Below, piece after piece: positions 1 through 64,000 of a DNA stretch of 64,000 bases. Position 1 is the stretch's first letter. Each line of letters starts with the position of its first letter. The position numbers and the translations under genes are program-made. This stretch comes from Lachnospiraceae bacterium (GTDB lineage Bacteria; Bacillota; Clostridia; Lachnospirales; Lachnospiraceae). The notes below the pieces were generated by a model. It was not told where the DNA came from and searched no databases. It saw nothing but the letters and a program-made list of their open reading frames with translations. The stretch is taken from assembly GCA_015057425.1 (NCBI GenBank), contig SVEL01000011.1, positions 5,518 through 69,517 of the forward strand, given 5' to 3'.

Positions 1-134
1 GACAGACATTATAAGAAACGGACGTTTTGTACTTGAAGGATGCGAAGAACTTAATAAGCCTTTTGAGCAAAATAATTAATTTGAAATTTACACAAATTTA
101 ACGAAAAATCCCAATTTTAAAAGGTCTAAAATTG

Positions 135-163
135 TTGACTTGACAAGGGATATAAAGTAAAAT
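135..163 (+). promoter_or_regulatory. putative sigma-A promoter for the purE operon
   Basis: TTGACT (135-140), 17 nt spacer, TAAAAT (158-163), about 60 nt upstream of the purE ATG. Confidence 0.45.
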
Positions 164-223
164 GAAAGTCGGAGTAGTTTCAAACTCTGAATATAAAATT
201 AGACACAAAAGGAGAATTTACAC

Positions 224-730
224 ATGGCTAAAGTTGGTATTATCATGGGTAGTGATTCAGATCTTGAAATCATGAGCAAAGCAGCAGAGGTACTTGAACA
301 GTTAGGCGTTGATTACGAGATGACAATTATTTCCGCACATAGAATGCCGGATATATTTTACGATTATGCAAAATCAGCAGAAGAGAAAGGTATGAAGGTT
401 ATCATTGCAGGAGCAGGCGGCGCCGCTCATTTGCCGGGTATGTGTGCAGCAATCTTCCCTATGCCTGTAGTAGGTGTACCTATTTATACAAAATCATTAG
501 GCGGTGTAGACTCACTTTATTCTATAGTGCAGATGCCGGGCGGAATACCTGTTGCAACAGTTGCTATTAACGGCGGACTTAATGCAGGTCTTCTTGCGGC
601 AAAGATTCTTGCTACATCTGATGAAGAACTTTTAGGAAAGCTTAAAGCATATTCTGAAAGTATGAAGGAAAAGGTTGTAGAAAAGGCTGAAAAGCTTGAA
701 AAAATCGGTTATAAAGAATATTTAAAATAG
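224..730 (+). CDS. purE: N5-carboxyaminoimidazole ribonucleotide mutase
   Basis: 168 aa. Typical PurE motifs GSDSD, ISAHR and AGGAAHLPG. GGAG RBS upstream. Confidence 0.95.
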   Translation: MAKVGIIMGSDSDLEIMSKAAEVLEQLGVDYEMTIISAHRMPDIFYDYAKSAEEKGMKVIIAGAGGAAHLPGMCAAIFPMPVVGVPIYTKSLGGVDSLYSIVQMPGGIPVATVAINGGLNAGLLAAKILATSDEELLGKLKAYSESMKEKVVEKAEKLEKIGYKEYLK

Positions 731-777
731 AAGTTCCGAAGTGAACGATATTTAACGACAGAAAGGATGAAATTATT

Positions 778-1803
778 ATGGATTATAAGAAAGCCGGAGT
801 AGATATTGAAGCGGGCTATAAGTCAGTAGAATTAATGAAAGAACACGTAAAGAAAACTATGAGACCGGAAGTTTTAGGCGGACTTGGCGGATTCTCAGGA
901 GCTTTTTCATTAAGTGCTATTAAGGATATGGAAAATCCTATTCTTTTATCAGGAACAGACGGATGCGGAACAAAAGTTAAGTTGGCATTCTTGATGGATA
1001 AGCATGATACAATCGGTATTGATGCAGTAGCTATGTGCGTAAACGATGTTGTATGTGCAGGTGGCGAGCCATTATTCTTCTTGGATTATATTGCCTGTGG
1101 TAAGAACTATCCTGAAAAAATCGCAACTATCGTATCAGGTGTGGCTGAAGGATGTATTCAGTCAGGCTGCGCTCTTGTAGGTGGTGAAACAGCTGAACAT
1201 CCGGGTCTTATGCCTGAAGATGAATATGATATTGCAGGATTTGCAGTAGGTGTGGTTGATGAAAAAGATTTAATCACAGGAGCTAATATTAAGGCCGGTG
1301 ATACAATTATCGGTATTGCATCATCAGGTGTACATAGTAATGGTTTCTCCCTTGTAAGAAAAGTTTTCAAGATTACAGAAGAAAGCTTAAATACATATTA
1401 TGATGCGCTTGGAAAGACTCTTGGAGAAGCACTTCTTGTTCCTACAAGAATATATGTTAAGGCCCTTAAGAGTGTTAAAAATGCAGGCGTTACAATTAAA
1501 GGATGCAGCCATATTACAGGCGGCGGATTCTATGAGAATATTCCAAGAATGCTTCCTGACGGTGTAAGAGCTGTTGTTAAGAAGGATAGTTATGAAATTC
1601 CTGCTATTTTCAAAATGCTTTCAGAAGATGGAGATATAGCAGAGGAAATGATGTACAATACATTCAATATGGGTATCGGTATGATGCTTGTTGTTGATTC
1701 TGCTGATGTAGAAAAGACACTTAGTGCACTTAAGTCAGCAGGTGATGAAGCTTATGTTATAGGTCACATTGAAGCAGGAGAAAAGGGAGTAACATTATGC
1801 TAA
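778..1803 (+). CDS. purM: phosphoribosylformylglycinamidine cyclo-ligase (AIR synthetase)
   Basis: 341 aa. N-terminus [18 protein letters not shown] and GGETAE motifs typical of PurM. Confidence 0.95.
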
Positions 1804-2423
1804 AAGTTGGGGTTCTTGTATCAGGCGGAGGAACAAACTTACAGGCAATTATAGATAGTATTGGTAATGGTGACATTACCAATACTTCTATTGAAGTAGT
1901 TATAAGTAACAACAAAAACGCATATGCATTAGAACGTGCTAAGAATGCAGGTATTGATGCAGTGTGTATATCACCAAAGGATTATGCAGACAGGGCAGAT
2001 TTTAATAAGGCATTGATAGAATGTCTTGATGAATATGCCCTTGATTTAGTTGTACTTGCAGGCTGTCTTGTAGTTCTTCCGGAAGAATTAATCAGAAAAT
2101 ATAAAAACAGAATTATTAATATTCATCCATCACTTATTCCTGCATTTTGCGGTACAGGTTTTTACGGACTTAAAGTTCATGAGGCAGCTTTGGAACGAGG
2201 AGTGAAGGTAGTAGGTGCAACTGTTCATTTTGTAGATGAAGGAACAGATACGGGACCGATTATTTTCCAGAAACCGGTTATGGTTGAAGACGGAGATACA
2301 GCAAAGGTTCTTCAGCAGAGAGTTATGGAAGAGGCAGAATGGAAGATACTTCCTATGGCTATTGATTATATTGCCAACGGAAGAGTTGAGATTGACGAAA
2401 ACAATAAGGTACATATAAAATAG
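1797..2423 (+). CDS. purN: phosphoribosylglycinamide formyltransferase
   Basis: 208 aa. [12 protein letters not shown] and [10 protein letters not shown] motifs. Its start overlaps the purM stop (ATGCTAA), which suggests translational coupling. Confidence 0.93.
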
Positions 2424-2454
2424 TTACCATTTTAAGAAGAAAGGTTGAAAAGAT

Positions 2455-3726
2455 ATGAAGGTTTTAATCGTAGGAAGCGGCGGAAGAGAACATGCAATTG
2501 CATGGAAAGTAGCTCAGAGCAAGAAGGTTACAAAGATATATTGTGCACCGGGAAATGCAGGTATCAGTGAATTTGCAGAGTGCGTAAATATCGGTGCCAT
2601 GGAATTTGATAAATTAGTAGCATTTGCTAAAGAAAATGAAATTGACCTTACTGTAATCGGTATGGATGACCCACTTGTAGGTGGCGTGGTTGATGCATTT
2701 GAAAAGGAAGGCTTACGTGTATTCGGACCAAGAAAGAATGCTGCCATATTAGAGGGTTCTAAAGCATTTTCAAAGGACCTTATGAAAAAGTATAATATTC
2801 CTACAGCTGCATACGAAAACTTCGATTCACCGGAAGCTGCCCTTAAGTATCTTGAAACAGCTAAGATGCCTATAGTTTTAAAGGCTGACGGCCTTGCTCT
2901 TGGTAAAGGTGTACTTATATGTAATACAAGAGAAGAAGCTATGGAAGGTGTTAAGACCCTTATGCTTGATAAGCAGTTTGGTGACGCCGGAAATACAATT
3001 GTTATAGAAGAGTTTATGACAGGAAGAGAAGTGTCTGTATTATCATTTGTTGACGGTAATACTATTAAGATAATGACATCTGCACAGGATCATAAGCGTG
3101 CCAAAGATGGTGACCAAGGGCTCAATACCGGAGGTATGGGAACGTTTTCACCAAGTCCTTTCTATACAAAGGAAGTAGATGATTTCTGCCGGAAATATAT
3201 TTATCAGGCATCGGTAGATGCTATGAAAGCAGAAGGCAGAGAATTTAAAGGCATTATTTTCTTTGGGCTTATGCTTACAGAAGAGGGACCAAAGGTTCTT
3301 GAATACAATGCAAGATTTGGTGATCCTGAGACACAGGTTGTACTTCCACGTATGAAAAATGATATTGTAGAAGTGTTTGAGGCTTGTATTGACGGAACTC
3401 TTGATAAGATTGATTTACAGTTTGAAGACAATGCTGCAGTTTGTGTAGTTCTTGCTTCAGACGGTTATCCTGAACATTATGAAAAAGGTTTTAAAATCAC
3501 AGGTTTTGAAAACTTTAAGGACAAAGAAGGCTACTATGTTTTCCATGCGGGAACAAAGTTTGACGGAGATAATATAGTTACAAATGGTGGTAGAGTATTA
3601 GGTGTTGTTGCGAAGGGTGAAAATCTTAAAGCAGCAAGAGCTGAAGCTTACGAAGCAACAAAACTCATTGAATTTGAAAATAAATACATGAGAAATGATA
3701 TCGGAAAGGCAATCGATGAAGCTTAG
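2455..3726 (+). CDS. purD: phosphoribosylamine-glycine ligase (GAR synthetase)
   Basis: 423 aa. MKVLIVGSGGREHAIAWK N-terminus and ATP-grasp core. Confidence 0.95.
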   Translation: MKVLIVGSGGREHAIAWKVAQSKKVTKIYCAPGNAGISEFAECVNIGAMEFDKLVAFAKENEIDLTVIGMDDPLVGGVVDAFEKEGLRVFGPRKNAAILEGSKAFSKDLMKKYNIPTAAYENFDSPEAALKYLETAKMPIVLKADGLALGKGVLICNTREEAMEGVKTLMLDKQFGDAGNTIVIEEFMTGREVSVLSFVDGNTIKIMTSAQDHKRAKDGDQGLNTGGMGTFSPSPFYTKEVDDFCRKYIYQASVDAMKAEGREFKGIIFFGLMLTEEGPKVLEYNARFGDPETQVVLPRMKNDIVEVFEACIDGTLDKIDLQFEDNAAVCVVLASDGYPEHYEKGFKITGFENFKDKEGYYVFHAGTKFDGDNIVTNGGRVLGVVAKGENLKAARAEAYEATKLIEFENKYMRNDIGKAIDEA

Positions 3727-5755
3727 AAAGAAGATTATGTCATTTGTGGGAATTATACTTATAGTTTCCATAGTGGCCGGATATATTAATCCCATAACAA
3801 TTGCATATGGCTATGAGTCTAAAAATGCACGTGTTTCTGTTAATACAGGTTATAAAGTTAATATCAGGCAGGGTGCAGGCACATCCTTTGAAGTACTGAA
3901 AAGCAGTACGGGAAGTTCAGTTCAGTTGTCAAATGGTCACAGTGTGACTATTATCAATGAACAAAATGCCAGTGACGGTATGCTTTGGTACAATATAACT
4001 TTTAAGTATACAGACGGAGAAGTATATACCGGATATATACATAGCAATTATATAATAATAGAAGAAATCGATTATGAAGAAGACGGAGACTTTGAGGAAT
4101 ATTTGGATGAACAGGAATTTCCTGAAAGTTACAAAGAAGAACTGCGTCTGTTACATGCGAAGTATCCTAATTGGGTATTTGTAGCGGATCATCTTGATTA
4201 CGAATGGGATGAAGTTGTTAAAGCAGAAAGTAAGTTGGGCAGAAATCTTGTTTATACCGGTTCTATAAGTTCGTGGAAATCAATTCAGACGGGAGCGTTT
4301 GACTGGGTTAACAATAAATGGGTAGGCTTTGACAGTGACTCATGGGTTGCTGCATCTAAGGAAATTATTGCGTATTATCTTGATCCGAGAAATTTCCTTG
4401 ATGAGAAGTATGTTTTTCAGTTTGAATTACTTTCATATAATGCAGATTATCAGTCTGCAGAAGGACTTGCCAATATCTTAAGCGGAACTTTTATGGATGG
4501 GACGACTATAGATGACGAAGGTACCACATATTCCCAAGCAATAATGGATGCGGCGGCAGTTTCTGGGGTGAGCCCATATCATTTGGCTGCAAGTATTATA
4601 CAGGAACAGGGTTCCGGCGGAGGTTCGGGCAGTATATCAGGCCAGGTGGCAGGTTATGAAGGAATATACAATTATTATAACTGGGGAGCATATGCTGCAA
4701 ATGGTAATTCGGCAGTTAAAAACGGACTTATTTATTCATCAAAGACTGATGAGGCTACTATGAGACCATGGAATACAAGATATAAGTCTATAGTAGGCGG
4801 GGCTATTAAAAAAGGCGCTGAATATATTAATATAGGTCAGGATACTCAGTATTATATAAAGTTTGACTTTGTCGGAACGCCATATACACATCAGTATATG
4901 ACCAATATTCAGGCGGCGGCAAGTGAAGGATATATCGGCTCACAGGCATATACGGAAGAAATGAAAAGTCAGATGCAGATTGTGTTTAAGATACCTGTAT
5001 TTGAAAATATGCCGGAAGAAAATGTACCAATTCCTACAAAGACAGGTAATCCGAACAATTATCTTAAGGAACTTAAAGTAGAAGGTGTGGATATTACACC
5101 AACATTTTTATATTCTACAACAGCATATGACGCGGTTGTGGGATATGATGTTTCGAGTGTAAGTATCAGTGCGACTGCTATAGATTCTAAGGCAAAGATT
5201 ACCGGTACGGGAGTTGTGGAACTTGCAGAAGGGTCAAATGTCATAAAGGTAGTTGTTAAGGCAGAAAATGGTTCGTCGAGAACTTATACAATTACAATTA
5301 TAAGAGAAGAAGCACCGAAGATTCCCGAAGGAGTGTTTGATATTACATCAGAGGAATACTTGATAAGTGATATTATCACCGGTGTAATGCCATCCACAAA
5401 TCAGGATGTTTTTATAAATAAATTTAATGTAACAAACGGAAGCGTTAAAGTTTTAAATGCAAAGGGAGAGGAATTCTCAGGTGCATTGGGAACAGGATGT
5501 AAGTTAGCAACTTATGATTTAAAAGGCGAACTTGTAAAAGAGTATTCCATTATTGTTTATGGTGATGTAAATGGTGACGGAGAGATAGCACTTTTAGATC
5601 TACTTAAGATAAAGAAACATATACTTGGCTCAAGCGAACTTGAAGGTGTATATGCGACAGCAGCCAATGTAAATAAAAAGGAAGATGGTATAACCATTTT
5701 AGATTATTTGAAAGTGAAGAAACATATATTAGGTTCAAGTATTATTGAACAGTAA
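3716..5755 (+). CDS. secreted cell-wall hydrolase candidate: SH3-like, glucosaminidase-like, cadherin-like beta-sandwich and C-terminal dockerin-like repeat pair
   Basis: The ORF track starts at 3695, inside purD. I prefer ATG 3716 (MKLRKKIMSFVGIILIV signal/TM). SPYHLAASIIQEQG...YNYYNWGAY resembles N-acetylglucosaminidase domains. The C-terminus DVNGDGEIALLDLLKIKKHILG ... NKKEDGITILDYLKVKKHILG is a duplicated dockerin-type Ca-binding repeat. Confidence 0.7.
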   Translation: MKLRKKIMSFVGIILIVSIVAGYINPITIAYGYESKNARVSVNTGYKVNIRQGAGTSFEVLKSSTGSSVQLSNGHSVTIINEQNASDGMLWYNITFKYTDGEVYTGYIHSNYIIIEEIDYEEDGDFEEYLDEQEFPESYKEELRLLHAKYPNWVFVADHLDYEWDEVVKAESKLGRNLVYTGSISSWKSIQTGAFDWVNNKWVGFDSDSWVAASKEIIAYYLDPRNFLDEKYVFQFELLSYNADYQSAEGLANILSGTFMDGTTIDDEGTTYSQAIMDAAAVSGVSPYHLAASIIQEQGSGGGSGSISGQVAGYEGIYNYYNWGAYAANGNSAVKNGLIYSSKTDEATMRPWNTRYKSIVGGAIKKGAEYINIGQDTQYYIKFDFVGTPYTHQYMTNIQAAASEGYIGSQAYTEEMKSQMQIVFKIPVFENMPEENVPIPTKTGNPNNYLKELKVEGVDITPTFLYSTTAYDAVVGYDVSSVSISATAIDSKAKITGTGVVELAEGSNVIKVVVKAENGSSRTYTITIIREEAPKIPEGVFDITSEEYLISDIITGVMPSTNQDVFINKFNVTNGSVKVLNAKGEEFSGALGTGCKLATYDLKGELVKEYSIIVYGDVNGDGEIALLDLLKIKKHILGSSELEGVYATAANVNKKEDGITILDYLKVKKHILGSSIIEQ

Positions 5756-5794
5756 GATAGTAACGGTTGTATGAAGGAAGAGAGGATATGAAAT

Positions 5795-7870
5795 ATGACC
5801 TTTAATTATATGAAAAAAACAATATTTACTCTTTGCGTAATTGTTTTTAGCATGTTGATGGTTAAGGCGGTTTATGCTTCTGAGGCAAAGATTTCTGTTA
5901 GTACAGAGTCTGTTGTGGAAGGCGCAAATGTAACAGTGACGGTAACAGTTACGTCAGACGGCAATATTGGAGTTGGCGATTTGTGGTTAACATATGATGC
6001 TTCGGTGATATCTTATTATTCAGGTGCTGATAGTACTGGAGATACAGGAAGCATACGACTTATGATAGAGGGCGACGGAACCGTAAAGGAAGTAAAGCGT
6101 CAAATTGTATTTGTCGGAAAGAAAGCAGGTACAACTGAAATTAAAGTACAGTCGGGATGCGAGATGTACGATTATGATACAGAAGAACTTATGACTGTAT
6201 CATCAGTGGCCGGCAAAGTAACAGTCACAACGCCTGTAGTTGCATCAGATGATAATACGCTTAAAAAACTTGTAGTATATGGTGTAGATAAAAATGGTGA
6301 CAGTCATAAGCTTACACTTAGTCCGAGCTTTTCAAAAAATAAGACAGAGTATAAACTTGAAGTCGGAGCAGATATAACTAAGTTATCTGTTACAGCAACC
6401 ACCAATGATTCAAAAGCAACAGTAAAAACAAGTGGGTTGAAATTATCTGAAGGTGATAATGTAACAACTATAAAAGTTACTGCTGAAAACGGAGATTCCA
6501 AGACATACTATATCTATACGGAAAAAGAAGAAAGTAAGGAAGAAGAAACGACAAAACCACCGAAAGAGGAAGAAACAACAAAACCTGTGGTGGATGATAC
6601 AGAATATATAGAATTGGTTATAGGCGAAGCTATAAAATATATGCCTGTAAAACTTGGAAAAACTGTACTTCCTGAAGGGTTTGAAAAATGTGAATACTCC
6701 TATGGGGACAAGGTAGTAGAAGGCGCAAGAGGTTTATCGAAAGATATATTGATTTTCTATATTCTTGATGAAAATAAAGAAAACGGTAAATTTTATATAT
6801 ATAATGAAACGACAAAATTATTTTATGTAATGATTAATGTTCAGACCGGCGGAAAGATGTATACGTTGGTGACACCGCCTGCTGAACTTGAAATACCGGA
6901 AGGTTTTGCAGAATCTACGGTTACTATTGAAGGTGAAGAAACATTGGCATGGACATATGGTGAGGTATCTGACTTTGTCTATGTATATGCAATGAACTGG
7001 GATGGTCAGAGTGCAATATATTCCTATGATACAGTTGAAAAGACTATGCAGCGTGTATCGGAATATGCCGGTTCCTCAGACCTTGTAAGTAAAGTAGAAA
7101 GTCTTGAAAATGAAATTAAAAATCATCTTTCAACGATTGAGTCACAAAAAAATACAATTGAAGAATTTAATAAATTCAAGAAAAATGTAATCATCGGTGC
7201 AGTTATAATTTTTATCCTTCTTTTGGGAATGCTAATATGGAACCTGATTACTAAGATTGCGGCACGAATGGATAAAAAGGATGAAGAAGCTGCAACTGAA
7301 GAAAATGCAAAGAAAGATGTAAACACAGCAGAACTGGAAACAGCGGTGGAAGTTCCTGTTGCGGCTGTGATTGATAATAAAGAAGAGTCTGTAGAAGAAA
7401 CAGCTGTAGAAGAAACAGCTGCAGAAGAAACAGCTGTAGAAGAAACAGCTGTAGAAGAAACATGTGTAGAGGAAACACATATAGAGGCAACATATGTAGA
7501 AGAAACACATGTAGAAGAGCCACTTGTAGAAAAAACAGCTATAGAAGAAACACCGGAAATTCCTGAGAATGTTGTAATTACACCGGAAAATTCTATAGAA
7601 AAAGAAAAAATGATTCCGGCTACGGAAGCAGAACCGGGCTTTAAATATGATGCCGAAGAAACAGTCGACAGAAACAAGATGGTTCCGGATGATTCGGAAT
7701 TTGTGGAAAAAGAAGAAATGATGGCTGAAGGCATGGAAGAAAATGTCATAATCAGCAGACTTGCGGATGAGGAAATTGAAAGTCTTACATTGGACATTGA
7801 GCCATTGGATATTGATGCCACAGAAGCTATTATAGACAGTTTACTTAATTTTGAGCTGGATGAAGATTAA
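5795..7870 (+). CDS. membrane-anchored protein with N-terminal cohesin-like domain, cadherin-like beta-sandwich, one TM helix and an acidic repeat tail
   Basis: 691 aa with a signal peptide. KISVSTESVVEGANVTVTVTVTSDGNIGVGDLWLTYDASVIS fits the cohesin pattern. Single TM helix VIIGAVIIFILLLGMLIWNLI. The C-terminal ~200 aa are highly acidic. Confidence 0.6.
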   Translation: MTFNYMKKTIFTLCVIVFSMLMVKAVYASEAKISVSTESVVEGANVTVTVTVTSDGNIGVGDLWLTYDASVISYYSGADSTGDTGSIRLMIEGDGTVKEVKRQIVFVGKKAGTTEIKVQSGCEMYDYDTEELMTVSSVAGKVTVTTPVVASDDNTLKKLVVYGVDKNGDSHKLTLSPSFSKNKTEYKLEVGADITKLSVTATTNDSKATVKTSGLKLSEGDNVTTIKVTAENGDSKTYYIYTEKEESKEEETTKPPKEEETTKPVVDDTEYIELVIGEAIKYMPVKLGKTVLPEGFEKCEYSYGDKVVEGARGLSKDILIFYILDENKENGKFYIYNETTKLFYVMINVQTGGKMYTLVTPPAELEIPEGFAESTVTIEGEETLAWTYGEVSDFVYVYAMNWDGQSAIYSYDTVEKTMQRVSEYAGSSDLVSKVESLENEIKNHLSTIESQKNTIEEFNKFKKNVIIGAVIIFILLLGMLIWNLITKIAARMDKKDEEAATEENAKKDVNTAELETAVEVPVAAVIDNKEESVEETAVEETAAEETAVEETAVEETCVEETHIEATYVEETHVEEPLVEKTAIEETPEIPENVVITPENSIEKEKMIPATEAEPGFKYDAEETVDRNKMVPDDSEFVEKEEMMAEGMEENVIISRLADEEIESLTLDIEPLDIDATEAIIDSLLNFELDED
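7391..7550 (+). repeat. in-frame 15 bp tandem repeat (about 10 units, unit gtagaagaaacagct = VEETA), degenerating toward the 3' end
   Basis: Read directly: VEETAVEETAAEETAVEETAVEETCVEETHIEATYVEETHVEE. Confidence 0.85.
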
Positions 7871-7895
7871 GATGAAAAATGTTGCGAGGTGACAT

Positions 7896-10343
7896 ATGAA
7901 AGGAAAGTTTACTAAGAGCGCAGTACTTGCAATTGAATATGCACATGATGTTGCCATAGAAATGGAAAAAGGTGTTATCGGTACAGAACATTTGCTTATT
8001 GGTCTGGTAAGAGTAGCTGATGGCACTGCATCCAAGGTGTTGGCTAATTATGGAATAAATGACGAAAAGCTTACTGAACTGGTTAAGAGATTTTCTGCAC
8101 CTATGAAAACAGTGATTCTTGGTGAACCGGAAGGCTTTTCGCCAAGAGCGGAAGAAGCTATAGAAAGAAGCTATAAAGAAGCACAGAAATTTGGGCATAC
8201 ACAGGTTGGTACAGGTTACATTTTGCTTTCACTTATAAAGGAAACTGAATGTGCAGCAACAAGAATTCTTGTAACACTTGATGTTAATTTGCAGAAAGTG
8301 TTTGCAGATTTGTTGATGGCGATGGGAGCAAGTCCTGAAATGATGAAGGAAGAAGTTATGTCCATCAAAAATGCACAAAATAAGAAACAGGGTACTTCTA
8401 TGCTCGCACAGTATAGTCGTAATCTTACTGACCTTGCAAAAGAAGATAAGTTAGATCCTGTATTTGGTAGGGAAGATGAACTTCAGAGAGTTATTCAGAT
8501 TTTAAGCAGAAGAATAAAAAATAATCCGTGCCTTATAGGCGAGCCGGGAGTTGGAAAGACAGCCATTGTTGAGGCTCTTGCCATGAAAATTGTCAGAGGT
8601 GATGTTCCGCAGACTATATCAGACAAGAAACTTGTAACATTGGATTTATCAGCATTAGTAGCAGGTTCCAAGTATAGAGGTGAGTTTGAAGAACGTATTA
8701 AGAGAATTATATCTGAAGTATCCCAGGATAAAGATGTATTATTATTTATAGATGAAATTCATACTATTATAGGTGCCGGTGGTGCAGAAGGTGCAATTGA
8801 TGCATCAAATATATTAAAGCCTGCACTTGCAAGAGGAGAAATTCAGATAATAGGAGCAACAACTACTTCGGAATACAGAAAGTATTTTGAAAAAGATGCG
8901 GCTCTTGAAAGAAGATTCCAGCCTGTAACAGTAGAGGAAACAACTATAGAAGAAACAATTACTGTCTTAATGGGAATAAGAGAAAAATATGAAGAGCATC
9001 ACAATGTTATTATTGACGATGGCGCTGTAGAAGCAGCTGTACGTTTATCTGAAAGATATGTAAATGACAGATATTTACCGGATAAGGCAATTGACTTAAT
9101 GGATGAGGCTGCCTCAAAAGTTAATCTTGCGTCTCATACTATGCCGCCTGAGCTGGCAGAACTTGGAAAACAGATTGCAGAACTTGAAAAAGAAAAAGAA
9201 TTATATTTGTCTAAGGAAAAGTTTTCAAAGGTTTCTGAAATTATGAAGGAACAGGAAACACTTCGTAACAGAGAATATAATGAAAGAGTAAAATGGGAAA
9301 AAGATAAGCGTAACCGAAAGGCTGTTGTAACGGAAAATGATATAGCAGATGTAGTTGCCAAATGGACAAAAATACCTGTCAAAAAAATATCCGAAGGTGA
9401 AGGAAAACGTCTGAAAAATCTTGAAAAGACACTTCATGAAAGAGTAGTAGGACAGGATGAGGCAGTTACGGCAGTTGCTAAAGCTGTAAGACGAGGCAGA
9501 GTAGGACTTAAAGATCCAAAACGACCAATAGGCTCATTTTTATTCCTTGGGCCAACAGGTGTAGGTAAGACAGAACTTTCAAAAGCATTGTCAGAAGCTG
9601 TTTTTGGAACGGAGAACTCTATAATCAGAGTTGATATGTCTGAATATATGGAAAAACACAGTGTTTCAAAGATAATAGGTTCACCGCCGGGATATGTAGG
9701 ATTTGATGAAGGCGGACAGTTAAGTGAACGTGTACGCAGAAATCCATATTCAGTTGTGCTTTTTGATGAAATTGAAAAAGCACATTCAGATGTGTTTAAT
9801 ATCTTACTCCAGATACTTGATGACGGACATGTTACAGATTCTCAGGGAAGAAAAGTTAATTTTAAAAACACCATAATAATAATGACATCAAACACGGGAG
9901 CCACGAAAATTATAGAACCGAAAAAACTTGGTTTTGGTGCTACTGAAGATGAAAAGACTGATTATGAACGTATGAAGCAGAATGTTATGGAGGAAGTAAA
10001 GAAACTTTTTAAACCGGAATTTCTTAACAGAATAGATGAAACTATTGTGTTCCATCCGTTGAACAAAGATGATAATGTCAAAATTGCAGGTATTATGCTT
10101 AAAGAAATATCATCAAGAATCAGTAAACAGCTTGATATTAACTTAAATATAACAGCTGCGGCAAAGAAACACATAGTTGATAAGAGCTTTGATAAAAAGT
10201 ATGGTGCAAGACCGCTTCGAAGAGCTCTTCAGACAATGGTTGAAGACAGACTTGCGGAAGAAATACTTGACGGCAAGATAAGCAAAGGTGATACAGTGGT
10301 GGTTTCTGTTGCCGGAGGAGAATTAAAGTTTGCGGTAAAATAA
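7896..10343 (+). CDS. clpC: ATP-dependent Clp protease ATP-binding subunit ClpC
   Basis: 815 aa. Clp_N repeats, two AAA+ modules (GEPGVGKT, GPTGVGKT) and a UVR-like linker. Confidence 0.93.
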   Translation: MKGKFTKSAVLAIEYAHDVAIEMEKGVIGTEHLLIGLVRVADGTASKVLANYGINDEKLTELVKRFSAPMKTVILGEPEGFSPRAEEAIERSYKEAQKFGHTQVGTGYILLSLIKETECAATRILVTLDVNLQKVFADLLMAMGASPEMMKEEVMSIKNAQNKKQGTSMLAQYSRNLTDLAKEDKLDPVFGREDELQRVIQILSRRIKNNPCLIGEPGVGKTAIVEALAMKIVRGDVPQTISDKKLVTLDLSALVAGSKYRGEFEERIKRIISEVSQDKDVLLFIDEIHTIIGAGGAEGAIDASNILKPALARGEIQIIGATTTSEYRKYFEKDAALERRFQPVTVEETTIEETITVLMGIREKYEEHHNVIIDDGAVEAAVRLSERYVNDRYLPDKAIDLMDEAASKVNLASHTMPPELAELGKQIAELEKEKELYLSKEKFSKVSEIMKEQETLRNREYNERVKWEKDKRNRKAVVTENDIADVVAKWTKIPVKKISEGEGKRLKNLEKTLHERVVGQDEAVTAVAKAVRRGRVGLKDPKRPIGSFLFLGPTGVGKTELSKALSEAVFGTENSIIRVDMSEYMEKHSVSKIIGSPPGYVGFDEGGQLSERVRRNPYSVVLFDEIEKAHSDVFNILLQILDDGHVTDSQGRKVNFKNTIIIMTSNTGATKIIEPKKLGFGATEDEKTDYERMKQNVMEEVKKLFKPEFLNRIDETIVFHPLNKDDNVKIAGIMLKEISSRISKQLDINLNITAAAKKHIVDKSFDKKYGARPLRRALQTMVEDRLAEEILDGKISKGDTVVVSVAGGELKFAVK

Positions 10344-10348
10344 TTTAT

Positions 10349-10395
10349 AAAGCATCTTAAATGCCATAAAATGTGCATTTGAGGTGCTTTTTTAA
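10349..10395 (+). terminator. rho-independent terminator after clpC
   Basis: The aagcatcttaaatgc / gcatttgaggtgctt stem (with G-U pairs) followed by TTTTTT. Confidence 0.6.
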
Positions 10396-10594
10396 TGTGA
10401 TATGAAATTCCTATCACATTAAAAGCACTCGGCTGAGGATGCGTACCTCAGCTTAAGAAAATTATATACGTAAATTTATTAAATATGTAGAAAAACAATA
10501 AAAAATGTTGTATAATGAAGTAGTTAAAAGGGGTATTTTTTGCAATTATATAATAATAGGCGCTTTTTAAATATATTTCAGGAGGACAATTAAG

Positions 10595-11008
10595 ATGGCA
10601 GCAATAAAAGAATTGATTTGCAGCGAGACAGACGGAACAATCAGTTTTGGCGATTATACTTTGACAGAGAAGACAAAACGTTCCGATTTTGAACACAAAG
10701 GAGATGTTTACAAGGTAAAGACGTATTGTGACATTACAAAGCTTGAAAAGAATGGCATATTTGTATATGAGTCAGTACCGGGAACAACTGTAAGAAACCT
10801 TCATGAATCAGATATGATGATGGAATTTGAAGTAGAAGGTAATGGCAATACACAGATTACAGTAGCTCTTGAAAATGAAAAAGAGTATAAGACATTTATA
10901 GATGGAATTAATGCAGGAACTGTAAAAACAAACCTTGGTGGCAAGGCAACACTCAGTGTTGAACTTGGCAATGGCGGAACATCAAAAGTAAGAATTGTGC
11001 AGGCGTAA
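10595..11008 (+). CDS. hypothetical protein (137 aa), probably co-transcribed with radA
   Basis: GGAGG RBS. It stops 3 nt before the radA ATG. I recognise no family. Confidence 0.6.
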   Translation: MAAIKELICSETDGTISFGDYTLTEKTKRSDFEHKGDVYKVKTYCDITKLEKNGIFVYESVPGTTVRNLHESDMMMEFEVEGNGNTQITVALENEKEYKTFIDGINAGTVKTNLGGKATLSVELGNGGTSKVRIVQA

Positions 11009-11011
11009 TTA

Positions 11012-12370
11012 ATGGCAAAAGAAAAGAAGTCCGTTTTCTTCTGCAAGGAATGTGGTTATGAATCTGCAAAATGGATGGGACAGTGTCCTGCGTGCAGAGA
11101 ATGGAATACATTTGTAGAGGAAGTAGTATCAAATAATAGAAAAAATACAAAAATATCTATGGATTTCAATTCAAAACCTCAGAGATTATCTGAGGTTTTG
11201 TTAGATGAAGAAGACAAAGTGACTACCAATATATCTGAACTTGACAGAGTTTTAGGCGGTGGAATTGTTAAAGGTTCCCTTACATTGGTCGGTGGTGACC
11301 CGGGTATTGGAAAGTCTACTTTGCTGTTACAGGTATGTAAGAATCTGTCAGATGCAGATAAAAATGTTCTTTATGTTTCCGGGGAAGAGTCAGCTAAGCA
11401 GATTAAGATAAGAGCTGAAAGAATAGGAAGTTTTAACGATAAGCTGATGCTTCTGTGCGAAACTAATCTAAATGTAATAGAAGAACATATCAGACAGCTT
11501 AAACCGGATGTAGTTGTTATCGACTCAATCCAGACAGTTATGAGTGAAGAAGTTTCTTCAGCACCGGGAAGTGTGAGTCAGGTAAGAGAATGTACCAATA
11601 TACTTATGCAGATTGCAAAAGGTTCCGGAATTTCAGTTTTTATTGTCGGTCATGTGACAAAAGAAGGTGTAGTTGCCGGTCCGAGAGTATTGGAACATAT
11701 GGTAGATACAGTACTTTATTTTGAAGGTGACAGACAGGCGGCATACAGAATACTTCGTGGTGTAAAGAACAGATTTGGTTCGACCAATGAAATAGGAGTA
11801 TTTGAAATGCGAAATGAGGGCTTGAAGGAGGTAACAAATCCGTCAGAGTATATGCTTAACGGCAGACCGGAGAATGCTTCGGGTTCGGTGGTAGCATGCT
11901 CAATGGAAGGAACGAGACCGATGCTTGTCGAGATTCAGGGACTTGTTTGCAAGACGGGATTTGGTATGCCGAGAAGAACGGCGGCAGGAACAGACATTAA
12001 CAGAGTTAATTTACTTATTGCTGTTCTTGAAAAAAGACTTGGTTATAAACTTTCGGAATGTGATGCTTATGTCAACATCGCAGGTGGTATGAGAGCTTCG
12101 GAGCCTGCGCTGGATCTTGGCATAGTGCTTGCAATTATGTCCAGTTATAAGGATAAGGTGATTCCTGACGATACAATAGTTTTCGGTGAAATAGGCTTAT
12201 CGGGAGAGGTTAGAGCTGTATCAATGCCGGCACAGCGATTACAGGAATCGGTAAAACTTGGCTTTAAAACCTGCATAATGCCAAAGGCATCCTTAGATGG
12301 ACTGAAGGTACCGGAGGGAATTAAAGTTATCGGTGTTTCAAGTGTTCGGGAAGCTATGACAATTATATAA
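11012..12370 (+). CDS. radA: DNA repair protein RadA
   Basis: 452 aa. N-terminal zinc finger FFCKECGYESAKWMGQCPAC, Walker A GGDPGIGKST, KNRFG motif and Lon-like C-terminal domain. Confidence 0.95.
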   Translation: MAKEKKSVFFCKECGYESAKWMGQCPACREWNTFVEEVVSNNRKNTKISMDFNSKPQRLSEVLLDEEDKVTTNISELDRVLGGGIVKGSLTLVGGDPGIGKSTLLLQVCKNLSDADKNVLYVSGEESAKQIKIRAERIGSFNDKLMLLCETNLNVIEEHIRQLKPDVVVIDSIQTVMSEEVSSAPGSVSQVRECTNILMQIAKGSGISVFIVGHVTKEGVVAGPRVLEHMVDTVLYFEGDRQAAYRILRGVKNRFGSTNEIGVFEMRNEGLKEVTNPSEYMLNGRPENASGSVVACSMEGTRPMLVEIQGLVCKTGFGMPRRTAAGTDINRVNLLIAVLEKRLGYKLSECDAYVNIAGGMRASEPALDLGIVLAIMSSYKDKVIPDDTIVFGEIGLSGEVRAVSMPAQRLQESVKLGFKTCIMPKASLDGLKVPEGIKVIGVSSVREAMTII

Positions 12371-12399
12371 TTACCCTTTGGGTTTATGGCAAAATGTTG

Positions 12400-12428
12400 T
12401 TGACAATAAGACCTGCTTATGGTATAAA
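12400..12428 (+). promoter_or_regulatory. putative promoter for tRNA-Trp
   Basis: TTGACA (12400-12405), 17 nt spacer, TGgTATAAA extended -10 (12423-12428), about 19 nt upstream of the tRNA. Confidence 0.55.
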
Positions 12429-12446
12429 TATAGGGCAGGCCAAAAT

Positions 12447-12517
12447 AGGGGTGTAGTTCATCGGTAGAATAAGAGTCTCCAAAACTCCAGAGGAGGGTTC
12501 GATTCCTTCCACCCCTG
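12447..12517 (+). tRNA. tRNA-Trp (anticodon CCA)
   Basis: Folded by hand. Acceptor stem AGGGGTG/CACCCCT, D arm GTTC/GAAT, anticodon loop CTCCAAA, T arm GAGGG-TTCGATT-CCTTC, discriminator G. The 3' CCA is not encoded. Confidence 0.9.
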
Positions 12518-12522
12518 CTATA

Positions 12523-12551
12523 AGCTCAGAGATTTTCTCTGAGCTTTTTTT
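12523..12551 (+). terminator. rho-independent terminator after tRNA-Trp
   Basis: The agctcagag / ctctgagct stem followed by a T7 run. Confidence 0.8.
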
Positions 12552-12624
12552 ATTTCATAGAAATGTTTTGATATTTCTATAGGATTTTACGAATATACAT
12601 TTTCTATAAGAAAGGAGTTATGGA

Positions 12625-13707
12625 ATGAGTGTATTAGAGTATAAATGTCCAAATTGCGGTGCAACTCTTAAGTTTGACGCTGAGGCGCAAAAGATGTCCT
12701 GTGAATACTGCGACAGTGCCTTTGAAATGGACGTTTTAAAGAAGTACGAAGAAAATGTGCTTGGCAGTACCGGAGAAGAACCGGACCCTGATTTGGGGAT
12801 TTATGAGAGCAAGAAATGGACAGAAGAGGAAACAGCAGGCCTTAGAAGGTATATCTGCCCGGCATGTGCAGGGGAAATAATCGGTGATGAAACAGTAGGT
12901 GCTACTATGTGTCCGTATTGTGACAGTGCAACGGTTATGCCGGAACAGTTTTCGGATGAATTTAAGCCGGACTACATTATACCTTTTAAAAAGACAAAGG
13001 AACAGGCGGTAAAAGCATTTGAAACATATGTAAAGGGTAAGAAACTGGTACCTGATATATTCCTTAAGAAACAGAGAATGGAAAGTATAAAGGGGATATA
13101 TGTTCCATATTGGCTTTTTGATACGGAAATGGATGCTGATTATACATATAATGCAACAAAAGTAAGGTCATGGTCTGATTCCAGATACATTTATACTGAG
13201 ACAAGTACATATATGCTTGAAAGAGAAGGTGAAATAAGATTTACCAAGGTACCTGTAGATAGTTCAAGTAAAATGGAAGATATGTTGATGGAATCTATAG
13301 AACCGTTTGATTATAATGAAATAGAACCATTTTCTACAACATATTTGTCAGGATACCTTGCAGATAAATATGATGTTGTTCAAGACGAATGTATGAAACG
13401 CGCATCGGAAAGAATGACCAACACGGTGAATAATATGGTTAGAGATACCTGTAAGGGATATGCAACGGTAAAAGCATCTGCGCAGAAGCTTAATGTTACG
13501 GAAAGCAGTATAAAGTATGCTTTGATGCCGGTATGGGTATTAAATACAAAATATGAAGGCAAGATATATACTTTTGCCATGAACGGGCAGACAGGTAAGT
13601 TCGTCGGAGAACTTCCGATGTGTAAGAAAAAATATAGAAATATGATGCTCAGGTGGTCCATTCCACTTGCGCTGGTAGTAGCCATAATCGCGTATTTTAT
13701 AGGATAA
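12625..13707 (+). CDS. zinc-ribbon protein with C-terminal TM helix (YdjG-like by architecture and synteny)
   Basis: 360 aa. CPNCG...CEYC and CPAC...CPYC ribbons. C-terminal helix WSIPLALVVAIIAYFIG. Confidence 0.7.
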   Translation: MSVLEYKCPNCGATLKFDAEAQKMSCEYCDSAFEMDVLKKYEENVLGSTGEEPDPDLGIYESKKWTEEETAGLRRYICPACAGEIIGDETVGATMCPYCDSATVMPEQFSDEFKPDYIIPFKKTKEQAVKAFETYVKGKKLVPDIFLKKQRMESIKGIYVPYWLFDTEMDADYTYNATKVRSWSDSRYIYTETSTYMLEREGEIRFTKVPVDSSSKMEDMLMESIEPFDYNEIEPFSTTYLSGYLADKYDVVQDECMKRASERMTNTVNNMVRDTCKGYATVKASAQKLNVTESSIKYALMPVWVLNTKYEGKIYTFAMNGQTGKFVGELPMCKKKYRNMMLRWSIPLALVVAIIAYFIG

Positions 13708-13735
13708 TATTAATAGGTAACGGAGGTATTATAAG

Positions 13736-14533
13736 ATGAAAATATTTAAAACAGTAATACTCAGCCTGCTATTAGTATTTGCTATAAATACTGTGGCAAT
13801 GGCTGAAGATGCAAAGACGTCAGGAACAGCAGTTTTATATGACGGAGCAGATATTCTCACCGATTCAGATGAAACTGACTTATATGAACGTGCAGCAACT
13901 ATAGCTAAAAAACATAATTTAAACATAATCATTTATACGGAAGAAAGATTTATAACTTATGCAGAAGGAACTGCAAAGGAAGTGTATTTGTCATATTTTG
14001 ATGAAAATACAGACGGAATTTTGTATTACGTAAATATGACTACGAGAGATTATTACTTCCTTACATGTGGGGATGCAAGAAGAAGTCTGAGCGACAATTA
14101 CGGACTTGTAAAAATTGAAAATAAAGTAGTAGAGGATTTGTCGGATGCCGTGTATTATACAAGCTTTGATAAATTTCTGAACATGGTTGACAAGTTCGAA
14201 AAGAAAGCAGAATCAGGTATGCCGTATAGTTTCATTAATCCTTACAGAACACCGGTTGAAATAATTATAAGAATTGTTATTGCAATAGTAATAGGTGTTG
14301 TGGTAGCATTATTGGTGTCAGGAAGGCAAAAGTCTAAACTTAAACCTGTCAAGCCGGAACCATTGGCTAAGAATTATATAGCAAAAGATGGTTTTGTTTT
14401 GAGAAAAAGCAAGGACAGTTTTATGTTTAAAAATGTAACAAAGATACCTAAACCACAGTCATCAGGCAGCAGCGGCGGCAGTCGTTCGAGCGGCGGTGGC
14501 GGCTCATTTGGTGGCAGAGGTGGCAAATTTTAA
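13736..14533 (+). CDS. TPM-domain protein with TM helix and Gly/Ser-rich tail (YdjH/YgcG-like)
   Basis: 265 aa. Signal peptide, TPM-like core, TM helix, tail SSGSSGGSRSSGGGGSFGGRGGKF. Confidence 0.8.
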   Translation: MKIFKTVILSLLLVFAINTVAMAEDAKTSGTAVLYDGADILTDSDETDLYERAATIAKKHNLNIIIYTEERFITYAEGTAKEVYLSYFDENTDGILYYVNMTTRDYYFLTCGDARRSLSDNYGLVKIENKVVEDLSDAVYYTSFDKFLNMVDKFEKKAESGMPYSFINPYRTPVEIIIRIVIAIVIGVVVALLVSGRQKSKLKPVKPEPLAKNYIAKDGFVLRKSKDSFMFKNVTKIPKPQSSGSSGGSRSSGGGGSFGGRGGKF

Positions 14534-14577
14534 AAATTATAATCATAAAATATAATCACATATGAAAGGAGATAATC

Positions 14578-15948
14578 ATGGGATTAGTAAAAGCAATAGG
14601 AGATTTAAGTATAGTTAAAGCGTTCGGAACATCTGTTAAGACACTTGTAGGTGACCAGTGGAGAGAGTATTTCTACTGTGATGCAATTCCTTCAGATGTA
14701 CTTGTAACAAAGGGCGTAAGAAGAGTTCAGGAAGGCTCACGTAATGTAAATGGTATGGATAACATCATTACAAACGGTTCTATAATTGCTGTAAATGAAG
14801 GCCAGTGTATGATTATTGTTGATCAGGGTGAAGTTGTTGAAGTTTGTGCTGAGGCAGGTGAATTCATATTTGATCAGTCAACAGAACCATCATTTATGTA
14901 TGGCAAGCTGGGTTCTAATATAAAGGGAGCTGCCAAAACTGTTTTAAGAAGAACATCATTTGGGGGAGACACAGCAAAAGACCAGAGAATTTATTTCTTT
15001 AATACAAAGGAAATTATCGGCAATAAGTTTGGAACAGCACAGCCTATACCGGTTAGAGTTGTAGATACCAACATCGGACTTGATATGGATATGTCTATCA
15101 GATGTAACGGTGAATATACTTATAAAATTGTTGACCCTGTATTATTCTACAAGAACGTATGCGGTAATGTAACAGGAGAATACAGAAGAAGCGAACTTGA
15201 CAGCATATTAAAGGCAGAATTCCTTGATAAATTACAGCCGGCATTGTTTAAAGTTTCTGAAATGGGAATCAGATATAGTGCATTCCCTGGTAAGACAACA
15301 GAAATCGGTGATGTAATCAATGAAGAGTTAGCTGAAGATTGGGCATTAAAGAGAGGTATCGTAGTTGCATCAATCGCATTTAACTCAGTTACTGCACCTG
15401 AAGAAGATGAAAAGAGAATCAAAGAACTTCAGCAGATGGCTGTGTTTAGAAATCCTGGTATGGCAGCAGCAAGCCTTGTTGGTGCACAGGGTGACGCAAT
15501 GAGAGCGGCAGCAAGCAATGAAGGCGGAGCTATGTTAGGTTTTATGGGACTTAATATGGCAACACAGGCAGGCGGAATGAATGCTAATAACCTTTTTGCT
15601 ATGGACCAGCAAATGAATGCGCAGCAGATGCAGGCACAGCAGATGAATACTATGGCACAGCAGCCGGTAGCTTCAAATGCAACAGGATGGACATGTAAGT
15701 GTGGAGCTGTTAATACAGGCAAGTTCTGCGCAGAATGTGGTGAGTCAAAACCGGCAGACGGATGGGCTTGTAGTTGTGGAGCTGTTAATAAAGGAAAGTT
15801 CTGCACAGAGTGTGGTCAGAAAAAACCTGTAGGTGAACCACTTTACAAATGTGATAAGTGTGGTTGGGAACCGGCAGATCCAAAGAATCCACCAAAGTTC
15901 TGCCCTGAATGTGGTGATCCGTTTAGTGATGAGGATATAACAAACTAA
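14578..15948 (+). CDS. SPFH-like protein (YdjI-like) with Q/M-rich linker and three C-terminal zinc ribbons
   Basis: 456 aa. The tail contains WTCKCGAVNTGKFCAECG, WACSCGAVNKGKFCTECG and YKCDKCG...KFCPECG. Confidence 0.8.
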   Translation: MGLVKAIGDLSIVKAFGTSVKTLVGDQWREYFYCDAIPSDVLVTKGVRRVQEGSRNVNGMDNIITNGSIIAVNEGQCMIIVDQGEVVEVCAEAGEFIFDQSTEPSFMYGKLGSNIKGAAKTVLRRTSFGGDTAKDQRIYFFNTKEIIGNKFGTAQPIPVRVVDTNIGLDMDMSIRCNGEYTYKIVDPVLFYKNVCGNVTGEYRRSELDSILKAEFLDKLQPALFKVSEMGIRYSAFPGKTTEIGDVINEELAEDWALKRGIVVASIAFNSVTAPEEDEKRIKELQQMAVFRNPGMAAASLVGAQGDAMRAAASNEGGAMLGFMGLNMATQAGGMNANNLFAMDQQMNAQQMQAQQMNTMAQQPVASNATGWTCKCGAVNTGKFCAECGESKPADGWACSCGAVNKGKFCTECGQKKPVGEPLYKCDKCGWEPADPKNPPKFCPECGDPFSDEDITN

Positions 15949-15971
15949 GAAATGATAATATAAGAGATATT

Positions 15972-16014
15972 AGGGCATTGCGGAATGATATTTCTGTAAA
16001 TGCCCTTTTGTTTG
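15972..16014 (+). terminator. possible terminator after the SPFH gene
   Basis: The agggcatt / aatgccct stem with a large loop, then TTTGTTTG. Confidence 0.45.
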
Positions 16015-16031
16015 AAAGGTATGGTATATAT

Positions 16032-17225
16032 ATGAACGATAATATAAATAATGCATTGTTTGTGCAAGGTTTTATAAGAATGTGCGATGACGGATTTAAT
16101 CAGGGGTGGCATGAAAGAAATGGTGGTAACCTTACATATAGAATTAAGCCTGAAGAAATTGAAGAAGTTAAGTCTGAATTGAAAGATGATGGAGAATGGT
16201 TTCCGATTGGAACAAGTGTTCCGGGTTTAGCTGGGGAGTATTTTCTTGTAACAGGTTCAGGAAAGTATTTCAGAAACGTGATTTTAGATCCGTGGGCTAA
16301 TATCGCTATTGTTAAAATAGATGATAATGGTGAAAAATATAAAATTGTATATGGATTAGAAAAAGGTGGAAAGCCAACAAGCGAACTGCCATCTCACTTG
16401 ATGAATCACGAAGTTAAAAAGAGAGTAACCAATGGCGAACATAGAGTTATTTATCATTGCCATACAACAAATGTAATTGCACTTACGTTTGTTCTTCCTC
16501 TTGAAGATAAAGTGTTTACAAGAGAATTATGGGAAATGGCAACAGAATGTCCGGTTGTATTTCCTTCAGGAGTAGGTGTGGTACATTGGATGGTTCCGGG
16601 TGGAAGAGATATAGCTGTTGAAACATCTAAACTTATGGAAATGTATGATGTGGCAATTTGGGCTCATCATGGAATATTCTGCTCAGGTGCAGATTTTGAC
16701 CTTACATTTGGTCTTGCGCATACAGTTGAGAAAGCAGCTGAGATACTTGTAAAAACTCTTTCTATGCAGAATTACAAACTACAGACTATTGAGCCACAAG
16801 AATTTAGGAATCTGGCAAAGGATTTTAAAGTAGATATACCTGAGAAGTTCTTGTATGATAAAACAACAAAATACGTGATAAATACTGTTGATACCACGGA
16901 AAATAAATCAATAATCAGAAAGTCGTTTAAGATGAAATTATTCGAGGGTATGGAAGACGAATACGAGCGCAGACACAATGAATTATGGCCTGAGATGAAA
17001 GAAATGATACATGAATATGGCGGTCACAATTATTCTATATTCCTGGATAAAGAAACCAATATTCTGTATGGATATATAGAACTTGAAAATGAAGAAAAAT
17101 GGGCCAAGTCAGCTGATACGGAAATCTGTAGGAAATGGTGGGATTATATGGCAGATATAATGGAAACAAATCCTGATAATAGTCCTGTTTCTACTGATTT
17201 GAAAAATGTGTTCTTCTTGAAATAA
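16032..17225 (+). CDS. rhaD: fusion protein: rhamnulose-1-phosphate aldolase (RhaD) plus L-rhamnose mutarotase (RhaM)
   Basis: The N-terminal ~270 aa align by eye with E. coli RhaD (ELPSHLMNHE..., HCHTTNVIALT, TECPVVFPSGVGVVHWMVPG). The C-terminal ~105 aa align with E. coli RhaM/YiiL (YERRHNELWPEM, HNYSIFLDK, NPDNSPVSTDL). ATG 16032 is preferred over the TTG at 15978. Confidence 0.9.
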   Translation: MNDNINNALFVQGFIRMCDDGFNQGWHERNGGNLTYRIKPEEIEEVKSELKDDGEWFPIGTSVPGLAGEYFLVTGSGKYFRNVILDPWANIAIVKIDDNGEKYKIVYGLEKGGKPTSELPSHLMNHEVKKRVTNGEHRVIYHCHTTNVIALTFVLPLEDKVFTRELWEMATECPVVFPSGVGVVHWMVPGGRDIAVETSKLMEMYDVAIWAHHGIFCSGADFDLTFGLAHTVEKAAEILVKTLSMQNYKLQTIEPQEFRNLAKDFKVDIPEKFLYDKTTKYVINTVDTTENKSIIRKSFKMKLFEGMEDEYERRHNELWPEMKEMIHEYGGHNYSIFLDKETNILYGYIELENEEKWAKSADTEICRKWWDYMADIMETNPDNSPVSTDLKNVFFLK

Positions 17226-17265
17226 TGCCTTTTTGGAATGATATGATAAATGATATTTTTGCACT

Positions 17266-17300
17266 AAAAACCTCCTGCTAAAATTTGCAGGAGGTTTTTT
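17266..17300. terminator. bidirectional terminator between convergent genes
   Basis: The aaaaacctcctgc / gcaggaggttttt stem flanked by A and T runs. Confidence 0.8.
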
Positions 17301-17344
17301 GCTACGTAATACTGCTCGTATTGCTTTTTGTCTGAAAATATATT

Positions 17345-18718
17345 TTAGAGAGGAGCTTTACCCCAAACACAGATATGATTATTGTTTATGCCTGTAAGAA
17401 CTACACATGGTTTCCAAAGTTCGTAATCCCAACCGGGAAGAACTGTAAGCGTTTCAACTGTTTTACCATATGAAATCTCAATGGTATATTCATCTGTAAA
17501 ATGCCAGTGACCTTTAATTGTTTCCTGTATGAGAACAGAACCATCGTTTTTTAATTCCATTAATGTGGAATGTCTTATACCTTGAGGTATAGTTGGCTGT
17601 AAAGTGATTCTTTCGAAAGTGCGGCATACAAGTTCTTTTGGAACCGGCTGTAACTGTTCGCCTGCATATTGAAGAGGAGATGCACATGGCCAACCGTCTT
17701 TTGTCCAAACTATCTTTCTTATATGCATTGTTGAGGCTTCTCCACCTTTGAAGTTCTTTTCTCTTATATGGCAAATTACATACCAATTATTATCAAAGTC
17801 ACGAAGTACTGAGTTGTGTCCCGGTCCCATATATGGCTTGCAATCCTTAAAAGCATAACCGCATTCTATCATATAACCTAATGTATTATCTGTATCGTTG
17901 ATGTCGGTCATATCTCTTCCGTTATGATCGTAGTAAGGACCGGTTATACATTTGCTTCTTCCTACACGGATGTTATAATCGCTTTTAAGAGAAGCATATG
18001 AAACGAAAAGATAATAGTATTCTGTATCCGGATTGTAAATTATGTATGGACCTTCGATTGCACAATCAGCCCACTGTGGTCTTCTTGCAATACATTTACC
18101 GATTAATTCTTCTTCAGTAGTAGGATTTGCGTTGGCTGCAAGTCCTGTTTCTTTATCTAACTTAAGTATATGACATCCGCCCCAGAATGAACCATAAGTC
18201 ATATACTGTTCTCCTGTTTCTACATCTTCCACAATATTAGCATCAATTGCATTGACCGGCAATTTTTCTGATGTTTTTAAAACCGCGCCACGTGGTATAA
18301 ATGGACCTTCGGCATTGTCGGCAACAGCAAGGAAAATACAAGACTGTCTTACACCCCATGTGGAGTTTGAACCATAAATTCTGTATTCGTCTCCTACTTT
18401 AACAATATCCGGAGCCCAAATAGCATTACCGCCAACCCAGTCAGAGGATTCTTTTGGAGGAGCTTCGATAACTCGTCCTAATCGTTCGAAACTGATTAAA
18501 TCAGTTGATTTTAAACATTCAGCACCGGTTCCGTATATATAGTAATTATTTGACACGGGATCGTGATATATAGCAGGGTCGTGAGTAAACCAAACACTGT
18601 TTTTAGGTAAAGGTTCAGGTCTTTCGCCCGGCTTTGGCGGAAGCGGTTTTCCTGCCGGCTTTGGTGGCTCGGAAGGAAATATATATTCGTCTATAGAAAT
18701 ATTATTTAAATTATTCAT
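17345..18718 (-). CDS. glycoside hydrolase family 43 protein (arabinanase/arabinofuranosidase-like), no signal peptide
   Basis: 457 aa. GH43-type five-bladed propeller motifs (HDPAIY, WAPDIVKVGDEYRIYGS, CAIEGPYI). Pro-rich N-terminus PPKPAGKPLPPKPGERPEP. Confidence 0.85.
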   Translation of the reverse strand: MNNLNNISIDEYIFPSEPPKPAGKPLPPKPGERPEPLPKNSVWFTHDPAIYHDPVSNNYYIYGTGAECLKSTDLISFERLGRVIEAPPKESSDWVGGNAIWAPDIVKVGDEYRIYGSNSTWGVRQSCIFLAVADNAEGPFIPRGAVLKTSEKLPVNAIDANIVEDVETGEQYMTYGSFWGGCHILKLDKETGLAANANPTTEEELIGKCIARRPQWADCAIEGPYIIYNPDTEYYYLFVSYASLKSDYNIRVGRSKCITGPYYDHNGRDMTDINDTDNTLGYMIECGYAFKDCKPYMGPGHNSVLRDFDNNWYVICHIREKNFKGGEASTMHIRKIVWTKDGWPCASPLQYAGEQLQPVPKELVCRTFERITLQPTIPQGIRHSTLMELKNDGSVLIQETIKGHWHFTDEYTIEISYGKTVETLTVLPGWDYELWKPCVVLTGINNNHICVWGKAPL

Positions 18719-18756
18719 ATATTACTCCAATCTTAAGAATAAGTTTTGCTACTATA

Positions 18757-20022
18757 TTAATATTTTTTTGCTGCAAGGAAATTACCGTTATTATCAAATC
18801 CTATTAAAAGAGTAGTTTGAACTGATGTGGAACTAATCTTTACAGGAACAGATATATATTCTTCCACGGTGTTGTTGTATCTGATTATAAGTTTATTATC
18901 GTTGCTTATAATCCAGTATCCTCTAAGGCTACCACCTAATTCAACTCTACCGCCTGCTTTATGTGGTATAGCAAGAGCCCATGAATTTCTTGTAGAGCTT
19001 ACACCTTGTTCGGATGGCTGCAATAATGATAAAGGATTGTAGTCATTAAGTGGTAACGGAACTTCCTTTGTAAGGTTAATATATTCATACGGACCGCATA
19101 CATTACTTGGTAAAATACTTGTATCACAAGGTGTACCACATAATTCCATTCCAAAAGGTACGGGGAGAAATGGTATCTGTGCATTGGATGATTCTGTAGT
19201 AAGTAAATCGGTAATACTTACAATACCATCTTCTTCATCACTGTTGTATACGTATACAGACAAGTGGAGTTTGTTGTTGAAATCTTTGAAAACAACAGGT
19301 CTTGAGTAACCATACACAAATGTACAATCATCGAAATGCATAGGTGCAAGAATCATATAGCCTATTGTGTCATCAAAGTTATTGGTATCTGCCATGTCAC
19401 GTCTGTTACAGTCCAGATATGGTCCGTTTATATGTGAGCTTTTGCCAACTCTTACAGAACCATGTTTATCACTTCCGTAAGTTGCAAATAAATAGTAAGA
19501 TTTGTCATTTTCGTTATAATATATGTAACCATCTGTAATACGGGAATTGAATTCAGGAGCTTTGGCAATAGTAATTCCCGGACCATCCACAAAAGCAAGA
19601 CCATTGCGTGGGTTAAGATGAAGTATCTTTACACCACCGTGACAACATCCGTACACAAGGTAATGTTCACGGGTAATAGGGTCTGATATAACAGATGGAT
19701 GTGATATAACAAGTCGGTTGTGATTAAACTCAAAAGAGTTATCATCATATGTAATTACATAGTCTCTAACGTGAAAACCGCTTGTTGGTGTGTCTGATAC
19801 ATAAAGTAGAATACCATCATCTGTTACTGTGTAGATACGGTATTCATTTCTGACTTTTATAACTGCAGGCTGGTTCAACTGCGGAAGTTCACTTTGTGCA
19901 GGTTCCCAGTCTTTAAGGTTGTCTGAAACAAATACATCACTGCCGTCACCGTAGCAGTAGTATTTTTCTGTTGCTTCATCGGCCAAAATGTAGGGATGTT
20001 TTAAACTGAAATTGGTTGACAT
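18757..20022 (-). CDS. GH43-like glycoside hydrolase paralog, no signal peptide
   Basis: 421 aa. Weaker GH43-like pattern (HPYILAD, HPSVISD, TDGYIYY, SVRVGKS). Confidence 0.7.
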   Translation of the reverse strand: MSTNFSLKHPYILADEATEKYYCYGDGSDVFVSDNLKDWEPAQSELPQLNQPAVIKVRNEYRIYTVTDDGILLYVSDTPTSGFHVRDYVITYDDNSFEFNHNRLVISHPSVISDPITREHYLVYGCCHGGVKILHLNPRNGLAFVDGPGITIAKAPEFNSRITDGYIYYNENDKSYYLFATYGSDKHGSVRVGKSSHINGPYLDCNRRDMADTNNFDDTIGYMILAPMHFDDCTFVYGYSRPVVFKDFNNKLHLSVYVYNSDEEDGIVSITDLLTTESSNAQIPFLPVPFGMELCGTPCDTSILPSNVCGPYEYINLTKEVPLPLNDYNPLSLLQPSEQGVSSTRNSWALAIPHKAGGRVELGGSLRGYWIISNDNKLIIRYNNTVEEYISVPVKISSTSVQTTLLIGFDNNGNFLAAKKY

Positions 20023-20164
20023 AACACACTAATCCTTTCTTATTAATAATTTGATAAAAAGCTTTCTTAATTATATCATAATTAAGAATTATTTTAAAGA
20101 AAAAGTCTTTCAAAAAAAATATTTAGTGATATAATCTATAAAGGATGAAAAAGAGGTGGACAAG

Positions 20165-20395
20165 ATGAGAGAAGATGAATTTAAAATGGAAAGAGCAGGT
20201 CTTGTTAAAATAGGCGATGAAGTGACGATAAGTGAAGGAAAGCTGCCTTTTAGCTATTATTATACTATTGAACCTGCAGTGGCTATGTCCGGTAATTATG
20301 AATTTAGAGACAGGATAAAGTCTGAAAAAGGTATAGTAAAAAGTATAAGGGAAACGGAAAGTGGATATTTTCTTACTGTAGAGTTTGAAGAATAA
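20165..20395 (+). CDS. small hypothetical protein (76 aa)
   Basis: ATG 20165 sits 8 nt after a GAGG RBS, and the ORF track's GTG at 20156 overlaps that RBS. A TGaTATAAT extended -10 lies upstream. Confidence 0.5.
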   Translation: MREDEFKMERAGLVKIGDEVTISEGKLPFSYYYTIEPAVAMSGNYEFRDRIKSEKGIVKSIRETESGYFLTVEFEE

Positions 20396-20452
20396 CATTA
20401 TTTTTATAAAGATATATAATGAAAGGAGAGCGTTTTTATAGCGCGGGATATT

Positions 20453-21280
20453 ATGGCAGAAAGAGATTGTAGCAGTACATCATGTACAAGAGAAAGTTGT
20501 GAAGGGTGTCCAAGTAAAAATGGAATTCCTAAGGAACCTTTAAATTCAATGAGTTCTATTAAAAAAGTTATAGGAGTTGTAAGCGGTAAGGGTGGCGTTG
20601 GTAAGTCTATGATTACATCATCGATAGCAGTGGCACTTGCCAATAAGGGATACAAGGTTGGTATTCTGGACGGAGACATTACAGGCCCATCAATACCTAA
20701 AATGTTTGGAATCACAGATAAGGCAACAGGTAACGAAAGTGGTATTTTTCCGGCAGAAGCAACAAATGGCATAAGAATAATGTCAGTTAACCTTCTTCTT
20801 GAGAACCCGGATGACCCTGTTATTTGGAGAGGCCCGGTAATCGGAGGCGTAGTAAAGCAGTTTTGGACAGATGTTATATGGGGAGAGCTTGACTATCTTC
20901 TTATAGATATGCCACCGGGAACAGGAGACGTACCACTTACGGTATTCCAGTCGATTCCGGTAGATGGCATCGTGATTGTAACTTCGCCACAGGATTTGGT
21001 TAACTTAATAGTTAAGAAAGCCTATAAAATGGCTGAAGCCATGAATATTCCGATTTTGGGTATCGTAGAAAACTACAGCTATCTTGAATGCCCGGATTGC
21101 GGTAAGAAGATTGAGCTGTTTGGAAAGAGCAATATAGATGAAGTTGCAAATGGGCTCGGACTTAAAGTTCTTGGTAAAGTTCCACTTATGCCGGCTATTG
21201 CGGAATTAGCTGATGGCGGCATATTCCACAAAATGGAAAGCGAACATATCGGACAGATTCTTGATAATATGGGCGCATAA
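20453..21280 (+). CDS. Mrp/NBP35/ApbC-family Fe-S cluster carrier ATPase
   Basis: 275 aa. Deviant Walker A SGKGGVGKS, Cys-rich N-terminus, CPDCG motif. Confidence 0.9.
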   Translation: MAERDCSSTSCTRESCEGCPSKNGIPKEPLNSMSSIKKVIGVVSGKGGVGKSMITSSIAVALANKGYKVGILDGDITGPSIPKMFGITDKATGNESGIFPAEATNGIRIMSVNLLLENPDDPVIWRGPVIGGVVKQFWTDVIWGELDYLLIDMPPGTGDVPLTVFQSIPVDGIVIVTSPQDLVNLIVKKAYKMAEAMNIPILGIVENYSYLECPDCGKKIELFGKSNIDEVANGLGLKVLGKVPLMPAIAELADGGIFHKMESEHIGQILDNMGA

Positions 21281-21314
21281 AACATTCTGAATAAAAAATA
21301 TAATGATATTAAAA

Positions 21315-21356
21315 AATGATCATTTGGTGAATATATGCCGGATGGTCATTTTTTTC
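21315..21356 (+). terminator. rho-independent terminator after the mrp-like gene
   Basis: The aatgatcatttgg / ccggatggtcatt stem (with G-U pairs) followed by a T run. Confidence 0.65.
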
Positions 21357-21369
21357 TTTTACAAATATC

Positions 21370-21398
21370 TTGAAATCTTTAAGCAGTTATGCTATATT
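21370..21398 (+). promoter_or_regulatory. putative promoter of the radical-SAM repair operon
   Basis: TTGAAA (21370-21375), 17 nt spacer, TATATT (21393-21398). Confidence 0.55.
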
Positions 21399-21403
21399 AA
21401 AAA

Positions 21404-21417
21404 CAAACATATGTTCG
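21404..21417 (+). promoter_or_regulatory. LexA (Cheo/SOS) box candidate
   Basis: CAAACATATGTTCG matches the Firmicutes consensus CGAACnnnnGTTCG at 13 of 14 positions. It lies 5 nt downstream of the -10. Confidence 0.6.
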
Positions 21418-21442
21418 ATTAGATTTTTGGAGAAGTTAAGCG

Positions 21443-22792
21443 ATGAATAATACGATAATTAATGAAAAACTTAGTTTATCCCAGAAACTGGAGATATTGT
21501 CGGATGCAGCAAAATACGATGTTGCATGTACATCCAGCGGTGTAGAAAGAAAAGGAGACGGAAAGAATATGGGTAATTCTGCGGCATGCGGAATATGTCA
21601 TTCCTTTGCAGCTGACGGAAGATGCATTTCCCTACTAAAGATACTTATGTCCAATGAATGCATATATGACTGTAAGTACTGCGTTAACAGGTCTTCTAAT
21701 GACGTGGTTAGGGCGACATTTACACCTGATGAGATATGTAAGCTTACATACGAGTTTTATAGAAGGAATTATATAGAAGGATTGTTTTTGAGTTCGGGTA
21801 TCATTGATTCGCCTGATAACACCATGAAACTTTTGTATGAGACATTATATAAACTCAGAAATGTATATAAGTTTAACGGATACATTCATGTTAAAGGAAT
21901 TCCCGGGGCCGATCCTGTGCTGGTAGAGATGATAGGTTATCTTGCTGACAGAATGAGTATAAATTTAGAATTACCTACAGGGGACGGCCTTAAAAAATTA
22001 GCGCCACATAAGAATAGAAAAAATATTCTTACACCTATGAAAAACATCCAATACGGTATATCAACAGGTAGGGGGATTCTTGGTATAGAAGATAAGTACA
22101 AACGAATAGATGAAGTTGCCGTAAAAGATACGGATATTGTGGGAGTGAAGAGAGCGGGCAGATATTTTGTGCCGGCAGGTCAAAGTACACAGATGATAAT
22201 AGGTGCAACAGATGAAAGTGATTATCATATTGTAACTATTGCAGAAAACTTATATAAAAAGTTTGATTTAAAGAGAGTTTTTTATTCGGGATATGTTCCG
22301 ATTAATGAAGATAAGGATTTACCGGCATTGGGTACACCGGTTCCGCTTCTGCGGGAACATCGTCTGTACCAGGCAGACTGGCTTTTAAGATTTTATGATT
22401 TTTCGGCAGGAGAATTATTATCTGAAAATCACCCCAACCTTAATACCGACATAGACCCTAAATGTGACTGGGCAGTTAATCATCTGGAGGAATTTCCTAT
22501 GGAGATAAACTATGTAAGTTATCAAAAATTACTTAGAATTCCCGGAATCGGTGTAAAAAGTGCAAGAAGAATTGTTTCTGCAAGAAGATATGGCAGGCTT
22601 GATTTTGAAGATTTGAAGAAAATGGGAGTTGTCTTGAAGAGAGCGGTATATTTTATAACATGCAACGGCAGGATGATGTACAACACCAGAATGGAAACTG
22701 ATTATATAACAAGACAGCTTACGTACAGTGATAAGGAATCTATGAAAGCGGGAACGGATATATATGTTCAGATGCAACTACCGATATATTGA
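21443..22792 (+). CDS. putative DNA modification/repair radical SAM protein (TIGR03916-like)
   Basis: 449 aa. CxxxCxxC motif (CIYDCKYC) and a C-terminal helix-hairpin-helix (LLRIPGIGVKSARRI). Confidence 0.88.
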   Translation: MNNTIINEKLSLSQKLEILSDAAKYDVACTSSGVERKGDGKNMGNSAACGICHSFAADGRCISLLKILMSNECIYDCKYCVNRSSNDVVRATFTPDEICKLTYEFYRRNYIEGLFLSSGIIDSPDNTMKLLYETLYKLRNVYKFNGYIHVKGIPGADPVLVEMIGYLADRMSINLELPTGDGLKKLAPHKNRKNILTPMKNIQYGISTGRGILGIEDKYKRIDEVAVKDTDIVGVKRAGRYFVPAGQSTQMIIGATDESDYHIVTIAENLYKKFDLKRVFYSGYVPINEDKDLPALGTPVPLLREHRLYQADWLLRFYDFSAGELLSENHPNLNTDIDPKCDWAVNHLEEFPMEINYVSYQKLLRIPGIGVKSARRIVSARRYGRLDFEDLKKMGVVLKRAVYFITCNGRMMYNTRMETDYITRQLTYSDKESMKAGTDIYVQMQLPIY

Positions 22793-22817
22793 TATGGAAC
22801 AGATGAGGATGACCAGG

Positions 22818-23609
22818 ATGGAAAAACATGTTTTTATTTGTAAAGATGATATAGAAAATATGCTGACTGCTGTTTTTGACGCATTTTCATATCGGAATAA
22901 GATGAACACAGATGATATAGGAATAATTGTTTCTGATGATGGCATTATTGAAAGAGAAATGTTTTGTGATTATGAAAACGTGGAAACTGATATAAATAAA
23001 GCATTATCAACTGTGGATAATATAAGAAACAGGCTTGGCGAATATGTGTATGACCAAAGCATTAAAATATTATGCCATTATGATACAGAACGGGTATATA
23101 CATTATTTAAATTTCTTGAAATATGCTTTAAAAAAGGTGGTAATGCTATTTATAAACTCAAAAATCCGTATATTATGCGGGCGATGGAGTTGGCAAGAAA
23201 AACTCAAAATGAAACCCATCTGTATCTTGGGGTGACAAGATTTCAAGAGACATATGGAATATTATGTGCTACAATAGAACCTAAGTGTAATGCTATTCCT
23301 ATAATCACAGGACATTTTGCTGACAGATACCCGGGCGAAAACTGGATTATATATGATAAGACCAGAAATGTTATGGCAGTGCATAGAGCATTGGGAAGTG
23401 TGGAACTTATAAAAGGTTCACCGGAATTTCTGATTGATTCAAAAGGCTTTGAAGTGGGGCACCATGATGAATATGTGGATTTGTGGCAGGTGTTTTTTGA
23501 ATCAATTGCTATTGATGAGAGGTATAATCCTAAGTGCCAGAATAATTTGCTGCCTTTATGGATGAGAAAGCATATGACTGAATTTACGGACAAAAGGGTA
23601 CAACAGTAG
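22818..23609 (+). CDS. TIGR03915-like putative DNA repair protein (DUF4130-type partner of the radical SAM protein)
   Basis: The start is uncertain (ATGs at 22794, 22803, 22809 and 22818). It lies immediately downstream of the radical SAM gene, which is the known obligate pairing. Confidence 0.75.
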   Translation: MEKHVFICKDDIENMLTAVFDAFSYRNKMNTDDIGIIVSDDGIIEREMFCDYENVETDINKALSTVDNIRNRLGEYVYDQSIKILCHYDTERVYTLFKFLEICFKKGGNAIYKLKNPYIMRAMELARKTQNETHLYLGVTRFQETYGILCATIEPKCNAIPIITGHFADRYPGENWIIYDKTRNVMAVHRALGSVELIKGSPEFLIDSKGFEVGHHDEYVDLWQVFFESIAIDERYNPKCQNNLLPLWMRKHMTEFTDKRVQQ

Positions 23610-23617
23610 GGAAGAAA

Positions 23618-25981
23618 ATGGAATTTTTCAAAGATAGTGTTCTTCGTATATCAGTAAGAAATCTTGTTGAATTTATACTGCGTTCCGGAGATATAGATAA
23701 CAGAACATTTGGACATATGGATACTGATGCAATGCTCGAAGGCAGTAAAATCCACAGAAAGATTCAAAAGTCTATGGGATTGGGATACAATGCTGAAGTA
23801 TCGCTTAAGACAGAAGTTTATTATAATGATTTTAAAGTTATAATTGAAGGACGCGCCGATGGTATTTTTAACAGTGATACGGGAATGACCGTTATTGATG
23901 AGATAAAGGGAACTTATAAAGATATATCTTATATGAATGAGCCTGTGTATGTACATAAAGCACAGGCTATGTGTTATGGGTATATGTATGGTGTTGATAA
24001 AGAAATTGACAATATACGTATCAGAATGACATATGTGAATCTTGACACGGAAGAAGTGAGATATTTCGAAGAAGAGATGACATTTGAATATGTAAAAGAC
24101 TGGTTTATGAATGTTGTTTCCGAGTATATGAAGTGGGCTGAATTTATGTATTCGAATAATACGTTGACACAAAAGACGGCATCCGAATTACAGTTTCCTT
24201 TTGAATACAGAGATGGTCAGAGAGATATTGTAGCTGCTGTGTACAACAGCATAAGCAGGAAAAAGAATCTGTACATACAGGCGCCAACCGGTGTAGGTAA
24301 GACTATGTCAGTAATCTTTCCGTCTGTAAAGGCTATGGGTGAAAAGAAAGCAGACAAGATTTTTTATATAACTGCAAAGACAATTACCGGAACGGTTGCC
24401 ATGCAGGCATACAGGATATTGCGTGATAATGGTCTTCATTTTAGAAATATTATGATTACCGCTAAAGAAAAGATATGTGCAATGGAAGAAGTCAAATGTA
24501 ATCCTGAATATTGCCCGAGAGCCAAGGGACATTATGATAGGATAAATGATGCAGTGTTTGATCTTATTAACAATGAATACGACATTACAAGAGAAGTGAT
24601 TATGCAGTATGCAGAGAAGCATCAGGTTTGTCCTTTTGAAATGTCTCTTGACGTAAGCAATTGGGTAAATGGAATTATCTGCGACTATAATTATGTTTTT
24701 GATCCTCATGTATGCCTTAAAAGATATTTTTCTGAAGGCGGACAGGGTGAGTATGTCGTATTGACCGATGAGGCACACAATCTGGTTGACAGGGCAAGGG
24801 AAATGTACAGTTGCGTCCTTGTTAAAGAAGATATAATGGAAGTGAAAAAGCTTGTAAAAGATGTTGATTCAAGATTGGCATCAGCACTTGATAAATGTAA
24901 TAAAGCTATGCTAAGCCTTAAAAGGCAAAGCGAAGGCTGTACAATAGTTGACAGTTTGGATGAACTGGCTATGACGCTTGGAAGAACTGATTCGCGATTT
25001 ATGAGCTTTTTTGAAAAGCATAACAAATTTTCCGAACGTGAAAAAGTAAAAGATTTGTATTTTAATATAAAGAACTTTCTTGAAGTGTATGACTGCATGG
25101 ATGAAAAGTACAGAATATATATGATGATAGATGATAAAGGGGACTTTTTTGTTAAACTTTTATGTGTTAATCCTTCGTCAAGGATAAGAGAATGTACTGA
25201 CAGAGTCGTCAATACCACTTTTTTCTCAGCAACTCTTCTGCCGGTAAATTATTATAAGGAATTATTTACAGGTGATATAGAAGATTATGCTATATATGTT
25301 AATTCACCTTTTGAACAGGAGAAGAGACTGCTTCTGGCAGCAAAGGATGTAAGCAGCAAATATACCAGGCGAGGGCCGGAAGAATATATGAAGATTTATA
25401 ATTACATAGATACCATAGTGAGTATGCAAAAGGGAAATTATATGGTGTTTTTTCCATCATATAAATTGATGGAAGCTGTGTATGATGTGGCATATACAAA
25501 TGGTTTTGAAAAACGGACCAAGTGTATAGTACAGCATTCTAATATGAATGAAAGCGAAAGAGAAGAGTTTTTGCAGACTTTTGATGAAACCTATGACGAA
25601 CCGTTAGTGGGCTTTTGCGTTATGGGCGGAATATTTTCTGAAGGAATTGATTTGACAAATGATAAGCTTATTGGCACTATTATAATAGGTACGGGATTGC
25701 CACAGATAGGTAATGAAAAAGATATTATCAAAAATTATTTTGATGATGTAGGTAAAAATGGTTTTGATTATGCTTACAGATATCCCGGAATGAATAAGGT
25801 AATGCAGGCTGCCGGCAGGGTTATCAGAACCAAGGATGATGTGGGAGTAATTGCTCTCCTTGATGACAGATTTTCTCAAAGCGGATATAGAATGCTGTTT
25901 CCGAGAGAATGGGATGATTGCAGATACATTACGCTTGATGAGCTTGGACATCAGGTAAAAGATTTTTGGCGGAGATTATAG
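23618..25981 (+). CDS. XPD/DinG-family ATP-dependent DNA helicase with N-terminal RecB/Cas4-like PD-(D/E)XK nuclease domain
   Basis: 787 aa. Nuclease motifs IDEIK and QAMCY. Walker A APTGVGKT, DEAH box, and a Cys cluster (CAMEEVKCNPEYC...C) consistent with an Fe-S domain. Confidence 0.85.
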   Translation: MEFFKDSVLRISVRNLVEFILRSGDIDNRTFGHMDTDAMLEGSKIHRKIQKSMGLGYNAEVSLKTEVYYNDFKVIIEGRADGIFNSDTGMTVIDEIKGTYKDISYMNEPVYVHKAQAMCYGYMYGVDKEIDNIRIRMTYVNLDTEEVRYFEEEMTFEYVKDWFMNVVSEYMKWAEFMYSNNTLTQKTASELQFPFEYRDGQRDIVAAVYNSISRKKNLYIQAPTGVGKTMSVIFPSVKAMGEKKADKIFYITAKTITGTVAMQAYRILRDNGLHFRNIMITAKEKICAMEEVKCNPEYCPRAKGHYDRINDAVFDLINNEYDITREVIMQYAEKHQVCPFEMSLDVSNWVNGIICDYNYVFDPHVCLKRYFSEGGQGEYVVLTDEAHNLVDRAREMYSCVLVKEDIMEVKKLVKDVDSRLASALDKCNKAMLSLKRQSEGCTIVDSLDELAMTLGRTDSRFMSFFEKHNKFSEREKVKDLYFNIKNFLEVYDCMDEKYRIYMMIDDKGDFFVKLLCVNPSSRIRECTDRVVNTTFFSATLLPVNYYKELFTGDIEDYAIYVNSPFEQEKRLLLAAKDVSSKYTRRGPEEYMKIYNYIDTIVSMQKGNYMVFFPSYKLMEAVYDVAYTNGFEKRTKCIVQHSNMNESEREEFLQTFDETYDEPLVGFCVMGGIFSEGIDLTNDKLIGTIIIGTGLPQIGNEKDIIKNYFDDVGKNGFDYAYRYPGMNKVMQAAGRVIRTKDDVGVIALLDDRFSQSGYRMLFPREWDDCRYITLDELGHQVKDFWRRL

Positions 25982-25996
25982 AAGAGAGGAAAATTT

Positions 25997-26746
25997 ATGA
26001 TGAAGTACGTTAAATGGATAGTTGCGTTTGTGTTTGCAATTTCGCTGATACCGGTTGTTATGATAACGGCAGTAGAAATTGCTGTGTATGCAGATTATGG
26101 ATATTTTGAGAAAGAATATATTAAATACGATGTCAATGCAGAAGGTTCCATAGTAGATATGGAAATGGATGAGTTGATGGAAGTAACAAAAGAAATGATG
26201 AGTTATCTGCGTGGAAACAGAAAAGATTTGGTGGTTTACGCAATCATAGACGGTGAAGAAACGGAATTTTTTAATGATATTGAAAAGTTTCATATGAATG
26301 ATGTGAGAAACTTGTTTGTTGCGGCTCTTTATATAAGAAGAATTTGTTTGTTTTTTATGCTGTCAACGGCATCGGTGCTGTTTATGCTCAATGCAGGTGT
26401 ATTGAAGACGTTATCAAAAATGGTTATTTGGGTAATGGGAATATTTGATATAACATTTGTAACGCTTATAGGACTTATAAGCCTTAATTTTAACAGAGCA
26501 TTTACTATATTTCATGAAATATTATTTACTAATGATATGTGGCTGCTTGACCCGGATACGGACAGATTAATTAACATTGTTCCCGAAGGATTTTTTGTAG
26601 ATACGGCAATCAGAATAGCAGTTATTTATTTTTTAATAAATTTTATAATTTTTAGTATAGCCTTTTTAATATTATGTGGTAAAATAAAATGGATTAAACG
26701 CAAAAATACATTAACACAAGACGGAGGTACCTATGAGCAAGGTTAA
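25997..26746 (+). CDS. TIGR01906/DUF1461-family integral membrane protein (Lit-like)
   Basis: 249 aa, multiple TM helices, motif NDMWLLDPDTDRLINIVPEGFF. The family assignment is from memory. Confidence 0.6.
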   Translation: MMKYVKWIVAFVFAISLIPVVMITAVEIAVYADYGYFEKEYIKYDVNAEGSIVDMEMDELMEVTKEMMSYLRGNRKDLVVYAIIDGEETEFFNDIEKFHMNDVRNLFVAALYIRRICLFFMLSTASVLFMLNAGVLKTLSKMVIWVMGIFDITFVTLIGLISLNFNRAFTIFHEILFTNDMWLLDPDTDRLINIVPEGFFVDTAIRIAVIYFLINFIIFSIAFLILCGKIKWIKRKNTLTQDGGTYEQG

Positions 26747-29700
26747 GAGAGTATACGTTGAAAAGAAAGCGCCTTATGCAGTAAAAGCTAAAGAACTTTT
26801 TGAAGAAATCGGAAGTTATCTTGGCATTAAGACTGTAACAGGGGTAAGAGAACTTGTAAGGTATGATGTGGAAAATATTTCGGAAGATACATATGTGAAA
26901 GCATTGGTTACAGTATTTTCTGAACCACCGGTAGATAACCTTTACGAAGAAGAATTTCCATACAATGCAGATGCTGACAGAGTATTTAGTGTAGAATTTC
27001 TTCCGGGACAGTTCGACCAGAGAGCAGATTCAGCAGAACAATGTATTAAGTTTTTAAAAGAAGATGAAGAGCCTGTTATTAAAACAGCTATTACATATGT
27101 TATAGAAGGAACAGTTACAGATGAACAGTTTGCAAGTATTAAAGCATTCTGCATCAACCCTGTAGATTCAAGAGAGACAGGACTTGTTAAACCGGATACA
27201 CTCGTAACTGTATTTGATGAACCGGCAGATGTAATTATATTTGACGGATTTATTGATATGGATGACGACAAGTTAAAGGAATTATACGCATCACTTAATC
27301 TTGCCATGACATTTAAGGATTTCAAGTTTATCCAGACATATTTTGCAGGTGAAGAAAAGAGAAATCCATCTATGACAGAAATCAGGGTTCTTGACACATA
27401 TTGGTCAGACCACTGCCGTCATACAACATTCTCGACAGAACTTAAGGATGTTGCGTTTGATGATGGATATTACAATGAACCTATCGTTGCTACATATAAC
27501 CAGTATATAGCAGACAGAAATGATATATTTGCAGGAAGAAAGGACAAGTTTGTTTGTCTTATGGACCTTGCACTTATGGCTATGCGTAAGCTTAAGAAAG
27601 AAGGTAAGCTTGCAGACCAGGAAGAATCAGAAGAAATCAATGCATGTAGTATTGTGGTTCCTGTTGAAGTTGAAAGAGACGGCAAGGTAGAAACAGAAGA
27701 ATGGCTTGTAAACTTCAAAAATGAAACACACAACCATCCTACAGAAATCGAACCATTCGGTGGTGCTGCTACATGTCTTGGCGGTGCTATCAGAGATCCG
27801 TTGTCAGGACGTACATATGTATATCAGGCAATGCGTGTTACAGGTGCAGCAGACCCTACAGTATCAGTTAAAGACACCATGAAAGGTAAACTTCCACAGA
27901 AGAAGCTTGTACGTGGTGCAGCTAACGGATACAGCTCATATGGTAACCAGATTGGTCTTGCTACAGGTCTTGTTAAAGAAATATATCATCCAAACTATGT
28001 AGCTAAGAGAATGGAAATCGGTGCGGTTATGGGTGCGGCTCCAAGAAGAGCAGTTATCCGTGAAACATCAGATCCGGGCGATATCATTATCCTTTTAGGA
28101 GGAAGAACAGGACGTGACGGTTGTGGTGGTGCAACAGGTTCATCTAAGGTTCATACAGAAGCATCTATCGAAACATGCGGTGCAGAAGTACAGAAGGGTA
28201 ACGCACCTACAGAAAGAAAGATTCAGAGATTATTCAGAAGAGAAGAAGTAAGTAAATTAATTAAGAAGTGTAACGACTTTGGTGCCGGCGGTGTATCAGT
28301 TGCTATCGGTGAACTTGCACCGGGTCTTGACATTAATCTTGATAAAGTACCTAAGAAATACGCAGGTCTTGACGGAACAGAAATCTCTATTTCAGAGTCA
28401 CAGGAAAGAATGGCTGTTGTTGTAGACCCTAAGGATGTTGCACAGTTCCTTAAGTATGCAGCAGAAGAAAATCTTGAAGCTATAGAAGTGGCTGTTGTTA
28501 AAGAAGACCCAAGACTTACACTCGTATGGAGAGGTAAGACTATCGTTGATATTTCAAGAGCATTTCTTGATACAAACGGTGCTCATCAGGAGACAAATGT
28601 TGCAGTAGATATGCCTGTTAAGGAAGATAACTACTTTAACGAAAAGAAGGTTGAAAATGTAGAAGAAAAGTGGATGTCAACACTTGCTGACCTTAATGTA
28701 TGCTCGCAGAAGGGTCTTGTTGAAATGTTTGACGGTTCTATCGGTGCAGGTTCAGTATTTATGCCACACGGCGGAAGATATCAGCTTACAGAGACACAGG
28801 CTATGGTAGCTAAACTTCCTGTACTTGACGGAAAGAGCGATACAGTAACTATGATGAGTTATGGATTTGATCCATATCTTTCAACATGGAGTCCGTACCA
28901 TGGAGCTATATATGCAGTTGTAGAATCGGTTGCTAAGATAGTTGCAAACGGTGGTGAATATAAGAAGATTAGATTTACATTCCAGGAATATTTCAGAAGA
29001 ATGACAGAGGATCCAAAGCGTTGGAGCCAGCCATTTACAGCACTTCTTGGTGCTTATGATGCGCAGCTTGGTTTCGGACTTCCATCAATCGGTGGTAAGG
29101 ACAGTATGTCAGGTACATTCAATGATATAGATGTTCCGCCTACACTTGTTTCATTTGCAGTAGATGTTGCAAAAGAAAAAGATGTTATCACACCTGAACT
29201 TAAGAAAGCAGGAAACAGCTTAGTAGTCTTTAAGATAGAGAAAGACCGGTATGATAAGCCTGTATATGCTCAGGTTATGAAGTTATACGATATGATTCAC
29301 GAACTTATTCAGAAGAAGGCTATCGTGTCAGCATACTCTATTGATTCAAAGGGTATTGCGGCAGCTGTAAGTAAGATGGCATTTGGTAATAAGTTTGGTG
29401 TAAATATTTCTGCAGATGTAAAAGCTGAAGATTTATTTGCAGTAGGCTTTGGTAATATCGTGGCAGAAGTTGCAGCAGAACAGTTGGATACACTTAAAGC
29501 TGTTATGTCAGGTATGGAAGATGCATATGCTGTAATAGGTAATGTGACAGATGAAAAAGCTATCACATACGGAAATATGAAGATAGAGTTAGACAAAGCA
29601 ATAGCTGCATGGGAAGCACCGCTTGAAAAAGTATTCCCTACAAAGGCTGTTAAAGATGGCAAAGCATTAGACACTCCTGTATATGATAAGGGACAGATTT

Positions 29701-30521
29701 ACATTTGCAAGAATAAAGTAGCTAAACCTACAGTATTTATACCTGTATTCCCGGGTACGAACTGTGAATATGACAGTGCAAGAGCATTCGAAAGAGCAGG
29801 TGCAAATGTAATTACAAAGATATTCAGAAATCTTGATGCAGAAAGTATCAGAGAATCAGTTCAGATATTTGAAGAAAGTATCAATCAGGCACAGATTATT
29901 ATGTTCCCTGGCGGATTCTCAGCAGGTGATGAACCTGATGGTTCAGCTAAATTCTTCGCTACAGCATTCAGAAATGAAAAGATGAAAGAAGCTGTACACA
30001 AGCTCTTAAATGAAAGAGATGGTCTTGCTCTTGGTATCTGTAATGGTTTCCAGGCACTTATAAAGCTTGGACTTGTGCCAAACGGTCAGATTACAGGTCA
30101 GGATGAAAATGCACCAACACTTACATTTAATACAATTAACAGACACGTATCTAAGATGGTATATACAAAGGTAGTTACAAACAAGTCTCCTTGGTTACAG
30201 CTTGCAGAACTCGGAAAGACATATGTTAACCCTGCTTCACACGGTGAAGGCAGATTTGTTGCAAATGAAGAGTGGTTAAAGAAACTCTTTGAAAATGGTC
30301 AGGTAGCTACACAGTACGTTGACGAATTTGGTAATCCTACAATGGATGAAGAATGGAACGTAAATGGTTCATATATGGCTATTGAAGGTATTACAAGTCC
30401 GGACGGACGCTGCTTTGGTAAGATGGCACATTCAGAAAGACGCGATCGTTCAGTTGCTATGAATATCTACGGAGATCAGGATCTTAAGATATTTGAATCA
30501 GGTGTTAAGTACTTTAGCTAA
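26733..30521 (+). CDS. purL: phosphoribosylformylglycinamidine synthase, single-chain form
   Basis: 1262 aa. FGAM synthetase core plus a C-terminal glutamine amidotransferase (GICNGFQ). Its start overlaps the upstream gene by 14 nt. Confidence 0.95.
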   Translation: MSKVKRVYVEKKAPYAVKAKELFEEIGSYLGIKTVTGVRELVRYDVENISEDTYVKALVTVFSEPPVDNLYEEEFPYNADADRVFSVEFLPGQFDQRADSAEQCIKFLKEDEEPVIKTAITYVIEGTVTDEQFASIKAFCINPVDSRETGLVKPDTLVTVFDEPADVIIFDGFIDMDDDKLKELYASLNLAMTFKDFKFIQTYFAGEEKRNPSMTEIRVLDTYWSDHCRHTTFSTELKDVAFDDGYYNEPIVATYNQYIADRNDIFAGRKDKFVCLMDLALMAMRKLKKEGKLADQEESEEINACSIVVPVEVERDGKVETEEWLVNFKNETHNHPTEIEPFGGAATCLGGAIRDPLSGRTYVYQAMRVTGAADPTVSVKDTMKGKLPQKKLVRGAANGYSSYGNQIGLATGLVKEIYHPNYVAKRMEIGAVMGAAPRRAVIRETSDPGDIIILLGGRTGRDGCGGATGSSKVHTEASIETCGAEVQKGNAPTERKIQRLFRREEVSKLIKKCNDFGAGGVSVAIGELAPGLDINLDKVPKKYAGLDGTEISISESQERMAVVVDPKDVAQFLKYAAEENLEAIEVAVVKEDPRLTLVWRGKTIVDISRAFLDTNGAHQETNVAVDMPVKEDNYFNEKKVENVEEKWMSTLADLNVCSQKGLVEMFDGSIGAGSVFMPHGGRYQLTETQAMVAKLPVLDGKSDTVTMMSYGFDPYLSTWSPYHGAIYAVVESVAKIVANGGEYKKIRFTFQEYFRRMTEDPKRWSQPFTALLGAYDAQLGFGLPSIGGKDSMSGTFNDIDVPPTLVSFAVDVAKEKDVITPELKKAGNSLVVFKIEKDRYDKPVYAQVMKLYDMIHELIQKKAIVSAYSIDSKGIAAAVSKMAFGNKFGVNISADVKAEDLFAVGFGNIVAEVAAEQLDTLKAVMSGMEDAYAVIGNVTDEKAITYGNMKIELDKAIAAWEAPLEKVFPTKAVKDGKALDTPVYDKGQIYICKNKVAKPTVFIPVFPGTNCEYDSARAFERAGANVITKIFRNLDAESIRESVQIFEESINQAQIIMFPGGFSAGDEPDGSAKFFATAFRNEKMKEAVHKLLNERDGLALGICNGFQALIKLGLVPNGQITGQDENAPTLTFNTINRHVSKMVYTKVVTNKSPWLQLAELGKTYVNPASHGEGRFVANEEWLKKLFENGQVATQYVDEFGNPTMDEEWNVNGSYMAIEGITSPDGRCFGKMAHSERRDRSVAMNIYGDQDLKIFESGVKYFS

Positions 30522-30555
30522 TGAAGACATTCCGACACATAAAGGGGGTAATGAT

Positions 30556-31068
30556 ATGGAGAAACATACAAAGAGACTGTATATAATCACTATAGCTAAT
30601 TTTATATTGTTTGTACTAATGCTGTTGTTCTGTTTCCAGAATAAAGAAATAGATGTAGATGGTCTGTGTATAGATTGTATTGGAGAAAGCGGAACAACAG
30701 ATATTCTGTTTATGGGATTTCTTATAAATATATTACAAGTTGTTTTTGCAGCGATAATGTGCATCTGCTTAAGATGGTTTAGGAAACCGGATGGCAATTT
30801 AGGAATAGCCGTTTTTAGTGTTATTAATATGATTCTTTCATTTTGGCAGGTATTTTGGTTCATTAGTTGTAGTGTTGATTTTGGTACCGGGCATGGAAGT
30901 CCGACGACAGCCCGTGGACAACTTATAGTAGATATGCTGGAAATCCAGGTGAGTACTGTAAAAGTGATGAATATAGTGATGATTATCGTAAATATCCTGT
31001 TACTTATATGTGTAAGAACGTGGTATGCGACAGAGAAGAAAAAACTCTATGAATACCTTAATAGCTAA
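30556..31068 (+). CDS. hypothetical membrane protein
   Basis: ATG 30556 follows a GGGGGTAATGAT RBS region. About 4 TM helices. Confidence 0.55.
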   Translation: MEKHTKRLYIITIANFILFVLMLLFCFQNKEIDVDGLCIDCIGESGTTDILFMGFLINILQVVFAAIMCICLRWFRKPDGNLGIAVFSVINMILSFWQVFWFISCSVDFGTGHGSPTTARGQLIVDMLEIQVSTVKVMNIVMIIVNILLLICVRTWYATEKKKLYEYLNS

Positions 31069-31102
31069 AGAATTTATATTTGAAATTTTTAAGTAATGTT
31101 AA

Positions 31103-31145
31103 AAATGCACCAAGATGATAAAACATTTTGGTGCATTTCTTTTTG
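31103..31145. terminator. bidirectional terminator
   Basis: The aaatgcaccaa / ttggtgcattt stem, then a T-rich run. Confidence 0.7.
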
Positions 31146-31186
31146 TAATTCAATATAAAATTTTATTTAAAAATCAGTTTGAAAAA

Positions 31187-32056
31187 TTATCTGTGATTTC
31201 CCATAAAGAAAAGTGCTACGGTACCGGGACCTGCATGGGCACCGATTGTCGGGCTGATATAATCAATCATTATATTGTTAAAGCCTAACTTTTCCTTCAC
31301 CATATCAGCTACATACTTGGCATCTTCGAGACAATCGCCGTGACCGATGAAGATGTCATTGTTTTCACCTGTATATCCTTCAACAAGTTCGGCCATCTTA
31401 TCTACAAGCGCAGCAAGAGCTTTCTTTCTGCCGCGTACATTACACAATGAAACAAGACGTCCTTCATCATTGACGTGAAGAACCGGTTTTACATTTATAA
31501 GAGTACCAACAATGGCAGTAGTCTTAGAAACACGTCCTCCTCTATGAAGATGGAATAAATCATTTACAGTGAAAATATGTCCGAGGTTAAGCTTGTTTTC
31601 TTCAAGCCATGTTGCAACCTCGTCTATGGAAGCACCCTTTTCTTTCATAATAACTGCTTTGTGAACAAGGAGGCCTTCGCCTAAAGCTGCGGCTAAAGAA
31701 TCAATTACGTGGATTTTTGCATCCGGGTAATCTTCCTTAAGTTCATTTGCAATTATCATAGCATTGTTGTATGTGCTACTGAGAGCAGAAGAAAAACATA
31801 CATACAAAATATCTTTTCCGTTGTTAATGCAATCAAGAAAAATATCTTTAATTTCTTCGGGAACACCGGCCATAGTGCTTGGCATCTTGCCGTCTCTCAT
31901 ATGCTTGTAAAATTCGATTATACTCATTTGGTTTTCTGCGCCGTATACAACGCCGTCCAATGTATAACATAAAGGTACAATCTTTAGATTGTGTTTCTCT
32001 ACGTAAGAAGCAGGTAAATCGCAAGTAGTATCTGAAATAATAACAAAATCTTTCAT
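31187..32056 (-). CDS. DegV-family fatty-acid-binding protein
   Basis: 289 aa. Typical N-terminus IISDTTCDLP. Confidence 0.9.
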   Translation of the reverse strand: MKDFVIISDTTCDLPASYVEKHNLKIVPLCYTLDGVVYGAENQMSIIEFYKHMRDGKMPSTMAGVPEEIKDIFLDCINNGKDILYVCFSSALSSTYNNAMIIANELKEDYPDAKIHVIDSLAAALGEGLLVHKAVIMKEKGASIDEVATWLEENKLNLGHIFTVNDLFHLHRGGRVSKTTAIVGTLINVKPVLHVNDEGRLVSLCNVRGRKKALAALVDKMAELVEGYTGENNDIFIGHGDCLEDAKYVADMVKEKLGFNNIMIDYISPTIGAHAGPGTVALFFMGNHR

Positions 32057-32157
32057 AAAATAACCTAAAACAGTTTACTGTATCCTTCCTTTTTTAATGT
32101 CTTAGTTAATAATAACATCATCTGCCACAAAAATCTATACAAAAAGACAGAAATTTA

Positions 32158-32185
32158 TTGACATTATTTTTTTGTAAATTATAAT
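32158..32185 (+). promoter_or_regulatory. putative promoter of the metal ABC genes
   Basis: TTGACA (32158-32163), 16 nt spacer, TATAAT (32180-32185). It is embedded in an AAATTTATT...AATAAATTT inverted repeat. Confidence 0.5.
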
Positions 32186-32253
32186 AAATTTTGATGACAA
32201 GATAAAAGAAAAAGTTGAAAAATAAGGGAAAACCTGAACAAAGGGAGAAAAAT

Positions 32254-33009
32254 ATGTCCTTAATAACATGCGAAGACGTAACATTATCATATGATTCAAA
32301 AGATGTAATCAGCGGGCTTTCATTTGAAGTAAATGAAGGTGATTATTTGTGTATACTTGGAGAAAATGGTTCCGGTAAAAGTACACTTATAAAAGCGGTT
32401 CTTGGACTTAAAGGGACATCAAAAGGAAAGATTTCCTTTGGCGATGGCCTTAAACAGCGGGAAATAGGATATATACCACAGCAAACTCAGGTACAAAAGG
32501 ACTTTCCGGCCACAGTGTGGGAGATAGTCCGTTCGGGATTTTTAAATAAAATGGGTTTTAGAATGTACTATTCTAAGGATGAAAATGCTAAAGCTCTTGA
32601 AATAATGAAGAAGTTGAATATAGAAGAATTTAAGAATAGAAGCTACAGGGAATTGTCGGGTGGTCAGCAACAACGTGTTTTACTTGCCAGAGCACTTTGC
32701 GCTACTACGAAAGTATTGCTTCTTGATGAACCGGTTGCAGGCCTTGACCATATGATGACCGTTCAGCTCTACAATCTTATTGAAAAGATAAATAAAGAAG
32801 ATAATATTACGATTATAATGGTGTCTCACAACCATGATGCGGCTATGAAATATGCAAGCCATATACTGCATATTCATAAAGATAATATGTATTTTGGTTC
32901 AAAAGAAGATTATCTTGAATGTCCGGTATGCAAGAAGGAAGATGAAAAAGTTCCTCATATTGTAGCGGGACATGCAAAGCATGTAGATAAGTGTAATCAT
33001 AAACACTGA
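32254..33009 (+). CDS. metal (Zn/Mn-type) ABC transporter ATP-binding protein with Cys/His-rich C-terminal tail
   Basis: Walker A GENGSGKST, signature LSGGQQQR. Tail ECPVCKKEDEKVPHIVAGHAKHVDKCNHKH. ATG 32254 is preferred over the TTG at 32215. Confidence 0.85.
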   Translation: MSLITCEDVTLSYDSKDVISGLSFEVNEGDYLCILGENGSGKSTLIKAVLGLKGTSKGKISFGDGLKQREIGYIPQQTQVQKDFPATVWEIVRSGFLNKMGFRMYYSKDENAKALEIMKKLNIEEFKNRSYRELSGGQQQRVLLARALCATTKVLLLDEPVAGLDHMMTVQLYNLIEKINKEDNITIIMVSHNHDAAMKYASHILHIHKDNMYFGSKEDYLECPVCKKEDEKVPHIVAGHAKHVDKCNHKH

Positions 33010-33070
33010 TAACCATAGGCAGACGTCAGAAAGCAAGGTGTGTCAGTATTATAAATATCGGAGGAAACAG

Positions 33071-33913
33071 ATGGGATATGTATTAGAAGAACTTGAACTG
33101 TTCTTTTCATTATCATTTATACAAAGAGCGCTTGTGTCAGGAGCGTTTATATGTCTTTGCGCGGCACTTTTAGGTGCATCGCTTGTGCTAAAGAGATATT
33201 CTATGATTGGTGATGGGTTATCACATGTAGGATTTGGTACATTGGCAGTGGCAACTGCACTTGATGTAAATGATGTGACATTTCAGGTATCGCTGCCGGT
33301 TGTGATTATTACTGCTTTTTTATTACTTAGAATAAGTGACAACAGTAAGATAAAAGGCGATTCGGCTATAGCGATAATATCTACAACGGCGTTGGCAATT
33401 GGTTATATAGTAATGTATAAGCATGGAACTAATATAGATGTAAGTAATTATATGTTTGGCAATATATTCACCATTACTGAAAGAGACGGAATTATAAGTG
33501 TGGTATTAGCGATTGTGGTTATATTGTTATTTGTATTTTTTTATCACAAAATATTTGCAGTTACATTTGACGAGACATTTGCAAGAGCGGTGGGAATAAA
33601 AGCCGGTTTCTATAATGGTGTAATAGCGGTGCTTACAGCGGTGGTAGTTGTTCTTGGTATGAGAATGATGGGAACGCTTCTGATATCAGCTATAATCATT
33701 TTCCCTTCACTTATATCAATGAAAGTTTGTAAAAGCTTTAAAAATGTAGTAATTTTGGCGGCAATATTTGCAGTAATATGTTTCTTTGTGGGAAGTGTTT
33801 CTGCACATCTGCTTGATATACCGACAGGCTCGACAATAGTAGTTATCAATACACTGGTGTTGATACTTGTAAGTATATTTAATTTGGTAAAATCGAGAGT
33901 AAGAACAGAATAA
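33071..33913 (+). CDS. metal ABC transporter permease (ABC-3 family)
   Basis: About 280 aa, 8-9 TM helices, ZnuB/MntB-like. ATG 33071 is preferred. Confidence 0.85.
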   Translation: MGYVLEELELFFSLSFIQRALVSGAFICLCAALLGASLVLKRYSMIGDGLSHVGFGTLAVATALDVNDVTFQVSLPVVIITAFLLLRISDNSKIKGDSAIAIISTTALAIGYIVMYKHGTNIDVSNYMFGNIFTITERDGIISVVLAIVVILLFVFFYHKIFAVTFDETFARAVGIKAGFYNGVIAVLTAVVVVLGMRMMGTLLISAIIIFPSLISMKVCKSFKNVVILAAIFAVICFFVGSVSAHLLDIPTGSTIVVINTLVLILVSIFNLVKSRVRTE

Positions 33914-33926
33914 TGATAATCGGATA

Positions 33927-33975
33927 AAAGAAGCTGAAGAGAATGTTGAAAAATGTTTGCTTCAGCTTCTTTTTT
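33927..33975. terminator. bidirectional terminator at the boundary to the recombinase island
   Basis: The aaagaagctgaag / cttcagcttcttt stem followed by a T run. Confidence 0.7.
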
Positions 33976-34001
33976 GATGAAACATTTTTCGTATAAAAGA
34001 C

Positions 34002-35591
34002 TTATATAGAATTATTAATGTATCTGAAATAAATTTTGATTTCAGGTTGTGTATTCCTGGAATGATACGTTTTTCGTTTGCCAACGTGAATTGAATGAAT
34101 AAGAGAGGACATCACGTCAGATGTAATGGTTTCTATCGGACCGAGGGCTAAGGAAATCTCAGTAAGCTTTACGATGTTTTCGTAATTATTTTTAGCAGTG
34201 TTATATTCTTTCTCTAAGGCAGACAGATTCTTCCTGGCAGCAGTAATCTTTAAATCGTATGCATTTGTCAAAGTTTTAAAATGTTCTAAAGATATATTTC
34301 CTGTCGCATAATCCTTGTACGAGGAGACTAAAAGCTGGTCTAATTCTTCTATAAGTTCTTTGCAGGAAGAAATTTTCTTTGAAATAGAGTTTTGCTGCTG
34401 TGTCTGCTTTGAGATGGATTTTTGAATGTAACTTTCGATAAAACTCTGCTTATTATCAGAAACGGCAAGGAAAAGTTTGTTTATTTCCCGGAGCAAAGCT
34501 TCTTCTATCACGTGATTTCGCACATAATGAGAAGTACATACAGATGGAACCTTCTTGCTGTTGCTGCAAACATAGTGGCTGGTATCGGGATTGGAATTGT
34601 TACTTCGACCGTGATACATTCTTCCTTTACAATCATCACAATATACGTAGCCTGAAAAAATATCATTCTCTCCCAATCTGTTTGGTCGTCTTTTTAAGGA
34701 ACGTCGTTTTTTGACAAGTTCAAATTCGTCATCAGTGATTATTGGCGGGTGCATATTCGGAACGACAATGTGCGAGTCAGGCGGATTTTTGATAACCTTT
34801 TTACTCTTAAATGAAGGTCTGTAAGTTTTACCGCTTACAACACAACCTGTATATGTTTGATTTTCCAAAATGTTTACAATTGTAGATTTATCCCATATGT
34901 AAGGGTGCTCGGCACGTTTTTTGGAATAATATAAGCCGCTTTTTCTGTAATTATAGGCACCCGGAGAGAGGATTTGATGAGATTCCATATATCTGGAAAT
35001 TTGAGAAGGACCCATTCCCTCTATACATAGTTTAAATATAAGTCTGACATTTGGAGAGGTTTCCGGGTTGATGATATATTGCTTGCTTTCGGAATCCTTC
35101 ATATAACCATAAGGCACCGAGCCGGAAATGTGTTCGCCACGTAACGCCATGGAATGTTGGATAGCACGAATCTTTCGGCTTGTGTCCTTTGGATACCATT
35201 CATTAAATAAATCCCGCATCGGCAATAAATCATCAAGCCCTTTGTTGGTGTCAATGCCATCATTTACAGCGATGTATCTTATATTGTGGGCAATAAAATC
35301 ATCCATAAGAGAGCCGATTACAAGATAATTTCTTCCGAGTCGTGAATGATCTTTTACTATGATAGTGGAAATATCTCCATTTCGTACCTGGGACAACAGT
35401 CGGCTGAATGCCGGTCTTTCAAAATTGGTACCGGACCAACCATCGTCGATGTAGTATTCAATGTTAGTGAAATGGTGTTCGAAAGCATAGTTTCTTAAGA
35501 AAATTTTCTGGTTACTGATACTTCCGCTTTCTGTGTTTTGTTCATCGTCTTTACTTAATCTGCAGTAAAGTGCTGTAATCTTTTGTTTCAT
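34002..35591 (-). CDS. large serine recombinase (resolvase/invertase catalytic domain, recombinase domain, zinc ribbon, coiled coil)
   Basis: 529 aa. N-terminus ALYCRLSKDDE...SISNQ contains the catalytic Ser motif. VKDHSRLGRN motif. Cys cluster YCDDCKGRMY...YVCSN. Confidence 0.9.
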   Translation of the reverse strand: MKQKITALYCRLSKDDEQNTESGSISNQKIFLRNYAFEHHFTNIEYYIDDGWSGTNFERPAFSRLLSQVRNGDISTIIVKDHSRLGRNYLVIGSLMDDFIAHNIRYIAVNDGIDTNKGLDDLLPMRDLFNEWYPKDTSRKIRAIQHSMALRGEHISGSVPYGYMKDSESKQYIINPETSPNVRLIFKLCIEGMGPSQISRYMESHQILSPGAYNYRKSGLYYSKKRAEHPYIWDKSTIVNILENQTYTGCVVSGKTYRPSFKSKKVIKNPPDSHIVVPNMHPPIITDDEFELVKKRRSLKRRPNRLGENDIFSGYVYCDDCKGRMYHGRSNNSNPDTSHYVCSNSKKVPSVCTSHYVRNHVIEEALLREINKLFLAVSDNKQSFIESYIQKSISKQTQQQNSISKKISSCKELIEELDQLLVSSYKDYATGNISLEHFKTLTNAYDLKITAARKNLSALEKEYNTAKNNYENIVKLTEISLALGPIETITSDVMSSLIHSIHVGKRKTYHSRNTQPEIKIYFRYINNSI

Positions 35592-35633
35592 TGAAATAAA
35601 CCTCCGTTTGTAATATATTTGTGTAACAATTAT

Positions 35634-35642
35634 ATTATATCA
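35634..35642 (-). promoter_or_regulatory. extended -10 (TGaTATAAT) of the recombinase gene
   Basis: The minus strand reads agTGaTATAAT, about 45 nt upstream of the recombinase ATG (RBS GGAGG). Confidence 0.5.
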
Positions 35643-35643
35643 C

Positions 35644-35675
35644 TATGGCGGTATACCATTAGGGAACCCGCCATA
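35644..35675 (-). other. dyad-symmetric candidate recombinase binding/crossover site
   Basis: The minus strand reads TATGGCGG-gttccctAAtggtata-CCGCCATA: perfect 8 bp arms and a 16 nt spacer. The centre falls on the AA of the CCTAA core shared with the four cassette genes. Confidence 0.5.
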
Positions 35676-35805
35676 AGGGAGATAAAGAAACTAGGGATAA
35701 AAGAAGAGAAGTGATTCAGATAAATATATACCCAAAACGCTTCTCTAAAAGATGGAACTTCCTATATTAGAATTAATGATTATAAAATTGAATTAAATAG
35801 ATAGA

Positions 35806-36663
35806 TTATAGTTTGCAAGTACCACAATCTTTAGATTTCAGATCATTAAATTTCATTACAAATTCATCAACTGTTTTCGACTCTATCGCAAAGTCAAACC
35901 ACTTATCAAGAATATCCGAATTATTTTCATCTTTGATGGAACAAGTAACAATCTCAGGCACATCACCAAGTCGACAGAGTATACGTAATATATATTCAGT
36001 TTTGCCTTCATGTTTAGCTTTTTTTGATGTGCGATTAAGCAATTCTTCAAACTTCATATATCCCGCCTCCAATTCACGACTCTTTTTGAGTTTTGTTACC
36101 TCTTCGTGCAGCTTATGTATCAAAGGATTTTTGACGGTTGATACATATTCGTCACTTGTATTTTCGAAGTATTCAAAAAATTCCCGCAGCTCATCAGGTA
36201 AACTCTCAACATCTTTACCTTTAGTGTTAAAGAAAATCCTTTTAGCGCCATCACCAAGCTTCGCACCATCTTCTGAGCAGGATGCTTCATATGTATATCT
36301 GCAAAGTCCACGTCCAAACGGATCAAATGTACAGATAAATATGATAAAGCTATCTCCGAGTTTGTCATAACTGTCACCCGGTTTCAAAGAAGATATATCA
36401 ACTTCAGCCTGGTAATAACGACTTCGCTTTGGCAAATCATCTTCAGAGAAATTCTGCGCTTCAATATCATAATTAACATCAAATGAATCTGTTGCATGTA
36501 CATCAAGACGGATACATTTAACATCTGAGCTTATAAGTATCGGATGTTCTGACTTAACATTTAGATTATCCACGTGCTTTCCAAGCAACAATTCCAACAT
36601 AATTCTACAGTTATCGGGATTTTCAAATACAGCTGCAAAAAGAAAAGAACTGTTCAAATTCAA
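35806..36663 (-). CDS. Rpn-family recombination-promoting nuclease / PD-(D/E)XK putative transposase
   Basis: 285 aa. RLDVHATD...NYDIEAQN...RSRYY matches the D/ExQ/R-Y pattern of the PDDEXK_2 (YhgA/Rpn) family. The start codon is uncertain: TTG at 36663, or ATT 9 nt after GGAGG. Confidence 0.7.
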   Translation of the reverse strand: MNLNSSFLFAAVFENPDNCRIMLELLLGKHVDNLNVKSEHPILISSDVKCIRLDVHATDSFDVNYDIEAQNFSEDDLPKRSRYYQAEVDISSLKPGDSYDKLGDSFIIFICTFDPFGRGLCRYTYEASCSEDGAKLGDGAKRIFFNTKGKDVESLPDELREFFEYFENTSDEYVSTVKNPLIHKLHEEVTKLKKSRELEAGYMKFEELLNRTSKKAKHEGKTEYILRILCRLGDVPEIVTCSIKDENNSDILDKWFDFAIESKTVDEFVMKFNDLKSKDCGTCKL

Positions 36664-36728
36664 ATCTTTAAACTCTTTACTAATTATTAAACACCTCCTA
36701 CAAAATAGGAAGTTCCCTCTCTTAGAGA

Positions 36729-36756
36729 ATTATACCACTTATTGTATGTAAGTCAA
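36729..36756 (-). promoter_or_regulatory. promoter of the left Rpn gene
   Basis: The minus strand reads TTGACT, 16 nt spacer, TGgTATAAT. Confidence 0.55.
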
Positions 36757-36785
36757 TATATTTTGTATAAATAATTAGTGCCGAA

Positions 36786-36868
36786 TAAAAAACCGAGAGA
36801 CATTGTCTCTCGGTGGGAAAAGGAAAAACAAGCAAAAAAGAAGTCATACCCAAAAGTATGACTTCTTT
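36786..36868 (-). terminator. twin terminator hairpins downstream of cassette gene A
   Basis: On the minus strand: agaagtcatac...gtatgacttct plus a T run, then ccgagagacaatgtctctcgg plus a T run. Confidence 0.7.
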
Positions 36869-36900
36869 ATTAGTGAGAGTTAATTTATCAAGTAAGCTGA

Positions 36901-37827
36901 TTATTCAGCAACGGTTCTCTTTCTCATAACAACAACTACTGCCATAGCAGCTACTGCTAAGATAGCTACTGGAAGAACTGCTGTCATATCACCTGTTTCT
37001 GTTGCATCTTCTGTTTCTGTCTCTGTTGCAGTAGGAGCTGCATATAAAGCTGCTACATCTGCCGCACTTAATTCGCGTTCATAAATGCACACTTCGTCCA
37101 TTAAACCAGAGAAGTTAGCATTCCACCAGTCGCCACTTCCAATAAAACCAACATCTGTCCAAGATGCTGCATCATCACTAAACATGTTTAAATATGTTGA
37201 GCCATTGTCTGTAGAATAAGCAAACCAACCATCGTCAGTATAATTAGCTTCATCCCAGTATGTTGAAACTTCAACACCATCTACATAAACTGTTGCTTTG
37301 CCTGTTGCTGAAACAGTATATGTTAACATTGTCCACTTTGATGTATCCTGACCAACCTTACCTGTTCTCCAATGGTCACCTACTGCTGATTCCCAACTAA
37401 ATGCGCTTGACATAGCTGCACGTGATGCTGCGAATGCATCTGTTGTGTTATTTGAACAGAACTGGAAATACTGACAGCAACCGTCAAAGAACAATGCTGT
37501 TCCTGTTGCGTCATTCTTTACCCAATAACTAACTGTAAAAGCTGTTGTTGTAGGAAGCTTATCCAAGGCAATAGCTACTGCTGCGTTTGCAAGTGTACTT
37601 GTGCCAGCATTTGCTGAAAAGTCAAATGCTTTACCTTTGATACCACCGTCAACATAAGCCGCTGTTCCTTTGTTAAGTGTTGCATCTGAGTCAGCGGCAT
37701 CATTTGCCAAACTATCTTCGAAAGAGTATTTTGCTATTAACCCCGTTTCGATATCAGCCGCAAATGCAGGCGCTGCTAATGCAAGTGTCATTACTGTAGC
37801 TACTGCTACTGCAAAAAATTTCTTCAT
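36901..37827 (-). CDS. secreted LamG/concanavalin-like surface protein, cassette paralog A
   Basis: The start MKKFFAVAVATVMTLALAAPAFA follows GGAGG. LamG-type motif DEVCIYERELSAADVAALY. C-terminus ATETGDMTAVLPVAILAVAAMAVVVVMRKRTVAE. Confidence 0.85.
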   Translation of the reverse strand: MKKFFAVAVATVMTLALAAPAFAADIETGLIAKYSFEDSLANDAADSDATLNKGTAAYVDGGIKGKAFDFSANAGTSTLANAAVAIALDKLPTTTAFTVSYWVKNDATGTALFFDGCCQYFQFCSNNTTDAFAASRAAMSSAFSWESAVGDHWRTGKVGQDTSKWTMLTYTVSATGKATVYVDGVEVSTYWDEANYTDDGWFAYSTDNGSTYLNMFSDDAASWTDVGFIGSGDWWNANFSGLMDEVCIYERELSAADVAALYAAPTATETETEDATETGDMTAVLPVAILAVAAMAVVVVMRKRTVAE

Positions 37828-37887
37828 TTTTCTTTCTACCTCCAATATTAATGTGGTATTCCCCAAAGATAAAAATATATATTTAGG
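37779..37887 (-). repeat. conserved 5' module (CCTAA core, leader, RBS, signal-peptide codons), copy A
   Basis: Near-identical to 38817-38946, 39166-39295 and 41383-41512. Confidence 0.85.
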
Positions 37888-37922
37888 GAACCCGCCATAA
37901 GGGAGATGAAGAAAGAGAAATG

Positions 37923-37956
37923 AAAAAGAAGTCATACCAAAAAGTATGACTTCTTT
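37923..37956 (-). terminator. terminator hairpin downstream of cassette gene B
   Basis: The agaagtcatac / gtatgacttct stem plus a T run on the minus strand. Confidence 0.65.
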
Positions 37957-37989
37957 CATTAGTGAGAATTAATTTATTAAGTATGCTGA

Positions 37990-38886
37990 TTATTCAGCGA
38001 CTGTTCTCTTTCTCATAGCAACAACTACTGCCATAGCAGCTACTGCTAAGATAACTACAGGAAGAACTGCTGTCATATCACCTGTTTCTGTTGCTTCTTC
38101 TGTTTCTGTTTCCTGAATGAATTCGCCTGCTGCTGCTGATGCAACTCCAGCTGCATCTAATTCATCAAACCAAATTGCTACATCATCAAACAAAAGATGT
38201 GAGTCTCTATCTGTCCAGCAGTGATTGTGATATCCACCGATAGTAGCTATAGTATACAAATCTGAGAATGCATCACCAGTATCTGTACGATCTAAACTAT
38301 TAAGAACTTCGCCATCAAGATAAACAACTGACTTTGTAGCAGTTACAGTATAAACCAAATGATGCCACTCGTTGTCATCAAGATATCCGTCATAATTGTT
38401 TGTGTTATATGCGTTGTTATCAAAGAAACCGCCGTTATTAACATGCATTGTTCCTCTAACACCAAAAACTGTCCACTGCCAGTCAGCATCAGGATTCTGC
38501 GCTGTAAATATTGGTGCCCAGCCGTCGCCGATTTCTGTCCAATTAGTAACATCATTATTTGACGCAGGTGATTTTACCCACATACTAAGTGAAAACTCTT
38601 CTGCTGCTGCAAGATCTTCCAAAAACTTTTCAGGAAGTTTTAAATAATCTGTACGCTGTGCTGAAGCTGAACCAGTTACGTTGTCAAATACCTTTCCGCG
38701 TGCATCATCTGCAATTGCACCTGATCCAACAATTGTAAGTGCTGTATCTGTTTCTCCTGCAAGACCTGCATTGTTTAAATTTCCTTCGAAATCATAATAA
38801 TAATTAGGTGCATCCATTGCGAAAGCTGAAACTGACATAGCAAGTGTTGTCACTGTAGCTAAAGCTACTGCAAAAATTTTTTTCAT
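37990..38886 (-). CDS. secreted LamG-like surface protein, cassette paralog B
   Basis: Start MKKIFAVALATVTTLAMSVSAFA. Motif FDDVAIWFDELDAAGVA. Same ETGD-TM-RKRTVAE tail. Confidence 0.85.
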   Translation of the reverse strand: MKKIFAVALATVTTLAMSVSAFAMDAPNYYYDFEGNLNNAGLAGETDTALTIVGSGAIADDARGKVFDNVTGSASAQRTDYLKLPEKFLEDLAAAEEFSLSMWVKSPASNNDVTNWTEIGDGWAPIFTAQNPDADWQWTVFGVRGTMHVNNGGFFDNNAYNTNNYDGYLDDNEWHHLVYTVTATKSVVYLDGEVLNSLDRTDTGDAFSDLYTIATIGGYHNHCWTDRDSHLLFDDVAIWFDELDAAGVASAAAGEFIQETETEEATETGDMTAVLPVVILAVAAMAVVVAMRKRTVAE

Positions 38887-38946
38887 TTTTCTTTCTACCT
38901 CCAATATTAATGTGGTATTCCCCAAAGATAAAAATATATATTTAGG
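38817..38946 (-). repeat. conserved 5' module, copy B (left arm of the inverted repeat flanking the B-C intergenic segment)
   Basis: The first 83 nt from the core are identical to copy C in inverted orientation. A few mismatches follow, out to ~130 nt. Confidence 0.85.
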
Positions 38947-39110
38947 GAACCTGCCATAAGGGAGATGAAGAAAGAAGAGAATGATATGTTGTGAAAACTT
39001 GATAAGTTTCGATAAAGAGTTGACACAGCGTTTAGTATAAATGTGGAGTTTTACTAAACAAAACGTGGTAAAATTCGGATTAAAAAAATAAAAAAAGAAT
39101 TAACATTATG

Positions 39111-39139
39111 TTGACAATAACTTAAATAAATGATATTAT
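39111..39139 (+). promoter_or_regulatory. near-consensus sigma-A promoter facing cassette gene C
   Basis: TTGACA (39111-39116), 17 nt spacer ending in TGa, TATTAT (39134-39139). Confidence 0.65.
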
Positions 39140-39165
39140 TTTTTTATCTTAAAAAAAGAGGTATG

Positions 39166-39295
39166 CCTAAATATATATTTTTATCTTTGGGGAATACCAC
39201 ATTAATATTGGAGGTAGAAAGAAAAATGAAAAAAATTTTTGCAGTAGCTATGGCTACAGTAATGACACTTGCTATGTCAGTTTCAGCTTTCGCTG
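39166..39295 (+). repeat. conserved 5' module, copy C (right arm of the inverted repeat)
   Basis: Homology to the other copies begins exactly at CCTAA (39166-39170). The upstream sequence is unique and carries the promoter. Confidence 0.85.
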
Positions 39296-40137
39296 CAACA
39301 CCAGTTTACTTCAATGATTTTGAAGATGGCGCAGGCGATGCAACAATCGTAGGTAGTGGTGCAATTGAAGATGATGCCAATGAAAAATATGGAAAGGTTT
39401 TCCATAACGCAGTAGGCGATGCAACAAATGTTAGAACAAATTACTTGCTTTTACCGGAAGATGTATTATCACATAGCGTAGATTCAAAAGAATTAACTAT
39501 TCAGTTTTGGGTCAACTTAGGTGCAACAGGTACAAATGATATGTATTCTCCGTTATTTGGTGCTTATGCTGCAGAACCACCTGCAACAGGAAATTCATGG
39601 CCGATGTTGGTTCTTCAGTCAAGATTACTTGCTCAGGTTAACTGTGCCGGATGGAGTGATCTTACAGCAGATCAGAATCTTGAAGGCGGAAATACAGAAG
39701 ATGTTACATGGTTAGATGACAAAGAATGGCACTTATACACAGTTACATTTGATGAAGAAATCGTAACAATTTATGTTGATGGTGTTGTTAAGCAGAAATG
39801 GGATGCTTCAACAGATTATGGCACAAACACTGACACAACAGTAGCTGGTTTGTATTCAAACGGTGCAGACCTTAAGTATATCTGCCTTGGTGGTAACCAG
39901 GCTTGGAACTGGGGCGATCCAGATGCTGACTATTTATTTGATGATGTTGCAATCTACAACGTAGCTTTATCAGCAGATGATATTGCTGATGTTATGGAAG
40001 CAAAGACAGCAGAAGCTTCAGACACAGAAGATGCAACAGAAACAGGTGATATGACAGCAGTTCTTCCAGTAACTATCTTAGCAGTAGCTGCTATGGCAGT
40101 AGTTGTTGTTATGAGAAAGAGAACAGTTGCTGAATAA
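39226..40137 (+). CDS. secreted LamG-like surface protein, cassette paralog C
   Basis: Start MKKIFAVAMATVMTLAMSVSAFA. Motif FDDVAIYNVALSADDIADV. Same ETGD-TM-RKRTVAE tail. Confidence 0.85.
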   Translation: MKKIFAVAMATVMTLAMSVSAFAATPVYFNDFEDGAGDATIVGSGAIEDDANEKYGKVFHNAVGDATNVRTNYLLLPEDVLSHSVDSKELTIQFWVNLGATGTNDMYSPLFGAYAAEPPATGNSWPMLVLQSRLLAQVNCAGWSDLTADQNLEGGNTEDVTWLDDKEWHLYTVTFDEEIVTIYVDGVVKQKWDASTDYGTNTDTTVAGLYSNGADLKYICLGGNQAWNWGDPDADYLFDDVAIYNVALSADDIADVMEAKTAEASDTEDATETGDMTAVLPVTILAVAAMAVVVVMRKRTVAE

Positions 40138-40169
40138 TCAGCTTACTTAATAAATTAACTCTCACTAAT

Positions 40170-40251
40170 AAAGAAGTCATACTTTTGGGTATGACTTCTT
40201 TTTTGCTTGTTTTTCCTTTTCCCGCCGAGAGACAATGTCTCTCGGTTTTTT
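40170..40251 (+). terminator. twin terminator hairpins downstream of cassette gene C
   Basis: The same two hairpins as at 36786-36868, in mirror orientation. Confidence 0.7.
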
Positions 40252-40278
40252 ATACTCATTGTTTTTATGCAAAATGTA

Positions 40279-40306
40279 TTGACATATAAACAATATGTGG
40301 TATAAT
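40279..40306 (+). promoter_or_regulatory. promoter of the right Rpn gene
   Basis: TTGACA (40279-40284), 16 nt spacer, TGgTATAAT (-10 at 40301-40306). Confidence 0.6.
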
Positions 40307-40341
40307 GAATGAAAGGAAACTTCCTGTTTTGTAGGAGGTGT

Positions 40342-41238
40342 TTGTTAATTAATAAGGATTTTAAAGATTTAAATTTAAACAGTTCGTTTCTTTTTGCGGC
40401 AGTATTTGAAAATCCAGACAATTGCAGAATTATGCTGGAACTGTTACTTGGGAAACACATCGACAATCTAAGTGTTAAATCTGAGCATCCGCTACTTATA
40501 AGTACAGATGTCAAATGTATTCGGCTCGATGTACATGCCACAGATTCCTACGATGTTAATTATGATATCGAAGCACAGAATTTCTATGAGGATGACCTGG
40601 CAAAGAGAAGCCGTTATTATCAAGCAGAATTAGATGTGGCATCTTTAAAACCTGGTGACAGCTATGATAAACTTGGTGATTCTTTTATCATATTTATCTG
40701 TACATTTGATCCGTTCGGTCGAGGGCTTTGCAGATATACATATGAAGCCTCTTGTTCAGAGGATGGCGAAAAGCTTGGCGATGGCGCAAAAAGGATTTTC
40801 TTTAATACCAAAGGAAAAGATGTGGAGAGTTTATCTGCTGAACTGAGGGAGTTTTTTGGATATTTCGAAAACACAAATGACGCGTATGTATCAACTGTCA
40901 ACAATCCTTTGATACACAAGTTACATAAAGAAGTTACCAAACTTAAAAAGAGTCGTGAATTGGAGGCCGGATATATGAAGTTTGAAGAGTTGCTCAATCG
41001 AACATCGGAAAAAGCTAAGCGTGAAGGCAAAATTGAAGGTAAGATCGAAGATATATTACGTATACTCTGTCGCCTTGGTGATATCCCTGAAGATGTCACC
41101 TGTTCTATCAAGCACGAAAACAATTCAGAGATTCTCGATAAGTGGTTTGACATTGCAATAGAATCAAAAAACGTTGATGAATTTATAAAAAAGTTTAAAA
41201 GTCTGAACTCTAAGGATTATGGTGCTTACAAACTATAA
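40342..41238 (+). CDS. Rpn-family recombination-promoting nuclease / PD-(D/E)XK putative transposase (second copy)
   Basis: Roughly 85-90 percent identical by eye to the 35806-36663 product, with one 4 aa indel. The ORF-track ATG at 40309 lies 2 nt after the -10 and so upstream of the likely TSS. The real start is probably TTG 40342 or ATT 40348. Confidence 0.7.
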   Translation: MLINKDFKDLNLNSSFLFAAVFENPDNCRIMLELLLGKHIDNLSVKSEHPLLISTDVKCIRLDVHATDSYDVNYDIEAQNFYEDDLAKRSRYYQAELDVASLKPGDSYDKLGDSFIIFICTFDPFGRGLCRYTYEASCSEDGEKLGDGAKRIFFNTKGKDVESLSAELREFFGYFENTNDAYVSTVNNPLIHKLHKEVTKLKKSRELEAGYMKFEELLNRTSEKAKREGKIEGKIEDILRILCRLGDIPEDVTCSIKHENNSEILDKWFDIAIESKNVDEFIKKFKSLNSKDYGAYKL

Positions 41239-41382
41239 TCTGTCTATTTGATTAAAATTTATTATCATTAAAGATTTACACAGGAAGTTCCATCTTTTTA
41301 GAGAAGTGTTTTGGGTATATATTTATCTAAATCACTTCTCTTATTTTATCCCTATTTTCTTCATATCCCTTATGGCAGGTTC

Positions 41383-41512
41383 TCTAAATATATATTTTTA
41401 TCTTTGGGGAATACCGCATTAATATTGGAGGTAGAAAGAAAAATGAAGAAAATTTTTGCAGTAGCAGTAGCTACAGTAATGACACTTGCTATGTCAGTTT
41501 CAGCTTTCGCTG
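41383..41512 (+). repeat. conserved 5' module, copy D
   Basis: Same leader, RBS and signal peptide. The core has one change (tctaa). Confidence 0.8.
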
Positions 41513-42237
41513 CAACAGAAGACAGGGTTGTTTATCAGAAAAATACTTATGCACTTGATGGTGATGCAACAACAGTAGAAAGTATGGATAATCCATTATT
41601 AAATCTTGATGCAAGCAAGATTGTAGTTGAATTCACAGTAACATCTCAGCAGCAGTTTGCAGCTTGGCCTATGGTAGCTTGTTTCTACAATTTAGATGAT
41701 AACGATGCTCCAAGAGGTGCAGCAGCAGTCAATTACTGGCCAAAGATTGAATTAAACAAATTTGATGATCCAAACCAGTGGTGTTCAGCAGGTTCAGGTG
41801 AGGCAAACAACGGTGGTACAATTTATGCGGATACACACTGTGATGGTCAGCCACATACATACAAATATGAAATCACAGACACAGCTGTTGTTATGACAGT
41901 TGATGGTACAGTCATCACTACAAAGTATGGTTATGGTGATGGGGCTTCAACAGATGCTGAATGTGCTGCTATGATTTTGGATTATATGAATACAGCTGCG
42001 AAATTTTCATTAGGAGCTGGAAGCAATATTTTTACTTGGGGTGAATTAACAGGTACACTTGAAAACTTCAAGATTACAGCTACAGTAGAAGCAACTGAAC
42101 CAACTCCAACAGAAGGAACGGAAACAGAAGATGCAACAGAAACAGGAGATATGACAGCAGTTCTTCCAGTAGCTATCTTAGCAGTAGCTGCTATGGCAGT
42201 AGTAGTTGTTATGAGAAAGAGAACAGTTGCTGAATAA
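41443..42237 (+). CDS. secreted surface protein, cassette paralog D (divergent beta-rich core)
   Basis: Start MKKIFAVAVATVMTLAMSVSAFA. Same ETGD-TM-RKRTVAE tail. The core lacks the LamG end motif. Confidence 0.8.
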   Translation: MKKIFAVAVATVMTLAMSVSAFAATEDRVVYQKNTYALDGDATTVESMDNPLLNLDASKIVVEFTVTSQQQFAAWPMVACFYNLDDNDAPRGAAAVNYWPKIELNKFDDPNQWCSAGSGEANNGGTIYADTHCDGQPHTYKYEITDTAVVMTVDGTVITTKYGYGDGASTDAECAAMILDYMNTAAKFSLGAGSNIFTWGELTGTLENFKITATVEATEPTPTEGTETEDATETGDMTAVLPVAILAVAAMAVVVVMRKRTVAE

Positions 42238-42274
42238 TATTTAGTTACTGAATTTAATAACAAAAATAAGAACA

Positions 42275-42308
42275 AAATCCGGGACTTTAAAAGCCTCGGA
42301 TTTTATTT
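42275..42308 (+). terminator. terminator after paralog D
   Basis: The atccggg / cctcggat stem followed by TTTTATTTT. Confidence 0.55.
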
Positions 42309-42362
42309 TAAACAAAAAGTTTATAAAATTTTTATAATTTTTAGAAAAATGTTATTTAACCA

Positions 42363-42391
42363 TTGACAAATGATATAAAAGAATATAGAAT
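42363..42391 (+). promoter_or_regulatory. promoter of the 42450 gene
   Basis: TTGACA, 17 nt spacer, TAGAAT. Confidence 0.55.
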
Positions 42392-42449
42392 TAGCATTGT
42401 AAGGTAATTGGATTGTATGATTACAAAAAGTCTATTTGGGAGGAGAACA

Positions 42450-43295
42450 ATGAAGAAAAAGTTTTTTGCGGTAGTCGCTACGACTGTGATAACAGCTATG
42501 ATGTCGCTTACAGCATTTGCATCATCGTTTCAGCTTACAGAAAGTAGCACATACAAGTATGCCAATCCGTTAAAAGGTACTAATCCGGAAGAAGTAACTA
42601 TTGAATACACTATCACTGCAGCTGATAATGCAGCGGCAAATGGATGGGATGGTATATTATCATTCTATAACTCGAGTACATTGGGACGTGTTTCTATTCA
42701 AAGTCATCCGTATGTATGTTGGAATTCAGCTAATGCAGCAGCAGGATGGATTGACCATAAGGCATCAGCATTACAGATAAAGAAGGGCGTTGAACAGTCA
42801 TATAAGATTGTTATTAATAAGGATGGAATTCAGATGTTTTTAAATGGTGAAGCAATAACAAGTGCTGATACAGGTACATCGGCAGGCGATGCAACACCTA
42901 TAGCGGTTACATATCAGAATATTCTTGATGAAATTAACGGATGTGATTATTTCTTTGTAGGCGTAGGAAAAGCACAGTATTGCTATTGGAATACGGAGGT
43001 TTGTACGTTAACAGGCGTTAAAGTCAATGGTAAGGAATTTGACCCGGATAAGATTTTGCAGGAAGAGACAACGACGTTGGGAGTTCCTGAAAAGAACACT
43101 ATGGATTATGGTGTTCCTGTAGATGATAGCGGTTCAGTGAATATAGTGCCGGTTATTGTGGTATCGGTAGTTGCAGTTCTTGCAGTGGTTGTGGTTGTAG
43201 TTGTTCTTGTGATTGTTATATCTAAAGGAAAGAAAAAGAATAATGACGAAGAAATAAATAAAGAATCGCAGGAAGAGACGAATTCGGAAGAATAA
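42450..43295 (+). CDS. secreted, TM-anchored surface protein (lectin-like beta-rich ectodomain, acidic cytoplasmic tail)
   Basis: MKKKFFAVVATTVITAMMSLTAFA follows GGGAGGAG. C-terminal TM helix VPVIVVSVVAVLAVVVVVVVLVIVI, then KGKKK and an acidic tail. Confidence 0.75.
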   Translation: MKKKFFAVVATTVITAMMSLTAFASSFQLTESSTYKYANPLKGTNPEEVTIEYTITAADNAAANGWDGILSFYNSSTLGRVSIQSHPYVCWNSANAAAGWIDHKASALQIKKGVEQSYKIVINKDGIQMFLNGEAITSADTGTSAGDATPIAVTYQNILDEINGCDYFFVGVGKAQYCYWNTEVCTLTGVKVNGKEFDPDKILQEETTTLGVPEKNTMDYGVPVDDSGSVNIVPVIVVSVVAVLAVVVVVVVLVIVISKGKKKNNDEEINKESQEETNSEE

Positions 43296-43348
43296 ATTTA
43301 TACAAATTACTTTTGATTAATTTTATTTAATAATCGTTTTACTTTTAT

Positions 43349-43377
43349 TTGACTTTAATACATAAATGTGATATAAT
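43349..43377 (+). promoter_or_regulatory. promoter of the 43446 gene
   Basis: TTGACT, 17 nt spacer ending in TGa, TATAAT. Confidence 0.6.
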
Positions 43378-43445
43378 TTTGTCATATTTATGGGATAAAA
43401 GAAACATAAATTTATCAAATTCAATAATCTAAGGGAGGAAAGAAA

Positions 43446-44543
43446 ATGAAGAAAAGAATTTTTGCAGCAGTTATTACTGCTATGATGACAGTATCTATGG
43501 CTGTATCAGCATTTGCAGCAGATATTGAATCAGATCTTATTGGTAAGTTTACATTTGATGAAAACATCACAAATGCAGTTACCGGAGAAGACGCTAAGAT
43601 TATTGCTCAGAAGGGATTAGGCCCTGATGCAGCAGCAGTAGAGTACACATTCCCATTCGTAGATGGTGTAGATGGTAAGGCTCTTCATTTAGGTACAGAC
43701 ACAACAGGTGCAGCTAATACAAACGCACTTAACTTAAACCTTAAGGTTAAAGATGACCAGAACTATACATTCTCAGTATGGGTAAAGGCTTTCGAAGAAA
43801 GAGTTAACTTTGCTTGTCCTGTTGTTTGGATGGGTAAAGCAGTTCAGTCTCCAGAAAACTGGGTAGGTATCTGGCCAGGACTTGCTGGTGACTATGCAAA
43901 TGGTCCATGTTTCGGTGCTAACGGTATTATCGACAGCTCAGAAGTTGTTACAAGATTAGGTGCTGTACCTCTTACAGACGAAGGTCTTGGTATTAAGAAA
44001 CCTGTTAACGCTGAAGTTAAGACAACATTTGAATGGACAAATATTACTGCAGTAGTTAAAGATGGTATTGCTTGGTTATACTATGATGGAAAGTTAGTAG
44101 CTTCAACAGAAGGTAAGAACGGTACTAATGGTGATCAGCAGTTAACACCACATGTAAATGAAGATGATACAGTAAGCATTTACCTTGGTGCAAACTACTG
44201 GGATGCTCCGTTCGTAGGATATGTTGATGACTTATACATCTATGACAGAGCTTTAACAACAGAAGATGTAGTTGCATTAGTAACAGAAACAAACAAAGCC
44301 GGTGTTGCATTAGGCGACTATTCAGAATATGTTACAACAACAACAATCGACTACACAAAGAAACCAAGTATCAACAAGAATCCTGATTGGGTACAGGAAG
44401 AAGAAGATTCTATGTTAGTACCAATTATTATTGCAGCAGCAGTAGTAGTTGTATTAGTAGTAGTTATCGTATTGGTATTAGTAGTAAGCAAGTCAAAGAA
44501 GAAAGACGATGCTGAAGAAGATGCAGAAGATACAAACGCTTAA
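43446..44543 (+). CDS. secreted LamG-domain protein with C-terminal TM anchor and acidic tail
   Basis: 365 aa. Signal peptide ending SAFA, LamG motif VDDLYIYDRALTTEDVVAL, TM helix, then KSKKKDDAEEDAEDTNA. Confidence 0.85.
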   Translation: MKKRIFAAVITAMMTVSMAVSAFAADIESDLIGKFTFDENITNAVTGEDAKIIAQKGLGPDAAAVEYTFPFVDGVDGKALHLGTDTTGAANTNALNLNLKVKDDQNYTFSVWVKAFEERVNFACPVVWMGKAVQSPENWVGIWPGLAGDYANGPCFGANGIIDSSEVVTRLGAVPLTDEGLGIKKPVNAEVKTTFEWTNITAVVKDGIAWLYYDGKLVASTEGKNGTNGDQQLTPHVNEDDTVSIYLGANYWDAPFVGYVDDLYIYDRALTTEDVVALVTETNKAGVALGDYSEYVTTTTIDYTKKPSINKNPDWVQEEEDSMLVPIIIAAAVVVVLVVVIVLVLVVSKSKKKDDAEEDAEDTNA

Positions 44544-44582
44544 TATTTGTGCTTGATTTATAGTTATTGAATATTGATAAGA

Positions 44583-44615
44583 AAAGGGATGCCAAAGTAA
44601 TGGCGTCCCTTTTTA
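44583..44615 (+). terminator. rho-independent terminator
   Basis: The aagggatgcc / ggcgtccctt stem followed by TTTT. Confidence 0.75.
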
Positions 44616-44746
44616 TGTGCATTTTTAACAAAAAAACTTTGATATAAAATAAAAAGCAGTGGCTTTGTACAAAATTACTAAAATTTCCAAAGGTATTAAA
44701 TTTTTATAAATATAGTAAATATGTACAAAAATAGGGGGTAGTTTTC

Positions 44747-44775
44747 TTGACTTTTAGGGTAATTATGTATATAAT
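44747..44775 (+). promoter_or_regulatory. promoter of the glycan-uptake locus
   Basis: TTGACT (44747-44752), 17 nt spacer, TATAAT (44770-44775). It leaves a ~155 nt leader. Confidence 0.6.
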
Positions 44776-44799
44776 CGTACCATAGTATCAATATGCCCT

Positions 44800-44837
44800 A
44801 TTGTGAAACCTACGTAAATTTGCGCATGTTTCACAAT
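44800..44837 (+). promoter_or_regulatory. perfect 10 bp inverted repeat in the leader (ATTGTGAAAC-N18-GTTTCACAAT)
   Basis: Read directly. It could be an operator or an RNA hairpin. A second small hairpin lies at 44861-44876. Confidence 0.4.
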
Positions 44838-44931
44838 AAATTATGCTCATTTGGCTGAAACATGCCGTTTGGCATGCTCCAAATGATACTGGACAAAAAA
44901 GAAATGATAAAACACAGAGGGAGGCAAGTGT

Positions 44932-47900
44932 ATGAAACGTCGAAGTATTACTCGTTTACTGGCTTTGTTGCTTGTAATCAGCGTTTTTGCATGTGACTTA
45001 ACGGTATTTGCAGAAACAGCAACAGCAGATGAGTCAGGCGATAAGACTGTTGCGGAAGAAACAACAGGTAATGATACGGAAGATGAAAAGTCCGATGATG
45101 CGTCAGAAAAAGACAAGGAAACTGATGCAAATGCAACTGAATACATTAGTGACAGAATTGACAAGAACTACACTAATATCAGTAGCAAGTATACTTATAG
45201 CAAATATACAGGAGATGTGATAAAGTACAATATCCTTGATATCTATAAGTCAACTGTTGATGCAGAGAAGAAAGTAGTTGATTCTCTTACAACAGAAACA
45301 TTGAATTATGAAAATGCAGATAAAGTTGTAGATATAGGCATGGGTGATACAGCTACATTTATCATTGATGTAGCACAGGCCGGTGTGTATGTATTTGCGA
45401 TGGATCAGGTTTGTTATGAAACAGATTCAATTCTTGCAGTTGAAATGACACTTAAAGTAAATGGTGAAGTGCCATTCTACGAATGTAACAGACTTGTATT
45501 TGAAAGCAAGTGGAAAGAAGCAGAAGAAAAAGTATATGATAAGTACGGTAATGAAATCGTTGCTTCTCCATCAAAGGTTGTTGAATGGAGCAAGGCATAT
45601 ATTAAGGATGCAAGCTTCAGATACACAACACCGCTTTTACTCCAGCTTGAAGCCGGTAAGAATGAAATTTCAATGAAGGTTACAGAAGGTAGTATCAAGA
45701 TTGGTGACTTCTATCTTATGGGCGAAACTTCAGTTCCAAAGTACGAGACAAATCATGTTGCAGAAGGAAACTTCTTCATACAGATGGAAGCTGAAAAGCC
45801 TACATATAAGAATGACTCATCAATTCGTCCGACATGTGAATATGATCCGGACCTTACACCTTACAACTCAAAGAAGAAAGTTCTTAACATTCTTGATAGT
45901 GCATCATTTGCAGATTCAGGTATGTCGTTGACATATGAATTTACTGTTCCAGCTGATGGATATTATTATATAGGAATGAACTACAGACAGTCAGATAAAG
46001 TTGACTTCCCTGTATTCACAAATATCTATGTAGATGGACAGATTCCAAATGACCAGCTTCAGGGATATGGAATCTACTATGCAAAGAACTTTAAGAAAAC
46101 AACTGTAAAAGATTCAAATGGTAAGAAGATGGGTATCTACCTTACAGAAGGTACACACCAGGTTACTATCGAACTTGCAAATGATAAGATTAGAGAATGT
46201 CTTGAAAGCTTCGACAGAGTAATGAGTGAAGTAAATGACCTTTCTCTTGAAATTACAAAGGTTGCAGGTACAACAACATCAGAATACCGTGATATTGAAA
46301 TTAAAGAATACATCCCTGATATTGAAGAGAGACTTCAGAGATGGATTGATGAAATAGAAGAATCATACAAATATCTTTCACAGTTCTCAAATGCAAAGAA
46401 CTGCGGTACAATTTCATACCTTGTAACAGCAATTGAAAGACTTGAAGATCTTGCAAAGGATCCTAACGATATTCCATATAGAAGAGGAGAACTTGCAACA
46501 GATACAGCTTCAGTTAACCAGGATATTGCTAATACAATCAACGAGTTAAATGCAAACAACCTCTCAATTGACTCAATATACATCTACCAGGAAGGTGGAA
46601 AAGATCAGATTCCTGGCAAGACAAACATTTTTGTTAAGATTTGGGAATCAGTGGTAAGATTTATAGCATCATTCGGTGCACAGTCGTACTCAACAGGTGA
46701 TGCTGATCCAACACATCTTCAGGTATGGATTAACAGACCAAGACAGTATCTGGAAATCATCCAGCAGTTAGTTGATACAACATTCACACCACAGACAGGT
46801 ATTGAAGTTGATCTTTGTATTATGCCGGATGCACAGAAACTCATTCTTGCAAATGCTGCAGGTGAATCACCTGACGTAGCACAGGCTATTGATTATACAC
46901 AGCCATTTGAGCTTGCTGTAAGAAATGCACTTGTGGATCTTACGCAATTTGAAGATTACAAAGAAGTAATGGGTTGGTTCCCGGAAGGTATTTTAGTACC
47001 TTCTGTAGCACCGTCAGATAATGAATATGGCGCAGGTATTTATTCATTGCCTGAGACGTTCTACTTCTGGGTATTGTTCTACAGAACAGATATTCTTGAA
47101 AAATTAAATATAGAAGTACCGGAGACGATGGCAGATGTTCAGACAATCATTCCACAGCTTAAGAACAGAGGTCTGGAATTCTTCTATCCTACAGCAGGTA
47201 CAACAGGTCAGAGATCATTTGCTATGACAACACCGTTATTATATCAGTACGGAACAAGTTTGTATGTGGCAACTGATGACGAAGCATCTTCAAAGGCATA
47301 CTATGCAACAGCTATTAACAGCGAAGATGGTATTGCAGGTTTTGAAGCACTTACAGAATTATTTACAATTTATGATATTCCACAGGAATGTTCATCGTTC
47401 TTCCAGCATTTCAGAAATGGTGATGTTCCAATCGGTATCGCAGATTACTTTATGTACAGCCAGCTTATCAATGCAGCTCCTGAAATTGAAAACTCATGGG
47501 AAATTTCATTAGTACCAGGTATTCAGCAGACAGATGCAGAAGGCAAGCCTATGTATGATGAAGAAGGTAAGCCAATCACACTTAATATGACAGCAGGTGC
47601 TGCACAGAATTCATGTATTATGAAGAGTGATAGTGATGTTCTTGTTACAAATATTAATGGTGGTGAAGATTACAAGAGAGAAGATGCTGCTTGGGAATAT
47701 CTTAAGTGGTGGATGTCAACAGAAACTCAGGTTGCATTTGGTAACAACCTTCAGATAACATATGGTAAGGAATATATTTGGAACTCAGCTAATATCGAAG
47801 CATTCCAGAAACTTTCATGGAAGAGCAGAGATAAGGCAATTATTGTAGAAGCAATGGAAAACATTGTTGAATCACCACGTATTCCTGGAACATATATGTT

Positions 47901-48108
47901 AGAGCGTGAATTAAGTAACGCATATATCGATGTTGTTATTAATGGTACAACATTAAGAACAGCATTAGATTCCGCTGTTAAGCGAATTGATAGAGAAACT
48001 AAACGTAAGTTACAGGAGTTTGGCTATCTTGATGAAAGTGGTAACATTGTAAAAGAATACTCTATACCATCAGTTGAAACGGTTAGAGAAATTATTGGAA
48101 CTAATTAA
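44932..48108 (+). CDS. giant extracellular solute-binding protein: acidic linker, two CBM-like beta-sandwich modules, coiled region, family-1 SBP domain
   Basis: 1058 aa with a signal peptide. The C-terminal ~450 aa look like a sugar ABC SBP. The N-terminal half has two similar modules (GVYVFAMD..., GYYYIGMNY...). Confidence 0.75.
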   Translation: MKRRSITRLLALLLVISVFACDLTVFAETATADESGDKTVAEETTGNDTEDEKSDDASEKDKETDANATEYISDRIDKNYTNISSKYTYSKYTGDVIKYNILDIYKSTVDAEKKVVDSLTTETLNYENADKVVDIGMGDTATFIIDVAQAGVYVFAMDQVCYETDSILAVEMTLKVNGEVPFYECNRLVFESKWKEAEEKVYDKYGNEIVASPSKVVEWSKAYIKDASFRYTTPLLLQLEAGKNEISMKVTEGSIKIGDFYLMGETSVPKYETNHVAEGNFFIQMEAEKPTYKNDSSIRPTCEYDPDLTPYNSKKKVLNILDSASFADSGMSLTYEFTVPADGYYYIGMNYRQSDKVDFPVFTNIYVDGQIPNDQLQGYGIYYAKNFKKTTVKDSNGKKMGIYLTEGTHQVTIELANDKIRECLESFDRVMSEVNDLSLEITKVAGTTTSEYRDIEIKEYIPDIEERLQRWIDEIEESYKYLSQFSNAKNCGTISYLVTAIERLEDLAKDPNDIPYRRGELATDTASVNQDIANTINELNANNLSIDSIYIYQEGGKDQIPGKTNIFVKIWESVVRFIASFGAQSYSTGDADPTHLQVWINRPRQYLEIIQQLVDTTFTPQTGIEVDLCIMPDAQKLILANAAGESPDVAQAIDYTQPFELAVRNALVDLTQFEDYKEVMGWFPEGILVPSVAPSDNEYGAGIYSLPETFYFWVLFYRTDILEKLNIEVPETMADVQTIIPQLKNRGLEFFYPTAGTTGQRSFAMTTPLLYQYGTSLYVATDDEASSKAYYATAINSEDGIAGFEALTELFTIYDIPQECSSFFQHFRNGDVPIGIADYFMYSQLINAAPEIENSWEISLVPGIQQTDAEGKPMYDEEGKPITLNMTAGAAQNSCIMKSDSDVLVTNINGGEDYKREDAAWEYLKWWMSTETQVAFGNNLQITYGKEYIWNSANIEAFQKLSWKSRDKAIIVEAMENIVESPRIPGTYMLERELSNAYIDVVINGTTLRTALDSAVKRIDRETKRKLQEFGYLDESGNIVKEYSIPSVETVREIIGTN

Positions 48109-48129
48109 GGAATAGGAGGAGAAAAAGTT

Positions 48130-49014
48130 ATGAGAACAGATAGAAAAAGTCCATTTTTCTTCTTGATTCCGTATGTAGCGTTGTTTACTGTATTTATTAT
48201 CTTACCTATCCTGGTAGCTATCGGCTTATCATTTACTAACTTTGATGCCGTTCAGACACCATCATTCGTAGGTTTTAAAAACTATATTAACGTAATTACA
48301 CAGGATTCAATTTTCATGCAGTATGTATTGCCAAATACAATAACATATGCGTTAGTAGTTGGTCCTGGCGGATATGCATTATCATTCTTGTTAGCTTGGG
48401 CGATTGCTCAGCTGACAAGAGTACCAAGAATTGTTTTAACACTTATACTTTATTCACCATCACTTACATCAGGTACTGCTATGGCGGTTCTTTGGAAGAT
48501 TATCTTCAGTGGTGACAGTATGGGTTACTTAAATGCCTTCCTTATTAAAGGTGGTATAATCAACCAGCCAATCACTTGGCTTACAAGTGCGGAATTCCTT
48601 CTTCCTATTATGATTATTGTAGGTTTATGGAGTAGTATGGGTGTTGGTTTCCTTGCTATTTTGGCAGGTATTATGAATACTAACGATGAACTTTATGAAG
48701 CCGGCGCTATCGACGGTATCAAGAACAGATTCCAGGAAATGATTTACATAACAGTTCCTACGATGAAGTCACAGATGTTGTTCGCTGCCGTTATGGCAAT
48801 CGTTGGTACATTCAATAACGGTGCTATCGGTGTTGCTCTTTCAGGATCAAACCCTACACCGGGTTATGCAGGACAGTTAATTGTTAACCACATTGATGAC
48901 TATGGATTTATCCGTTATGAAATGGGTTATGCAGCAGCTTGTTCAGTTGTGTTACTTATAATTATTGCATTCTTCTCAAAGGTTTTCTCAAACCTTTTTG
49001 CAGAGAAAGAATAG
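48130..49014 (+). CDS. carbohydrate ABC transporter permease (MalF-like)
   Basis: 294 aa, 6 TM helices, EAA-type loop (YEAGAIDGI). Confidence 0.88.
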   Translation: MRTDRKSPFFFLIPYVALFTVFIILPILVAIGLSFTNFDAVQTPSFVGFKNYINVITQDSIFMQYVLPNTITYALVVGPGGYALSFLLAWAIAQLTRVPRIVLTLILYSPSLTSGTAMAVLWKIIFSGDSMGYLNAFLIKGGIINQPITWLTSAEFLLPIMIIVGLWSSMGVGFLAILAGIMNTNDELYEAGAIDGIKNRFQEMIYITVPTMKSQMLFAAVMAIVGTFNNGAIGVALSGSNPTPGYAGQLIVNHIDDYGFIRYEMGYAAACSVVLLIIIAFFSKVFSNLFAEKE

Positions 49015-49030
49015 AAAGGAGAGCAGAAAA

Positions 49031-49903
49031 ATGGCCGGATACAAAGGTAGTAGAATCAATCCTAGAAATTTCAACAAGGATCAGCTTCCTATATATATAA
49101 TTTTGTTGCCATTGGCAATATTTATGCTCTTCCCACTTGTGTTTATTTTCTGTCATGCATTTAAACCAATGTCAGAGCTGTTTAAGTTCCCACCAAGTTT
49201 CTTTGTAGAGAGACCTGTAATGGACAACTTTGAAAACTTACTTAAATCTGCAAGAAACTCATCAATTCCTATCGGAAGATATATATTCAACAGCTTCCTT
49301 GTTACAATAGCTGTTATTCTTGCAAACATTATTATTTCAACAATGGCTGGATTTGCTCTTTCTAAGATGAAGTTTAAATTAAGAGGACCACTTTTCGCCA
49401 TTAACCAGGCGGCACTTATGTTCGTAGCAACTGCAGTGCAGATTCCAAGATATTTGATTATTTCCAATATTCATATAACGGATACATATTTTGCACATAT
49501 TTTACCGCTGATTGCGGCGCCTACGACATTGTTCCTCATTAAGCAGTTCATTGATGATGTTCCGGATTCGCTTATAGAAGCAGCCGTAGTGGATGGTGCT
49601 AATTCATTTAGAATATATAGCCAGATTATTATTCCACTTATTAAGCCTGCTATTGCAACCGGTGTTATCCTTTCTTTCCAACAGGTATGGGGATACTTGG
49701 AAAGTTCAAACCTTTATACAAATACAGAAAGTATGAAGACTCTTGTATTCTATATGAATACACTTGCAAATGCCAATAACGGTGTTCAGGGTCAGGGTGT
49801 TCAGGCTGCAGCCACACTTATATTATTTGTACCTAACCTTATAATATTCTTATTCCTCCAGAAGGACGTAATGAATACAATGGCACATTCAGGTATCAAA
49901 TAA
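49031..49903 (+). CDS. carbohydrate ABC transporter permease (MalG-like)
   Basis: ATG 49031 follows an AAGGAGAG RBS. EAA loop IEAAVVDGA. Confidence 0.88.
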   Translation: MAGYKGSRINPRNFNKDQLPIYIILLPLAIFMLFPLVFIFCHAFKPMSELFKFPPSFFVERPVMDNFENLLKSARNSSIPIGRYIFNSFLVTIAVILANIIISTMAGFALSKMKFKLRGPLFAINQAALMFVATAVQIPRYLIISNIHITDTYFAHILPLIAAPTTLFLIKQFIDDVPDSLIEAAVVDGANSFRIYSQIIIPLIKPAIATGVILSFQQVWGYLESSNLYTNTESMKTLVFYMNTLANANNGVQGQGVQAAATLILFVPNLIIFLFLQKDVMNTMAHSGIK

Positions 49904-49940
49904 GATTGGCGCGATACTTAAATATATAAAGGAGGATATC

Positions 49941-52067
49941 ATGAGGAAAGTCTTAAATAAATTATCCGCTGTGATTGCCGGAGTTATGGCTCTTCTCGTA
50001 GTTGCACAACCAATTGTGTCAATTGCAGATGTTCCATACAAGACATTCTCACAGAACGGATATGGAGAATATATTCAGTCTCAGACAGCCTATACACCGG
50101 GTGAGACTATTTATAAGATAGTAGATAACGCAACTGATGAAATCTATTATCTTGACGGTGCTAACGATATGATGCTTGCATCAGATGGCCTTATCTACAT
50201 TGCAGATACAGGTAATGACCGTATTTTGGTGTGTGACAAAGATGGTAACTTTGTTAAGAAGATAGATAATGAATCAATTGCACCTGAAGGTACACCTGAA
50301 GATGAAATTGAAAAGATTATTTACAAGCCTGAAGGTTTATATGTTACAGCAGAAGGTGATATATATGTATGTATCCCGCTTCTTTCGAAATATGTAAACT
50401 ATGGTGCTGTTCTTAAGTTCAACAGCGATGGTGAACTTGTAGACAGATATGATAAGCCTGAAAGCTTATTATTTGGTAACGACGCATACAAGCCAAGAAA
50501 ACTTATCGTAGATAACGGTGGTAATATGTATGTAGTATCACAGGGTAACAGTAATGGTATTGTACAGCTTACACAGGATAGTACATTCCTTGGATACTTC
50601 GGTACAGGTGAAGTTTTCTATAATTTTATGGATATTTTCTTAAATCTGGTATTATCAGATGAACAGCTTGCCAGCCGTGCTAAGAGAGTTCCACAGACAA
50701 CAAACAATCTTTGTATAGATAAGAAGGGTATTATCTACACATTGGTTGATGGTACATCAGGACAGACTCTCAAAAAGCTTAATAAAGCCGGTACTAATAT
50801 GCTTGAGCTTGAAGTTATGCCATTCTACGCTACTTCAGTAACAGTTGGTCAGTATGAAAATATTTATGTAGCAACATCAACAGGTTTCATCTATGAATAT
50901 ACTAAGGAAGGTACACTTCTCTTCAGATTTGGTGGTGAAGACTCAACATCAGATTATCGAGTGGGTCTTTTCTCAAAAGCCGGTATTTCAGCAATTGCAG
51001 TAGATGAAAACGATATGCTCTACGTACTTGATTCAAAGGCAAATACAATTAACAAGTTTAATACAACAGAGTTTACGGATTATGTTCACCAGTCGCTTGG
51101 TTATTACCAGAAAGGTGACTATGTAAATACTAAGATTTATCTTGAAGAAATCATTGATATGAACAGTATGTTTGACTATGCTAACCAAGCAATGGGTCTT
51201 ACATTATTCAATGAAGAAAAGTATGAAGAATCAATGGGATATTTCAGACTTGCAAAAGATAAACTTGGATATTCAGATGCATTCTGGGAAATCAGAAATG
51301 TGTGGCTTACAAACAATCTTATCATAGTTATAATAGCGGTTGTTGTTTTATTCTTAATATGGAAAGTATTAAGCACACTCGATAAGAAGAAGAAAATCTT
51401 TGATCCTGTAAGAAAAGTTACAGCAGGTGTAAGAGAAAATCTTATTGTAAGACAGATATTCTTCGGCTTTAGATTTATAAGACATCCTATAGATGGTGCA
51501 TATGAAATTAAGCATTATAAGATGTCATCAAACATAATATCTGCCGGATTGGTTGTTGTATATATGGTTATATTCATTATCAACAAATACTTTGGCGGAT
51601 TCCTTGTAAAGACTGCAAGAGACGGAAGATACAATCTTCTCGGAGATATCGGTATTTTTGTAATTGGTTTCCTTGCAGCAGGTATTGTTACTTATCTTAT
51701 TTGTACAATTAATGATGGTGAAGGCAAGTTTAAAGAAATTCTTGCCGGATATGTATATTCATTTACACCTTATTTGATTATACAGCCTATCTTATTTGTT
51801 ATAGGTATGGGAGTAACAAATAACGAAATGTTTATTATCGAATTTGCTAACCTGATAATGATAAGTTATATACTCATCCTTATGTTCTTGGCAATAAAAG
51901 AAATAAACAACTACACGGTTATGGAAACATTTAAGGTTATATTCCTTACAGTATTCGCTGCGTTCATATTTGCATTGATTATTTTCGTAATTTATGTACT
52001 TGGACAGCAGTTGATGAGTTTCGTAATATCAATCTATGGAGAGGTGGTGTACAGAATTGGCAGATAA
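49941..52067 (+). CDS. NHL-repeat beta-propeller, TPR-like segment and Yip1-type multi-TM domain protein
   Basis: 708 aa. Signal peptide, NHL-type motif IADTGNDRILVCDKDGNF, and a C-terminal ~230 aa with 5 TM helices. Confidence 0.7.
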   Translation: MRKVLNKLSAVIAGVMALLVVAQPIVSIADVPYKTFSQNGYGEYIQSQTAYTPGETIYKIVDNATDEIYYLDGANDMMLASDGLIYIADTGNDRILVCDKDGNFVKKIDNESIAPEGTPEDEIEKIIYKPEGLYVTAEGDIYVCIPLLSKYVNYGAVLKFNSDGELVDRYDKPESLLFGNDAYKPRKLIVDNGGNMYVVSQGNSNGIVQLTQDSTFLGYFGTGEVFYNFMDIFLNLVLSDEQLASRAKRVPQTTNNLCIDKKGIIYTLVDGTSGQTLKKLNKAGTNMLELEVMPFYATSVTVGQYENIYVATSTGFIYEYTKEGTLLFRFGGEDSTSDYRVGLFSKAGISAIAVDENDMLYVLDSKANTINKFNTTEFTDYVHQSLGYYQKGDYVNTKIYLEEIIDMNSMFDYANQAMGLTLFNEEKYEESMGYFRLAKDKLGYSDAFWEIRNVWLTNNLIIVIIAVVVLFLIWKVLSTLDKKKKIFDPVRKVTAGVRENLIVRQIFFGFRFIRHPIDGAYEIKHYKMSSNIISAGLVVVYMVIFIINKYFGGFLVKTARDGRYNLLGDIGIFVIGFLAAGIVTYLICTINDGEGKFKEILAGYVYSFTPYLIIQPILFVIGMGVTNNEMFIIEFANLIMISYILILMFLAIKEINNYTVMETFKVIFLTVFAAFIFALIIFVIYVLGQQLMSFVISIYGEVVYRIGR

Positions 52068-54768
52068 CAAATTAAAAAGACTTATTAGCCTTGGACTTGT
52101 TTGTCTTATGCTTACTCCGGCTATTTCATTTGCAACTGATATCGGAACAGATATAACAGATACAGCTGTTACAGAAGGAACAGATGATGAGAAAAAAGAA
52201 GATGTAGATGGAGGTATTCCTGCTTTACCTGAATTAGACAGATATAAGGAAGCACTTGACCGTGCATCTTTTGATACAAAAGAAGATTTACTTGCTTTCT
52301 ACACAAAATATGAATTTTTGTGTGAATCAACAGATTATGAAATGTATTATGATGCCGAGACTCTTGGTATTATCATCAGAGATAAAGATACCGGGGCTGT
52401 AATGGAATCTGTAATGGATCGTGAAACAGCAGAAGGAAGAAATTATTCTTCAAAAATCAAAGCACCTATGGTAAGTGCAATTGCTATAAGAACAATCACA
52501 GACTTAGGTGAAGTTACACGTAATACAAGAGTTCGTACAAGTGAATGGACAGGATGTGTAGGATATGTAGAAAAGGTAGAAAAGCTTGAAGCCGGCAATG
52601 GATTTAAGGCACATATTGACTACAAGGATTTATTTGTATCATTTGACTTTATAGTATCTCTTGAAGAAGATGGTGTTCATGCTTTAGTGCCACATGATTC
52701 TATTGAATTTAAAGAAGCAAATGTTTGTCTCGGCGATATGTATGTATATGCACTTATGGGATATACAGAACGTGGAGACAGAGATGGATATATGATTATT
52801 CCTGATGGCAACGGAGCTATCGTAGAATACGAAGATTTCATTGAAATAGGAGATTATGAACATGAAATCGAAAGCTGGAAGTTCGGTTCAGGATATTCAC
52901 AGCCGGTATACGGTGATGACTTATCATATAAGTCAAATGTAGCAACATTTTCAGAAGATGCTATCGCAGGTGCAAATGACCCTGAATTTATCTATGCTCC
53001 ATATTGGGGTATGGTACACAGAGATACACAGATGGCATTCCTTGCAGTTGCAGATGATGGTGATGTAAGTATGAATGTTGAAGCTGTATTTAATGGTGTA
53101 AACACAATTCTTGAAAACTATGTAACACCAAGATTTATATACAGAAAGACATACTATGAACCAAAGAACTCAAATGAAGCAGATGGTGTTGAAACACCAC
53201 CTGAAAGAGATTATATCGATGATGTAGCAATTCATTATATGTTTGCAAATGGTAAAGAAGCAGATTATGCAAATCTTGCAGTAGCATATAGAGATAAGCT
53301 TATCAAAGAAGGCGTGCTTAAAGAAAATAATGCAAGCAAAGATGTTCAGGTAAGAGTAGATATGCTTGGTACAGATAAGGAAGACTTCCTTATCTTCAAG
53401 AAAACTGTAACTGCTACGACAGTAGATAATATCAGAACAATTATTGATACACTTACAGATAATGGCGTGTCAAATATGATGGTTATCTATAATGGCTGGC
53501 AGTCAGGCGGTGTATATAATGTACCTGTATCAGAATATAAGGTTGATAGTGCAATCGGCGGTAAAGCTTCACTTAATGCATTAGCATCAGACCTTAAGAA
53601 ACAGGAAGGAATTGATTTCTTCCTCGGACAGGAAACACAGTACATCAACGCAACTAATGTTAAGACAACATTCGATGCAGCAAAGAAAATCACAAAGTTC
53701 ACATACAATGAAACAAGAAGATTTGAAGAAGTGTATAGACAGTTTAGAGTTTTATATCCTGAAATTTCAGAAAGCAATCTTGTAAGCCTTGTAAACGACT
53801 TTGTAGACAATGGTATTGAAAACATTGCAGTTGAAGGTATGCCAAGCAATATCTTCACATACACTAAAAAGAAAGTATTATTTACAAGACAGGATACAAT
53901 TAATTATTACTTAAGTGCATTCAAGACAATCGGTGAAGATATGACAGTAGCCATGAATCAGCCGTTTAAGGTATTCTGGTCAGAGATGGATGCGTTCCTT
54001 GATATGCCACTTGGTCACTCAATGTATAACTACGAGTCAAGTGAAATACCATTCCTTTCAATCGTACTTAACGGAACAATTGATTGTTATTCAGAGTATG
54101 TTAACTTTGAAGCTGACAAGTCAGAGTACTTCCTGAAACTTGCAGCATATGGAGTGAACCCATCATTCCTCCTTACTTATGAGAATCCAAGTATACTTCA
54201 GTATACTAACTCAAATTGGATTTATACATCAGAATATGTTCATTATGTTGATCAGATTGCAACATATTACAAGGAGTTAGGTGAGCTTAAAGGTCTTACA
54301 GAGGGTTCTGTAATTGTTGATTACGAATATGACAATTATATTGGTATTACAACATATGCAAACGGATTACAGGTTTACTGTGATTACAAGAATTACCTTT
54401 TAGCAGCTTTCAAAGATGGAAATATGGTATACGGATATAACCCACAGGAAGAAGTTGACCTTACAGAAGCACAGGCTGCAATTATGAAGACATATGTTGC
54501 TATTGAAAATGGTCAAACAAAAGTAGAAAGTTATATTGGCACAGCAATAGCTAAGACACATACAATTGCTGTTAAGTATAATGAAGTGGGATATTCAAAC
54601 GGCGTGACAGTTTACGATGACTATAACGCAAATATCAGAGCAGTAGCTGAAAACGGTAACTTAGTATATGGTTATAATACAGTTACAGGTGAAGAACTTA
54701 GTCAGGATGAACTTAAAACCTTTGCCGATTCTTTATCAAATGTAAAGGAGGGTGAAGTAAATGAGTAA
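52057..54768 (+). CDS. large secreted protein of unknown function (possibly DUF5696-like)
   Basis: About 900 aa with signal peptide LISLGLVCLMLTPAISFA. The TTG 52057 start after GGAGAGGTGG is a guess. The family name is from memory of similar Firmicutes clusters and is unverified. Confidence 0.6.
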   Translation: MADNKLKRLISLGLVCLMLTPAISFATDIGTDITDTAVTEGTDDEKKEDVDGGIPALPELDRYKEALDRASFDTKEDLLAFYTKYEFLCESTDYEMYYDAETLGIIIRDKDTGAVMESVMDRETAEGRNYSSKIKAPMVSAIAIRTITDLGEVTRNTRVRTSEWTGCVGYVEKVEKLEAGNGFKAHIDYKDLFVSFDFIVSLEEDGVHALVPHDSIEFKEANVCLGDMYVYALMGYTERGDRDGYMIIPDGNGAIVEYEDFIEIGDYEHEIESWKFGSGYSQPVYGDDLSYKSNVATFSEDAIAGANDPEFIYAPYWGMVHRDTQMAFLAVADDGDVSMNVEAVFNGVNTILENYVTPRFIYRKTYYEPKNSNEADGVETPPERDYIDDVAIHYMFANGKEADYANLAVAYRDKLIKEGVLKENNASKDVQVRVDMLGTDKEDFLIFKKTVTATTVDNIRTIIDTLTDNGVSNMMVIYNGWQSGGVYNVPVSEYKVDSAIGGKASLNALASDLKKQEGIDFFLGQETQYINATNVKTTFDAAKKITKFTYNETRRFEEVYRQFRVLYPEISESNLVSLVNDFVDNGIENIAVEGMPSNIFTYTKKKVLFTRQDTINYYLSAFKTIGEDMTVAMNQPFKVFWSEMDAFLDMPLGHSMYNYESSEIPFLSIVLNGTIDCYSEYVNFEADKSEYFLKLAAYGVNPSFLLTYENPSILQYTNSNWIYTSEYVHYVDQIATYYKELGELKGLTEGSVIVDYEYDNYIGITTYANGLQVYCDYKNYLLAAFKDGNMVYGYNPQEEVDLTEAQAAIMKTYVAIENGQTKVESYIGTAIAKTHTIAVKYNEVGYSNGVTVYDDYNANIRAVAENGNLVYGYNTVTGEELSQDELKTFADSLSNVKEGEVNE

Positions 54769-56011
54769 TAAAAATACTGAACAAGAAGTAAATGCTTTAA
54801 ATGAAGCAGTTTTGGAAGAAAATACATCCGAAGAAACTGCAGGTGCAGTTACTGAAAGCAGTGAAACACCTGAAAAAGAAGAAAAGAAGAAAAAGAAACG
54901 TAAGAAAACTTATTCTGTAGATGAACTCATCCAGCATAGTGATGAAATCGTTTATGAAGATGAGTTCCACAGAAAAGTTAAGATTAAAGTAAAAGTTAAA
55001 CAGGGTAAGCTTCTTAAGAGAGAAGCAAGAATGGGATATGTCTTTGTAGCTCCTTGGATTATCGGTGCATTAGTATTTTTACTTGTTCCGGTAGGAATTT
55101 CAATAGCTATGGCGTTCTCACGAGTTATCATTAAAGGTTTGGAATTAAGATTTAACGGCATAGAAAACTTCCAGTACATTTTTGAAAAAGAAAAGTACTT
55201 GTTAACTGAGCTGTTATCCTACCTTGTAGATACGGGAATATCTGTACCGCTTATAGTTGTATTTGCTCTTATTATGGCAATGCTTCTTAATATGAAGATA
55301 CGATTCAGAGGATTATTCAGAGCAATATTCTTCCTTCCTGTTATCGTAGTAAGTGGTCCTGTTATGACAAACATAACAAGTGATACATCACGTGTATCAA
55401 CAGTTGACTTGGAATTTGTACAGCTTTGGCTGGAAAATCTGCTTCCGGTATGGGCAGCAAACCCGATATTTGATGCATTCAGTAATATTATTATGATACT
55501 TTGGTATTCAGGCGTACAGATTCTTATATTCCTTGCAGCCATCCAAAAAATCGATACATCACTGTATGAAGCAGCTAAAATCGATGGTGGTTCAGGATGG
55601 GAATGTTTCTGGAAGATTACACTTCCTACAATTAAACCTATGATACTTTTAAATGCCATTTATACATTGGTATTCATATCACAGAGTAATAACTGGTTTA
55701 TCGATAGAATAACGGTAAAATACATTGAAGATAACTCTAACTATGGTAGAGCATCTGCATTAGCCTGGTTGTATACACTTATTGTTTTGGCTTTGGTAGG
55801 AGTAATCGTGTTACTCTTTATGCCAAAACAGGATCCGTATGTACGACAGGTTAAACGTACAAAACGTCTTGAAAAGAAGACACGTAAGCAGATTGCTAAA
55901 TCGCATAAGAGATCTATCAGAAATGAAAAGAAGTTCCAGAAGCATGTTGAAAAGCAGGCTATGTTACGAGCTAAAGGAAAATTAGTGGAAGGAGGTCGCG
56001 GTGATGAGTAA
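54761..56011 (+). CDS. carbohydrate ABC permease (MalF-like) with long charged N- and C-terminal extensions
   Basis: 416 aa. EAA loop YEAAKIDGG. Lys-rich N-terminus (EKEEKKKKKRKK) and a basic ~60 aa C-terminal tail. Confidence 0.85.
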   Translation: MSNKNTEQEVNALNEAVLEENTSEETAGAVTESSETPEKEEKKKKKRKKTYSVDELIQHSDEIVYEDEFHRKVKIKVKVKQGKLLKREARMGYVFVAPWIIGALVFLLVPVGISIAMAFSRVIIKGLELRFNGIENFQYIFEKEKYLLTELLSYLVDTGISVPLIVVFALIMAMLLNMKIRFRGLFRAIFFLPVIVVSGPVMTNITSDTSRVSTVDLEFVQLWLENLLPVWAANPIFDAFSNIIMILWYSGVQILIFLAAIQKIDTSLYEAAKIDGGSGWECFWKITLPTIKPMILLNAIYTLVFISQSNNWFIDRITVKYIEDNSNYGRASALAWLYTLIVLALVGVIVLLFMPKQDPYVRQVKRTKRLEKKTRKQIAKSHKRSIRNEKKFQKHVEKQAMLRAKGKLVEGGRGDE

Positions 56012-57170
56012 TGAATTAGAAAACAATGTTGCAGAAGAAGCAGTTGTAGAAGAAGCAGTTGCAGAAGAAACAGTTGCAGAAGAAGTTGTTGCACCGAAAC
56101 CTTCAAAAACTAAGGAAAAGAAGGAAAAAGCTCCTAAGATTAAGAAGACAAAAACTCCTTGGTCTAAGGAAAAGTTTATGAAGATACTTATGGGCAGTAA
56201 AGATGACATGGGGCTATTGAAAAAAATAGTAGTTTATGTTATACTTGTATGTGTAGGATTTATCTTCGTGTATCCGATTGCACAGATATTTGCTACAAGT
56301 TTTATGAGTGTTACTGACCTTGCGGATTCTTCAATTAACTGGATTCCTACAAAACTCAGTCTTGATAATTACATCGCAACGATTGGCGTTCTTGATTATT
56401 GGAATGCATTAATAGATAGTATACTTATATCAGGTGTACCGACTATTTGTCAGGTTGTTGTATGTGCTTTAGTAGGATACGGACTTGCAAGATATGACTT
56501 TAAGGGAAAGAAGCTTATGATGCTTATTCTTATCATATCCTTCATCATCCCTACACAGATTATGAATATTCCTATTTTCTGGGTTTATTCACAGCTTAAG
56601 TTGACAGGTTCAATCTTCGCATTTATTATGCCGGCAGCTTTTGCACAGGGATTCAAGAGTCAGCTTTTCATACTTATCTGTTGGTCATTCTTTAAGCAGA
56701 TACCAAAGGTACTTAATGAAGCTGCACAGATTGACGGTGCAGGACATATGAAACAGTTCTACAGAATAGCAATTCCTTCTGCGAAGGGTGCGTTAGTTGT
56801 AGTATTCCTGTTCTCATTTGTATGGTATTGGAATGAAGATTATCTTACAAGACTTTATCTTTATAAGTCAGGTAAGACTATAGGTGACTCTATCTTAAGT
56901 AATTTCCTTCCGGAAGGACTTAAAGATTGGACAACGTGGACACCGGTTATCAACCAGTTGCAGATATTTGATGCAGTATTTAATACAACGGTTACACAGG
57001 GTGCGACTGCACAGGGGCAGTCAGGCGGCTCAAGCGGTGTTCCATCTATCAACGTTGCATATAGTATGGCAGCCACAATATTATCAATAGCACCATTACT
57101 TATTATGTATCTCGTGCTCCAGAAGCAGTTCGTAGAAAGTGTGGATAGAGCAGGTATTACAGGTGAATAA
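56001..57170 (+). CDS. carbohydrate ABC permease (MalG-like) with acidic-repeat/basic N-terminal extension
   Basis: 389 aa. N-terminus EEAVVEEAVAEETVAEEVVAPKPSKTKEKKEKAPKIKK. EAA loop NEAAQIDGA. Confidence 0.85.
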   Translation: MMSNELENNVAEEAVVEEAVAEETVAEEVVAPKPSKTKEKKEKAPKIKKTKTPWSKEKFMKILMGSKDDMGLLKKIVVYVILVCVGFIFVYPIAQIFATSFMSVTDLADSSINWIPTKLSLDNYIATIGVLDYWNALIDSILISGVPTICQVVVCALVGYGLARYDFKGKKLMMLILIISFIIPTQIMNIPIFWVYSQLKLTGSIFAFIMPAAFAQGFKSQLFILICWSFFKQIPKVLNEAAQIDGAGHMKQFYRIAIPSAKGALVVVFLFSFVWYWNEDYLTRLYLYKSGKTIGDSILSNFLPEGLKDWTTWTPVINQLQIFDAVFNTTVTQGATAQGQSGGSSGVPSINVAYSMAATILSIAPLLIMYLVLQKQFVESVDRAGITGE

Positions 57171-57267
57171 TCATTCACAACACAAGGGAATAATCACTGT
57201 GCAGTCTTTGCACAGTGATTCCATATAAATTTAATAAAAAGGGAAAATAGAAAAGGAGGACATTATT

Positions 57268-58797
57268 ATGGCAAAGAACATGAAGAAGTTATTAGCATTA
57301 CTTCTCGTTGTTGCACTCGCTGCTACATGCTTCACAGCTTGTTCAGGCGATGGAAAGAAAAAAGTTAACATCCGTGATATTTACACAGATGTTGATATTA
57401 ATCTCAGTTATGCATTCTGGGAAGATGGTGACATCTTCGAGAAAATTTATCAGGATTGGCTTGCAAAATATCCTAACATCACAATTGATCCTGTAGAATT
57501 CCCAACAGGAACATTTACAGAATCATTAAAGGCATTATTCGCAGCTAACGATGCACCAGATATCTTCGGTATCATCGGCGGACCTGACTTCGCAATTGAA
57601 AATGGTATGTTATTGGATATGACATTACTTTGGGAAAACGATGATGATGCTAAGAAGGTAATCAGAGGTATCAACGATTTCAGAATCGGTTACTTCTCAA
57701 CAGATTACAAGTGGGCAACACCTATTAAATTCTACCCAGCAGCAGCTTTCATTAACAAGAATCTTATTATTGAAGATCTTAACATGGAAATGCCAGATCC
57801 AGATTGGACATGGGAAGATTATGAAGAATTCATCACAGACGTATCAGACGGTAAGAAAGTTGACGGATACAAAGTATTCGGTACAACAGGTGATGGCGGT
57901 TGCTTAACAGTTACATGGTACCCAATTATGTCAGACGGTGAATGTATCGGTGAGTTCGGTTGGACAGAAAAAGACGGTGGTTCTTACGATATGGAAAACT
58001 GGGCAGTAGGTATGAACCTTCAGGCACAGTGGGCTAAAGATGGTATCTACTATGAACAGGGTAACGCAGACTATAGAACAGAAACATACGGTAGTGCTGA
58101 TATCTATCCACAGGATCAGGGTCACGTAGCAGTTGAATGTTGCTGGTGGTATACATTCGCTAGATACTTTGATAATGATCAGGGTGAACAGAAGATGTTA
58201 GAGAACGGTGTTGTATATGTTCCATATATGCAGCCACATCTTGAATCAGTAGCTAAAGAAGACTATACATACATCGCAACAATGGATATCGGTGGTATCA
58301 ACTCAAGCTGTGGCGAATATGCTGTAGAAGCATATGAAGCTCTTAAGTACTTCACATGGGGTGCTGAAGGTTGGAAAGCTAAACTTAAATACTACCCAGA
58401 GATGCTTGAAGATGGTGTAGATTACGGTGTAGCTGGTGCTAAGTACGGTTCAAACTTCCCTATCAACTTAGATGATGAAGTTTGGGAAGCTTACAGAGCA
58501 CTTTGGGCTGGCGCTGATGATCCATACGGCAGAGGCGAATACTTCGATGATTTCTTCGACAGAGTAAAAGCAGCTAGATGGACATGTCTTGGTGCACCAC
58601 AGATTCCAGGTTTCGAAACATGGTTAAATGACTTCTACTTCTTAGAAGACTTTGAAGGTTCAGGCCAGTATGCTGGTATTGAAGCTGCAGTTCTTCAGGG
58701 TGGTGTAGATGCATCTGCTCATTATCAGGAACTTCAGGAAGCTGGTAACGCATACTTCGAAGAAAAGATTGGTGAAATCGAAGTAATGTTACAGTAA
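57268..58797 (+). CDS. extracellular solute-binding lipoprotein (sugar ABC)
   Basis: 509 aa. Lipobox LAATCFTAC. Confidence 0.85.
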   Translation: MAKNMKKLLALLLVVALAATCFTACSGDGKKKVNIRDIYTDVDINLSYAFWEDGDIFEKIYQDWLAKYPNITIDPVEFPTGTFTESLKALFAANDAPDIFGIIGGPDFAIENGMLLDMTLLWENDDDAKKVIRGINDFRIGYFSTDYKWATPIKFYPAAAFINKNLIIEDLNMEMPDPDWTWEDYEEFITDVSDGKKVDGYKVFGTTGDGGCLTVTWYPIMSDGECIGEFGWTEKDGGSYDMENWAVGMNLQAQWAKDGIYYEQGNADYRTETYGSADIYPQDQGHVAVECCWWYTFARYFDNDQGEQKMLENGVVYVPYMQPHLESVAKEDYTYIATMDIGGINSSCGEYAVEAYEALKYFTWGAEGWKAKLKYYPEMLEDGVDYGVAGAKYGSNFPINLDDEVWEAYRALWAGADDPYGRGEYFDDFFDRVKAARWTCLGAPQIPGFETWLNDFYFLEDFEGSGQYAGIEAAVLQGGVDASAHYQELQEAGNAYFEEKIGEIEVMLQ

Positions 58798-58828
58798 TTT
58801 TAAATTAAATAGTTTTTTATTATCCCTT

Positions 58829-58857
58829 CCCCGTGGCTCTTTGGCCACGGGGTTTTT
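58829..58857 (+). terminator. rho-independent terminator
   Basis: The ccccgtggc / gccacgggg stem followed by TTTTT. Confidence 0.8.
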
Positions 58858-58970
58858 CATGTGTTGAAAAATTACATTAAATCAATGAAAAGTACACTGT
58901 TTATACATATAAATGTATGGTATACTTTAATTAGCTTTAAACGACAAAATTTGTAGAAAGGAAAGACTTT

Positions 58971-61067
58971 ATGGCAATTGAAAAAATATCAGATATAAGA
59001 GTCGGAGATATGATTCTTAGATATGAACAGGAAAAGGATTTTGCAACAGCAGGTTTCTCAGTTATTCCTGCGGATTTGGGTATTGAGGATAAGAGAAAAT
59101 TTTATAGGATTAATTCTCTTGTACAGGTTAAACTTGTGGGAGATGTGTATCCAAATGCATACGGACACGGCTCATCCATGAGAAACAGCGAATCAGCTAA
59201 CAGACTTGATTATAAGAGACAGGAAGTTATAGAAACAGAGGATAAAAAGGAAGTTATTACTTATCTTGAAGATGCAAGGGGATATAGTGCAAAGCATATA
59301 GTTACATACTATGATGGTGATTTAAGCTTTGAAATGCACAATGAATACACCAATAATTCAGACAAGCCTATAACTATGGAAATGATTTCAAGCTTTGAAC
59401 TTGGTAACATAACACCTTTTGTAGAAGGTGACGCACCGGACACATTACTTGTGCACAGACTCAGAAGTAAATGGAGTCACGAAGGAAGATTACATACAGA
59501 GACGGTAGAGGATTTACAGCTTGAGCCATCATGGTCGACATGGTCAGTTTCATCAGAACGTTTTGGACAGCTGGGTTCAATGCCTGTTAAAAAATTCTTC
59601 CCATTTGTGGGCATAGAAGATACGAAGAATAATATTCTTTGGGGAGCACAGCTTGCACATGAAGCATCATGGCAGATGGAAGTATATCGTCAGGATGATG
59701 GCCTTCATATTTCCGGAGGTCTTGCAGACAGAGAGTTTGGTCATTGGACCAAGGTTCTTAAACCGGGTGAAACTATAGTTACACCAAAGGCAATCGTTAC
59801 AACCTGCAAGGGTGACATAGAGGTTCTTACACAGCGACTTACTCAGGCCGGACAGAAGTATGTTAACAAAGCTCCGGAATCAGAACAGACTCTTCCTATT
59901 ATTTTCAATGAATATTGTACAACATGGGGTTGTCCTTCACATGAAAATATAAGTGGCATTGTAAATGCCATTAAGGATAAAGGATTTGATTATTTTGTAA
60001 TTGACTGTGGATGGTTTAAAGAAGATGGTATACCTTGGGACATCAGTATGGGTGATTATAATATATCATCTACATTGTTCCCTGATGGTCTTGATAAGAC
60101 AGTTAAGATGATAAATGATAACGGAATGAAAGCAGGTATCTGGTTCGAAATAGACAATATCGGAAGCGCAGCTAAGTCATTCCACAATACAGAGCATCAG
60201 CTTAAAAGAGATGGTGTTCCGATTACTACATACAGCAGAAGATTTTGGGATATGACAGACCCTTGGGTGGAAGAATATCTTACGGAAAAAGTCATCGGAA
60301 CATTGAAGAAATATGGCTTTGAATATATGAAAATGGATTACAACGATACTATTGGTATCGGATGTGATGACGAAGATTCATTAGGCGAAGGTTTAAGAAA
60401 GAATATGGATGCTTCTGTTGAATTTGTGAGAAAAGTAGCACGTGAAGTTCCGGGTATTATACTTGAAAATTGTTCATCAGGTGGTCATAAACTTGAACCT
60501 CTTATGATGAGTATATGTTCAATGGCATCTTTCTCAGATGCACATGAATGTCCTGAAATACCTATTATTGCAGCAAATCTTCATAGAGCGATACTTCCGA
60601 GACAGAGTCAGATATGGGCAGTTATAAGAAAGAAAGATTCGCTTAAGAGAATCGCTTATTCTGTAGCCAATACATTCCTTGGAAGAATGTGTCTGTCAGG
60701 AGATGTTACAGAGCTTACAGATGCACAGTGGAAGGTAATTGATGATGGTATTGCATTCTACAAGAGAATTGCACCTATCATTAAAGATGGATTTACATAC
60801 AGATATGGCAGCCATATTACAAGTGAGAGACATCCGCAGGGATGGCAGGGCGTAGTACGAGTAGGTGAAAATGGAGAAGCATTTGTACTTGTTCATACAT
60901 TTAACGGAGAAATGCCTGATGAAATGACCATGGAATTACCTGAAGGTTGCGCATGCAACATAGCTGAAAAGTATTCAGATAGCGATTTTGATGTAAAACT
61001 TGACGGAAGAATGATTACATTTAAGTCAAAAGAAAATATGAAAGCTATGGCAGTTCTTTTGGCATAA
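58971..61067 (+). CDS. GH36 alpha-galactosidase, cytoplasmic
   Basis: 698 aa. Motifs FVIDCGWF, YMKMDYN and ENCSSGGHK typical of GH36 melibiases. No signal peptide. Confidence 0.85.
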   Translation: MAIEKISDIRVGDMILRYEQEKDFATAGFSVIPADLGIEDKRKFYRINSLVQVKLVGDVYPNAYGHGSSMRNSESANRLDYKRQEVIETEDKKEVITYLEDARGYSAKHIVTYYDGDLSFEMHNEYTNNSDKPITMEMISSFELGNITPFVEGDAPDTLLVHRLRSKWSHEGRLHTETVEDLQLEPSWSTWSVSSERFGQLGSMPVKKFFPFVGIEDTKNNILWGAQLAHEASWQMEVYRQDDGLHISGGLADREFGHWTKVLKPGETIVTPKAIVTTCKGDIEVLTQRLTQAGQKYVNKAPESEQTLPIIFNEYCTTWGCPSHENISGIVNAIKDKGFDYFVIDCGWFKEDGIPWDISMGDYNISSTLFPDGLDKTVKMINDNGMKAGIWFEIDNIGSAAKSFHNTEHQLKRDGVPITTYSRRFWDMTDPWVEEYLTEKVIGTLKKYGFEYMKMDYNDTIGIGCDDEDSLGEGLRKNMDASVEFVRKVAREVPGIILENCSSGGHKLEPLMMSICSMASFSDAHECPEIPIIAANLHRAILPRQSQIWAVIRKKDSLKRIAYSVANTFLGRMCLSGDVTELTDAQWKVIDDGIAFYKRIAPIIKDGFTYRYGSHITSERHPQGWQGVVRVGENGEAFVLVHTFNGEMPDEMTMELPEGCACNIAEKYSDSDFDVKLDGRMITFKSKENMKAMAVLLA

Positions 61068-61264
61068 AATCTAAAATAAAATACGATATAAAAATTAACC
61101 GGACGACTGAACCGTCTTATAAAAAAGACAGTACAGATTCGTTCGGTTAATTTATTATAAAAAATATTAAAAAAAAATAAACTCCATATGGACTATATAA
61201 AAATTATATGCTATTATAATATTGAGGTTTGCTATGAGCAAAACATATATAGGAGGAAATTGAA

Positions 61265-62788
61265 ATGAAAAAAGGAATTAAGAAACTGCTGTGTCTTATG
61301 CTTGTTGTAGCTATGGCGTCTACGGTTTTTACAGCTTGTTCAAGTGGTTCAAAGGGACCAAGAGTTGAACTTAAGCCTATGACGGAAGATGTTATTACAC
61401 TTACATATGCTTTCTGGGAAGATAAGGCTATAGTTGATTTAATTATGGAAGATTGGAATGCGTTATATCCGAATATTACGATTAATGCTGTTGAGTACAC
61501 GCCAAGTACTTTCAATGAAAATCTTAAGGCATTATTTGCTGCAAATGATGCACCTGACGTATTTGGTATAGTTGGTTCTATCGACTTTGCTATTGAGAAT
61601 GGTATGCTCCTTGATATGACAGGTCTTTGGGAACTTGATCCGGATGCAAAGGATGGAAAGATTTTAAAAGGAATTAACGATTTTGAGATTGGTTATTTCG
61701 GTACAGACTGTAAGTGGGCAACACCTATTAAATTCTACCCACATACAGCGCTTATTAACAAATATATGGTAGAAAATACAGCTAATAAGGAGATGCCGGA
61801 TACAGACTGGACATGGGATGAATATGAAGAGTTCGTTGAAAGTTTCCAGGGTATGAAGGATGACCGAGGATATAACCTTTATGGTATGAATGCCGCAGAT
61901 GGTACATCTCCTATTACATGGTATCCGATTGCTGCAGATGGAAATTGTATCGGTGAATTTGGTTGGACCGAATCAGAAGATGCAGAAGGCGGATGCTTCG
62001 ATATGGAAAACTGGGCATATGGTGTTACTCTTTACTATGATTGGATTGAGGAAGGCGTAATAGCATTACAGGATGAAGAAACAAGAAATAATCTCTGGGA
62101 AGGTTCTTATCCACAGGATATAGGTCTTGTTGCAGTTCGTAATGAAGCTTGGAATGGATTTGTAAGATACTTTGATAATGATGAACAGCCTATGTTAAAT
62201 AACAATGCCATCTTTGTTCCATATATTATGCCACATGTTGAAACAGTAGCAAAAGAAGATTATACATATATCGGCATTCTTGATATGGGTGGCATCAACT
62301 CAACACAGATTGAATACGGACGTGAAGCATATGAAGTGCTTAAGTTCTTTGCATGGGGTGCAGAAGGATGGAAAGCAAAGTTAAAATATTATCCTGATAT
62401 GACTGCAGATGAAACATACAGTGTAATGGGTGCTAAGACAGCAGATAACTTCCCAATCTGCCTTGATGATGAAGTATGGGAAGCATTTACAGATATTTAT
62501 GCTAACTGGAAAGGTGACCCATATGGAAGAGGCGATTACTTTAAAGATTTCTTTGCAAAAGTAAAAGCTGCAAGATGGACATGTCTTGGTTCACCACAGA
62601 TTCCTGGATTTGGTACATGGCTTGAAGAATTCTACTGGGGCGAAGAATTTGTTCCGGGATATTATGGAATTGAAACAGCAGTAGCAGCAGGAGCAGCTGA
62701 TCCATATGCATATTATGAACAGCTTGAAAAACGCGGTAATGAACTTAATCAGGAAAAGATTGATGAAATAAACGCAATGCTTAAGTAA
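61265..62788 (+). CDS. extracellular solute-binding lipoprotein, paralog of 57268-58797
   Basis: 507 aa. Lipobox STVFTAC. Long collinear identical stretches with the other SBP (LKALFAANDAPD, KWATPIKFYP, WGAEGWKAKLKYYP, KAARWTCLG.PQIPGF). Confidence 0.85.
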   Translation: MKKGIKKLLCLMLVVAMASTVFTACSSGSKGPRVELKPMTEDVITLTYAFWEDKAIVDLIMEDWNALYPNITINAVEYTPSTFNENLKALFAANDAPDVFGIVGSIDFAIENGMLLDMTGLWELDPDAKDGKILKGINDFEIGYFGTDCKWATPIKFYPHTALINKYMVENTANKEMPDTDWTWDEYEEFVESFQGMKDDRGYNLYGMNAADGTSPITWYPIAADGNCIGEFGWTESEDAEGGCFDMENWAYGVTLYYDWIEEGVIALQDEETRNNLWEGSYPQDIGLVAVRNEAWNGFVRYFDNDEQPMLNNNAIFVPYIMPHVETVAKEDYTYIGILDMGGINSTQIEYGREAYEVLKFFAWGAEGWKAKLKYYPDMTADETYSVMGAKTADNFPICLDDEVWEAFTDIYANWKGDPYGRGDYFKDFFAKVKAARWTCLGSPQIPGFGTWLEEFYWGEEFVPGYYGIETAVAAGAADPYAYYEQLEKRGNELNQEKIDEINAMLK

Positions 62789-62826
62789 TTATAGTAAGTA
62801 TAATGAAATATAATAAACTATAACAT

Positions 62827-62855
62827 AAAAGGACATCATAAAGATGTCCTTTTTA
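62827..62855. terminator. bidirectional terminator between convergent genes
   Basis: The aaggacatc / gatgtcctt stem with flanking A and T runs. Confidence 0.75.
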
Positions 62856-62873
62856 GTATGGTTAATATAATTA

Positions 62874-64000
62874 TTAGTTTAAAAAGTATTCTGCAAGAAT
62901 AGCTATAAGCTTTTTATTGTCCTTCCATATGTTGTGGAACTGTGCAATCGGAAGCGGACAAGGAGTATCGCCGGTTTCTACTGTAAATGCCGGTATTTTA
63001 AGTTCTTGGATAAACCAGTCTGTATCATAACCATTAGTATATTCAAATGTATGGTCCATATTGTAATCTGTAATTTCTGCAAGCATTGTTGCTATTTCTT
63101 TGCATTTAATATGTAATTCATCATCTGCATCTGAATCCCAGTAAATATCTTCACCATTTGAGTGATATGCTATAGAACATACGAGGCCGGTCATAGAGTT
63201 TGCTAAGTCATATATGGCAATAGCTTCATTTTCGCTTAAGGCTTTCTTACCCGGATAATTCTGATATCCCGGTGAACCGGTCATAAGTTTGTTTCTAAAT
63301 CCTACCGGAAACTGCTTATTTATATCAATGCCGTTGGCGTTTGCTTTCCATAATGTATGGTCTCCGCCACCGAGAATTCTCTCAAAATCTTCCCTAACAG
63401 ATTCTGTTTTAAGTCCTTTGGCACCAAACTGTGCTATAGTCATACCATCAGGATTAGCACAAGGGACATAATAAATAGCTACATTATCAAAGATATCAGC
63501 ATAAGTAAGTTCCTTTGTCTTATCATACCAATAATAATAGTTGTCCAAATAATATTCAATCTGACTCATGATAAGCATTGTATTCATATATTCTCTGGCA
63601 TGCATTGTACCGTGAACAAGAATCTTTTTCTCGGCATCAGGATTGCCGAGAATAGCTTTGTATATGTCTCTGCCGTCAATAGTAGTTCCGATGGTTGATA
63701 CGGAAAGCTTGTCAGGATACTTGGTTTGAAGCTCATTTAAATCTTCGACCATATGCTCGTAAGTATATAAAGCATTTGACTGGTCTACAATATTTGATGA
63801 GACCAGTTCGTCATCAGAAAGTTCCTGTAAAAATGCTATTGCTTCTGCGGTAAATTCTTCGTCGTTTCTAAGATAATCAGCGGATATATATGCATATCCG
63901 TTTGGACTGTCCTTGTAGACTACTTTTGCCCAGCCGTTAGAGATGCTTTCAACAACTACGTAGTAGTATTTGTGGAGTAATCCATACTTATCACTGTTTG
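62874..64000 (-). CDS. M14-family zinc carboxypeptidase (gamma-D-glutamyl-meso-DAP peptidase-like) with upstream SH3-like domain; 5' end runs off the window
   Basis: The ORF track starts at Met 63752. I translated the same frame up to 64000 and found no stop (…GWAKVVYKDSPNGYAYISADYL…, SH3-like). Zinc motif HGTMHAREY. Confidence 0.8.
   Translation of the reverse strand, partial: NSDKYGLLHKYYYVVVESISNGWAKVVYKDSPNGYAYISADYLRNDEEFTAEAIAFLQELSDDELVSSNIVDQSNALYTYEHMVEDLNELQTKYPDKLSVSTIGTTIDGRDIYKAILGNPDAEKKILVHGTMHAREYMNTMLIMSQIEYYLDNYYYWYDKTKELTYADIFDNVAIYYVPCANPDGMTIAQFGAKGLKTESVREDFERILGGGDHTLWKANANGIDINKQFPVGFRNKLMTGSPGYQNYPGKKALSENEAIAIYDLANSMTGLVCSIAYHSNGEDIYWDSDADDELHIKCKEIATMLAEITDYNMDHTFEYTNGYDTDWFIQELKIPAFTVETGDTPCPLPIAQFHNIWKDNKKLIAILAEYFLN

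Follow-up and report, generated by a model that had tools for sequence, protein, structure and literature searches.

Does the 529-aa large serine recombinase (LSR) encoded beside a group of lectin-like genes in a Lachnospiraceae bacterium act as an integrase or as an invertase, and how far does the unit that belongs to it extend? The window analyzed here is a 64,000-nt stretch of DNA (GCA_015057425.1 SVEL01000011.1:5518-69517), in which the block studied occupies positions 34002-44615. A preliminary description had presented this block as a single island with the recombinase, two Rpn genes and six secreted LamG/lectin-like proteins between two terminators, and had preferred a domesticated, invertase-like enzyme over an integrase.

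Gene content and limits of the unit

The inventory itself was borne out. Resolvase, Recombinase and Zn_ribbon_recom domains were detected in the recombinase ORF (PF00239, 7e-22; PF07508, 7.8e-23; PF13408, 1.2e-11), both Rpn genes match PDDEXK_2/Rpn, and both flanking hairpins fold well (-25.3 kcal/mol and z -6.6 for the left one, z -5.9 for the right one). Laminin_G_3 matches in Pfam were obtained for G1, G2, G3 and G6. G4 and G5 have no significant Pfam match and are homologous to each other at 28% identity; for an AlphaFold model of G4 (pLDDT 70.6), Foldseek returned CBM40, laminin-G and other ConA-like lectin folds (E about 1e-6). The absence of phage, conjugation, replication and resistance genes was reproduced by Pfam in the nine ORFs of at least 200 aa in the block, and our search likewise found no meaningful direct repeat flanking it.

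The idea of a single island had to be given up, because G5 and G6 each have their own strong promoter and a membrane anchor unlike that of G1-G4, and because their synteny is linked to the downstream binding-protein (SBP) gene. Homologues of the LamG membrane protein G6 lie directly upstream of the same SBP gene in relatives from the genus, in whose genomes the recombinase system is located elsewhere, and in L171 the orthologues of G5 and G6 are outside the site-bounded array. G5 and G6 are conserved neighbors of the SBP locus and not members of the shufflon described below; they probably gave rise to the G4-like and G1-like cores. The anchor xTGD-TM-RKRTVAE is common to G1, G2, G3 and G4, and these lectin-like surface proteins are probably sortase-anchored. 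The recombinase-linked unit stops after G4, at ~ 42300, and the segment from the recombinase through G4 (34002-42237) appears to form a multi-inversion system, the components of which are listed in Table 1.

Table 1 Features of the locus (positions counted from the first nucleotide of the window)
Feature	Position	Strand	Description
Hairpin terminator	33927-33975	.	Serves both the ABC-3 permease gene and the recombinase gene, which converge here; left boundary of the unit
LSR, TnpX/TndX-type, 529 aa	34002-35591	-	Fixed left end of the array
Recombinase-proximal site L_s/R_r	35634-35700	-	Dyad-symmetric (TATGGCGG..CCGCCATA)
Cassette 1	35664-37882	-	R_g, G1 (36901-37827), two terminators, RpnA promoter, RpnA, L_s
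RpnA	35806-36663	-	PDDEXK_2/Rpn domain
RpnA promoter	36756-36729	-	Cassette 1
Cassette 1 terminators	36837-36868 and 36792-36814	-	Between G1 and the RpnA promoter
Core of L_s/R_g upstream of G1	37883-37887	-	Promoterless
Cassette 2	37888-38941	-	R_g, G2 (37990-38886), terminator (37924-37957), L_s
Core of L_s/R_g upstream of G2	38942-38946	-	Promoterless
Promoter segment, 219 bp	38947-39165	+	L half-sites at both ends: inverted L_s left, L_p right
Core of expression site L_p/R_g	39166-39170	+	GAGGTATGCCTAA/ATATAT..
Cassette 3	39171-41382	+	R_g, G3 (39226-40137), terminators, RpnB promoter, RpnB, L_s
Cassette 3 terminators	40170-40201 and 40224-40246	+	Between G3 and the RpnB promoter
RpnB promoter	40279-40306	+	Cassette 3
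RpnB	40309-41238	+	PDDEXK_2/Rpn domain
Core of L_s/R_g upstream of G4	41383-41387	+	TCTAA
Fixed right end	41388-42300	+	R_g, then G4 (41443-42237); ConA-like fold; anchor as in G1-G3
G5 and G6	42408-44543	+	G5 (42450-43295) and G6 (43446-44543); ConA/LamG-like membrane proteins, outside the shufflon
Terminator 3' of G6	44583-44615	+	

Recombination sites and cassettes

When the upstream regions of G1-G4 and of the recombinase gene are aligned, three types of junction emerge, each breaking precisely at CCTAA. Between five recombination sites with this common core, present in both orientations, lie three gene cassettes and a promoter segment of 219 bp. In each site, a left (L) and a right (R) half meet at the core, with the crossover probably located at its terminal AA. 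R_g comprises the leader, the ribosome-binding site and the signal-peptide 5' end common to the cargo genes G1-G4, and R_r corresponds to the recombinase leader. Of the left halves, L_s is promoterless, and L_p bears the sole strong promoter directed at a cargo gene. L_s is present in four copies, and L_p/R_g and R_r in one copy each, with no further site copies in the whole 2.47-Mb genome. At the recombinase-proximal site, the core reads TTAGG on the plus strand (35659-35663), and the site overlaps an extended -10 (TGATATAAT) ahead of the recombinase gene.

Both ends of the locus present outward-pointing R halves, that of the recombinase on the left and that of G4 on the right, and between these fixed ends the format R_g-gene-terminator-(Rpn)-L_s is repeated in all three cassettes. 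The four R_g leaders are identical across their first 32 nt, the 5' copies of G2 and G3 are 96% alike across 128 nt, and the L_s copies differ at no more than 2 of 20 nt. By eye, L_s/R_r is dyad-symmetric and L_p/R_g weakly so, and L_s/R_g would then be a hybrid, attL-like site. A canonical attP x attB reading was set aside, as it relies on by-eye symmetry from which no directionality rule is derivable.

Promoters and the proposed switch

The strong promoter, TTGACA-17-TGaTATTAT at 39111-39139, lies on the promoter segment and now faces G3. Apart from it, a consensus promoter scan (11-12 of 12 matches) retrieved only the promoters of both Rpn genes, G5, G6 and the SBP gene, with no comparable match ahead of G1, G2, G4 or the recombinase gene, which supports a single promoter on a site-bounded segment and putatively promoterless other shufflon genes. 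It is from such consensus matches only that we infer which shufflon genes are transcribed and use the words "silent" and "expressed". Terminators follow G1, G2 and G3; none was called between the strong Rpn promoters and the next site, and read-through from the Rpn genes could express G4 and the recombinase, blurring a strict one-gene-ON model.

In our view, region 34002-42300 is probably a shufflon, a self-contained switch based on multiple inversions, with a TnpX-clade LSR as its enzyme. Inversion between any two oppositely oriented sites would re-sort the cassettes around the promoter segment or flip the segment itself, and L_p would be linked to a single R at a time, that of G1, G2, G3, G4 or the recombinase gene. 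In each cell lineage, one lectin-like surface protein would be strongly expressed, at present G3, the others putatively having no promoter of their own. Of the features by which this functional class is recognized, the window displays paralogous genes with a common 5' module that holds a recombination site, in copies of both orientations; alternative arrangements produced by exchange at the sites were found for an orthologous system (see below).

The recombinase-proximal site might itself genuinely receive the promoter, L_p-R_r giving rise to a "shuffle state", self-amplifying but self-limiting, that certain switches have to traverse; we put this forward tentatively and with considerable doubt. 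In such a state, L_p on R_r would drive the recombinase, and every cargo gene would be placed behind a promoterless L_s. In G015, two cargo genes are in direct orientation, and gene B can therefore be reached by inversion only via the recombinase site; between L172 and L173, one of the two possible two-step paths goes through the shuffle state. Rpn-like PD-(D/E)XK genes directly precede L_s half-sites in four or more assemblies (the window, L171, L172/L173 and G015), and they could serve as accessory or directionality factors or supply the recombinase with basal transcription by read-through.

The recombinase and its relatives

The recombinase phylogeny suggested in the preliminary description places the enzyme inside the TnpX/TndX (DUF4368) clade: the four array-linked LSRs group with 99/100 support within the TnpX/TndX radiation. 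By sequence, the recombinase belongs to this clade, its best PDB match being the TnpX catalytic domain (2mhc, 1.6e-31) and its identity amounting to 35% with the TnpX-like protein of a Tn4451-family element (beside TnpW) and 32% with TndX. DUF4368, recorded for most clade members, is weak in the window recombinase (E 0.0037, below the cut-off). The ORF is intact, every residue invariant among the relatives is retained, and the catalytic Ser lies within a YCRLS motif that is invariant among four relatives. With 529 aa, LSR domains and 35.6 bits in the Mpi NCBIfam model against a cut-off of 272, the protein falls outside the small serine invertases.

The recombinase clade includes about 20 protein clusters at an identity of at least 45%. 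The site was present in all of the clade members whose upstream DNA was examined (nine assemblies), and therefore the switch system is not a one-off. Among 31 more distant LSR loci screened for repeats in the upstream region, one 18-nt match was obtained besides G015 (L038, E 9e-5); mobile-element LSRs at 39% identity or less do not appear to have this architecture.

Comparison across related genomes

The layout is repeated in eight related assemblies, including G015, G008, G006, L171, L172, L173 and L174, all of which keep the L_p half-site GTATGCCTAA, and several relatives harbor cargo without a LamG Pfam match. The recombinases of the window and of L171 (72% identity) are accompanied by the site CCTTATGGCGG.TTC.CTAA/TGGTATACCGCC, and a recombinase lineage at 50% identity by TCTTACGGC..CTCCCWAA/TGGYAAAC. 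Recombinase lineage and site sequence thus co-vary in the sequences compared, and from this covariation and from adjacency we infer that the neighboring recombinase is the catalyst.

Direct traces of exchange were found in L172 and L173, two assemblies of a close relative with the same recombinase protein, flanks that are 100% and 99.96% identical, and a system orthologous to that of the window at the same chromosomal locus. The two differ by clean exchanges exactly at the cores, in which the three R halves stay the same and their L partners change: gene X is joined to L_p in the first assembly and to L_s'' in the second, the LamG gene to L_s' and L_p, and the recombinase to L_s'' and L_s', the two L_s copies being distinguished by a GGCGG/GGTGG SNP. 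A cassette moved, the promoter-linked gene changed, and the recombinase-proximal site was involved. In a search for a second polymorphic pair, no variant arrangement was seen in P0003, P0004, P0007 or P0016, in which the contigs end near the recombinase.

The preference for an invertase-like over an integrase role is upheld by these exchanges at the cores together with the five genome-unique sites in both orientations, the site-bounded promoter and the conserved layout.

Arrangement in the window's own strain

This strain probably still switches, and the main alternative is a fossil or locked shufflon, in which inversion is now very rare or lost, G3 is constitutive, and G1, G2 and perhaps G4 are silent spares. 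This is in line with the identical arrangement in every contig and sample with this strain: 21 metagenome contigs show one arrangement, identity is 100% among the 10 loci retrieved from them, and the 4 spanning the array have the same order. Moreover, variant junctions were absent from Logan unitigs and contigs of eight DNA runs (3-10x): the recombinase site and L_p showed no alternative junction, L_p was never joined to R_r, and the L_s SNP at the recombinase site was not swapped. However, the data are shallow and of low resolution, and their power to detect inversion, of which none was seen in this strain, is very low: unitigs break at repeats and R_g is identical for more than 31 nt, so that orientation is not visible in them and most switches would escape notice. 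The intact recombinase with its conserved invariant residues and the near-identity of the R_g leaders, of the G2 and G3 5' copies and of the L_s copies also speak against locking, and we regard this explanation as unlikely. The runs for the G015 locus were unusable (word shares of 0.04-0.06). Two odd read joins (38894 to 39142 with "TTTTGGAGGTAA", and 43378 to 35697 with "ACCAAAA", the latter absent on a genome search) were dismissed as probable low-complexity artifacts.

Chromosomal context and origin of the module

Could the recombinase instead have imported the block as an integrative element or transposon, the repeated leaders being simple gene duplications? The enzyme is of a transposon-type clade, and the recombinase-plus-array module is found in three or more chromosomal contexts; in one species, with flanking genes at 88-96% identity, the same locus is taken up by a version at 50% identity. 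Homologues of DUF2079 and DUF5688 flank the module in G015, G006 and L174 and are adjacent in the window's genome, where the DUF2079/DUF5688 junction resembles an unoccupied site, at an amino acid identity of 34-38% that is too divergent to define junctions. The synteny comparison proposed earlier yielded a module boundary, after G4, and no definable insertion junctions, and the proposed search for att-like repeats recognized neither these nor a target duplication at the window, G015 occupied-site and G000 DUF2079/DUF5688 junctions. In contrast to elements of the Tn4451/Tn5397 type, the block has no mobilization, conjugation, resistance or other mobility genes and no outer repeats, its five sites are all internal and in both orientations, and the polymorphism observed is internal inversion rather than presence or absence. 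An element remnant would account for the acquisition of the module but not for the purpose of the five sites, and we find it very improbable. As regards "domesticated", the invertase role stands, but the several chromosomal contexts and the divergent version at the same locus qualify the term.

RecA-dependent recombination between long inverted repeats, with the recombinase incidental, is the least credible explanation and hardly probable at all: such repeats, 84-97% identical, do exist in the window (128-160-nt 5' modules, 120-150-nt 3' modules and 1.35-kb Rpn-containing arms), but homologous recombination cannot explain the L172/L173 exchange because the partner sites share the CCTAA core only and are nevertheless joined precisely (R_r and the R_g halves of gene X and of the LamG gene are all unlike one another, as are L_p and L_s), homology in the window also breaks on the core, and long homology is lacking on the R side of the recombinase-proximal site. 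The model for such a process is the sap locus of Campylobacter fetus, with a single promoter on an invertible segment, nested inversions, homologues with conserved 5' regions, and RecA dependence. The sap system is not known to have a dedicated site-specific recombinase, and the exchange described here, unlike that in sap, takes place at a 5-bp core.

Relation to known systems and significance

Programmed multi-gene surface variation is well known in Mycoplasma, Bacteroides, plasmids and phages, with tyrosine recombinases or small serine invertases as the enzymes. With the latter (Hin/Gin/Cin/Pin, Min and Bacteroides Mpi), the system shares serine-recombinase chemistry and programmed inversion, and with Min and Mpi, the latter flipping the promoters of surface-structure loci, also the use of several sites. 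However, these enzymes are about 190 aa long with a C-terminal HTH, and the Hin/Gin type requires Fis and an enhancer, whereas the window protein has the recombinase, zinc-ribbon and coiled-coil architecture of an LSR.

The closest match in logic is provided by the Mycoplasma shufflons (M. pulmonis vsa/HvsR, M. agalactiae vpma/Xer1 and M. bovis vsp). In Vpma, paralogous surface-protein genes have a common 5' end with a short site, there is one promoter, and an adjacent recombinase gene brings about inversion of DNA between sites, by which the promoter reaches another gene (PMC2268961). The Mycoplasma systems employ tyrosine recombinases and lipoprotein cargo, in contrast to the 529-aa LSR and the ConA/LamG-like cargo with a sortase-type anchor found here, where the recombinase gene itself also has a putative site at which the promoter could dock.

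TnpX (Tn4451/Tn4453) and TndX (Tn5397) resemble the window recombinase in clade, in full-length identity (32-35%), in a weak DUF4368-type C-terminus and in a site directly upstream of the recombinase gene. TnpX is reported to act at a 2-bp core in integration as well as excision and to need no directionality factor (PMC5704250), and recombination is reported to create a promoter for tnpX, according to the title of Lyras & Rood 2000 as cited in PMC13023037. These enzymes excise and insert mobile elements with resistance and mobilization genes, whereas here such genes are absent, there are five internal sites in both orientations, and the outcome observed is inversion. No LSR-driven promoter shufflon was described in the literature searched, which does not in itself establish novelty.

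Confirmation would mean that abundant gut Lachnospiraceae have a natural multi-site inversion system, reversible and based on an LSR, and would indicate a route from a transposon-type LSR to a gene-expression switch. Its LSR and site sets, which co-vary by lineage and may be free of directionality factors, would be candidate parts for recombinase-based genetic circuits. Glycan binding by the lectin-like proteins would agree with their predicted fold, and the lectin-like surface proteins of a fiber-degrading commensal would, if the system is confirmed, vary within the population, with a bearing on attachment to glycans or the host, on phage escape and on IgA escape.

Gene content and recombination sites of the array

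The genes listed for this block in the preliminary description, namely a large serine recombinase (LSR), two Rpn-family genes (RpnA and RpnB) and six secreted ConA/LamG-like proteins (G1-G6), were borne out by the ORF list and Pfam scans, as was the absence of mobile-element genes, and both flanking terminators proved to be genuine hairpins on folding. The two Rpn proteins of the window are 87% identical to each other, and the predicted structure of G4 (pLDDT 70.6) resembles CBM40, laminin-G and other ConA-like lectin folds. The array region is bordered on the left by housekeeping genes (PurL, DegV and a metal ABC importer) and on the right by a 1058-aa binding protein. The source genome, G000, is a Lachnospiraceae MAG found in faecal, gut and wildlife metagenome runs.

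Positions of the array genes and associated features in the window and of Rpn-like genes preceding L_s half-sites in related loci
Feature	Sequence	Positions	Strand	Remarks
Recombinase, 529 aa	window	34002-35591	-	Resolvase, Recombinase and Zn_ribbon_recom domains; DUF4368 weak (Pfam scan)
RpnA (Rpn/PDDEXK_2)	window	35806-36663	-	Pfam and TIGR01784 matches; before L_s
G1	window	36901-37827	-	Laminin_G_3 match
G2	window	37990-38886	-	Laminin_G_3 match
Promoter match	window	39111-39139		faces G3
G3	window	39226-40137	+	Laminin_G_3 match
Sorting-type signal	window	40018-40137		
RpnB (Rpn/PDDEXK_2)	window	40309-41238	+	Pfam and TIGR01784 matches; before L_s
G4	window	41443-42237	+	no Laminin_G_3 match; homologous to G5
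G5	window	42450-43295	+	no Laminin_G_3 match; homologous to G4
G6	window	43446-44543	+	Laminin_G_3 match
Rpn-like gene	L171	6975-7988		before L_s
Rpn-like gene	L172	8748-9746		before L_s
Rpn-like gene	L159	4222-5320		before L_s

According to the repeat analysis, a 5' module of leader and signal peptide (128-160 nt, 82-96% identical) and a 3' module of anchor (...ETGDMTAVLP..RKRTVAE) and terminator (91-97% identical) are common to G1-G4, while the cores between them differ from gene to gene; terminators lie 3' of G1, G2 and G3. When the five upstream regions were aligned, homology ended at a single position, the core CCTAA (TCTAA upstream of G4), where a left (L) and a right (R) half of a site are joined. 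Upstream of G1, G2 and G4, the promoterless left half L_s, TTTCTTCATCTCCCTTATGGC(G/A)GGTTC(C/T)CTAA, is joined to the cargo leader R_g, ATATATATTTTTATCTTTGGGGAATACC...RBS...ATG; upstream of G3, R_g follows the promoter-bearing left half L_p, TTGACA-17-TATTAT...AAAGAGGTATGCCTAA; and upstream of the recombinase, L_s meets the recombinase leader R_r, TGGTATACCGCCATAGTGATATAAT..., in a site with dyad symmetry (TATGGCGG...CCGCCATA). A whole-genome search returned four copies of L_s, one L_p/R_g and one R_r, all inside the array locus. Matches of 11-12/12 in the promoter scan were found solely at the promoter facing G3 and at both Rpn genes, G5, G6 and SBP (the binding-protein gene downstream of G6); there was none upstream of G1, G2, G4 or the recombinase.

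Layout and proposed operation

The cores divide the array as follows. On the left is a fixed end with the recombinase and R_r. Next come two minus-oriented cassettes, cassette 1 holding G1 and RpnA and cassette 2 holding G2, and then a promoter segment of 219 bp that is bounded by L_s on one side and L_p on the other. Cassette 3, in plus orientation, holds G3 and RpnB, and R_g with G4 makes up the second fixed end. All three cassettes have the order R_g-gene-terminator-(Rpn)-L_s, and each fixed end shows an outward-pointing R half. Every junction would then necessarily be of the L/R type, and since cassettes and fixed ends obey this rule, inversion between opposed sites could do no more than flip the promoter segment or re-sort the cassettes between its two sides. 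L_p would always face exactly one R half, that of G1, G2, G3, G4 or the recombinase. We consider it quite likely that the locus is a promoter shufflon (a multi-inversion switch) run by the LSR, which controls lectin-like surface proteins and works as described.

Two further sequences of G000 lie outside the window. On contig C22 (~106228, minus strand), AAAAAAAGAGGGTATGCCTAA/ACGTAATTTG is very like the L_p half-site and lies 3' of a TTGACA box; no L_s partner was found near it. On contig C10 (14400-14650), a ~45-nt inverted repeat with arms ~180 nt apart includes GTATGCCTAA; it looks like the long stem of a structured RNA with no relation to the shufflon.

Evidence for exchange and the state of the window's strain

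P0011, a recombinase 50% identical to that of the window, is encoded in two NCBI assemblies of a close relative, L172 and L173, whose arrays occupy the same ABC-3/DegV/PurL location as in the window and whose flanks match at 100% over 7346 nt and 99.96% over 11758 nt. The two assemblies differ in a 2359-nt cassette (a LamG gene and an Rpn-like gene), which has opposite orientations and is found on different sides of the promoter segment, with joints exact at the cores. The R_g of gene X is joined to L_p in L172 and to L_s'' (GGCGG) in L173, the R_g of the LamG gene to L_s' (GGTGG) and L_p, respectively, and the R_r of the recombinase to L_s'' and L_s'; the recombinase-proximal site is involved in the exchange. 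Two inversions link the states, in which the promoter is joined to gene X (L172) or to the LamG gene (L173). Homologous recombination is ruled out, because the partner sites have nothing but the core in common. Together with the sites and the conserved layout, these core-exact exchanges support the invertase-like role proposed earlier for the recombinase.

In the window's own strain, no inversion was detected in the fetched contigs and the unitigs of eight runs. The array-spanning contigs fetched had one order in 4/4 cases, and all 10 fetched loci were 100% identical. Such uniformity is what would be seen if switching were rare or lost in this strain, a less probable but real possibility. The unitigs of the eight runs (3-10x), in which no variant junction was found, are a data type blind to most expected switches. 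In contigs of runs X1, X5 and X7 (depth 4-5), positions 38895-39141 are seemingly replaced by TTTTGGAGGTAA (joining 38894 to 39142), which is probably a low-complexity alignment artefact.

The recombinase and its relatives

The closest solved structure is the catalytic domain of TnpX (1.6e-31), and over its full length the recombinase is 35% identical to a TnpX-like protein adjoining TnpW (Tn4451-family element) and 32% identical to TndX. In the maximum-likelihood tree, the four recombinases linked to arrays group together with 99/100 support, on a long stem within the transposon-type radiation. Other members of this radiation are almost the same in different bacterial families, which is the pattern expected of mobile elements. 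TnpX is reported to need no directionality factor (RDF) for either integration or excision and to act at a 2-bp core (PMC5704250), and, to judge from the title of Lyras & Rood (2000) as cited in PMC13023037, tnpX acquires a promoter by recombination. By analogy, these two reported properties make it plausible that the enzyme is an invertase which works reversibly, needs no RDF and has a site before its own gene.

Only three species representatives, all of the same genus, have a recombinase of >40% identity (51-52%); a larger protein collection contributes another ~20 clusters with identities of 45-72%, below which there is nothing until <=39%. The layout rule is kept in every relative examined. 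G015 has the order recombinase, L_s-promoter segment-L_p, gene A, L_s/R_g, gene B; in G008, the recombinase is separated from the promoter-linked gene by the promoter segment alone; in G006, there are three genes behind L_s/R_g sites, the promoter segment and an opposite-facing, promoter-linked fourth gene, and a separate contig begins terminator-L_s/R_r-recombinase; L174 and L171 follow the same pattern. When 31 LSR loci at a greater distance were checked for upstream-region repeats, none had shufflon architecture, and one (L038) gave an isolated 18-nt match.

Rpn/PD-(D/E)XK-like genes stand at the cassette 3' end, directly before L_s, in at least four assemblies (the window, L171, L172/L173 and G015), and their proteins are barely related from species to species; L174 and the recovered part of the G006 array have none. 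On G015 contig C150, a second palindromic L_s/R_r-type site comes after one such gene.

The L_p half-site GTATGCCTAA is conserved in all relatives examined, and recombinase lineage and site sequence co-vary: the window and L171 (72% identity) have the family CCTTATGGCGG.TTC.CTAA / TGGTATACCGCC, and the other lineage has TCTTACGGC..CTCCCWAA / TGGYAAAC. Both lineages are found at one chromosomal locus in species whose PurL is 96% and ABC-3 88-89% identical. At this ABC-3 to SBP locus, comparison of L172/L173 with the window and L171 gives recombinases just 50% or 72% identical, each with its matching site family, which suggests whole-module replacement or very fast co-evolution.

Extent, mobility and cargo

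The reading of 34002-44615 as a single block holds from the recombinase to G4, and G5 and G6 are to be removed from the cargo: they have promoters of their own and an anchor unlike that of G1-G4, and their orthologues lie outside the array in L171. G006 and G015, which have their shufflons at other places, likewise carry LamG membrane proteins homologous to G6 in the interval from PurL to this SBP gene. By eye, the N-terminus of G1 is like that of G6 and its G006 homologues, and G4 is 28% identical to G5; these likenesses point to the G5/G6 neighbours as the probable source of the cargo cores. The cargo of G006, G015, L171 and L174 had no Pfam match.

A search for att-like repeats around the block agreed with the earlier impression, as no outer att sites were found. 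The module is known from at least three chromosomal contexts: between ABC-3 and G5-G6-SBP, between DUF2079 and DUF5688 (G015, G006, L174), and adjoining a Bac_transf gene. In G000, outside the window (contig C6, ~17173-19991), DUF2079 and DUF5688 homologues are adjacent, which looks like an unoccupied site. As judged from these arrangements, the module has moved or been exchanged in evolution.

The anchor motif xTGD-TM-[KR]K..E is present in several other proteins of G000, which has two sortase genes, and the cargo proteins are likely anchored to the cell wall. C-terminal signals of the sorting type, (P/T/E)TGD + hydrophobic helix + (R/K)KK..E, form a family across the genome that includes the window locus and seven to eight others (C4, C7, C21, two on C23, C29 and others). 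In L176, L178, L179, L180 and L181, members of a sub-clade of the same recombinase family (48-52% identity) adjoin Bac_transf. Upstream there is a LytR_cpsA_psr gene in L179 and, in L176, a promoter half-site of L_p-like type at a distance of 1.75 kb, two ordinary genes intervening. A polysaccharide locus may be under the control of this sub-clade.

Follow-up and report, generated by a model that had tools for sequence, protein, structure and literature searches.

What might a serine recombinase be doing beside four paralogous surface protein genes that carry copies of one short site and have a single strong promoter among them? This question is raised by the window analyzed here, a stretch of 64,000 nt from a Lachnospiraceae bacterium (assembly GCA_015057425.1, contig SVEL01000011.1, positions 5,518-69,517 of the forward strand). 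Our analysis indicates that a large serine recombinase encoded on the chromosome probably operates a multi-site DNA-inversion system, or promoter shufflon, at this locus. Promoter shuffling would be an unusual job for an enzyme class that is known mainly for phage integrases and transposases.

Homology between the sites changes at a short core

To describe the sites, we refer to their halves as P (strong promoter), U (promoterless, terminator-insulated sequence), L (gene leader), and R (recombinase side), and we write X/Y for a site in which, in gene orientation, the left half X is joined to the right half Y at the core. The five sites of the window have the core CCTAA in common (TCTAA at site D), and their alignment reveals that homology changes abruptly there. 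Three types are present: U/R beside the recombinase gene, U/L upstream of genes A, B, and D, and P/L upstream of gene C (Table 1). Identities were counted over 35 nt to the left and 35 nt to the right of the core. Sites A, B, and D match one another at 25-30 of the left and 34-35 of the right positions. Site C resembles these three on its right side (34-35/35 against 13-17/35 on the left), and site R resembles them on its left side (26-31/35 against 13-14/35 on the right). Since C loses the left homology and R loses the right homology, two independent boundaries coincide at these 5 bp.

The preliminary description had proposed that three junction types meet at a 5-bp core, and both the coordinates and the five-site alignment bear this out. 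Its identification of CCTAA as that core stands as far as the position of the boundaries is concerned, but not as an invariant sequence: the core reads CCAAA at the R site of the related locus L019, TCTAA at site D of the window, and CACTAA in L011. The terminal AA is invariant in the 19 sites compared and, together with one C, accounts for the only positions that never vary.

Table 1. Coordinates of the genes, sites, and regulatory features of the locus, in window positions
Feature	Position	Strand	Details
Large serine recombinase, TnpX-like	34002-35591	minus	529 aa
Candidate extended -10 of the recombinase gene	35634-35642	minus	TGATATAAT; starts 1 nt past the dyad arm
Site R (U/R)	35641-35678	minus	...CCTTATGGCGGGTTCCCTAA/TGGTATACCGCCATAGTGATATAAT; core CCCTAA at 35659-35664
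U segment beside R	35665-35750	minus	Terminator-like hairpin insulating the site from the Rpn1 gene
Rpn-family PD-(D/E)XK gene, copy 1 (Rpn1)	35806-36663	minus	PF12784; TIGR01784, 89.7 bits
Gene A, surface protein	36901-37827	minus	ConA-like/Laminin_G_3, Pfam 7.3e-14
Site A (U/L)	37863-37902	minus	U/ATATATATTTTTATC...; core at 37883-37888
Gene B, paralogous surface protein	37990-38886	minus	Pfam 3.3e-11; silent in the window state
Site B (U/L)	38922-38961	minus	U/ATATATATTTTTATC...; core at 38942-38947
Promoter cassette	38948-39165	plus	Reverse-complemented U_B, spacer, promoter P
Site C (P/L)	39153-39190	plus	AAAAAGAGGTATGCCTAA/ATATATATTTTT; core at 39166-39170
Gene C, surface protein now joined to P	39226-40137	plus	Pfam 9.4e-14
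Rpn-family PD-(D/E)XK gene, copy 2 (Rpn2)	40309-41238	plus	Within the large inverted duplication
Site D (U/L)	41368-41407	plus	U with core TCTAA at 41383-41387
Gene D, paralogous surface protein	41443-42237	plus	Common leader, signal peptide, anchor; silent in the window state

The recombinase-proximal site carries a dyad

Site R holds a perfect dyad, TATGGCGG-N16-CCGCCATA, whose arms occupy 35644-35651 and 35668-35675 and which spans 32 bp. As initially described, it is centered on the AA of the core, between positions 35659 and 35660. We rejected the rarity of the dyad as evidence by itself: the window contains 11 perfect 8-N16-8 dyads, compared with approximately 1.7 in Markov simulations, most of the others being terminators, and the dyad alone is statistically unremarkable. 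What exceeds chance is the coincidence of its center with the breakpoints and its recurrence in relatives. The equivalent dyad is perfect in L011 and matches at 8-10 of 20 positions in L012, L014, L016, and L019, and each recombinase of the clade that was examined has an equivalent of the R site 60-130 nt upstream.

The right arm of the dyad does abut an extended -10 element, as had been noted from the sequence. The promoter scan lists no -35/-10 pair and no recognizable -35 for the recombinase gene; the -35 position is occupied by the R site. The element at 35634-35642 is probably part of the recombinase promoter, and the R site may allow the recombinase to regulate its own expression. The U segment beside R is 89% complementary to the copy upstream of D. 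The two correspond to inverted repeat I11 (35652-35750 versus 41296-41394), and a larger inverted duplication pairs 40006-41394 with 35652-37032. An Rfam search over 30000-46000 returned no matches.

One strong promoter for four paralogous genes

Promoter P is the sole strong promoter ahead of genes A-D. It reads TTGACA-17-TGATATTAT at 39111-39139, scored 11/12 with TG in the promoter scan, and lies in a cassette bounded by B and C, two sites in inverted orientation. The same scan found no promoter of at least 9/12 upstream of A, B, or D, and a terminator or hairpin precedes every U. For example, the terminator of B abuts the U segment of gene A, which has no upstream promoter and is silent in the window state; similarly, a terminator-like hairpin lies between Rpn2 and the U segment of D. 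The first Rpn copy has its own promoter (36756-36729, 11/12 with TG). The product of gene A combines a signal peptide, a ConA-like/Laminin_G_3 domain, and a C-terminal membrane anchor. An equivalent cassette of 170-210 bp is found in L011, L014/L015, L016, and L019.

The adjacent enzyme is a TnpX-like large serine recombinase

The recombinase matches the Pfam families Resolvase (PF00239, 7e-22, residues 7-152), Recombinase (PF07508, 7.8e-23, residues 176-298), and Zn_ribbon_recom (PF13408, 1.2e-11, residues 311-371), with a weak match to DUF4368. Among PDB structures, the TnpX catalytic domain matches best (2mhc, 1.6e-31) and the SPbeta integrase comes next, and a YCRLS motif with the presumed catalytic S13 is invariant in 13 clade members. 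Matches to the NCBIfam models of CcrB and XisF remain below the cut-off, the Mpi family model reaches 35.6 bits against a cut-off of 272, and the match to Gin structures is weak and spans approximately 75 catalytic-domain residues (4m6f, E 4e-4). Large serine recombinases have a coiled-coil motif through which synapsis and directionality are controlled; in the translation, residues about 380-480 look helical and heptad-like. Judged by its domain order, with the catalytic domain preceding the recombinase and zinc-ribbon domains, the enzyme is a large serine recombinase. The preliminary description had drawn on Hin/Gin-type sites for comparison; the protein itself is a TnpX-like enzyme of 529 aa and not a small Hin/Gin-type invertase of approximately 190 aa. 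No relatives were found in scans of viral contigs, and a scan of a genome collection with the clade alignment yielded, among the matches listed, TnpX-like proteins of 35-42% identity, none with the site motifs.

Large serine recombinases act on sites of 40-50 bp, exchanging strands at a 2-bp crossover, and a 2-bp stagger is typical of serine recombinase cleavage. In the mechanism that we propose, the recombinase would bind the sites and cut them at the central AA (CCTA/A) with such a stagger. Two inverted sites would then be rejoined, the left half of each to the right half of the other, inverting the intervening DNA and placing P at another gene. The non-palindromic AA would set the polarity of the sites, in line with serine recombinases in general, whose sites owe their orientation to nothing but the asymmetric dinucleotide of the 2-bp crossover (PMC3556126). 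The U/R site, located on the recombinase's own putative promoter, would be a genuine partner that re-orients gene blocks, and the only possible partner in relatives whose genes are all co-oriented. The sites with their breakpoints, the enzyme family, the module in relatives, and the two rearrangement states of one relative are observed directly; the adjacent recombinase as catalyst, cleavage at the AA, and the choice of permitted site pairs are inferred. Some considerations count against the shufflon reading. The leader half-site is weakly conserved across species and forms no dyad with U, which is a difficulty for the binding of a dimer at U/L sites, and canonical large serine integrases recombine attP with attB only, unless a directionality factor is present.

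Half-sites are exchanged exactly at the core in one relative

At least five related species share the module, which comprises U/R by the recombinase, one P/L, and several U/L. The recombinases of these relatives are 72% to approximately 50% identical and are encoded at three different chromosomal locations. All of them have a U/R site (CTTAYGGC...CC.TAA/TG..) upstream of the recombinase gene, which lies next to site R in all relatives examined as well as in the window. Where the contig reaches far enough, one P/L is present, with the invariant half-site GTATGCCTAA of site C (identical in five species), together with further U/L sites. Several assemblies end right at the R site.

The clearest rearrangement is provided by L014 and L015, two near-clonal metagenome-assembled genomes of a congeneric relative that encode the same recombinase. 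Their flanks show 0 differences over 7346 positions and 4 over 11731, the moved block shows 0 over 2349, and a rearrangement is all that sets them apart. The junctions of L014 are P/Lx, U_T/Ly, and U_C/R, and those of L015 are P/Ly, U_T/R, and U_C/Lx: the left halves P, U_T, and U_C are permuted against the right halves Lx, Ly, and R exactly at CCTAA. Where a junction bears P or R, the stretch common to the partners is just 5-8 bp, and for a U/L x U/R step it is 11 bp; the two leaders diverge 3 nt past the core. The passage from L014 to L015 needs two inversions, and the promoter passes from gene X to gene Y.

The recombinase-proximal site, too, changed its partner between the two genomes. Because the U half at R differs (U_C in L014, U_T in L015), along with everything upstream, the R site has recombined. 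In L011 and L016, R stands alone on its strand, opposite all of the X/L sites, and it is therefore the obligatory inversion partner there. These observations support the view, put forward in the preliminary description, that conservative site-specific recombination takes place at the core and that the recombinase-proximal dyad is a real site.

Variation in the species of the window

In the window species, the promoter cassette has one and the same orientation in all of approximately 17 contigs, which come from at least 10 samples, and is flipped in none; alternative inversion arrangements with endpoints at the sites are those of L014/L015. Promoter switching may occur in the window's own species. 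The variants found there are better explained by homologous cassette replacement or exchange. We considered L110 and L111 as products of an inversion between sites A and C, with P joined to A, and rejected this on the structures of both contigs. In L111, P carries an A-type leader at one end, and the other end holds U_A/leader with the A body. L110 has A, then a C-type 3' flank and Rpn2, with U_A/leader where the contig ends. A single homologous replacement of the C body by a copy of A accounts for both contigs, and hence no inversion is needed. Their switch points lie inside the common leader and the common 3' repeat, and L110 and L114 differ in the switch point within this repeat. L007 is a gene-conversion mosaic with a mosaic signal peptide. 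L114 hints at an inversion between A and D, but the partners share approximately 150 nt of homology and A is present twice; recombination or a chimeric joining via the 3' repeat may have produced this contig, and we did not accept it as a clear inversion product, only as weak evidence. Homologous exchange demonstrably occurs at this locus: acting between the 5' and 3' ends that the genes have in common, it too reshuffles their bodies in this species.

The preliminary description had further predicted that inversion between R and C would give a P/R junction. This junction was found neither in the metagenome collection nor at any locus. A metagenome scan with GTATGCCTAATGGYAWACYBCC gave 3 matches, roughly the chance expectation of approximately 3, all in unrelated high-GC contexts without a recombinase. 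Sequences that would be diagnostic of recombinant junctions are AAAAAGAGGTATGCCTAATGGTATACCGCCATAG for P/R, GGTATGCCTAA, the common 55-nt leader, and then ATGAAAAAAATTTTTGCAGTAGCTTTAGCTACAGTGACAACACT for P/L_B, and GGCAGGTTCCCTAA, the common 55-nt leader, and then ATGAAAAAAATTTTTGCAGTAGCTATGGC for U_B/L_C. In a state-space search, D was reachable in two steps without R in the window. The idea that R is required for reaching D was accordingly rejected for the window; an obligatory role of R is confined to L011 and L016.

Alternative explanations and pairing rules

Could RecA-type homologous recombination, together with gene conversion, be enough to produce these patterns, as at the sap locus of Campylobacter fetus? 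CCTAA would then be the edge of a homogenized tract and the recombinase an unrelated mobile-element remnant. The A copy at the expression site in L110/L111, the differing switch points of L110 and L114, the L007 mosaic, and the uniform cassette orientation in the window species are all compatible with such a history. However, the U homology ends at the same 5 bp by the recombinase gene, where R shares nothing with the leader, and RecA-type exchange cannot yield the L014/L015 pair, given the short shared stretch and the early divergence of its leaders. Moreover, GTATGCCTAA and CTTAYGGC are conserved across species in non-coding DNA, and the tie to one recombinase clade is constant at all three chromosomal locations. 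We therefore regard RecA-type recombination alone as improbable; homologous exchanges coexist with the core-delimited junctions and do not explain them. It is more improbable still, to the point of being hard to credit, that the R dyad is an autorepression operator only, never recombined, whose likeness to U is left over from the inverted duplication. The dyad does overlap the -35 position, abut the extended -10, and sit at the end of the 35652-37032/40006-41394 duplication, but the exchange of the U half at R between L014 and L015 and the position of R as sole possible inversion partner in L011 and L016 argue against this, and an operator role and a recombination-site role are not mutually exclusive.

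Within the inversion model, strict att logic would be a possible, if rather unlikely, refinement. Here U/R would be an attP-like dyad, P/L an attB-like dyad, U/L attR-like hybrids, and P/R attL; only attP x attB and attL x attR would react, direct-repeat U/L sites would never delete, and every switch would proceed via a hub with all surface genes co-oriented and P directed into the recombinase gene. Such logic is established for the recombinase's family and would explain how tandem U/L sites escape deletion. It also agrees with the dyad scores, which are 8-13/20 for U/R, 8-12/20 for P/L (5/20 in L014), where the match comes through A-rich/T-rich outer arms, and a low 2-7/20 for U/L. All complete arrangements (window, L011, L014, L015, and L016) are one R x P-site inversion from the co-oriented state, and L014 to L015 is a two-step path through the hub. 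Under unrestricted pairing, approximately half of the reachable states have this one-inversion property, and as a test it has low power, with a joint chance of approximately 0.03 if states are equally likely. On the other hand, P/R was never observed in the metagenome scan or at any locus, the cassette beside R always faces away from the recombinase in four species, strict rules do not allow the U_D/L_A junction of L114 except as a product of homologous exchange, and the analysis identified no directionality factor. Doubtful as well is the fuller proposal of a natural rewritable switch, in which U/R x P/L would create the hub, with P driving the recombinase and the surface genes silent and co-oriented, and the ensuing burst would resolve P/R with any U/L, so that a new gene is expressed and low recombinase levels are restored. 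As attR x attR would be forbidden, tandem silent genes would never be deleted. If true, this would be a self-limiting, deletion-proof, multi-state large-serine-recombinase switch that is independent of a directionality factor.

Relation to known systems

Lipoprotein shufflons run by tyrosine recombinases have a single expression site, silent paralogues with a short site and a conserved 5' end per gene, an adjacent recombinase gene, and inversions between oppositely oriented sites. The promoter shufflon proposed here is similar in its one promoter, its silent paralogues, the site and conserved 5' end of each gene, and its adjacent recombinase. It differs in the large serine recombinase, in the extra site on the recombinase's own putative promoter, in the Gram-positive rumen host, and in its ConA-like proteins with a C-terminal anchor, which are not lipoproteins. 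A review cites those tyrosine-recombinase systems as shufflons (PMC11868660).

With Hin, Gin, Cin, Pin, and the Min system of p15B, the locus shares the serine chemistry family and a recombinase that adjoins putatively invertible DNA. These invertases act at imperfect dyads whose crossover dinucleotide is a non-palindromic AA, and Hin involves an invertible promoter. Site R is likewise a dyad centered on AA, but the U/L sites show little dyad symmetry. Large serine recombinases normally do not need a Fis enhancer. Hin/Gin-type enzymes are approximately 190 aa long, with a C-terminal helix-turn-helix, and a Fis-bound enhancer enforces inversion (PMC3798978), whereas the enzyme here has 529 aa with recombinase and zinc-ribbon domains. 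Its closest sequence relatives are TnpX (Tn4451) and the SPbeta integrase, and it resembles the group of TnpX, phage integrases, CcrAB, XisF, and SpoIVCA; as attP adjoins int, so a site adjoins the recombinase gene here. The known roles of large serine recombinases are integration/excision, transposition, and developmental excision (PMC3556126), unlike the chromosomal, multi-site, reversible inversion proposed here. In the literature searched, we found no chromosomal multi-site system of reversible inversion by a large serine recombinase for phase variation. Engineered serine-integrase switches, in which a promoter between inverted attP and attB sites drives one of two divergent genes according to its orientation (PMC12286644; PMC6511857), resemble the locus in this flanking of the promoter. 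They are synthetic and two-state, and require a directionality factor to reverse, unlike the natural, multi-site arrangement of the window.

Large serine recombinases are seen as unidirectional integrases, transposases, and developmental excisases, and they are valued genome-engineering tools. A natural member that reversibly moves one promoter via at least five sites would, if confirmed, widen the known biology of the family and might offer synthetic biology a compact multi-state switch. It also raises the mechanistic question of how the enzyme would tolerate dyad, hybrid, and promoter-type sites and avoid direct-repeat deletions. For the host, the locus points to phase-variable ConA-like surface proteins in abundant uncultured rumen Lachnospiraceae, whose switching could serve phage or host evasion or alter substrate adhesion.

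The sap system of Campylobacter fetus is RecA-dependent and is not known to have a dedicated recombinase or short core. The locus resembles it in having one promoter, paralogues with conserved 5' regions, and cassette exchange (L110, L111, and L007), and differs from it in that the breakpoints bearing P or R are confined to 5-8 bp. Homologous cassette replacement would thus coexist with the shufflon at the same locus, giving two layers of diversification.

Locus architecture

The window's recombinase carries the full domain set of the large serine recombinases (Resolvase, 7e-22; Recombinase, 7.8e-23; Zn_ribbon_recom, 1.2e-11; the DUF4368 match is weak). Among solved structures, TnpX, a clostridial transposase, comes nearest with its catalytic domain (2mhc, 1.6e-31), the SPbeta integrase comes next, and Gin structures matched only marginally. 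The enzyme is therefore not of the Hin/Gin type, to whose sites the preliminary description compared the core, and on its predicted domains its class is to be corrected to large serine recombinase. The host is an uncultured rumen Lachnospiraceae bacterium (MBE5940228.1).

Two Rpn-family genes, four surface-protein genes (A-D) and an intergenic cassette all stand to the right of the recombinase ORF, and the sites under study lie upstream of that ORF. Each site is named after the gene to the right of its core, R denoting the recombinase. Left half-sites are either promoterless (U) or promoter-bearing (P), and right half-sites are the leader (L) or the recombinase side (R). A promoter scan identified a promoter with an upstream TG ~25 nt left of the C core; upstream of A, B and D it detected nothing comparable. 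Every U is preceded by a terminator or terminator-like hairpin: the terminator of B before the U of A, and the hairpin following the Rpn genes before the U of D and of R. The locus is therefore one promoter and four genes with a common core and leader.

The products of A-D each combine a signal peptide with a ConA-like/Laminin_G_3 domain (for which D gave no Pfam match) and end in a conserved hydrophobic anchor. The near-identical C-terminal segment, ...ETGDMTAVLPV(A/V/T)ILAVAAMAVVV(V/A)MRKRTVAE, is followed by similar terminators in A-C. Its hydrophobic helix and RKR tail suggest a signal for sorting or anchoring that has no canonical LPXTG motif.

Features of the recombinase and surface-protein locus (window positions)
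Feature	Position	Strand	Remarks
Large serine recombinase	34002-35591	minus	529 aa
Extended -10 of recombinase gene	35634-35642	minus	TGATATAAT
Dyad at R	35644-35651 and 35668-35675		TATGGCGG-N16-CCGCCATA
Rpn-family PD-(D/E)XK gene, copy 1	35806-36663	minus	
Surface-protein gene A	36901-37827	minus	C-terminal segment 36901-37020
Surface-protein gene B	37990-38886	minus	C-terminal segment 37990-38110
Intergenic cassette	between B and C		218 bp
Promoter left of C core	39111-39139		TTGACA-17-TATTAT
Surface-protein gene C	39226-40137	plus	C-terminal segment 40019-40137
Rpn-family gene, copy 2	40309-41238	plus	
Core of site D	41383-41387		TCTAA
Promoter-like site of E	42363-42391		
Surface-protein gene D	41443-42237	plus	C-terminal segment 42118-42237
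Paralogue E	42408-43295		own upstream region
Paralogue F	43446-44543		own upstream region

Homology boundaries at the core

When the five upstream regions were aligned, each read in the direction of its gene, the three junction types described earlier were reproduced. Site R (U-R) reads ...CCTTATGGCGGGTTCCCTAA followed by TGGTATACCGCCATAGTGATATAAT; sites A, B and D (U-L) read ...CCTTATGGC(G/A)GGTTC(C/T)CTAA followed by ATATATATTTTTATC...; and site C (P-L) reads ...AAAAAGAGGTATGCCTAA followed by ATATATATTTTTATC... Over 35 nt on each side of the 5-bp core, R matched A, B and D at 26-31 positions on the left and 13-14 on the right, and C matched them at 13-17 on the left and 34-35 on the right. 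The switch is abrupt for both R and C, and two independent homology boundaries therefore coincide at the core, bearing out the claimed convergence of breakpoints. The dyad at R is exact and centred between the two A's of CCTAA, and the extended -10 does abut it, starting one base past the arm. The window holds 11 dyads of the 8-N16-8 form, mostly terminators, and such a dyad is not rare alone; the significance of the one at R comes from its centre position and its conservation in relatives. The initial observation of sites, breakpoints and dyad is confirmed.

Evidence for exchange at the core in two near-clonal genomes

The strongest support for site-specific recombination at CCTAA, and for a functional recombinase-proximal site, came from two contigs of a congeneric relative, L014 and L015, which derive from different MAG assemblies and encode the same recombinase. 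The two are near-clonal, with 0/7346 and 4/11731 differing positions in the flanks, an identical rearranged 2349-bp block and a single difference in the 169-bp promoter cassette. The order A-B-C-D in L014 becomes A-C'-B-D in L015, for which two inversions are needed. The junctions P-Lx, U_T-Ly and U_C-R of the former correspond to P-Ly, U_T-R and U_C-Lx in the latter, and every one lies at CCTAA; the breakpoints thus recur at the core in comparative genomes. Identity between P and U breaks off at the first base 5' of CCTAA and that between R and L at the first base 3' of it, and the two leaders diverge 3 nt past it. The partners therefore have only 5-8 bp in common at P- or R-bearing junctions (11 bp for a U-L x U-R step), which is far below what homologous recombination needs. 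The promoter (TTGACA-17-TATAAT) stands before gene X in L014 and before gene Y in L015. The U attached to R also changed between them, so the recombinase-proximal site recombines. The core interpretation, recombination at CCTAA with a functional R site, is supported.

Conservation of the module in relatives

Proteins with 45-72% identity to the recombinase make up a clade of their own, above the TnpX-like bulk at ~38%. We inspected contigs of clade members (L011, L012, L014-L019) for sites. L011 (recombinase 72%) carries U-R with a perfect dyad, P-L with GGTATGCCTAA, and two U-L; L014 and L015 (50%) carry U-R, U-L and P-L; L016 and L017 (50%) carry U-R, P-L and two U-L; L019 (52%) carries U-R with the core CCAAA and P-L; and L012 and L018 (~50%) carry U-R only, on contigs too short to show more. 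The module occurs in three different chromosomal neighbourhoods, and L011 and L014 are syntenic and congeneric with the window (FGAM synthase 96% identical).

Across species, CTTAYGGC at -18 to -11 of U and TG(G/C) starting R are conserved, and the P half-site GTATGCCTAA is identical in five species. Within the core, one C and the terminal AA alone are invariant over the 19 sites compared. The AA is retained in all core variants, namely CCAAA (R site, L019 ~480), TCTAA (window D) and CACTAA (U-L, L011 ~6884), which fits a putative 2-bp AA crossover. All gene-side sites of L011 and L016 lie on one strand and R alone on the other, so any inversion there must use R. Several independent assemblies (L013, L017, L018 and L019) end at or just beyond R, 15-570 nt upstream of the recombinase, as would be expected if orientations were mixed or U copies repeated.

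Homologous exchange in the window's own species

The locus is carried by ~17 contigs of this species from at least 10 samples, and in all of them the promoter cassette, which sits between B and the position of C, faces the same way. Four contigs deviate. In L110 (ENA ERZ27248306) and L111 (JGI 3300022753), the core links P to the A leader. L110 continues with the complete A body, then the C-type 3' flank and Rpn2, and ends in U_A-leader; the other end of L111 also has U_A-leader and the A body. An A x C inversion product was rejected on account of the retained U_A-leader and, in L110, of the C-type 3' flank and Rpn2 after A. Both contigs are explained if an A copy replaced the C body in a single homologous event; its crossovers would fall in the leader/signal region that the genes share and in their common 3' anchor/terminator repeat, the C-terminal segment doubling as the 3' homology arm. 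An A copy stands behind P while a silent A copy remains in place.

L007 (5567-5700) has a mosaic signal peptide, with B-type SNPs in C. In L114 (JGI 3300028242), Rpn2-U_D is co-oriented with the recombinase and the junction is U_D-leader_A, requiring an A x D inversion with a crossover between -4 and +29; its reading is limited by ~150 nt of homology between these partners and by A being present twice on the contig. The 3'-repeat switch point of L114 differs from that of L110, indicating independent crossovers. These four variants are evidence for cassette replacement of the gene-conversion type at the expression site, so homologous exchange of cassettes is active here, and site-specific switching was not directly seen in the ~17 contigs.

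Half-site classes and the predicted promoter-recombinase state

Dyad matches out of 20 split the sites into three classes: 8-13 in U-R; 8-12 in P-L (5 in L014), via A-rich and T-rich outer arms; and 2-7 in U-L. These resemble the attP, attB and hybrid sites of serine integrases. If strict att rules applied, the scheme would be one of hub and spokes, with the predicted promoter-recombinase junction (P-R) as hub and no deletion between tandem U-L sites. All complete arrangements seen are spokes, although this is a weak test (joint chance ~0.03), and the change from L014 to L015 fits, but equally fits a cassette flip followed by U-L x U-R inversion. L114 does not fit the strict model, and the hub itself did not turn up: three matches came from scanning the metagenome collection with a degenerate P-R pattern, all in unrelated high-GC contexts, and the cassette beside R always faces away from the recombinase in L011, L016, L017 and L019. 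The R x C inversion suggested earlier as moving the promoter to the recombinase is geometrically possible, being one step in a state-space search, but its junction is absent from the metagenome scan. With unrestricted pairing, that search comprised 48 states; a single step sufficed for P to reach A or B, and two were needed for D. The P-R state may be a transient intermediate, or may not occur.

TATGCC lies at -8 to -3 from the centre in the P half-site and TATGGC at -16 to -11 in U and R (window 39161-39168 compared with 35644-35651). The motif is of the same kind, and its 8-bp shift is reminiscent of the shifted zinc-ribbon-domain motifs that set attB half-sites apart from those of attP; it may be coincidence.

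Relation to known systems

The Mycoplasma vsa, vpma and vsp promoter-addition shufflons are closest in function, but theirs are tyrosine recombinases (PMC11868660). Small serine invertases are closest in chemistry. In sequence, the closest are TnpX and the serine integrases, which are known to act in integration, transposition and developmental excision; site polarity of serine recombinases is set by the asymmetric 2-bp core alone (PMC3556126). The closest engineered analogue is the serine-integrase invertible-promoter switch (PMC12286644). The literature searched, whose coverage was incomplete, yielded no account of a natural promoter shufflon run by a large serine recombinase, and we therefore do not call the system categorically new.

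Neighbouring genes

The Rpn genes (PD-(D/E)XK, recombination-promoting nuclease), with their own strong promoters, sit within the rearranging region. The two window copies are inverted and diverged (81-84% identity), and Rpn genes also occur at L014 8748-9746 and L015 7470-8510. They are absent from L011 and L016, and the module therefore does not require them; they could still favour homologous exchange of cassettes in the window's species. The signal peptide of paralogues E and F is similar, but they have none of the shared leader, core and U, and they seem to lie outside the switch as constitutive members. A protein of 1058-1109 aa (window 44932-48108; L011 1-1940; L014 433-3684), with no Pfam match on record (L001, L011, L014), is encoded at the distal end of the surface-gene array, in the syntenic relatives too, and may be part of the same surface or uptake function.

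Follow-up and report, generated by a model that had tools for sequence, protein, structure and literature searches.

Multiple-inversion systems (R64 Rci/sfx, the Bacteroides Mpi promoter inversions and the hsdS shufflons) combine short-core sites in both orientations, nested inversions by one recombinase encoded at the locus edge, and a choice among variant surface-protein genes. We analyzed a 64,000-nt stretch of DNA (the window) from a gut Lachnospiraceae bacterium with a genome of 2.47 Mb and found a locus that has such sites and would be alike in the other two respects. The enzyme here is a large serine recombinase, neither a tyrosine recombinase (Rci) nor a small invertase of the Hin/Mpi type. 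In contrast to R64-type shufflons, it is the promoter that would shift relative to complete genes, each cassette having its own signal peptide and anchor, and not C-terminal coding segments. Half-sites of four types (S, R, P and G) are combined in its hybrid sites, and the invertible segments bear unrelated cargo genes. With phage integrases, TnpX, CcrAB and XisF the recombinase shares a three-domain architecture and a catalytic serine. Unlike the mobile-element members of that family it is free of surrounding mobile-element genes and its chromosomal position is conserved across species; unlike the one-way attP x attB integrases, it would be a reversible invertase on five sites.

The cargo genes, rpn1 and rpn2, are alike to E. 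coli RpnA-E and RpnP2 in having a PD-(D/E)XK core with a D..ExQ motif (PMC5350276, PMC10400941). As in RpnL/RpnS genes, there is a predicted intragenic ribosome-binding site and ATG from which a small C-terminal protein would be made, a four-residue repeat that combines Gly with charged and hydrophobic residues and varies in number between paralogues, several copies per genome, and a separate transcription unit for each gene. They differ from the E. coli genes in belonging to PF12784/TIGR01784 and not to PF04754, and their toxin, antitoxin and defence functions are putative. Rpn genes have so far not been reported from within an invertible surface-protein switch. We consider it probable that the 5.7 kb segment carrying them belongs to a set of nested invertible segments within a promoter-shuffling, shufflon-like switch, with the Rpn genes as passengers.

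Recombinase, cassettes and sites

The switch consists of one strong promoter, one large serine recombinase, four LamG surface-protein genes (A-D) and five sites. The recombinase gene (34002-35591, minus strand) encodes a presumed invertase of 529 aa with Resolvase, Recombinase and Zn_ribbon_recom domains. Its catalytic serine S13 (YCRLS) is invariant across its clade; the nearest relatives are 72% and 45-52% identical, followed by generic recombinases at ≤39%. The best NCBIfam similarities were to CcrB and XisF, both far under the cut-offs, and the Mpi model gave 35.6 bits against a cut-off of 272. A small serine invertase (Hin/Gin/Mpi, ∼190 aa) was rejected on the basis of the length of the protein and its large-serine-recombinase C-terminal domains, and an R64-type shufflon with Rci tyrosine recombinase on the basis of the three domains named above.

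Cassettes A (36901-37827, 308 aa) and B (37990-38886, 298 aa) lie on the minus strand, C (39226-40137, 303 aa) and D (41443-42237, 264 aa) on the plus strand; A and D are without a promoter of their own. Cassette A is followed by twin terminators (36868-36837 and 36814-36792, i.e., 36792-36868, minus strand), as is C (40170-40201 and 40224-40246, plus strand), and B by a single one (37924-37957). The 5' and 3' modules of the cassettes are 91-97% alike, and C is 60% identical to an invertible cassette of the relative L114. A promoter segment (38947-39165, plus strand) flanked by 128-nt inverted repeats (96% alike) carries the sole strong promoter of the cassettes (TTGACA-17-TATTAT with TG, 39111-39139). 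Five promoters alone scored ≥11/12: this one, those of rpn1 and rpn2, and those of the paralogues E and F (42450-44543, plus strand). E and F, each with its own promoter and neither with a site, are outside the switch and kept in relatives. The locus lies in relatives between ABC-3/DegV/purL genes and E/F, with the arms described below present or absent.

The recombinase gene adjoins five core-sharing sites, of which three are in minus-strand and two in plus-strand orientation. The recombinase-proximal site (type S|R, 35643-35690, minus strand) has the core TTAGG at 35659-35663 and its S half at 35659-35678. Motif search located the sites of A (S|G, 37868-37902, minus strand), B (S|G, 38927-38961, minus strand) and C (P|G, 39152-39185, plus strand), the last being in the expressed position in the assembled state. 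The site of D (S|G, 41368-41402, plus strand) has the core TCTAA at 41383-41387. The flanking half-site motifs occur four times each in the window vs. 0.00-0.06 expected from shuffles. The site motifs are unique to this locus in the genome; the S motif has no occurrence outside the locus in 2.47 Mb, and the R half-site occurs once in the genome. Sites of the S|R, S|G and P|G types are also present in the related loci L111, L114 and L116. The recombinase-proximal site is dyad-symmetric (TATGGCGG-N16-CCGCCATA) and centred on AA, which is likely the crossover dinucleotide within the CCTAA core. The extended -10 element of the recombinase gene (TGATATAAT) overlaps this site.

We infer that the enzyme encoded at 34002-35591 acts on these sites, and it would do so at all five through the common CCTAA core. 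The S|R site adjoins the recombinase gene, the S|G sites precede silent A, B and D, and the P|G site precedes C; this last is the only site with the strong promoter before it. Inversion between oppositely oriented sites would move the sole promoter to another LamG surface-protein gene, and could equally place it before the recombinase gene. The usual reaction of large serine recombinases is confined to attP x attB. A P|G x S|G exchange is at odds with this rule, a point that counts against reading the locus as a switch.

Inversion in relatives and conspecific strains

The earlier note held that the locus permits nested site-specific inversions, and comparison of relatives bears this out. Two assemblies of one related species (L114 and L115) have the same recombinase protein and flanks that are 99.96-100% identical, and they are exactly two inversions apart, with the crossovers inside CCTAA cores. 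When both inversions were simulated on L114, the result was L115 but for 5 SNPs. The inverted block consists of a cassette, an Rpn-like gene and S, and one crossover is at the recombinase-proximal site. Conspecific strains carry further junctions. In the X8 contig the rpn1 3' flank and S are joined across the 5-letter core to an opposite-strand D-type cassette leader; the X10 contig has an S_A-type|R site without rpn1, skipping 35691-36784 and carrying instead 16 nt that resemble the sequence upstream of S_A. Neither junction is obtainable from the window arrangement. Both contigs are short and ∼3-4x deep, and both junctions are at the full depth of the respective strain; they could be fixed strain differences and not switching.

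Ten independent metagenome contigs are collinear with the window and 100% identical to it, so the window arrangement is no one-off misassembly. A single arrangement was found for the window's own strain in every assembly and Logan contig, the k=31 contigs being blind to most alternative states. On the earlier point of a single fixed orientation, one arrangement holds in the window's strain, conspecific strains carry other junctions, and a related species shows two states. Since mixed orientations were seen in no single sample, that switching continues within populations is a step we infer. The single arrangement in the 10 contigs and in the four best-covered runs would also fit a frozen relic, in which the duplication and the sites persist and the switch is idle in the species. 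We judge this very unlikely, given an intact recombinase, conservation of 5/5 sites, the other core junctions in conspecific strains and a relative found in two states.

The inverted arms and their Rpn genes

Inverted-repeat search and BLAST placed the left arm at 35659-37019 and the right arm at 40019-41387 (a pair, with no strand assigned). The two are reverse complements with 84.8% identity over 1377 columns in a single BLAST alignment, which agrees with the coordinates put forward by eye. Besides its Rpn gene with a near-consensus promoter, each arm has the 3' end of a cassette, twin terminators and a recombination half-site that ends at the CCTAA core. The outer ends are the cores TTAGG and TCTAA of the recombinase-proximal and D sites, and the inner ends fall where genes A and C have their conserved 3' portions. 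The arm contents, both sets of ends and the mirror-symmetric gene map had all been described correctly in the earlier note. Identity between the arms is uneven along their length, as seen in four collinear inverted pairs: 35652-35750/41296-41394 (89%), 35773-36020/41024-41271 (81%), 35995-36721/40311-41037 (84%) and 36785-37032/40006-40253 (96%). By part, it is 93% in the cassette 3' coding end, 96% in the terminators, 76% in the Rpn promoter and 5'UTR, 82% in the Rpn CDS (65% at third codon positions) and 86% from the Rpn stop to S.

The rpn1 gene (35806-36690, minus strand) and rpn2 (40342-41238, plus strand; 298 aa from a TTG start) encode RpnL-type PD-(D/E)XK nucleases. The listed open reading frame of rpn1 is 35806-36663, with TTA where the rpn2 start codon has TTG. 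They score 36.6 and 37 bits against PF12784 (cut-off 27.4), and rpn2 scores 96 bits against TIGR01784 (cut-off 52.1). Their promoters (rpn1, TTGACT-16-TATAAT, 36729-36756, minus strand; rpn2, TTGACA-16-TATAAT, 12/12, 40279-40306, plus strand) match at 11-12 out of 12 positions, each with an extended TG. Both proteins have the catalytic motifs RLDV (residue 61) and IEAQ (residue 76); by motif and spacing, D63, E77 and Q79 correspond to D63, E82 and Q84 of RpnA, whose catalytic roles were reported previously (PMC5350276).

An internal predicted start (GGAGG-N8-ATG) at 36057 in rpn1 and at 40975 in rpn2 would yield in-frame putative antitoxins RpnS1 (35806-36057, minus strand, 83 aa) and RpnS2 (40975-41238, plus strand, 87 aa). 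The C33 and C28 copies retain this element, as do ∼30 relatives that are 41-55% identical. RpnS has been described as having a four-residue repeat of variable copy number that starts 8-20 residues after the internal Met (PMC10400941). Here the repeat begins 16 residues past that Met, with EGKT once in rpn1 and EGKI twice in rpn2 (41023-41046); this 12-nt repeat is the sole indel between the two genes, and relatives have one to four copies of AEGR, AEGK or GKIE-type units. Judged from sequence, the two genes bear the hallmarks of RpnL/RpnS toxin-antitoxin defence genes, and they are probably phage-defence genes; PADLOC-DB v2 has no model matching them.

The two proteins are 86% identical, with dS ∼1.05 and dN/dS of 0.067. 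Their pS of 0.565 is comparable to the orthologue divergence from the L111 species (0.41-0.80). Because dS is ∼1, rpn1 and rpn2 are not recent repeats; they are old paralogues under purifying selection. The arms are not a functional pair of ends, and each is a composite of three parts: a 3' end with terminators that all four cassettes share, a 1.09 kb cargo module (35691-36784, minus strand, for rpn1, with promoter, gene and 3' hairpin) that carries an autonomous nuclease gene of the RpnL/RpnS toxin-antitoxin type under its own promoter, and the S half-site. The cargo modules are ancient paralogues whose inverted relative orientation is limited to the assembled state; if the segment between the site of D and that of A or B were inverted, the two would become direct repeats.

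Two other explanations take the arms as a unit. In one, their biological point is to let 37021-40017 invert by RecA-dependent homologous recombination. In the cassette 3' end/terminator part, tracts of 74, 52 and 48 nt are identical and make the RecA-dependent inversion of the earlier note possible there, but only there: the arm-specific rpn sequence is 82% identical with ≤32 identical nt in a row. These tracts are found in all four cassettes, beyond the arms, the dS of ∼1 gives no hint of recent conversion, and the promoter-driven gene would stay the same after such an inversion, which we regard as highly improbable as the purpose of the arms. In the other, the segment is a composite transposon with two inverted transposase-bearing copies around cargo. 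The Rpn genes carry a putative-transposase annotation, and arms of 1.35 kb around 3 kb recall the layout of Tn5 or Tn10; yet relatives with and without the arms have the locus in the same syntenic position, the arms are found at no other place in the genome, the copies are anciently diverged (CDS 82%, dS ∼1), and the ends are recombinase cores that also occur in sites beyond the arms. The rpn genes are also reportedly not autonomously mobile (PMC10400941). We give this explanation almost no credence.

Rpn genes as passengers or partners

The Rpn genes are most likely passengers of the switch, and inversion would not require them. Among the neighbourhoods of the closest Rpn relatives (1.03 Mb), 0/80 contained a cassette or a recombinase. 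Six other Rpn-superfamily copies are present in the genome, all away from cassettes and none with an inverted repeat less than 5 kb away. Two related switch loci, L116 and L120, are without Rpn, and the conspecific strain X10 has the recombinase site and lacks rpn1. The linkage of Rpn genes to the cassettes that the earlier note proposed to check was not found among the 80 neighbourhoods or at the six other copies, and the earlier fallback of Rpn genes as hitch-hikers is the better reading. One caveat applies: at 3/3 syntenic switch loci some Rpn-superfamily gene, from at least two subfamilies, occupies the same slot. With a rough chance estimate of ∼2% per locus, this hints at a non-random link.

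The Rpn nucleases could participate in shuffling, either by making breaks for RecA-independent recombination or gene conversion, or as accessory or directionality factors of the recombinase. E. coli Rpn proteins increase RecA-independent recombination (PMC5350276), and the three syntenic loci each have their Rpn-superfamily gene between a cassette terminator and the S half-site. The 91-97% likeness of the cassette modules, set against saturated synonymous sites in rpn, also indicates that some homogenising process acts. RpnA, however, is a non-specific endonuclease and toxin (PMC5350276, PMC10400941), and L111 and L114 have Rpn-like genes of another subfamily, which reach 31-35 bits against TIGR01784 (under the cut-off) and show no BLAST similarity to rpn1 or rpn2. 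Together with the 0/80 neighbourhoods, the six distant copies, the Rpn-less switches and the site without rpn1, this makes participation quite unlikely. The possible role in cassette shuffling suggested by the earlier note finds no support in these old paralogues with toxin-antitoxin features.

The passenger reading, in which the genes would act in defence, leaves room for a link of another kind. The Rpn modules may be cargo recurrently captured in the slot that runs from cassette terminator through module to S, with their promoters or nuclease coupled to the switch; we hold this to be unlikely. The terminator search called none between rpn and S, so the Rpn promoters may read into the recombinase gene and D. 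If so, the inversion state would set what these strong promoters, pointing across S, transcribe, and a defence gene would be coupled to the dosage of the recombinase and to the expression of a second cassette. As another option for such captured cargo, the nuclease could drive the gene conversion that holds the cassette ends 91-97% identical. In the window state transcription would run from rpn1 toward the recombinase gene and from rpn2 toward D, and in the X8 state rpn1 would read toward the D-type cassette.

Arms and recombination sites of the probable switch locus

The 1.35 kb inverted arms reported in the earlier note were confirmed by repeat finding, BLAST and global alignment, which agreed with each other. 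The repeat search returned four collinear inverted pairs, in which 35652-37032 was tiled against 40006-41394 at 81-96% identity. BLAST gave a single merged alignment of 35659-37019 with 40019-41387 (84.8% identity over 1377 columns), and the global alignment showed the same picture. The outer ends of the arms lie on TTAGG (35659-35663) and TCTAA (41383-41387), and the inner ends are in genes A and C, within their conserved 3' parts. In each arm are a PF12784/TIGR01784 gene, two terminators and a promoter with an extended TG that scores 11-12 of 12; the anatomy of the locus had been read correctly. Ten metagenome contigs with an identical recombinase, from several samples, were 100% identical to and collinear with the window, and they represent the same strain and are not independent. 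Since they match the window arrangement, it is not a one-off misassembly.

The large serine recombinase gene (34002-35591), rpn1 (35806-36690) and the switchable cassettes A (36901-37827) and B (37990-38886) are on the minus strand. Cassette C (39226-40137), rpn2 (40342-41238) and cassette D (41443-42237), also switchable, are on the plus strand, as are E and F (42450-44543), which have their own promoters and no site. Cassettes A-D have in common a signal peptide and a C-terminal membrane anchor, and the LamG-type cores between them are unrelated. The region 40018-40137 and the 3' ends of A, B and D encode a tail ...TE(D/E)ATETGDMTAVLPV, followed by a hydrophobic helix and RKRTVAE in all four switchable cassettes. 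By its sequence this common tail appears sorting-signal-like. The cassettes of L111, the locus with the recombinase relative at 72% identity, carry the same tail (PTGDFTAVLPV...KKRTVAE).

Half-site S (CCTTATGGCGGGTTCCCTAA) was found in four copies, beside the recombinase and 5' of A, B and D, and half-site G (CCTAAATATATATTTTTATC) also in four copies, 5' of A, B, C and D; the chance expectation is 0.00-0.06 for each motif. Elsewhere in the genome (2.47 Mb) the S motif was not found. The site next to the recombinase is of type S|R, with a dyad TATGGCGG-N16-CCGCCATA read off the sequence and centred on the AA of CCTAA. C alone has another upstream half, P, which lies directly 3' of the sole strong inter-cassette promoter (TTGACA-17-TATTAT with TG, 39111-39139). 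No promoters for A, B or D were detected in the promoter scan. By the site map and the promoter scan, the locus therefore comprises four genes that lack a promoter, a single promoter, and five sites, of which three face one way and two the other.

We concluded that the locus is a new version of the multiple-inversion switch, with a large serine recombinase as the presumed enzyme and hybrid half-sites. It is a promoter that moves here and not the coding segments. Large serine recombinases are usually one-way integrases, and the locus adds one to the enzymes that run shufflon-like switches. No description of such a locus was found in the literature searched. The hybrid half-sites are open to direct test. 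In our preferred reading, the arms are cassette units that carry cargo and were captured while in inverted orientation. They are inverted in the assembled state only; if the D site recombined with the A or B site by inversion, both modules would become direct repeats. The lesson for annotation is that a segment flanked by inverted repeats with transposase genes can represent a single state of a multi-site inversion switch and not a transposon.

Inversions in a related species and alternative junctions in conspecific strains

The recombinase clade is small, with one relative at 72% identity, eighteen at 45-52% and the next at 39% or less. Two assemblies, L114 and L115, carry a relative at 50%, and its chromosomal position matches that in the window (ABC-3, DegV and purL on one side and E/F-like genes on the other). 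The flanks of L114 and L115 are 99.96-100% identical and the 2.5 kb beside the recombinase is rearranged, with junctions that include P|G, S|G and S|R sites. Two scripted inversions of L114 with crossovers inside the CCTAA cores reproduced L115 except for 5 SNPs, and 130 or 1780 mismatches remained after a single inversion. The recombinase-proximal site takes part in one of these inversions, and the block turned round by it comprises a cassette (60% identical to C), an Rpn-like gene and S. The nested inversions proposed in the earlier note are thus supported by direct evidence from a related species, and the flip of this block is the counterpart of its proposed inversion of 35664-41382. The reading of the locus as a frozen relic was rejected as improbable.

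For the window's own strain, Logan contigs from the four best-covered runs break at the repeats, and the only junctions present were S|R and P|G. This result says little on inversion because most alternative states share every 31-mer with the assembled state; the outcome is uninformative, not negative.

Two samples with conspecific strains gave junctions that are impossible from the window arrangement. In X8, a 259-nt contig at full strain depth joins the rpn1 3' flank and S to a cassette leader of the opposite strand, and the join spans five shared core letters. The flank has 1 mismatch to the rpn1 flank (the rpn2 flank would differ by ∼11%), and the leader and signal peptide have D-type letters. 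The X10 contig (307 nt) consists of a cassette 3' end, terminator, 16 nt resembling the sequence upstream of the S half of the A site, S, CCTAA, R and the recombinase gene; rpn1 is absent from it and exactly 35691-36784 is skipped. A state two inversions from the window, with segment order 0 2 3 -1 (4) 5, would contain both junctions. Since the contigs are short and ∼3-4x deep, and the junctions may be fixed strain differences, they support recombination at the cores in this species and are no proof of ongoing switching. Runs X9 and X11-X13 showed only ordinary A-site and B-site junctions at the recombinase site.

The E/F pair (2390-4451 in L111, 4221-6281 in L114) is kept beside the switch in relatives. 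E is 74-75% identical to its counterparts in L111 and L114; for F the values are 76% (L111) and 51% (L114). Unlike this pair, the switchable cassettes are mostly different from one species to another.

Identity and age of rpn1 and rpn2

The rpn2 product scores 96 bits with the NCBIfam Rpn model, above the cut-off of 52.1, and D63, E77 and Q79 are retained in both rpn1 and rpn2. The corresponding residues of E. coli RpnA (D63, E82 and Q84) are required for all its phenotypes (PMC5350276). Both genes have an in-frame ATG eight bases 3' of GGAGG and ∼85 codons ahead of the stop, a signal also conserved in ∼30 relatives (41-55% identity) and in the genome's two other close copies. Sixteen residues past the internal Met is a four-residue repeat, with two EGKI units in rpn2 and a single EGKT in rpn1. 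The difference in repeat number is the sole indel between the two genes, and relatives have one to four such units. It was reported previously that in RpnL/RpnS the long nuclease has the small C-terminal protein as its antitoxin, that partner specificity is set by repeat number, and that the system defends against phage (PMC10400941). Judged by sequence, the features of rpn1 and rpn2 are the published RpnL/RpnS hallmarks; PADLOC gave no match for either gene. Putative RpnL/RpnS defense genes are thereby placed inside a surface-protein variation locus of a gut Lachnospiraceae bacterium, and the pair, with one and two repeats, lends itself to testing whether repeat number determines specificity, as was reported for E. 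coli RpnS.

Comparison of rpn1 with rpn2 gave pS 0.565 (dS ∼1.05), dN 0.07 and dN/dS 0.067. The synonymous divergence is comparable to that of orthologues between this species and the L111 species (purL 0.41, ABC-3 0.68, recombinase 0.80). With pS at orthologue level and a low dN/dS, the arms are ancient paralogues under protein-level selection. Identity between the arms is 93-96% in the cassette 3' ends and terminators, 86% in the rpn-to-S spacer and 65% at rpn third positions, so that the cassette 3' ends, terminators and spacer are either homogenized or constrained as DNA. The longest identical run in the arm-specific part is 32 bases at most, and identical tracts of 48-74 nt sit in sequence common to all four cassettes. 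Three features exclude a composite transposon: the locus is syntenic in relatives, and the arms are both unique and old.

At the position of the rpn2 TTG start codon, rpn1 has TTA (36664-36700). Its frame is open behind AGGAGG, and the nearby candidate starts are only ATA/ATT, or a TTG nine codons inward without a ribosome-binding site. Translation of the long (toxin) form of rpn1 may thus be inefficient, even with the gene under purifying selection. An rpn1-like gene of X10 is 98% identical over 36027-36392, and all similarity is lost beyond this stretch toward the C-terminal RpnS portion. The pattern agrees with published descriptions of a hypervariable antitoxin domain in Rpn genes. The spacers between the rpn stop and S (35698-35805 and 41239-41352) fold into a conserved stem-loop (AGAGAAGTG...CACTTCTCT), after which comes TATTTTAT. 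No terminator was called there by the scan, and the rpn promoters may read through into the recombinase gene and D.

Rpn genes and recombinase relatives at other loci

No cassette or recombinase relative was found near the closest Rpn relatives in 80 loci of other Lachnospiraceae (1.03 Mb). The genome has six further Rpn-superfamily copies and one fragment, and the six copies had no cassette homologue nearby and no inverted repeat of at least 30 nt within 5 kb. At L111 (recombinase 72%) a 337-aa Rpn-like gene separates a cassette from the S|G site that follows, and at L114 and L115 one lies between the cassette and S|R. These genes belong to another subfamily: they are below the TIGR01784 cut-off, 36% identical to each other and without BLAST similarity to rpn1 or rpn2. 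L116 and L120, from another relative, have P|G-type sites and no Rpn gene. An Rpn-superfamily gene thus occupies the same slot at three syntenic loci, by at least two acquisitions. Occupancy exceeds the chance estimate of ∼2% per locus, which is rough and post hoc and applies to a small sample. The linkage of Rpn genes to the cassettes that the earlier note raised is therefore absent from the Rpn side and partly present from the switch side, and its suggestion that Rpn proteins drive the shuffling is unsupported.

The second Rpn-like subfamily has three copies in the window's own genome, on contigs C23 (94112-94885), C5 (17991-18761) and C22 (37180-37956), which share ∼31% identity with the L114 gene and do not reach the TIGR01784 cut-off. 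The C22 copy has a fragment of the rpn1/2 type (36557-36868) as its immediate neighbour. The C-terminus of the L111 Rpn-like protein weakly matches a PADLOC "putative invertase" model (E = 2.6e-4).

A family-wide genome search with the recombinase gave only matches at 38% identity or less, and the one other species in the genus had none. Scanning of metagenome contigs with the clade alignment gave only generic recombinases at 35-43% and no new switch loci. The contigs of further clade members end just upstream of the recombinase or show other contexts (LytR/Bac_transf genes, a mobilizable element), and these members have no bearing on Rpn. Five of them at 48-52% identity (L112, L118, L119, L121 and L202) are beside unrelated genes (Bac_transf with LytR_cpsA_psr, DUF2079, GGDEF/EAL). 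Three of the five contigs (L118, L119 and L121) stop within 110-570 nt upstream of the recombinase gene, and such ends would be expected where an assembly is interrupted by an invertible region. An S|R-like site is present on L112. In the non-syntenic L116 (4705-9732) and L120 (7-4565), the P|G-type site stands behind a consensus promoter, with several small secreted-protein genes and a DUF5688 gene where the Rpn gene would sit.
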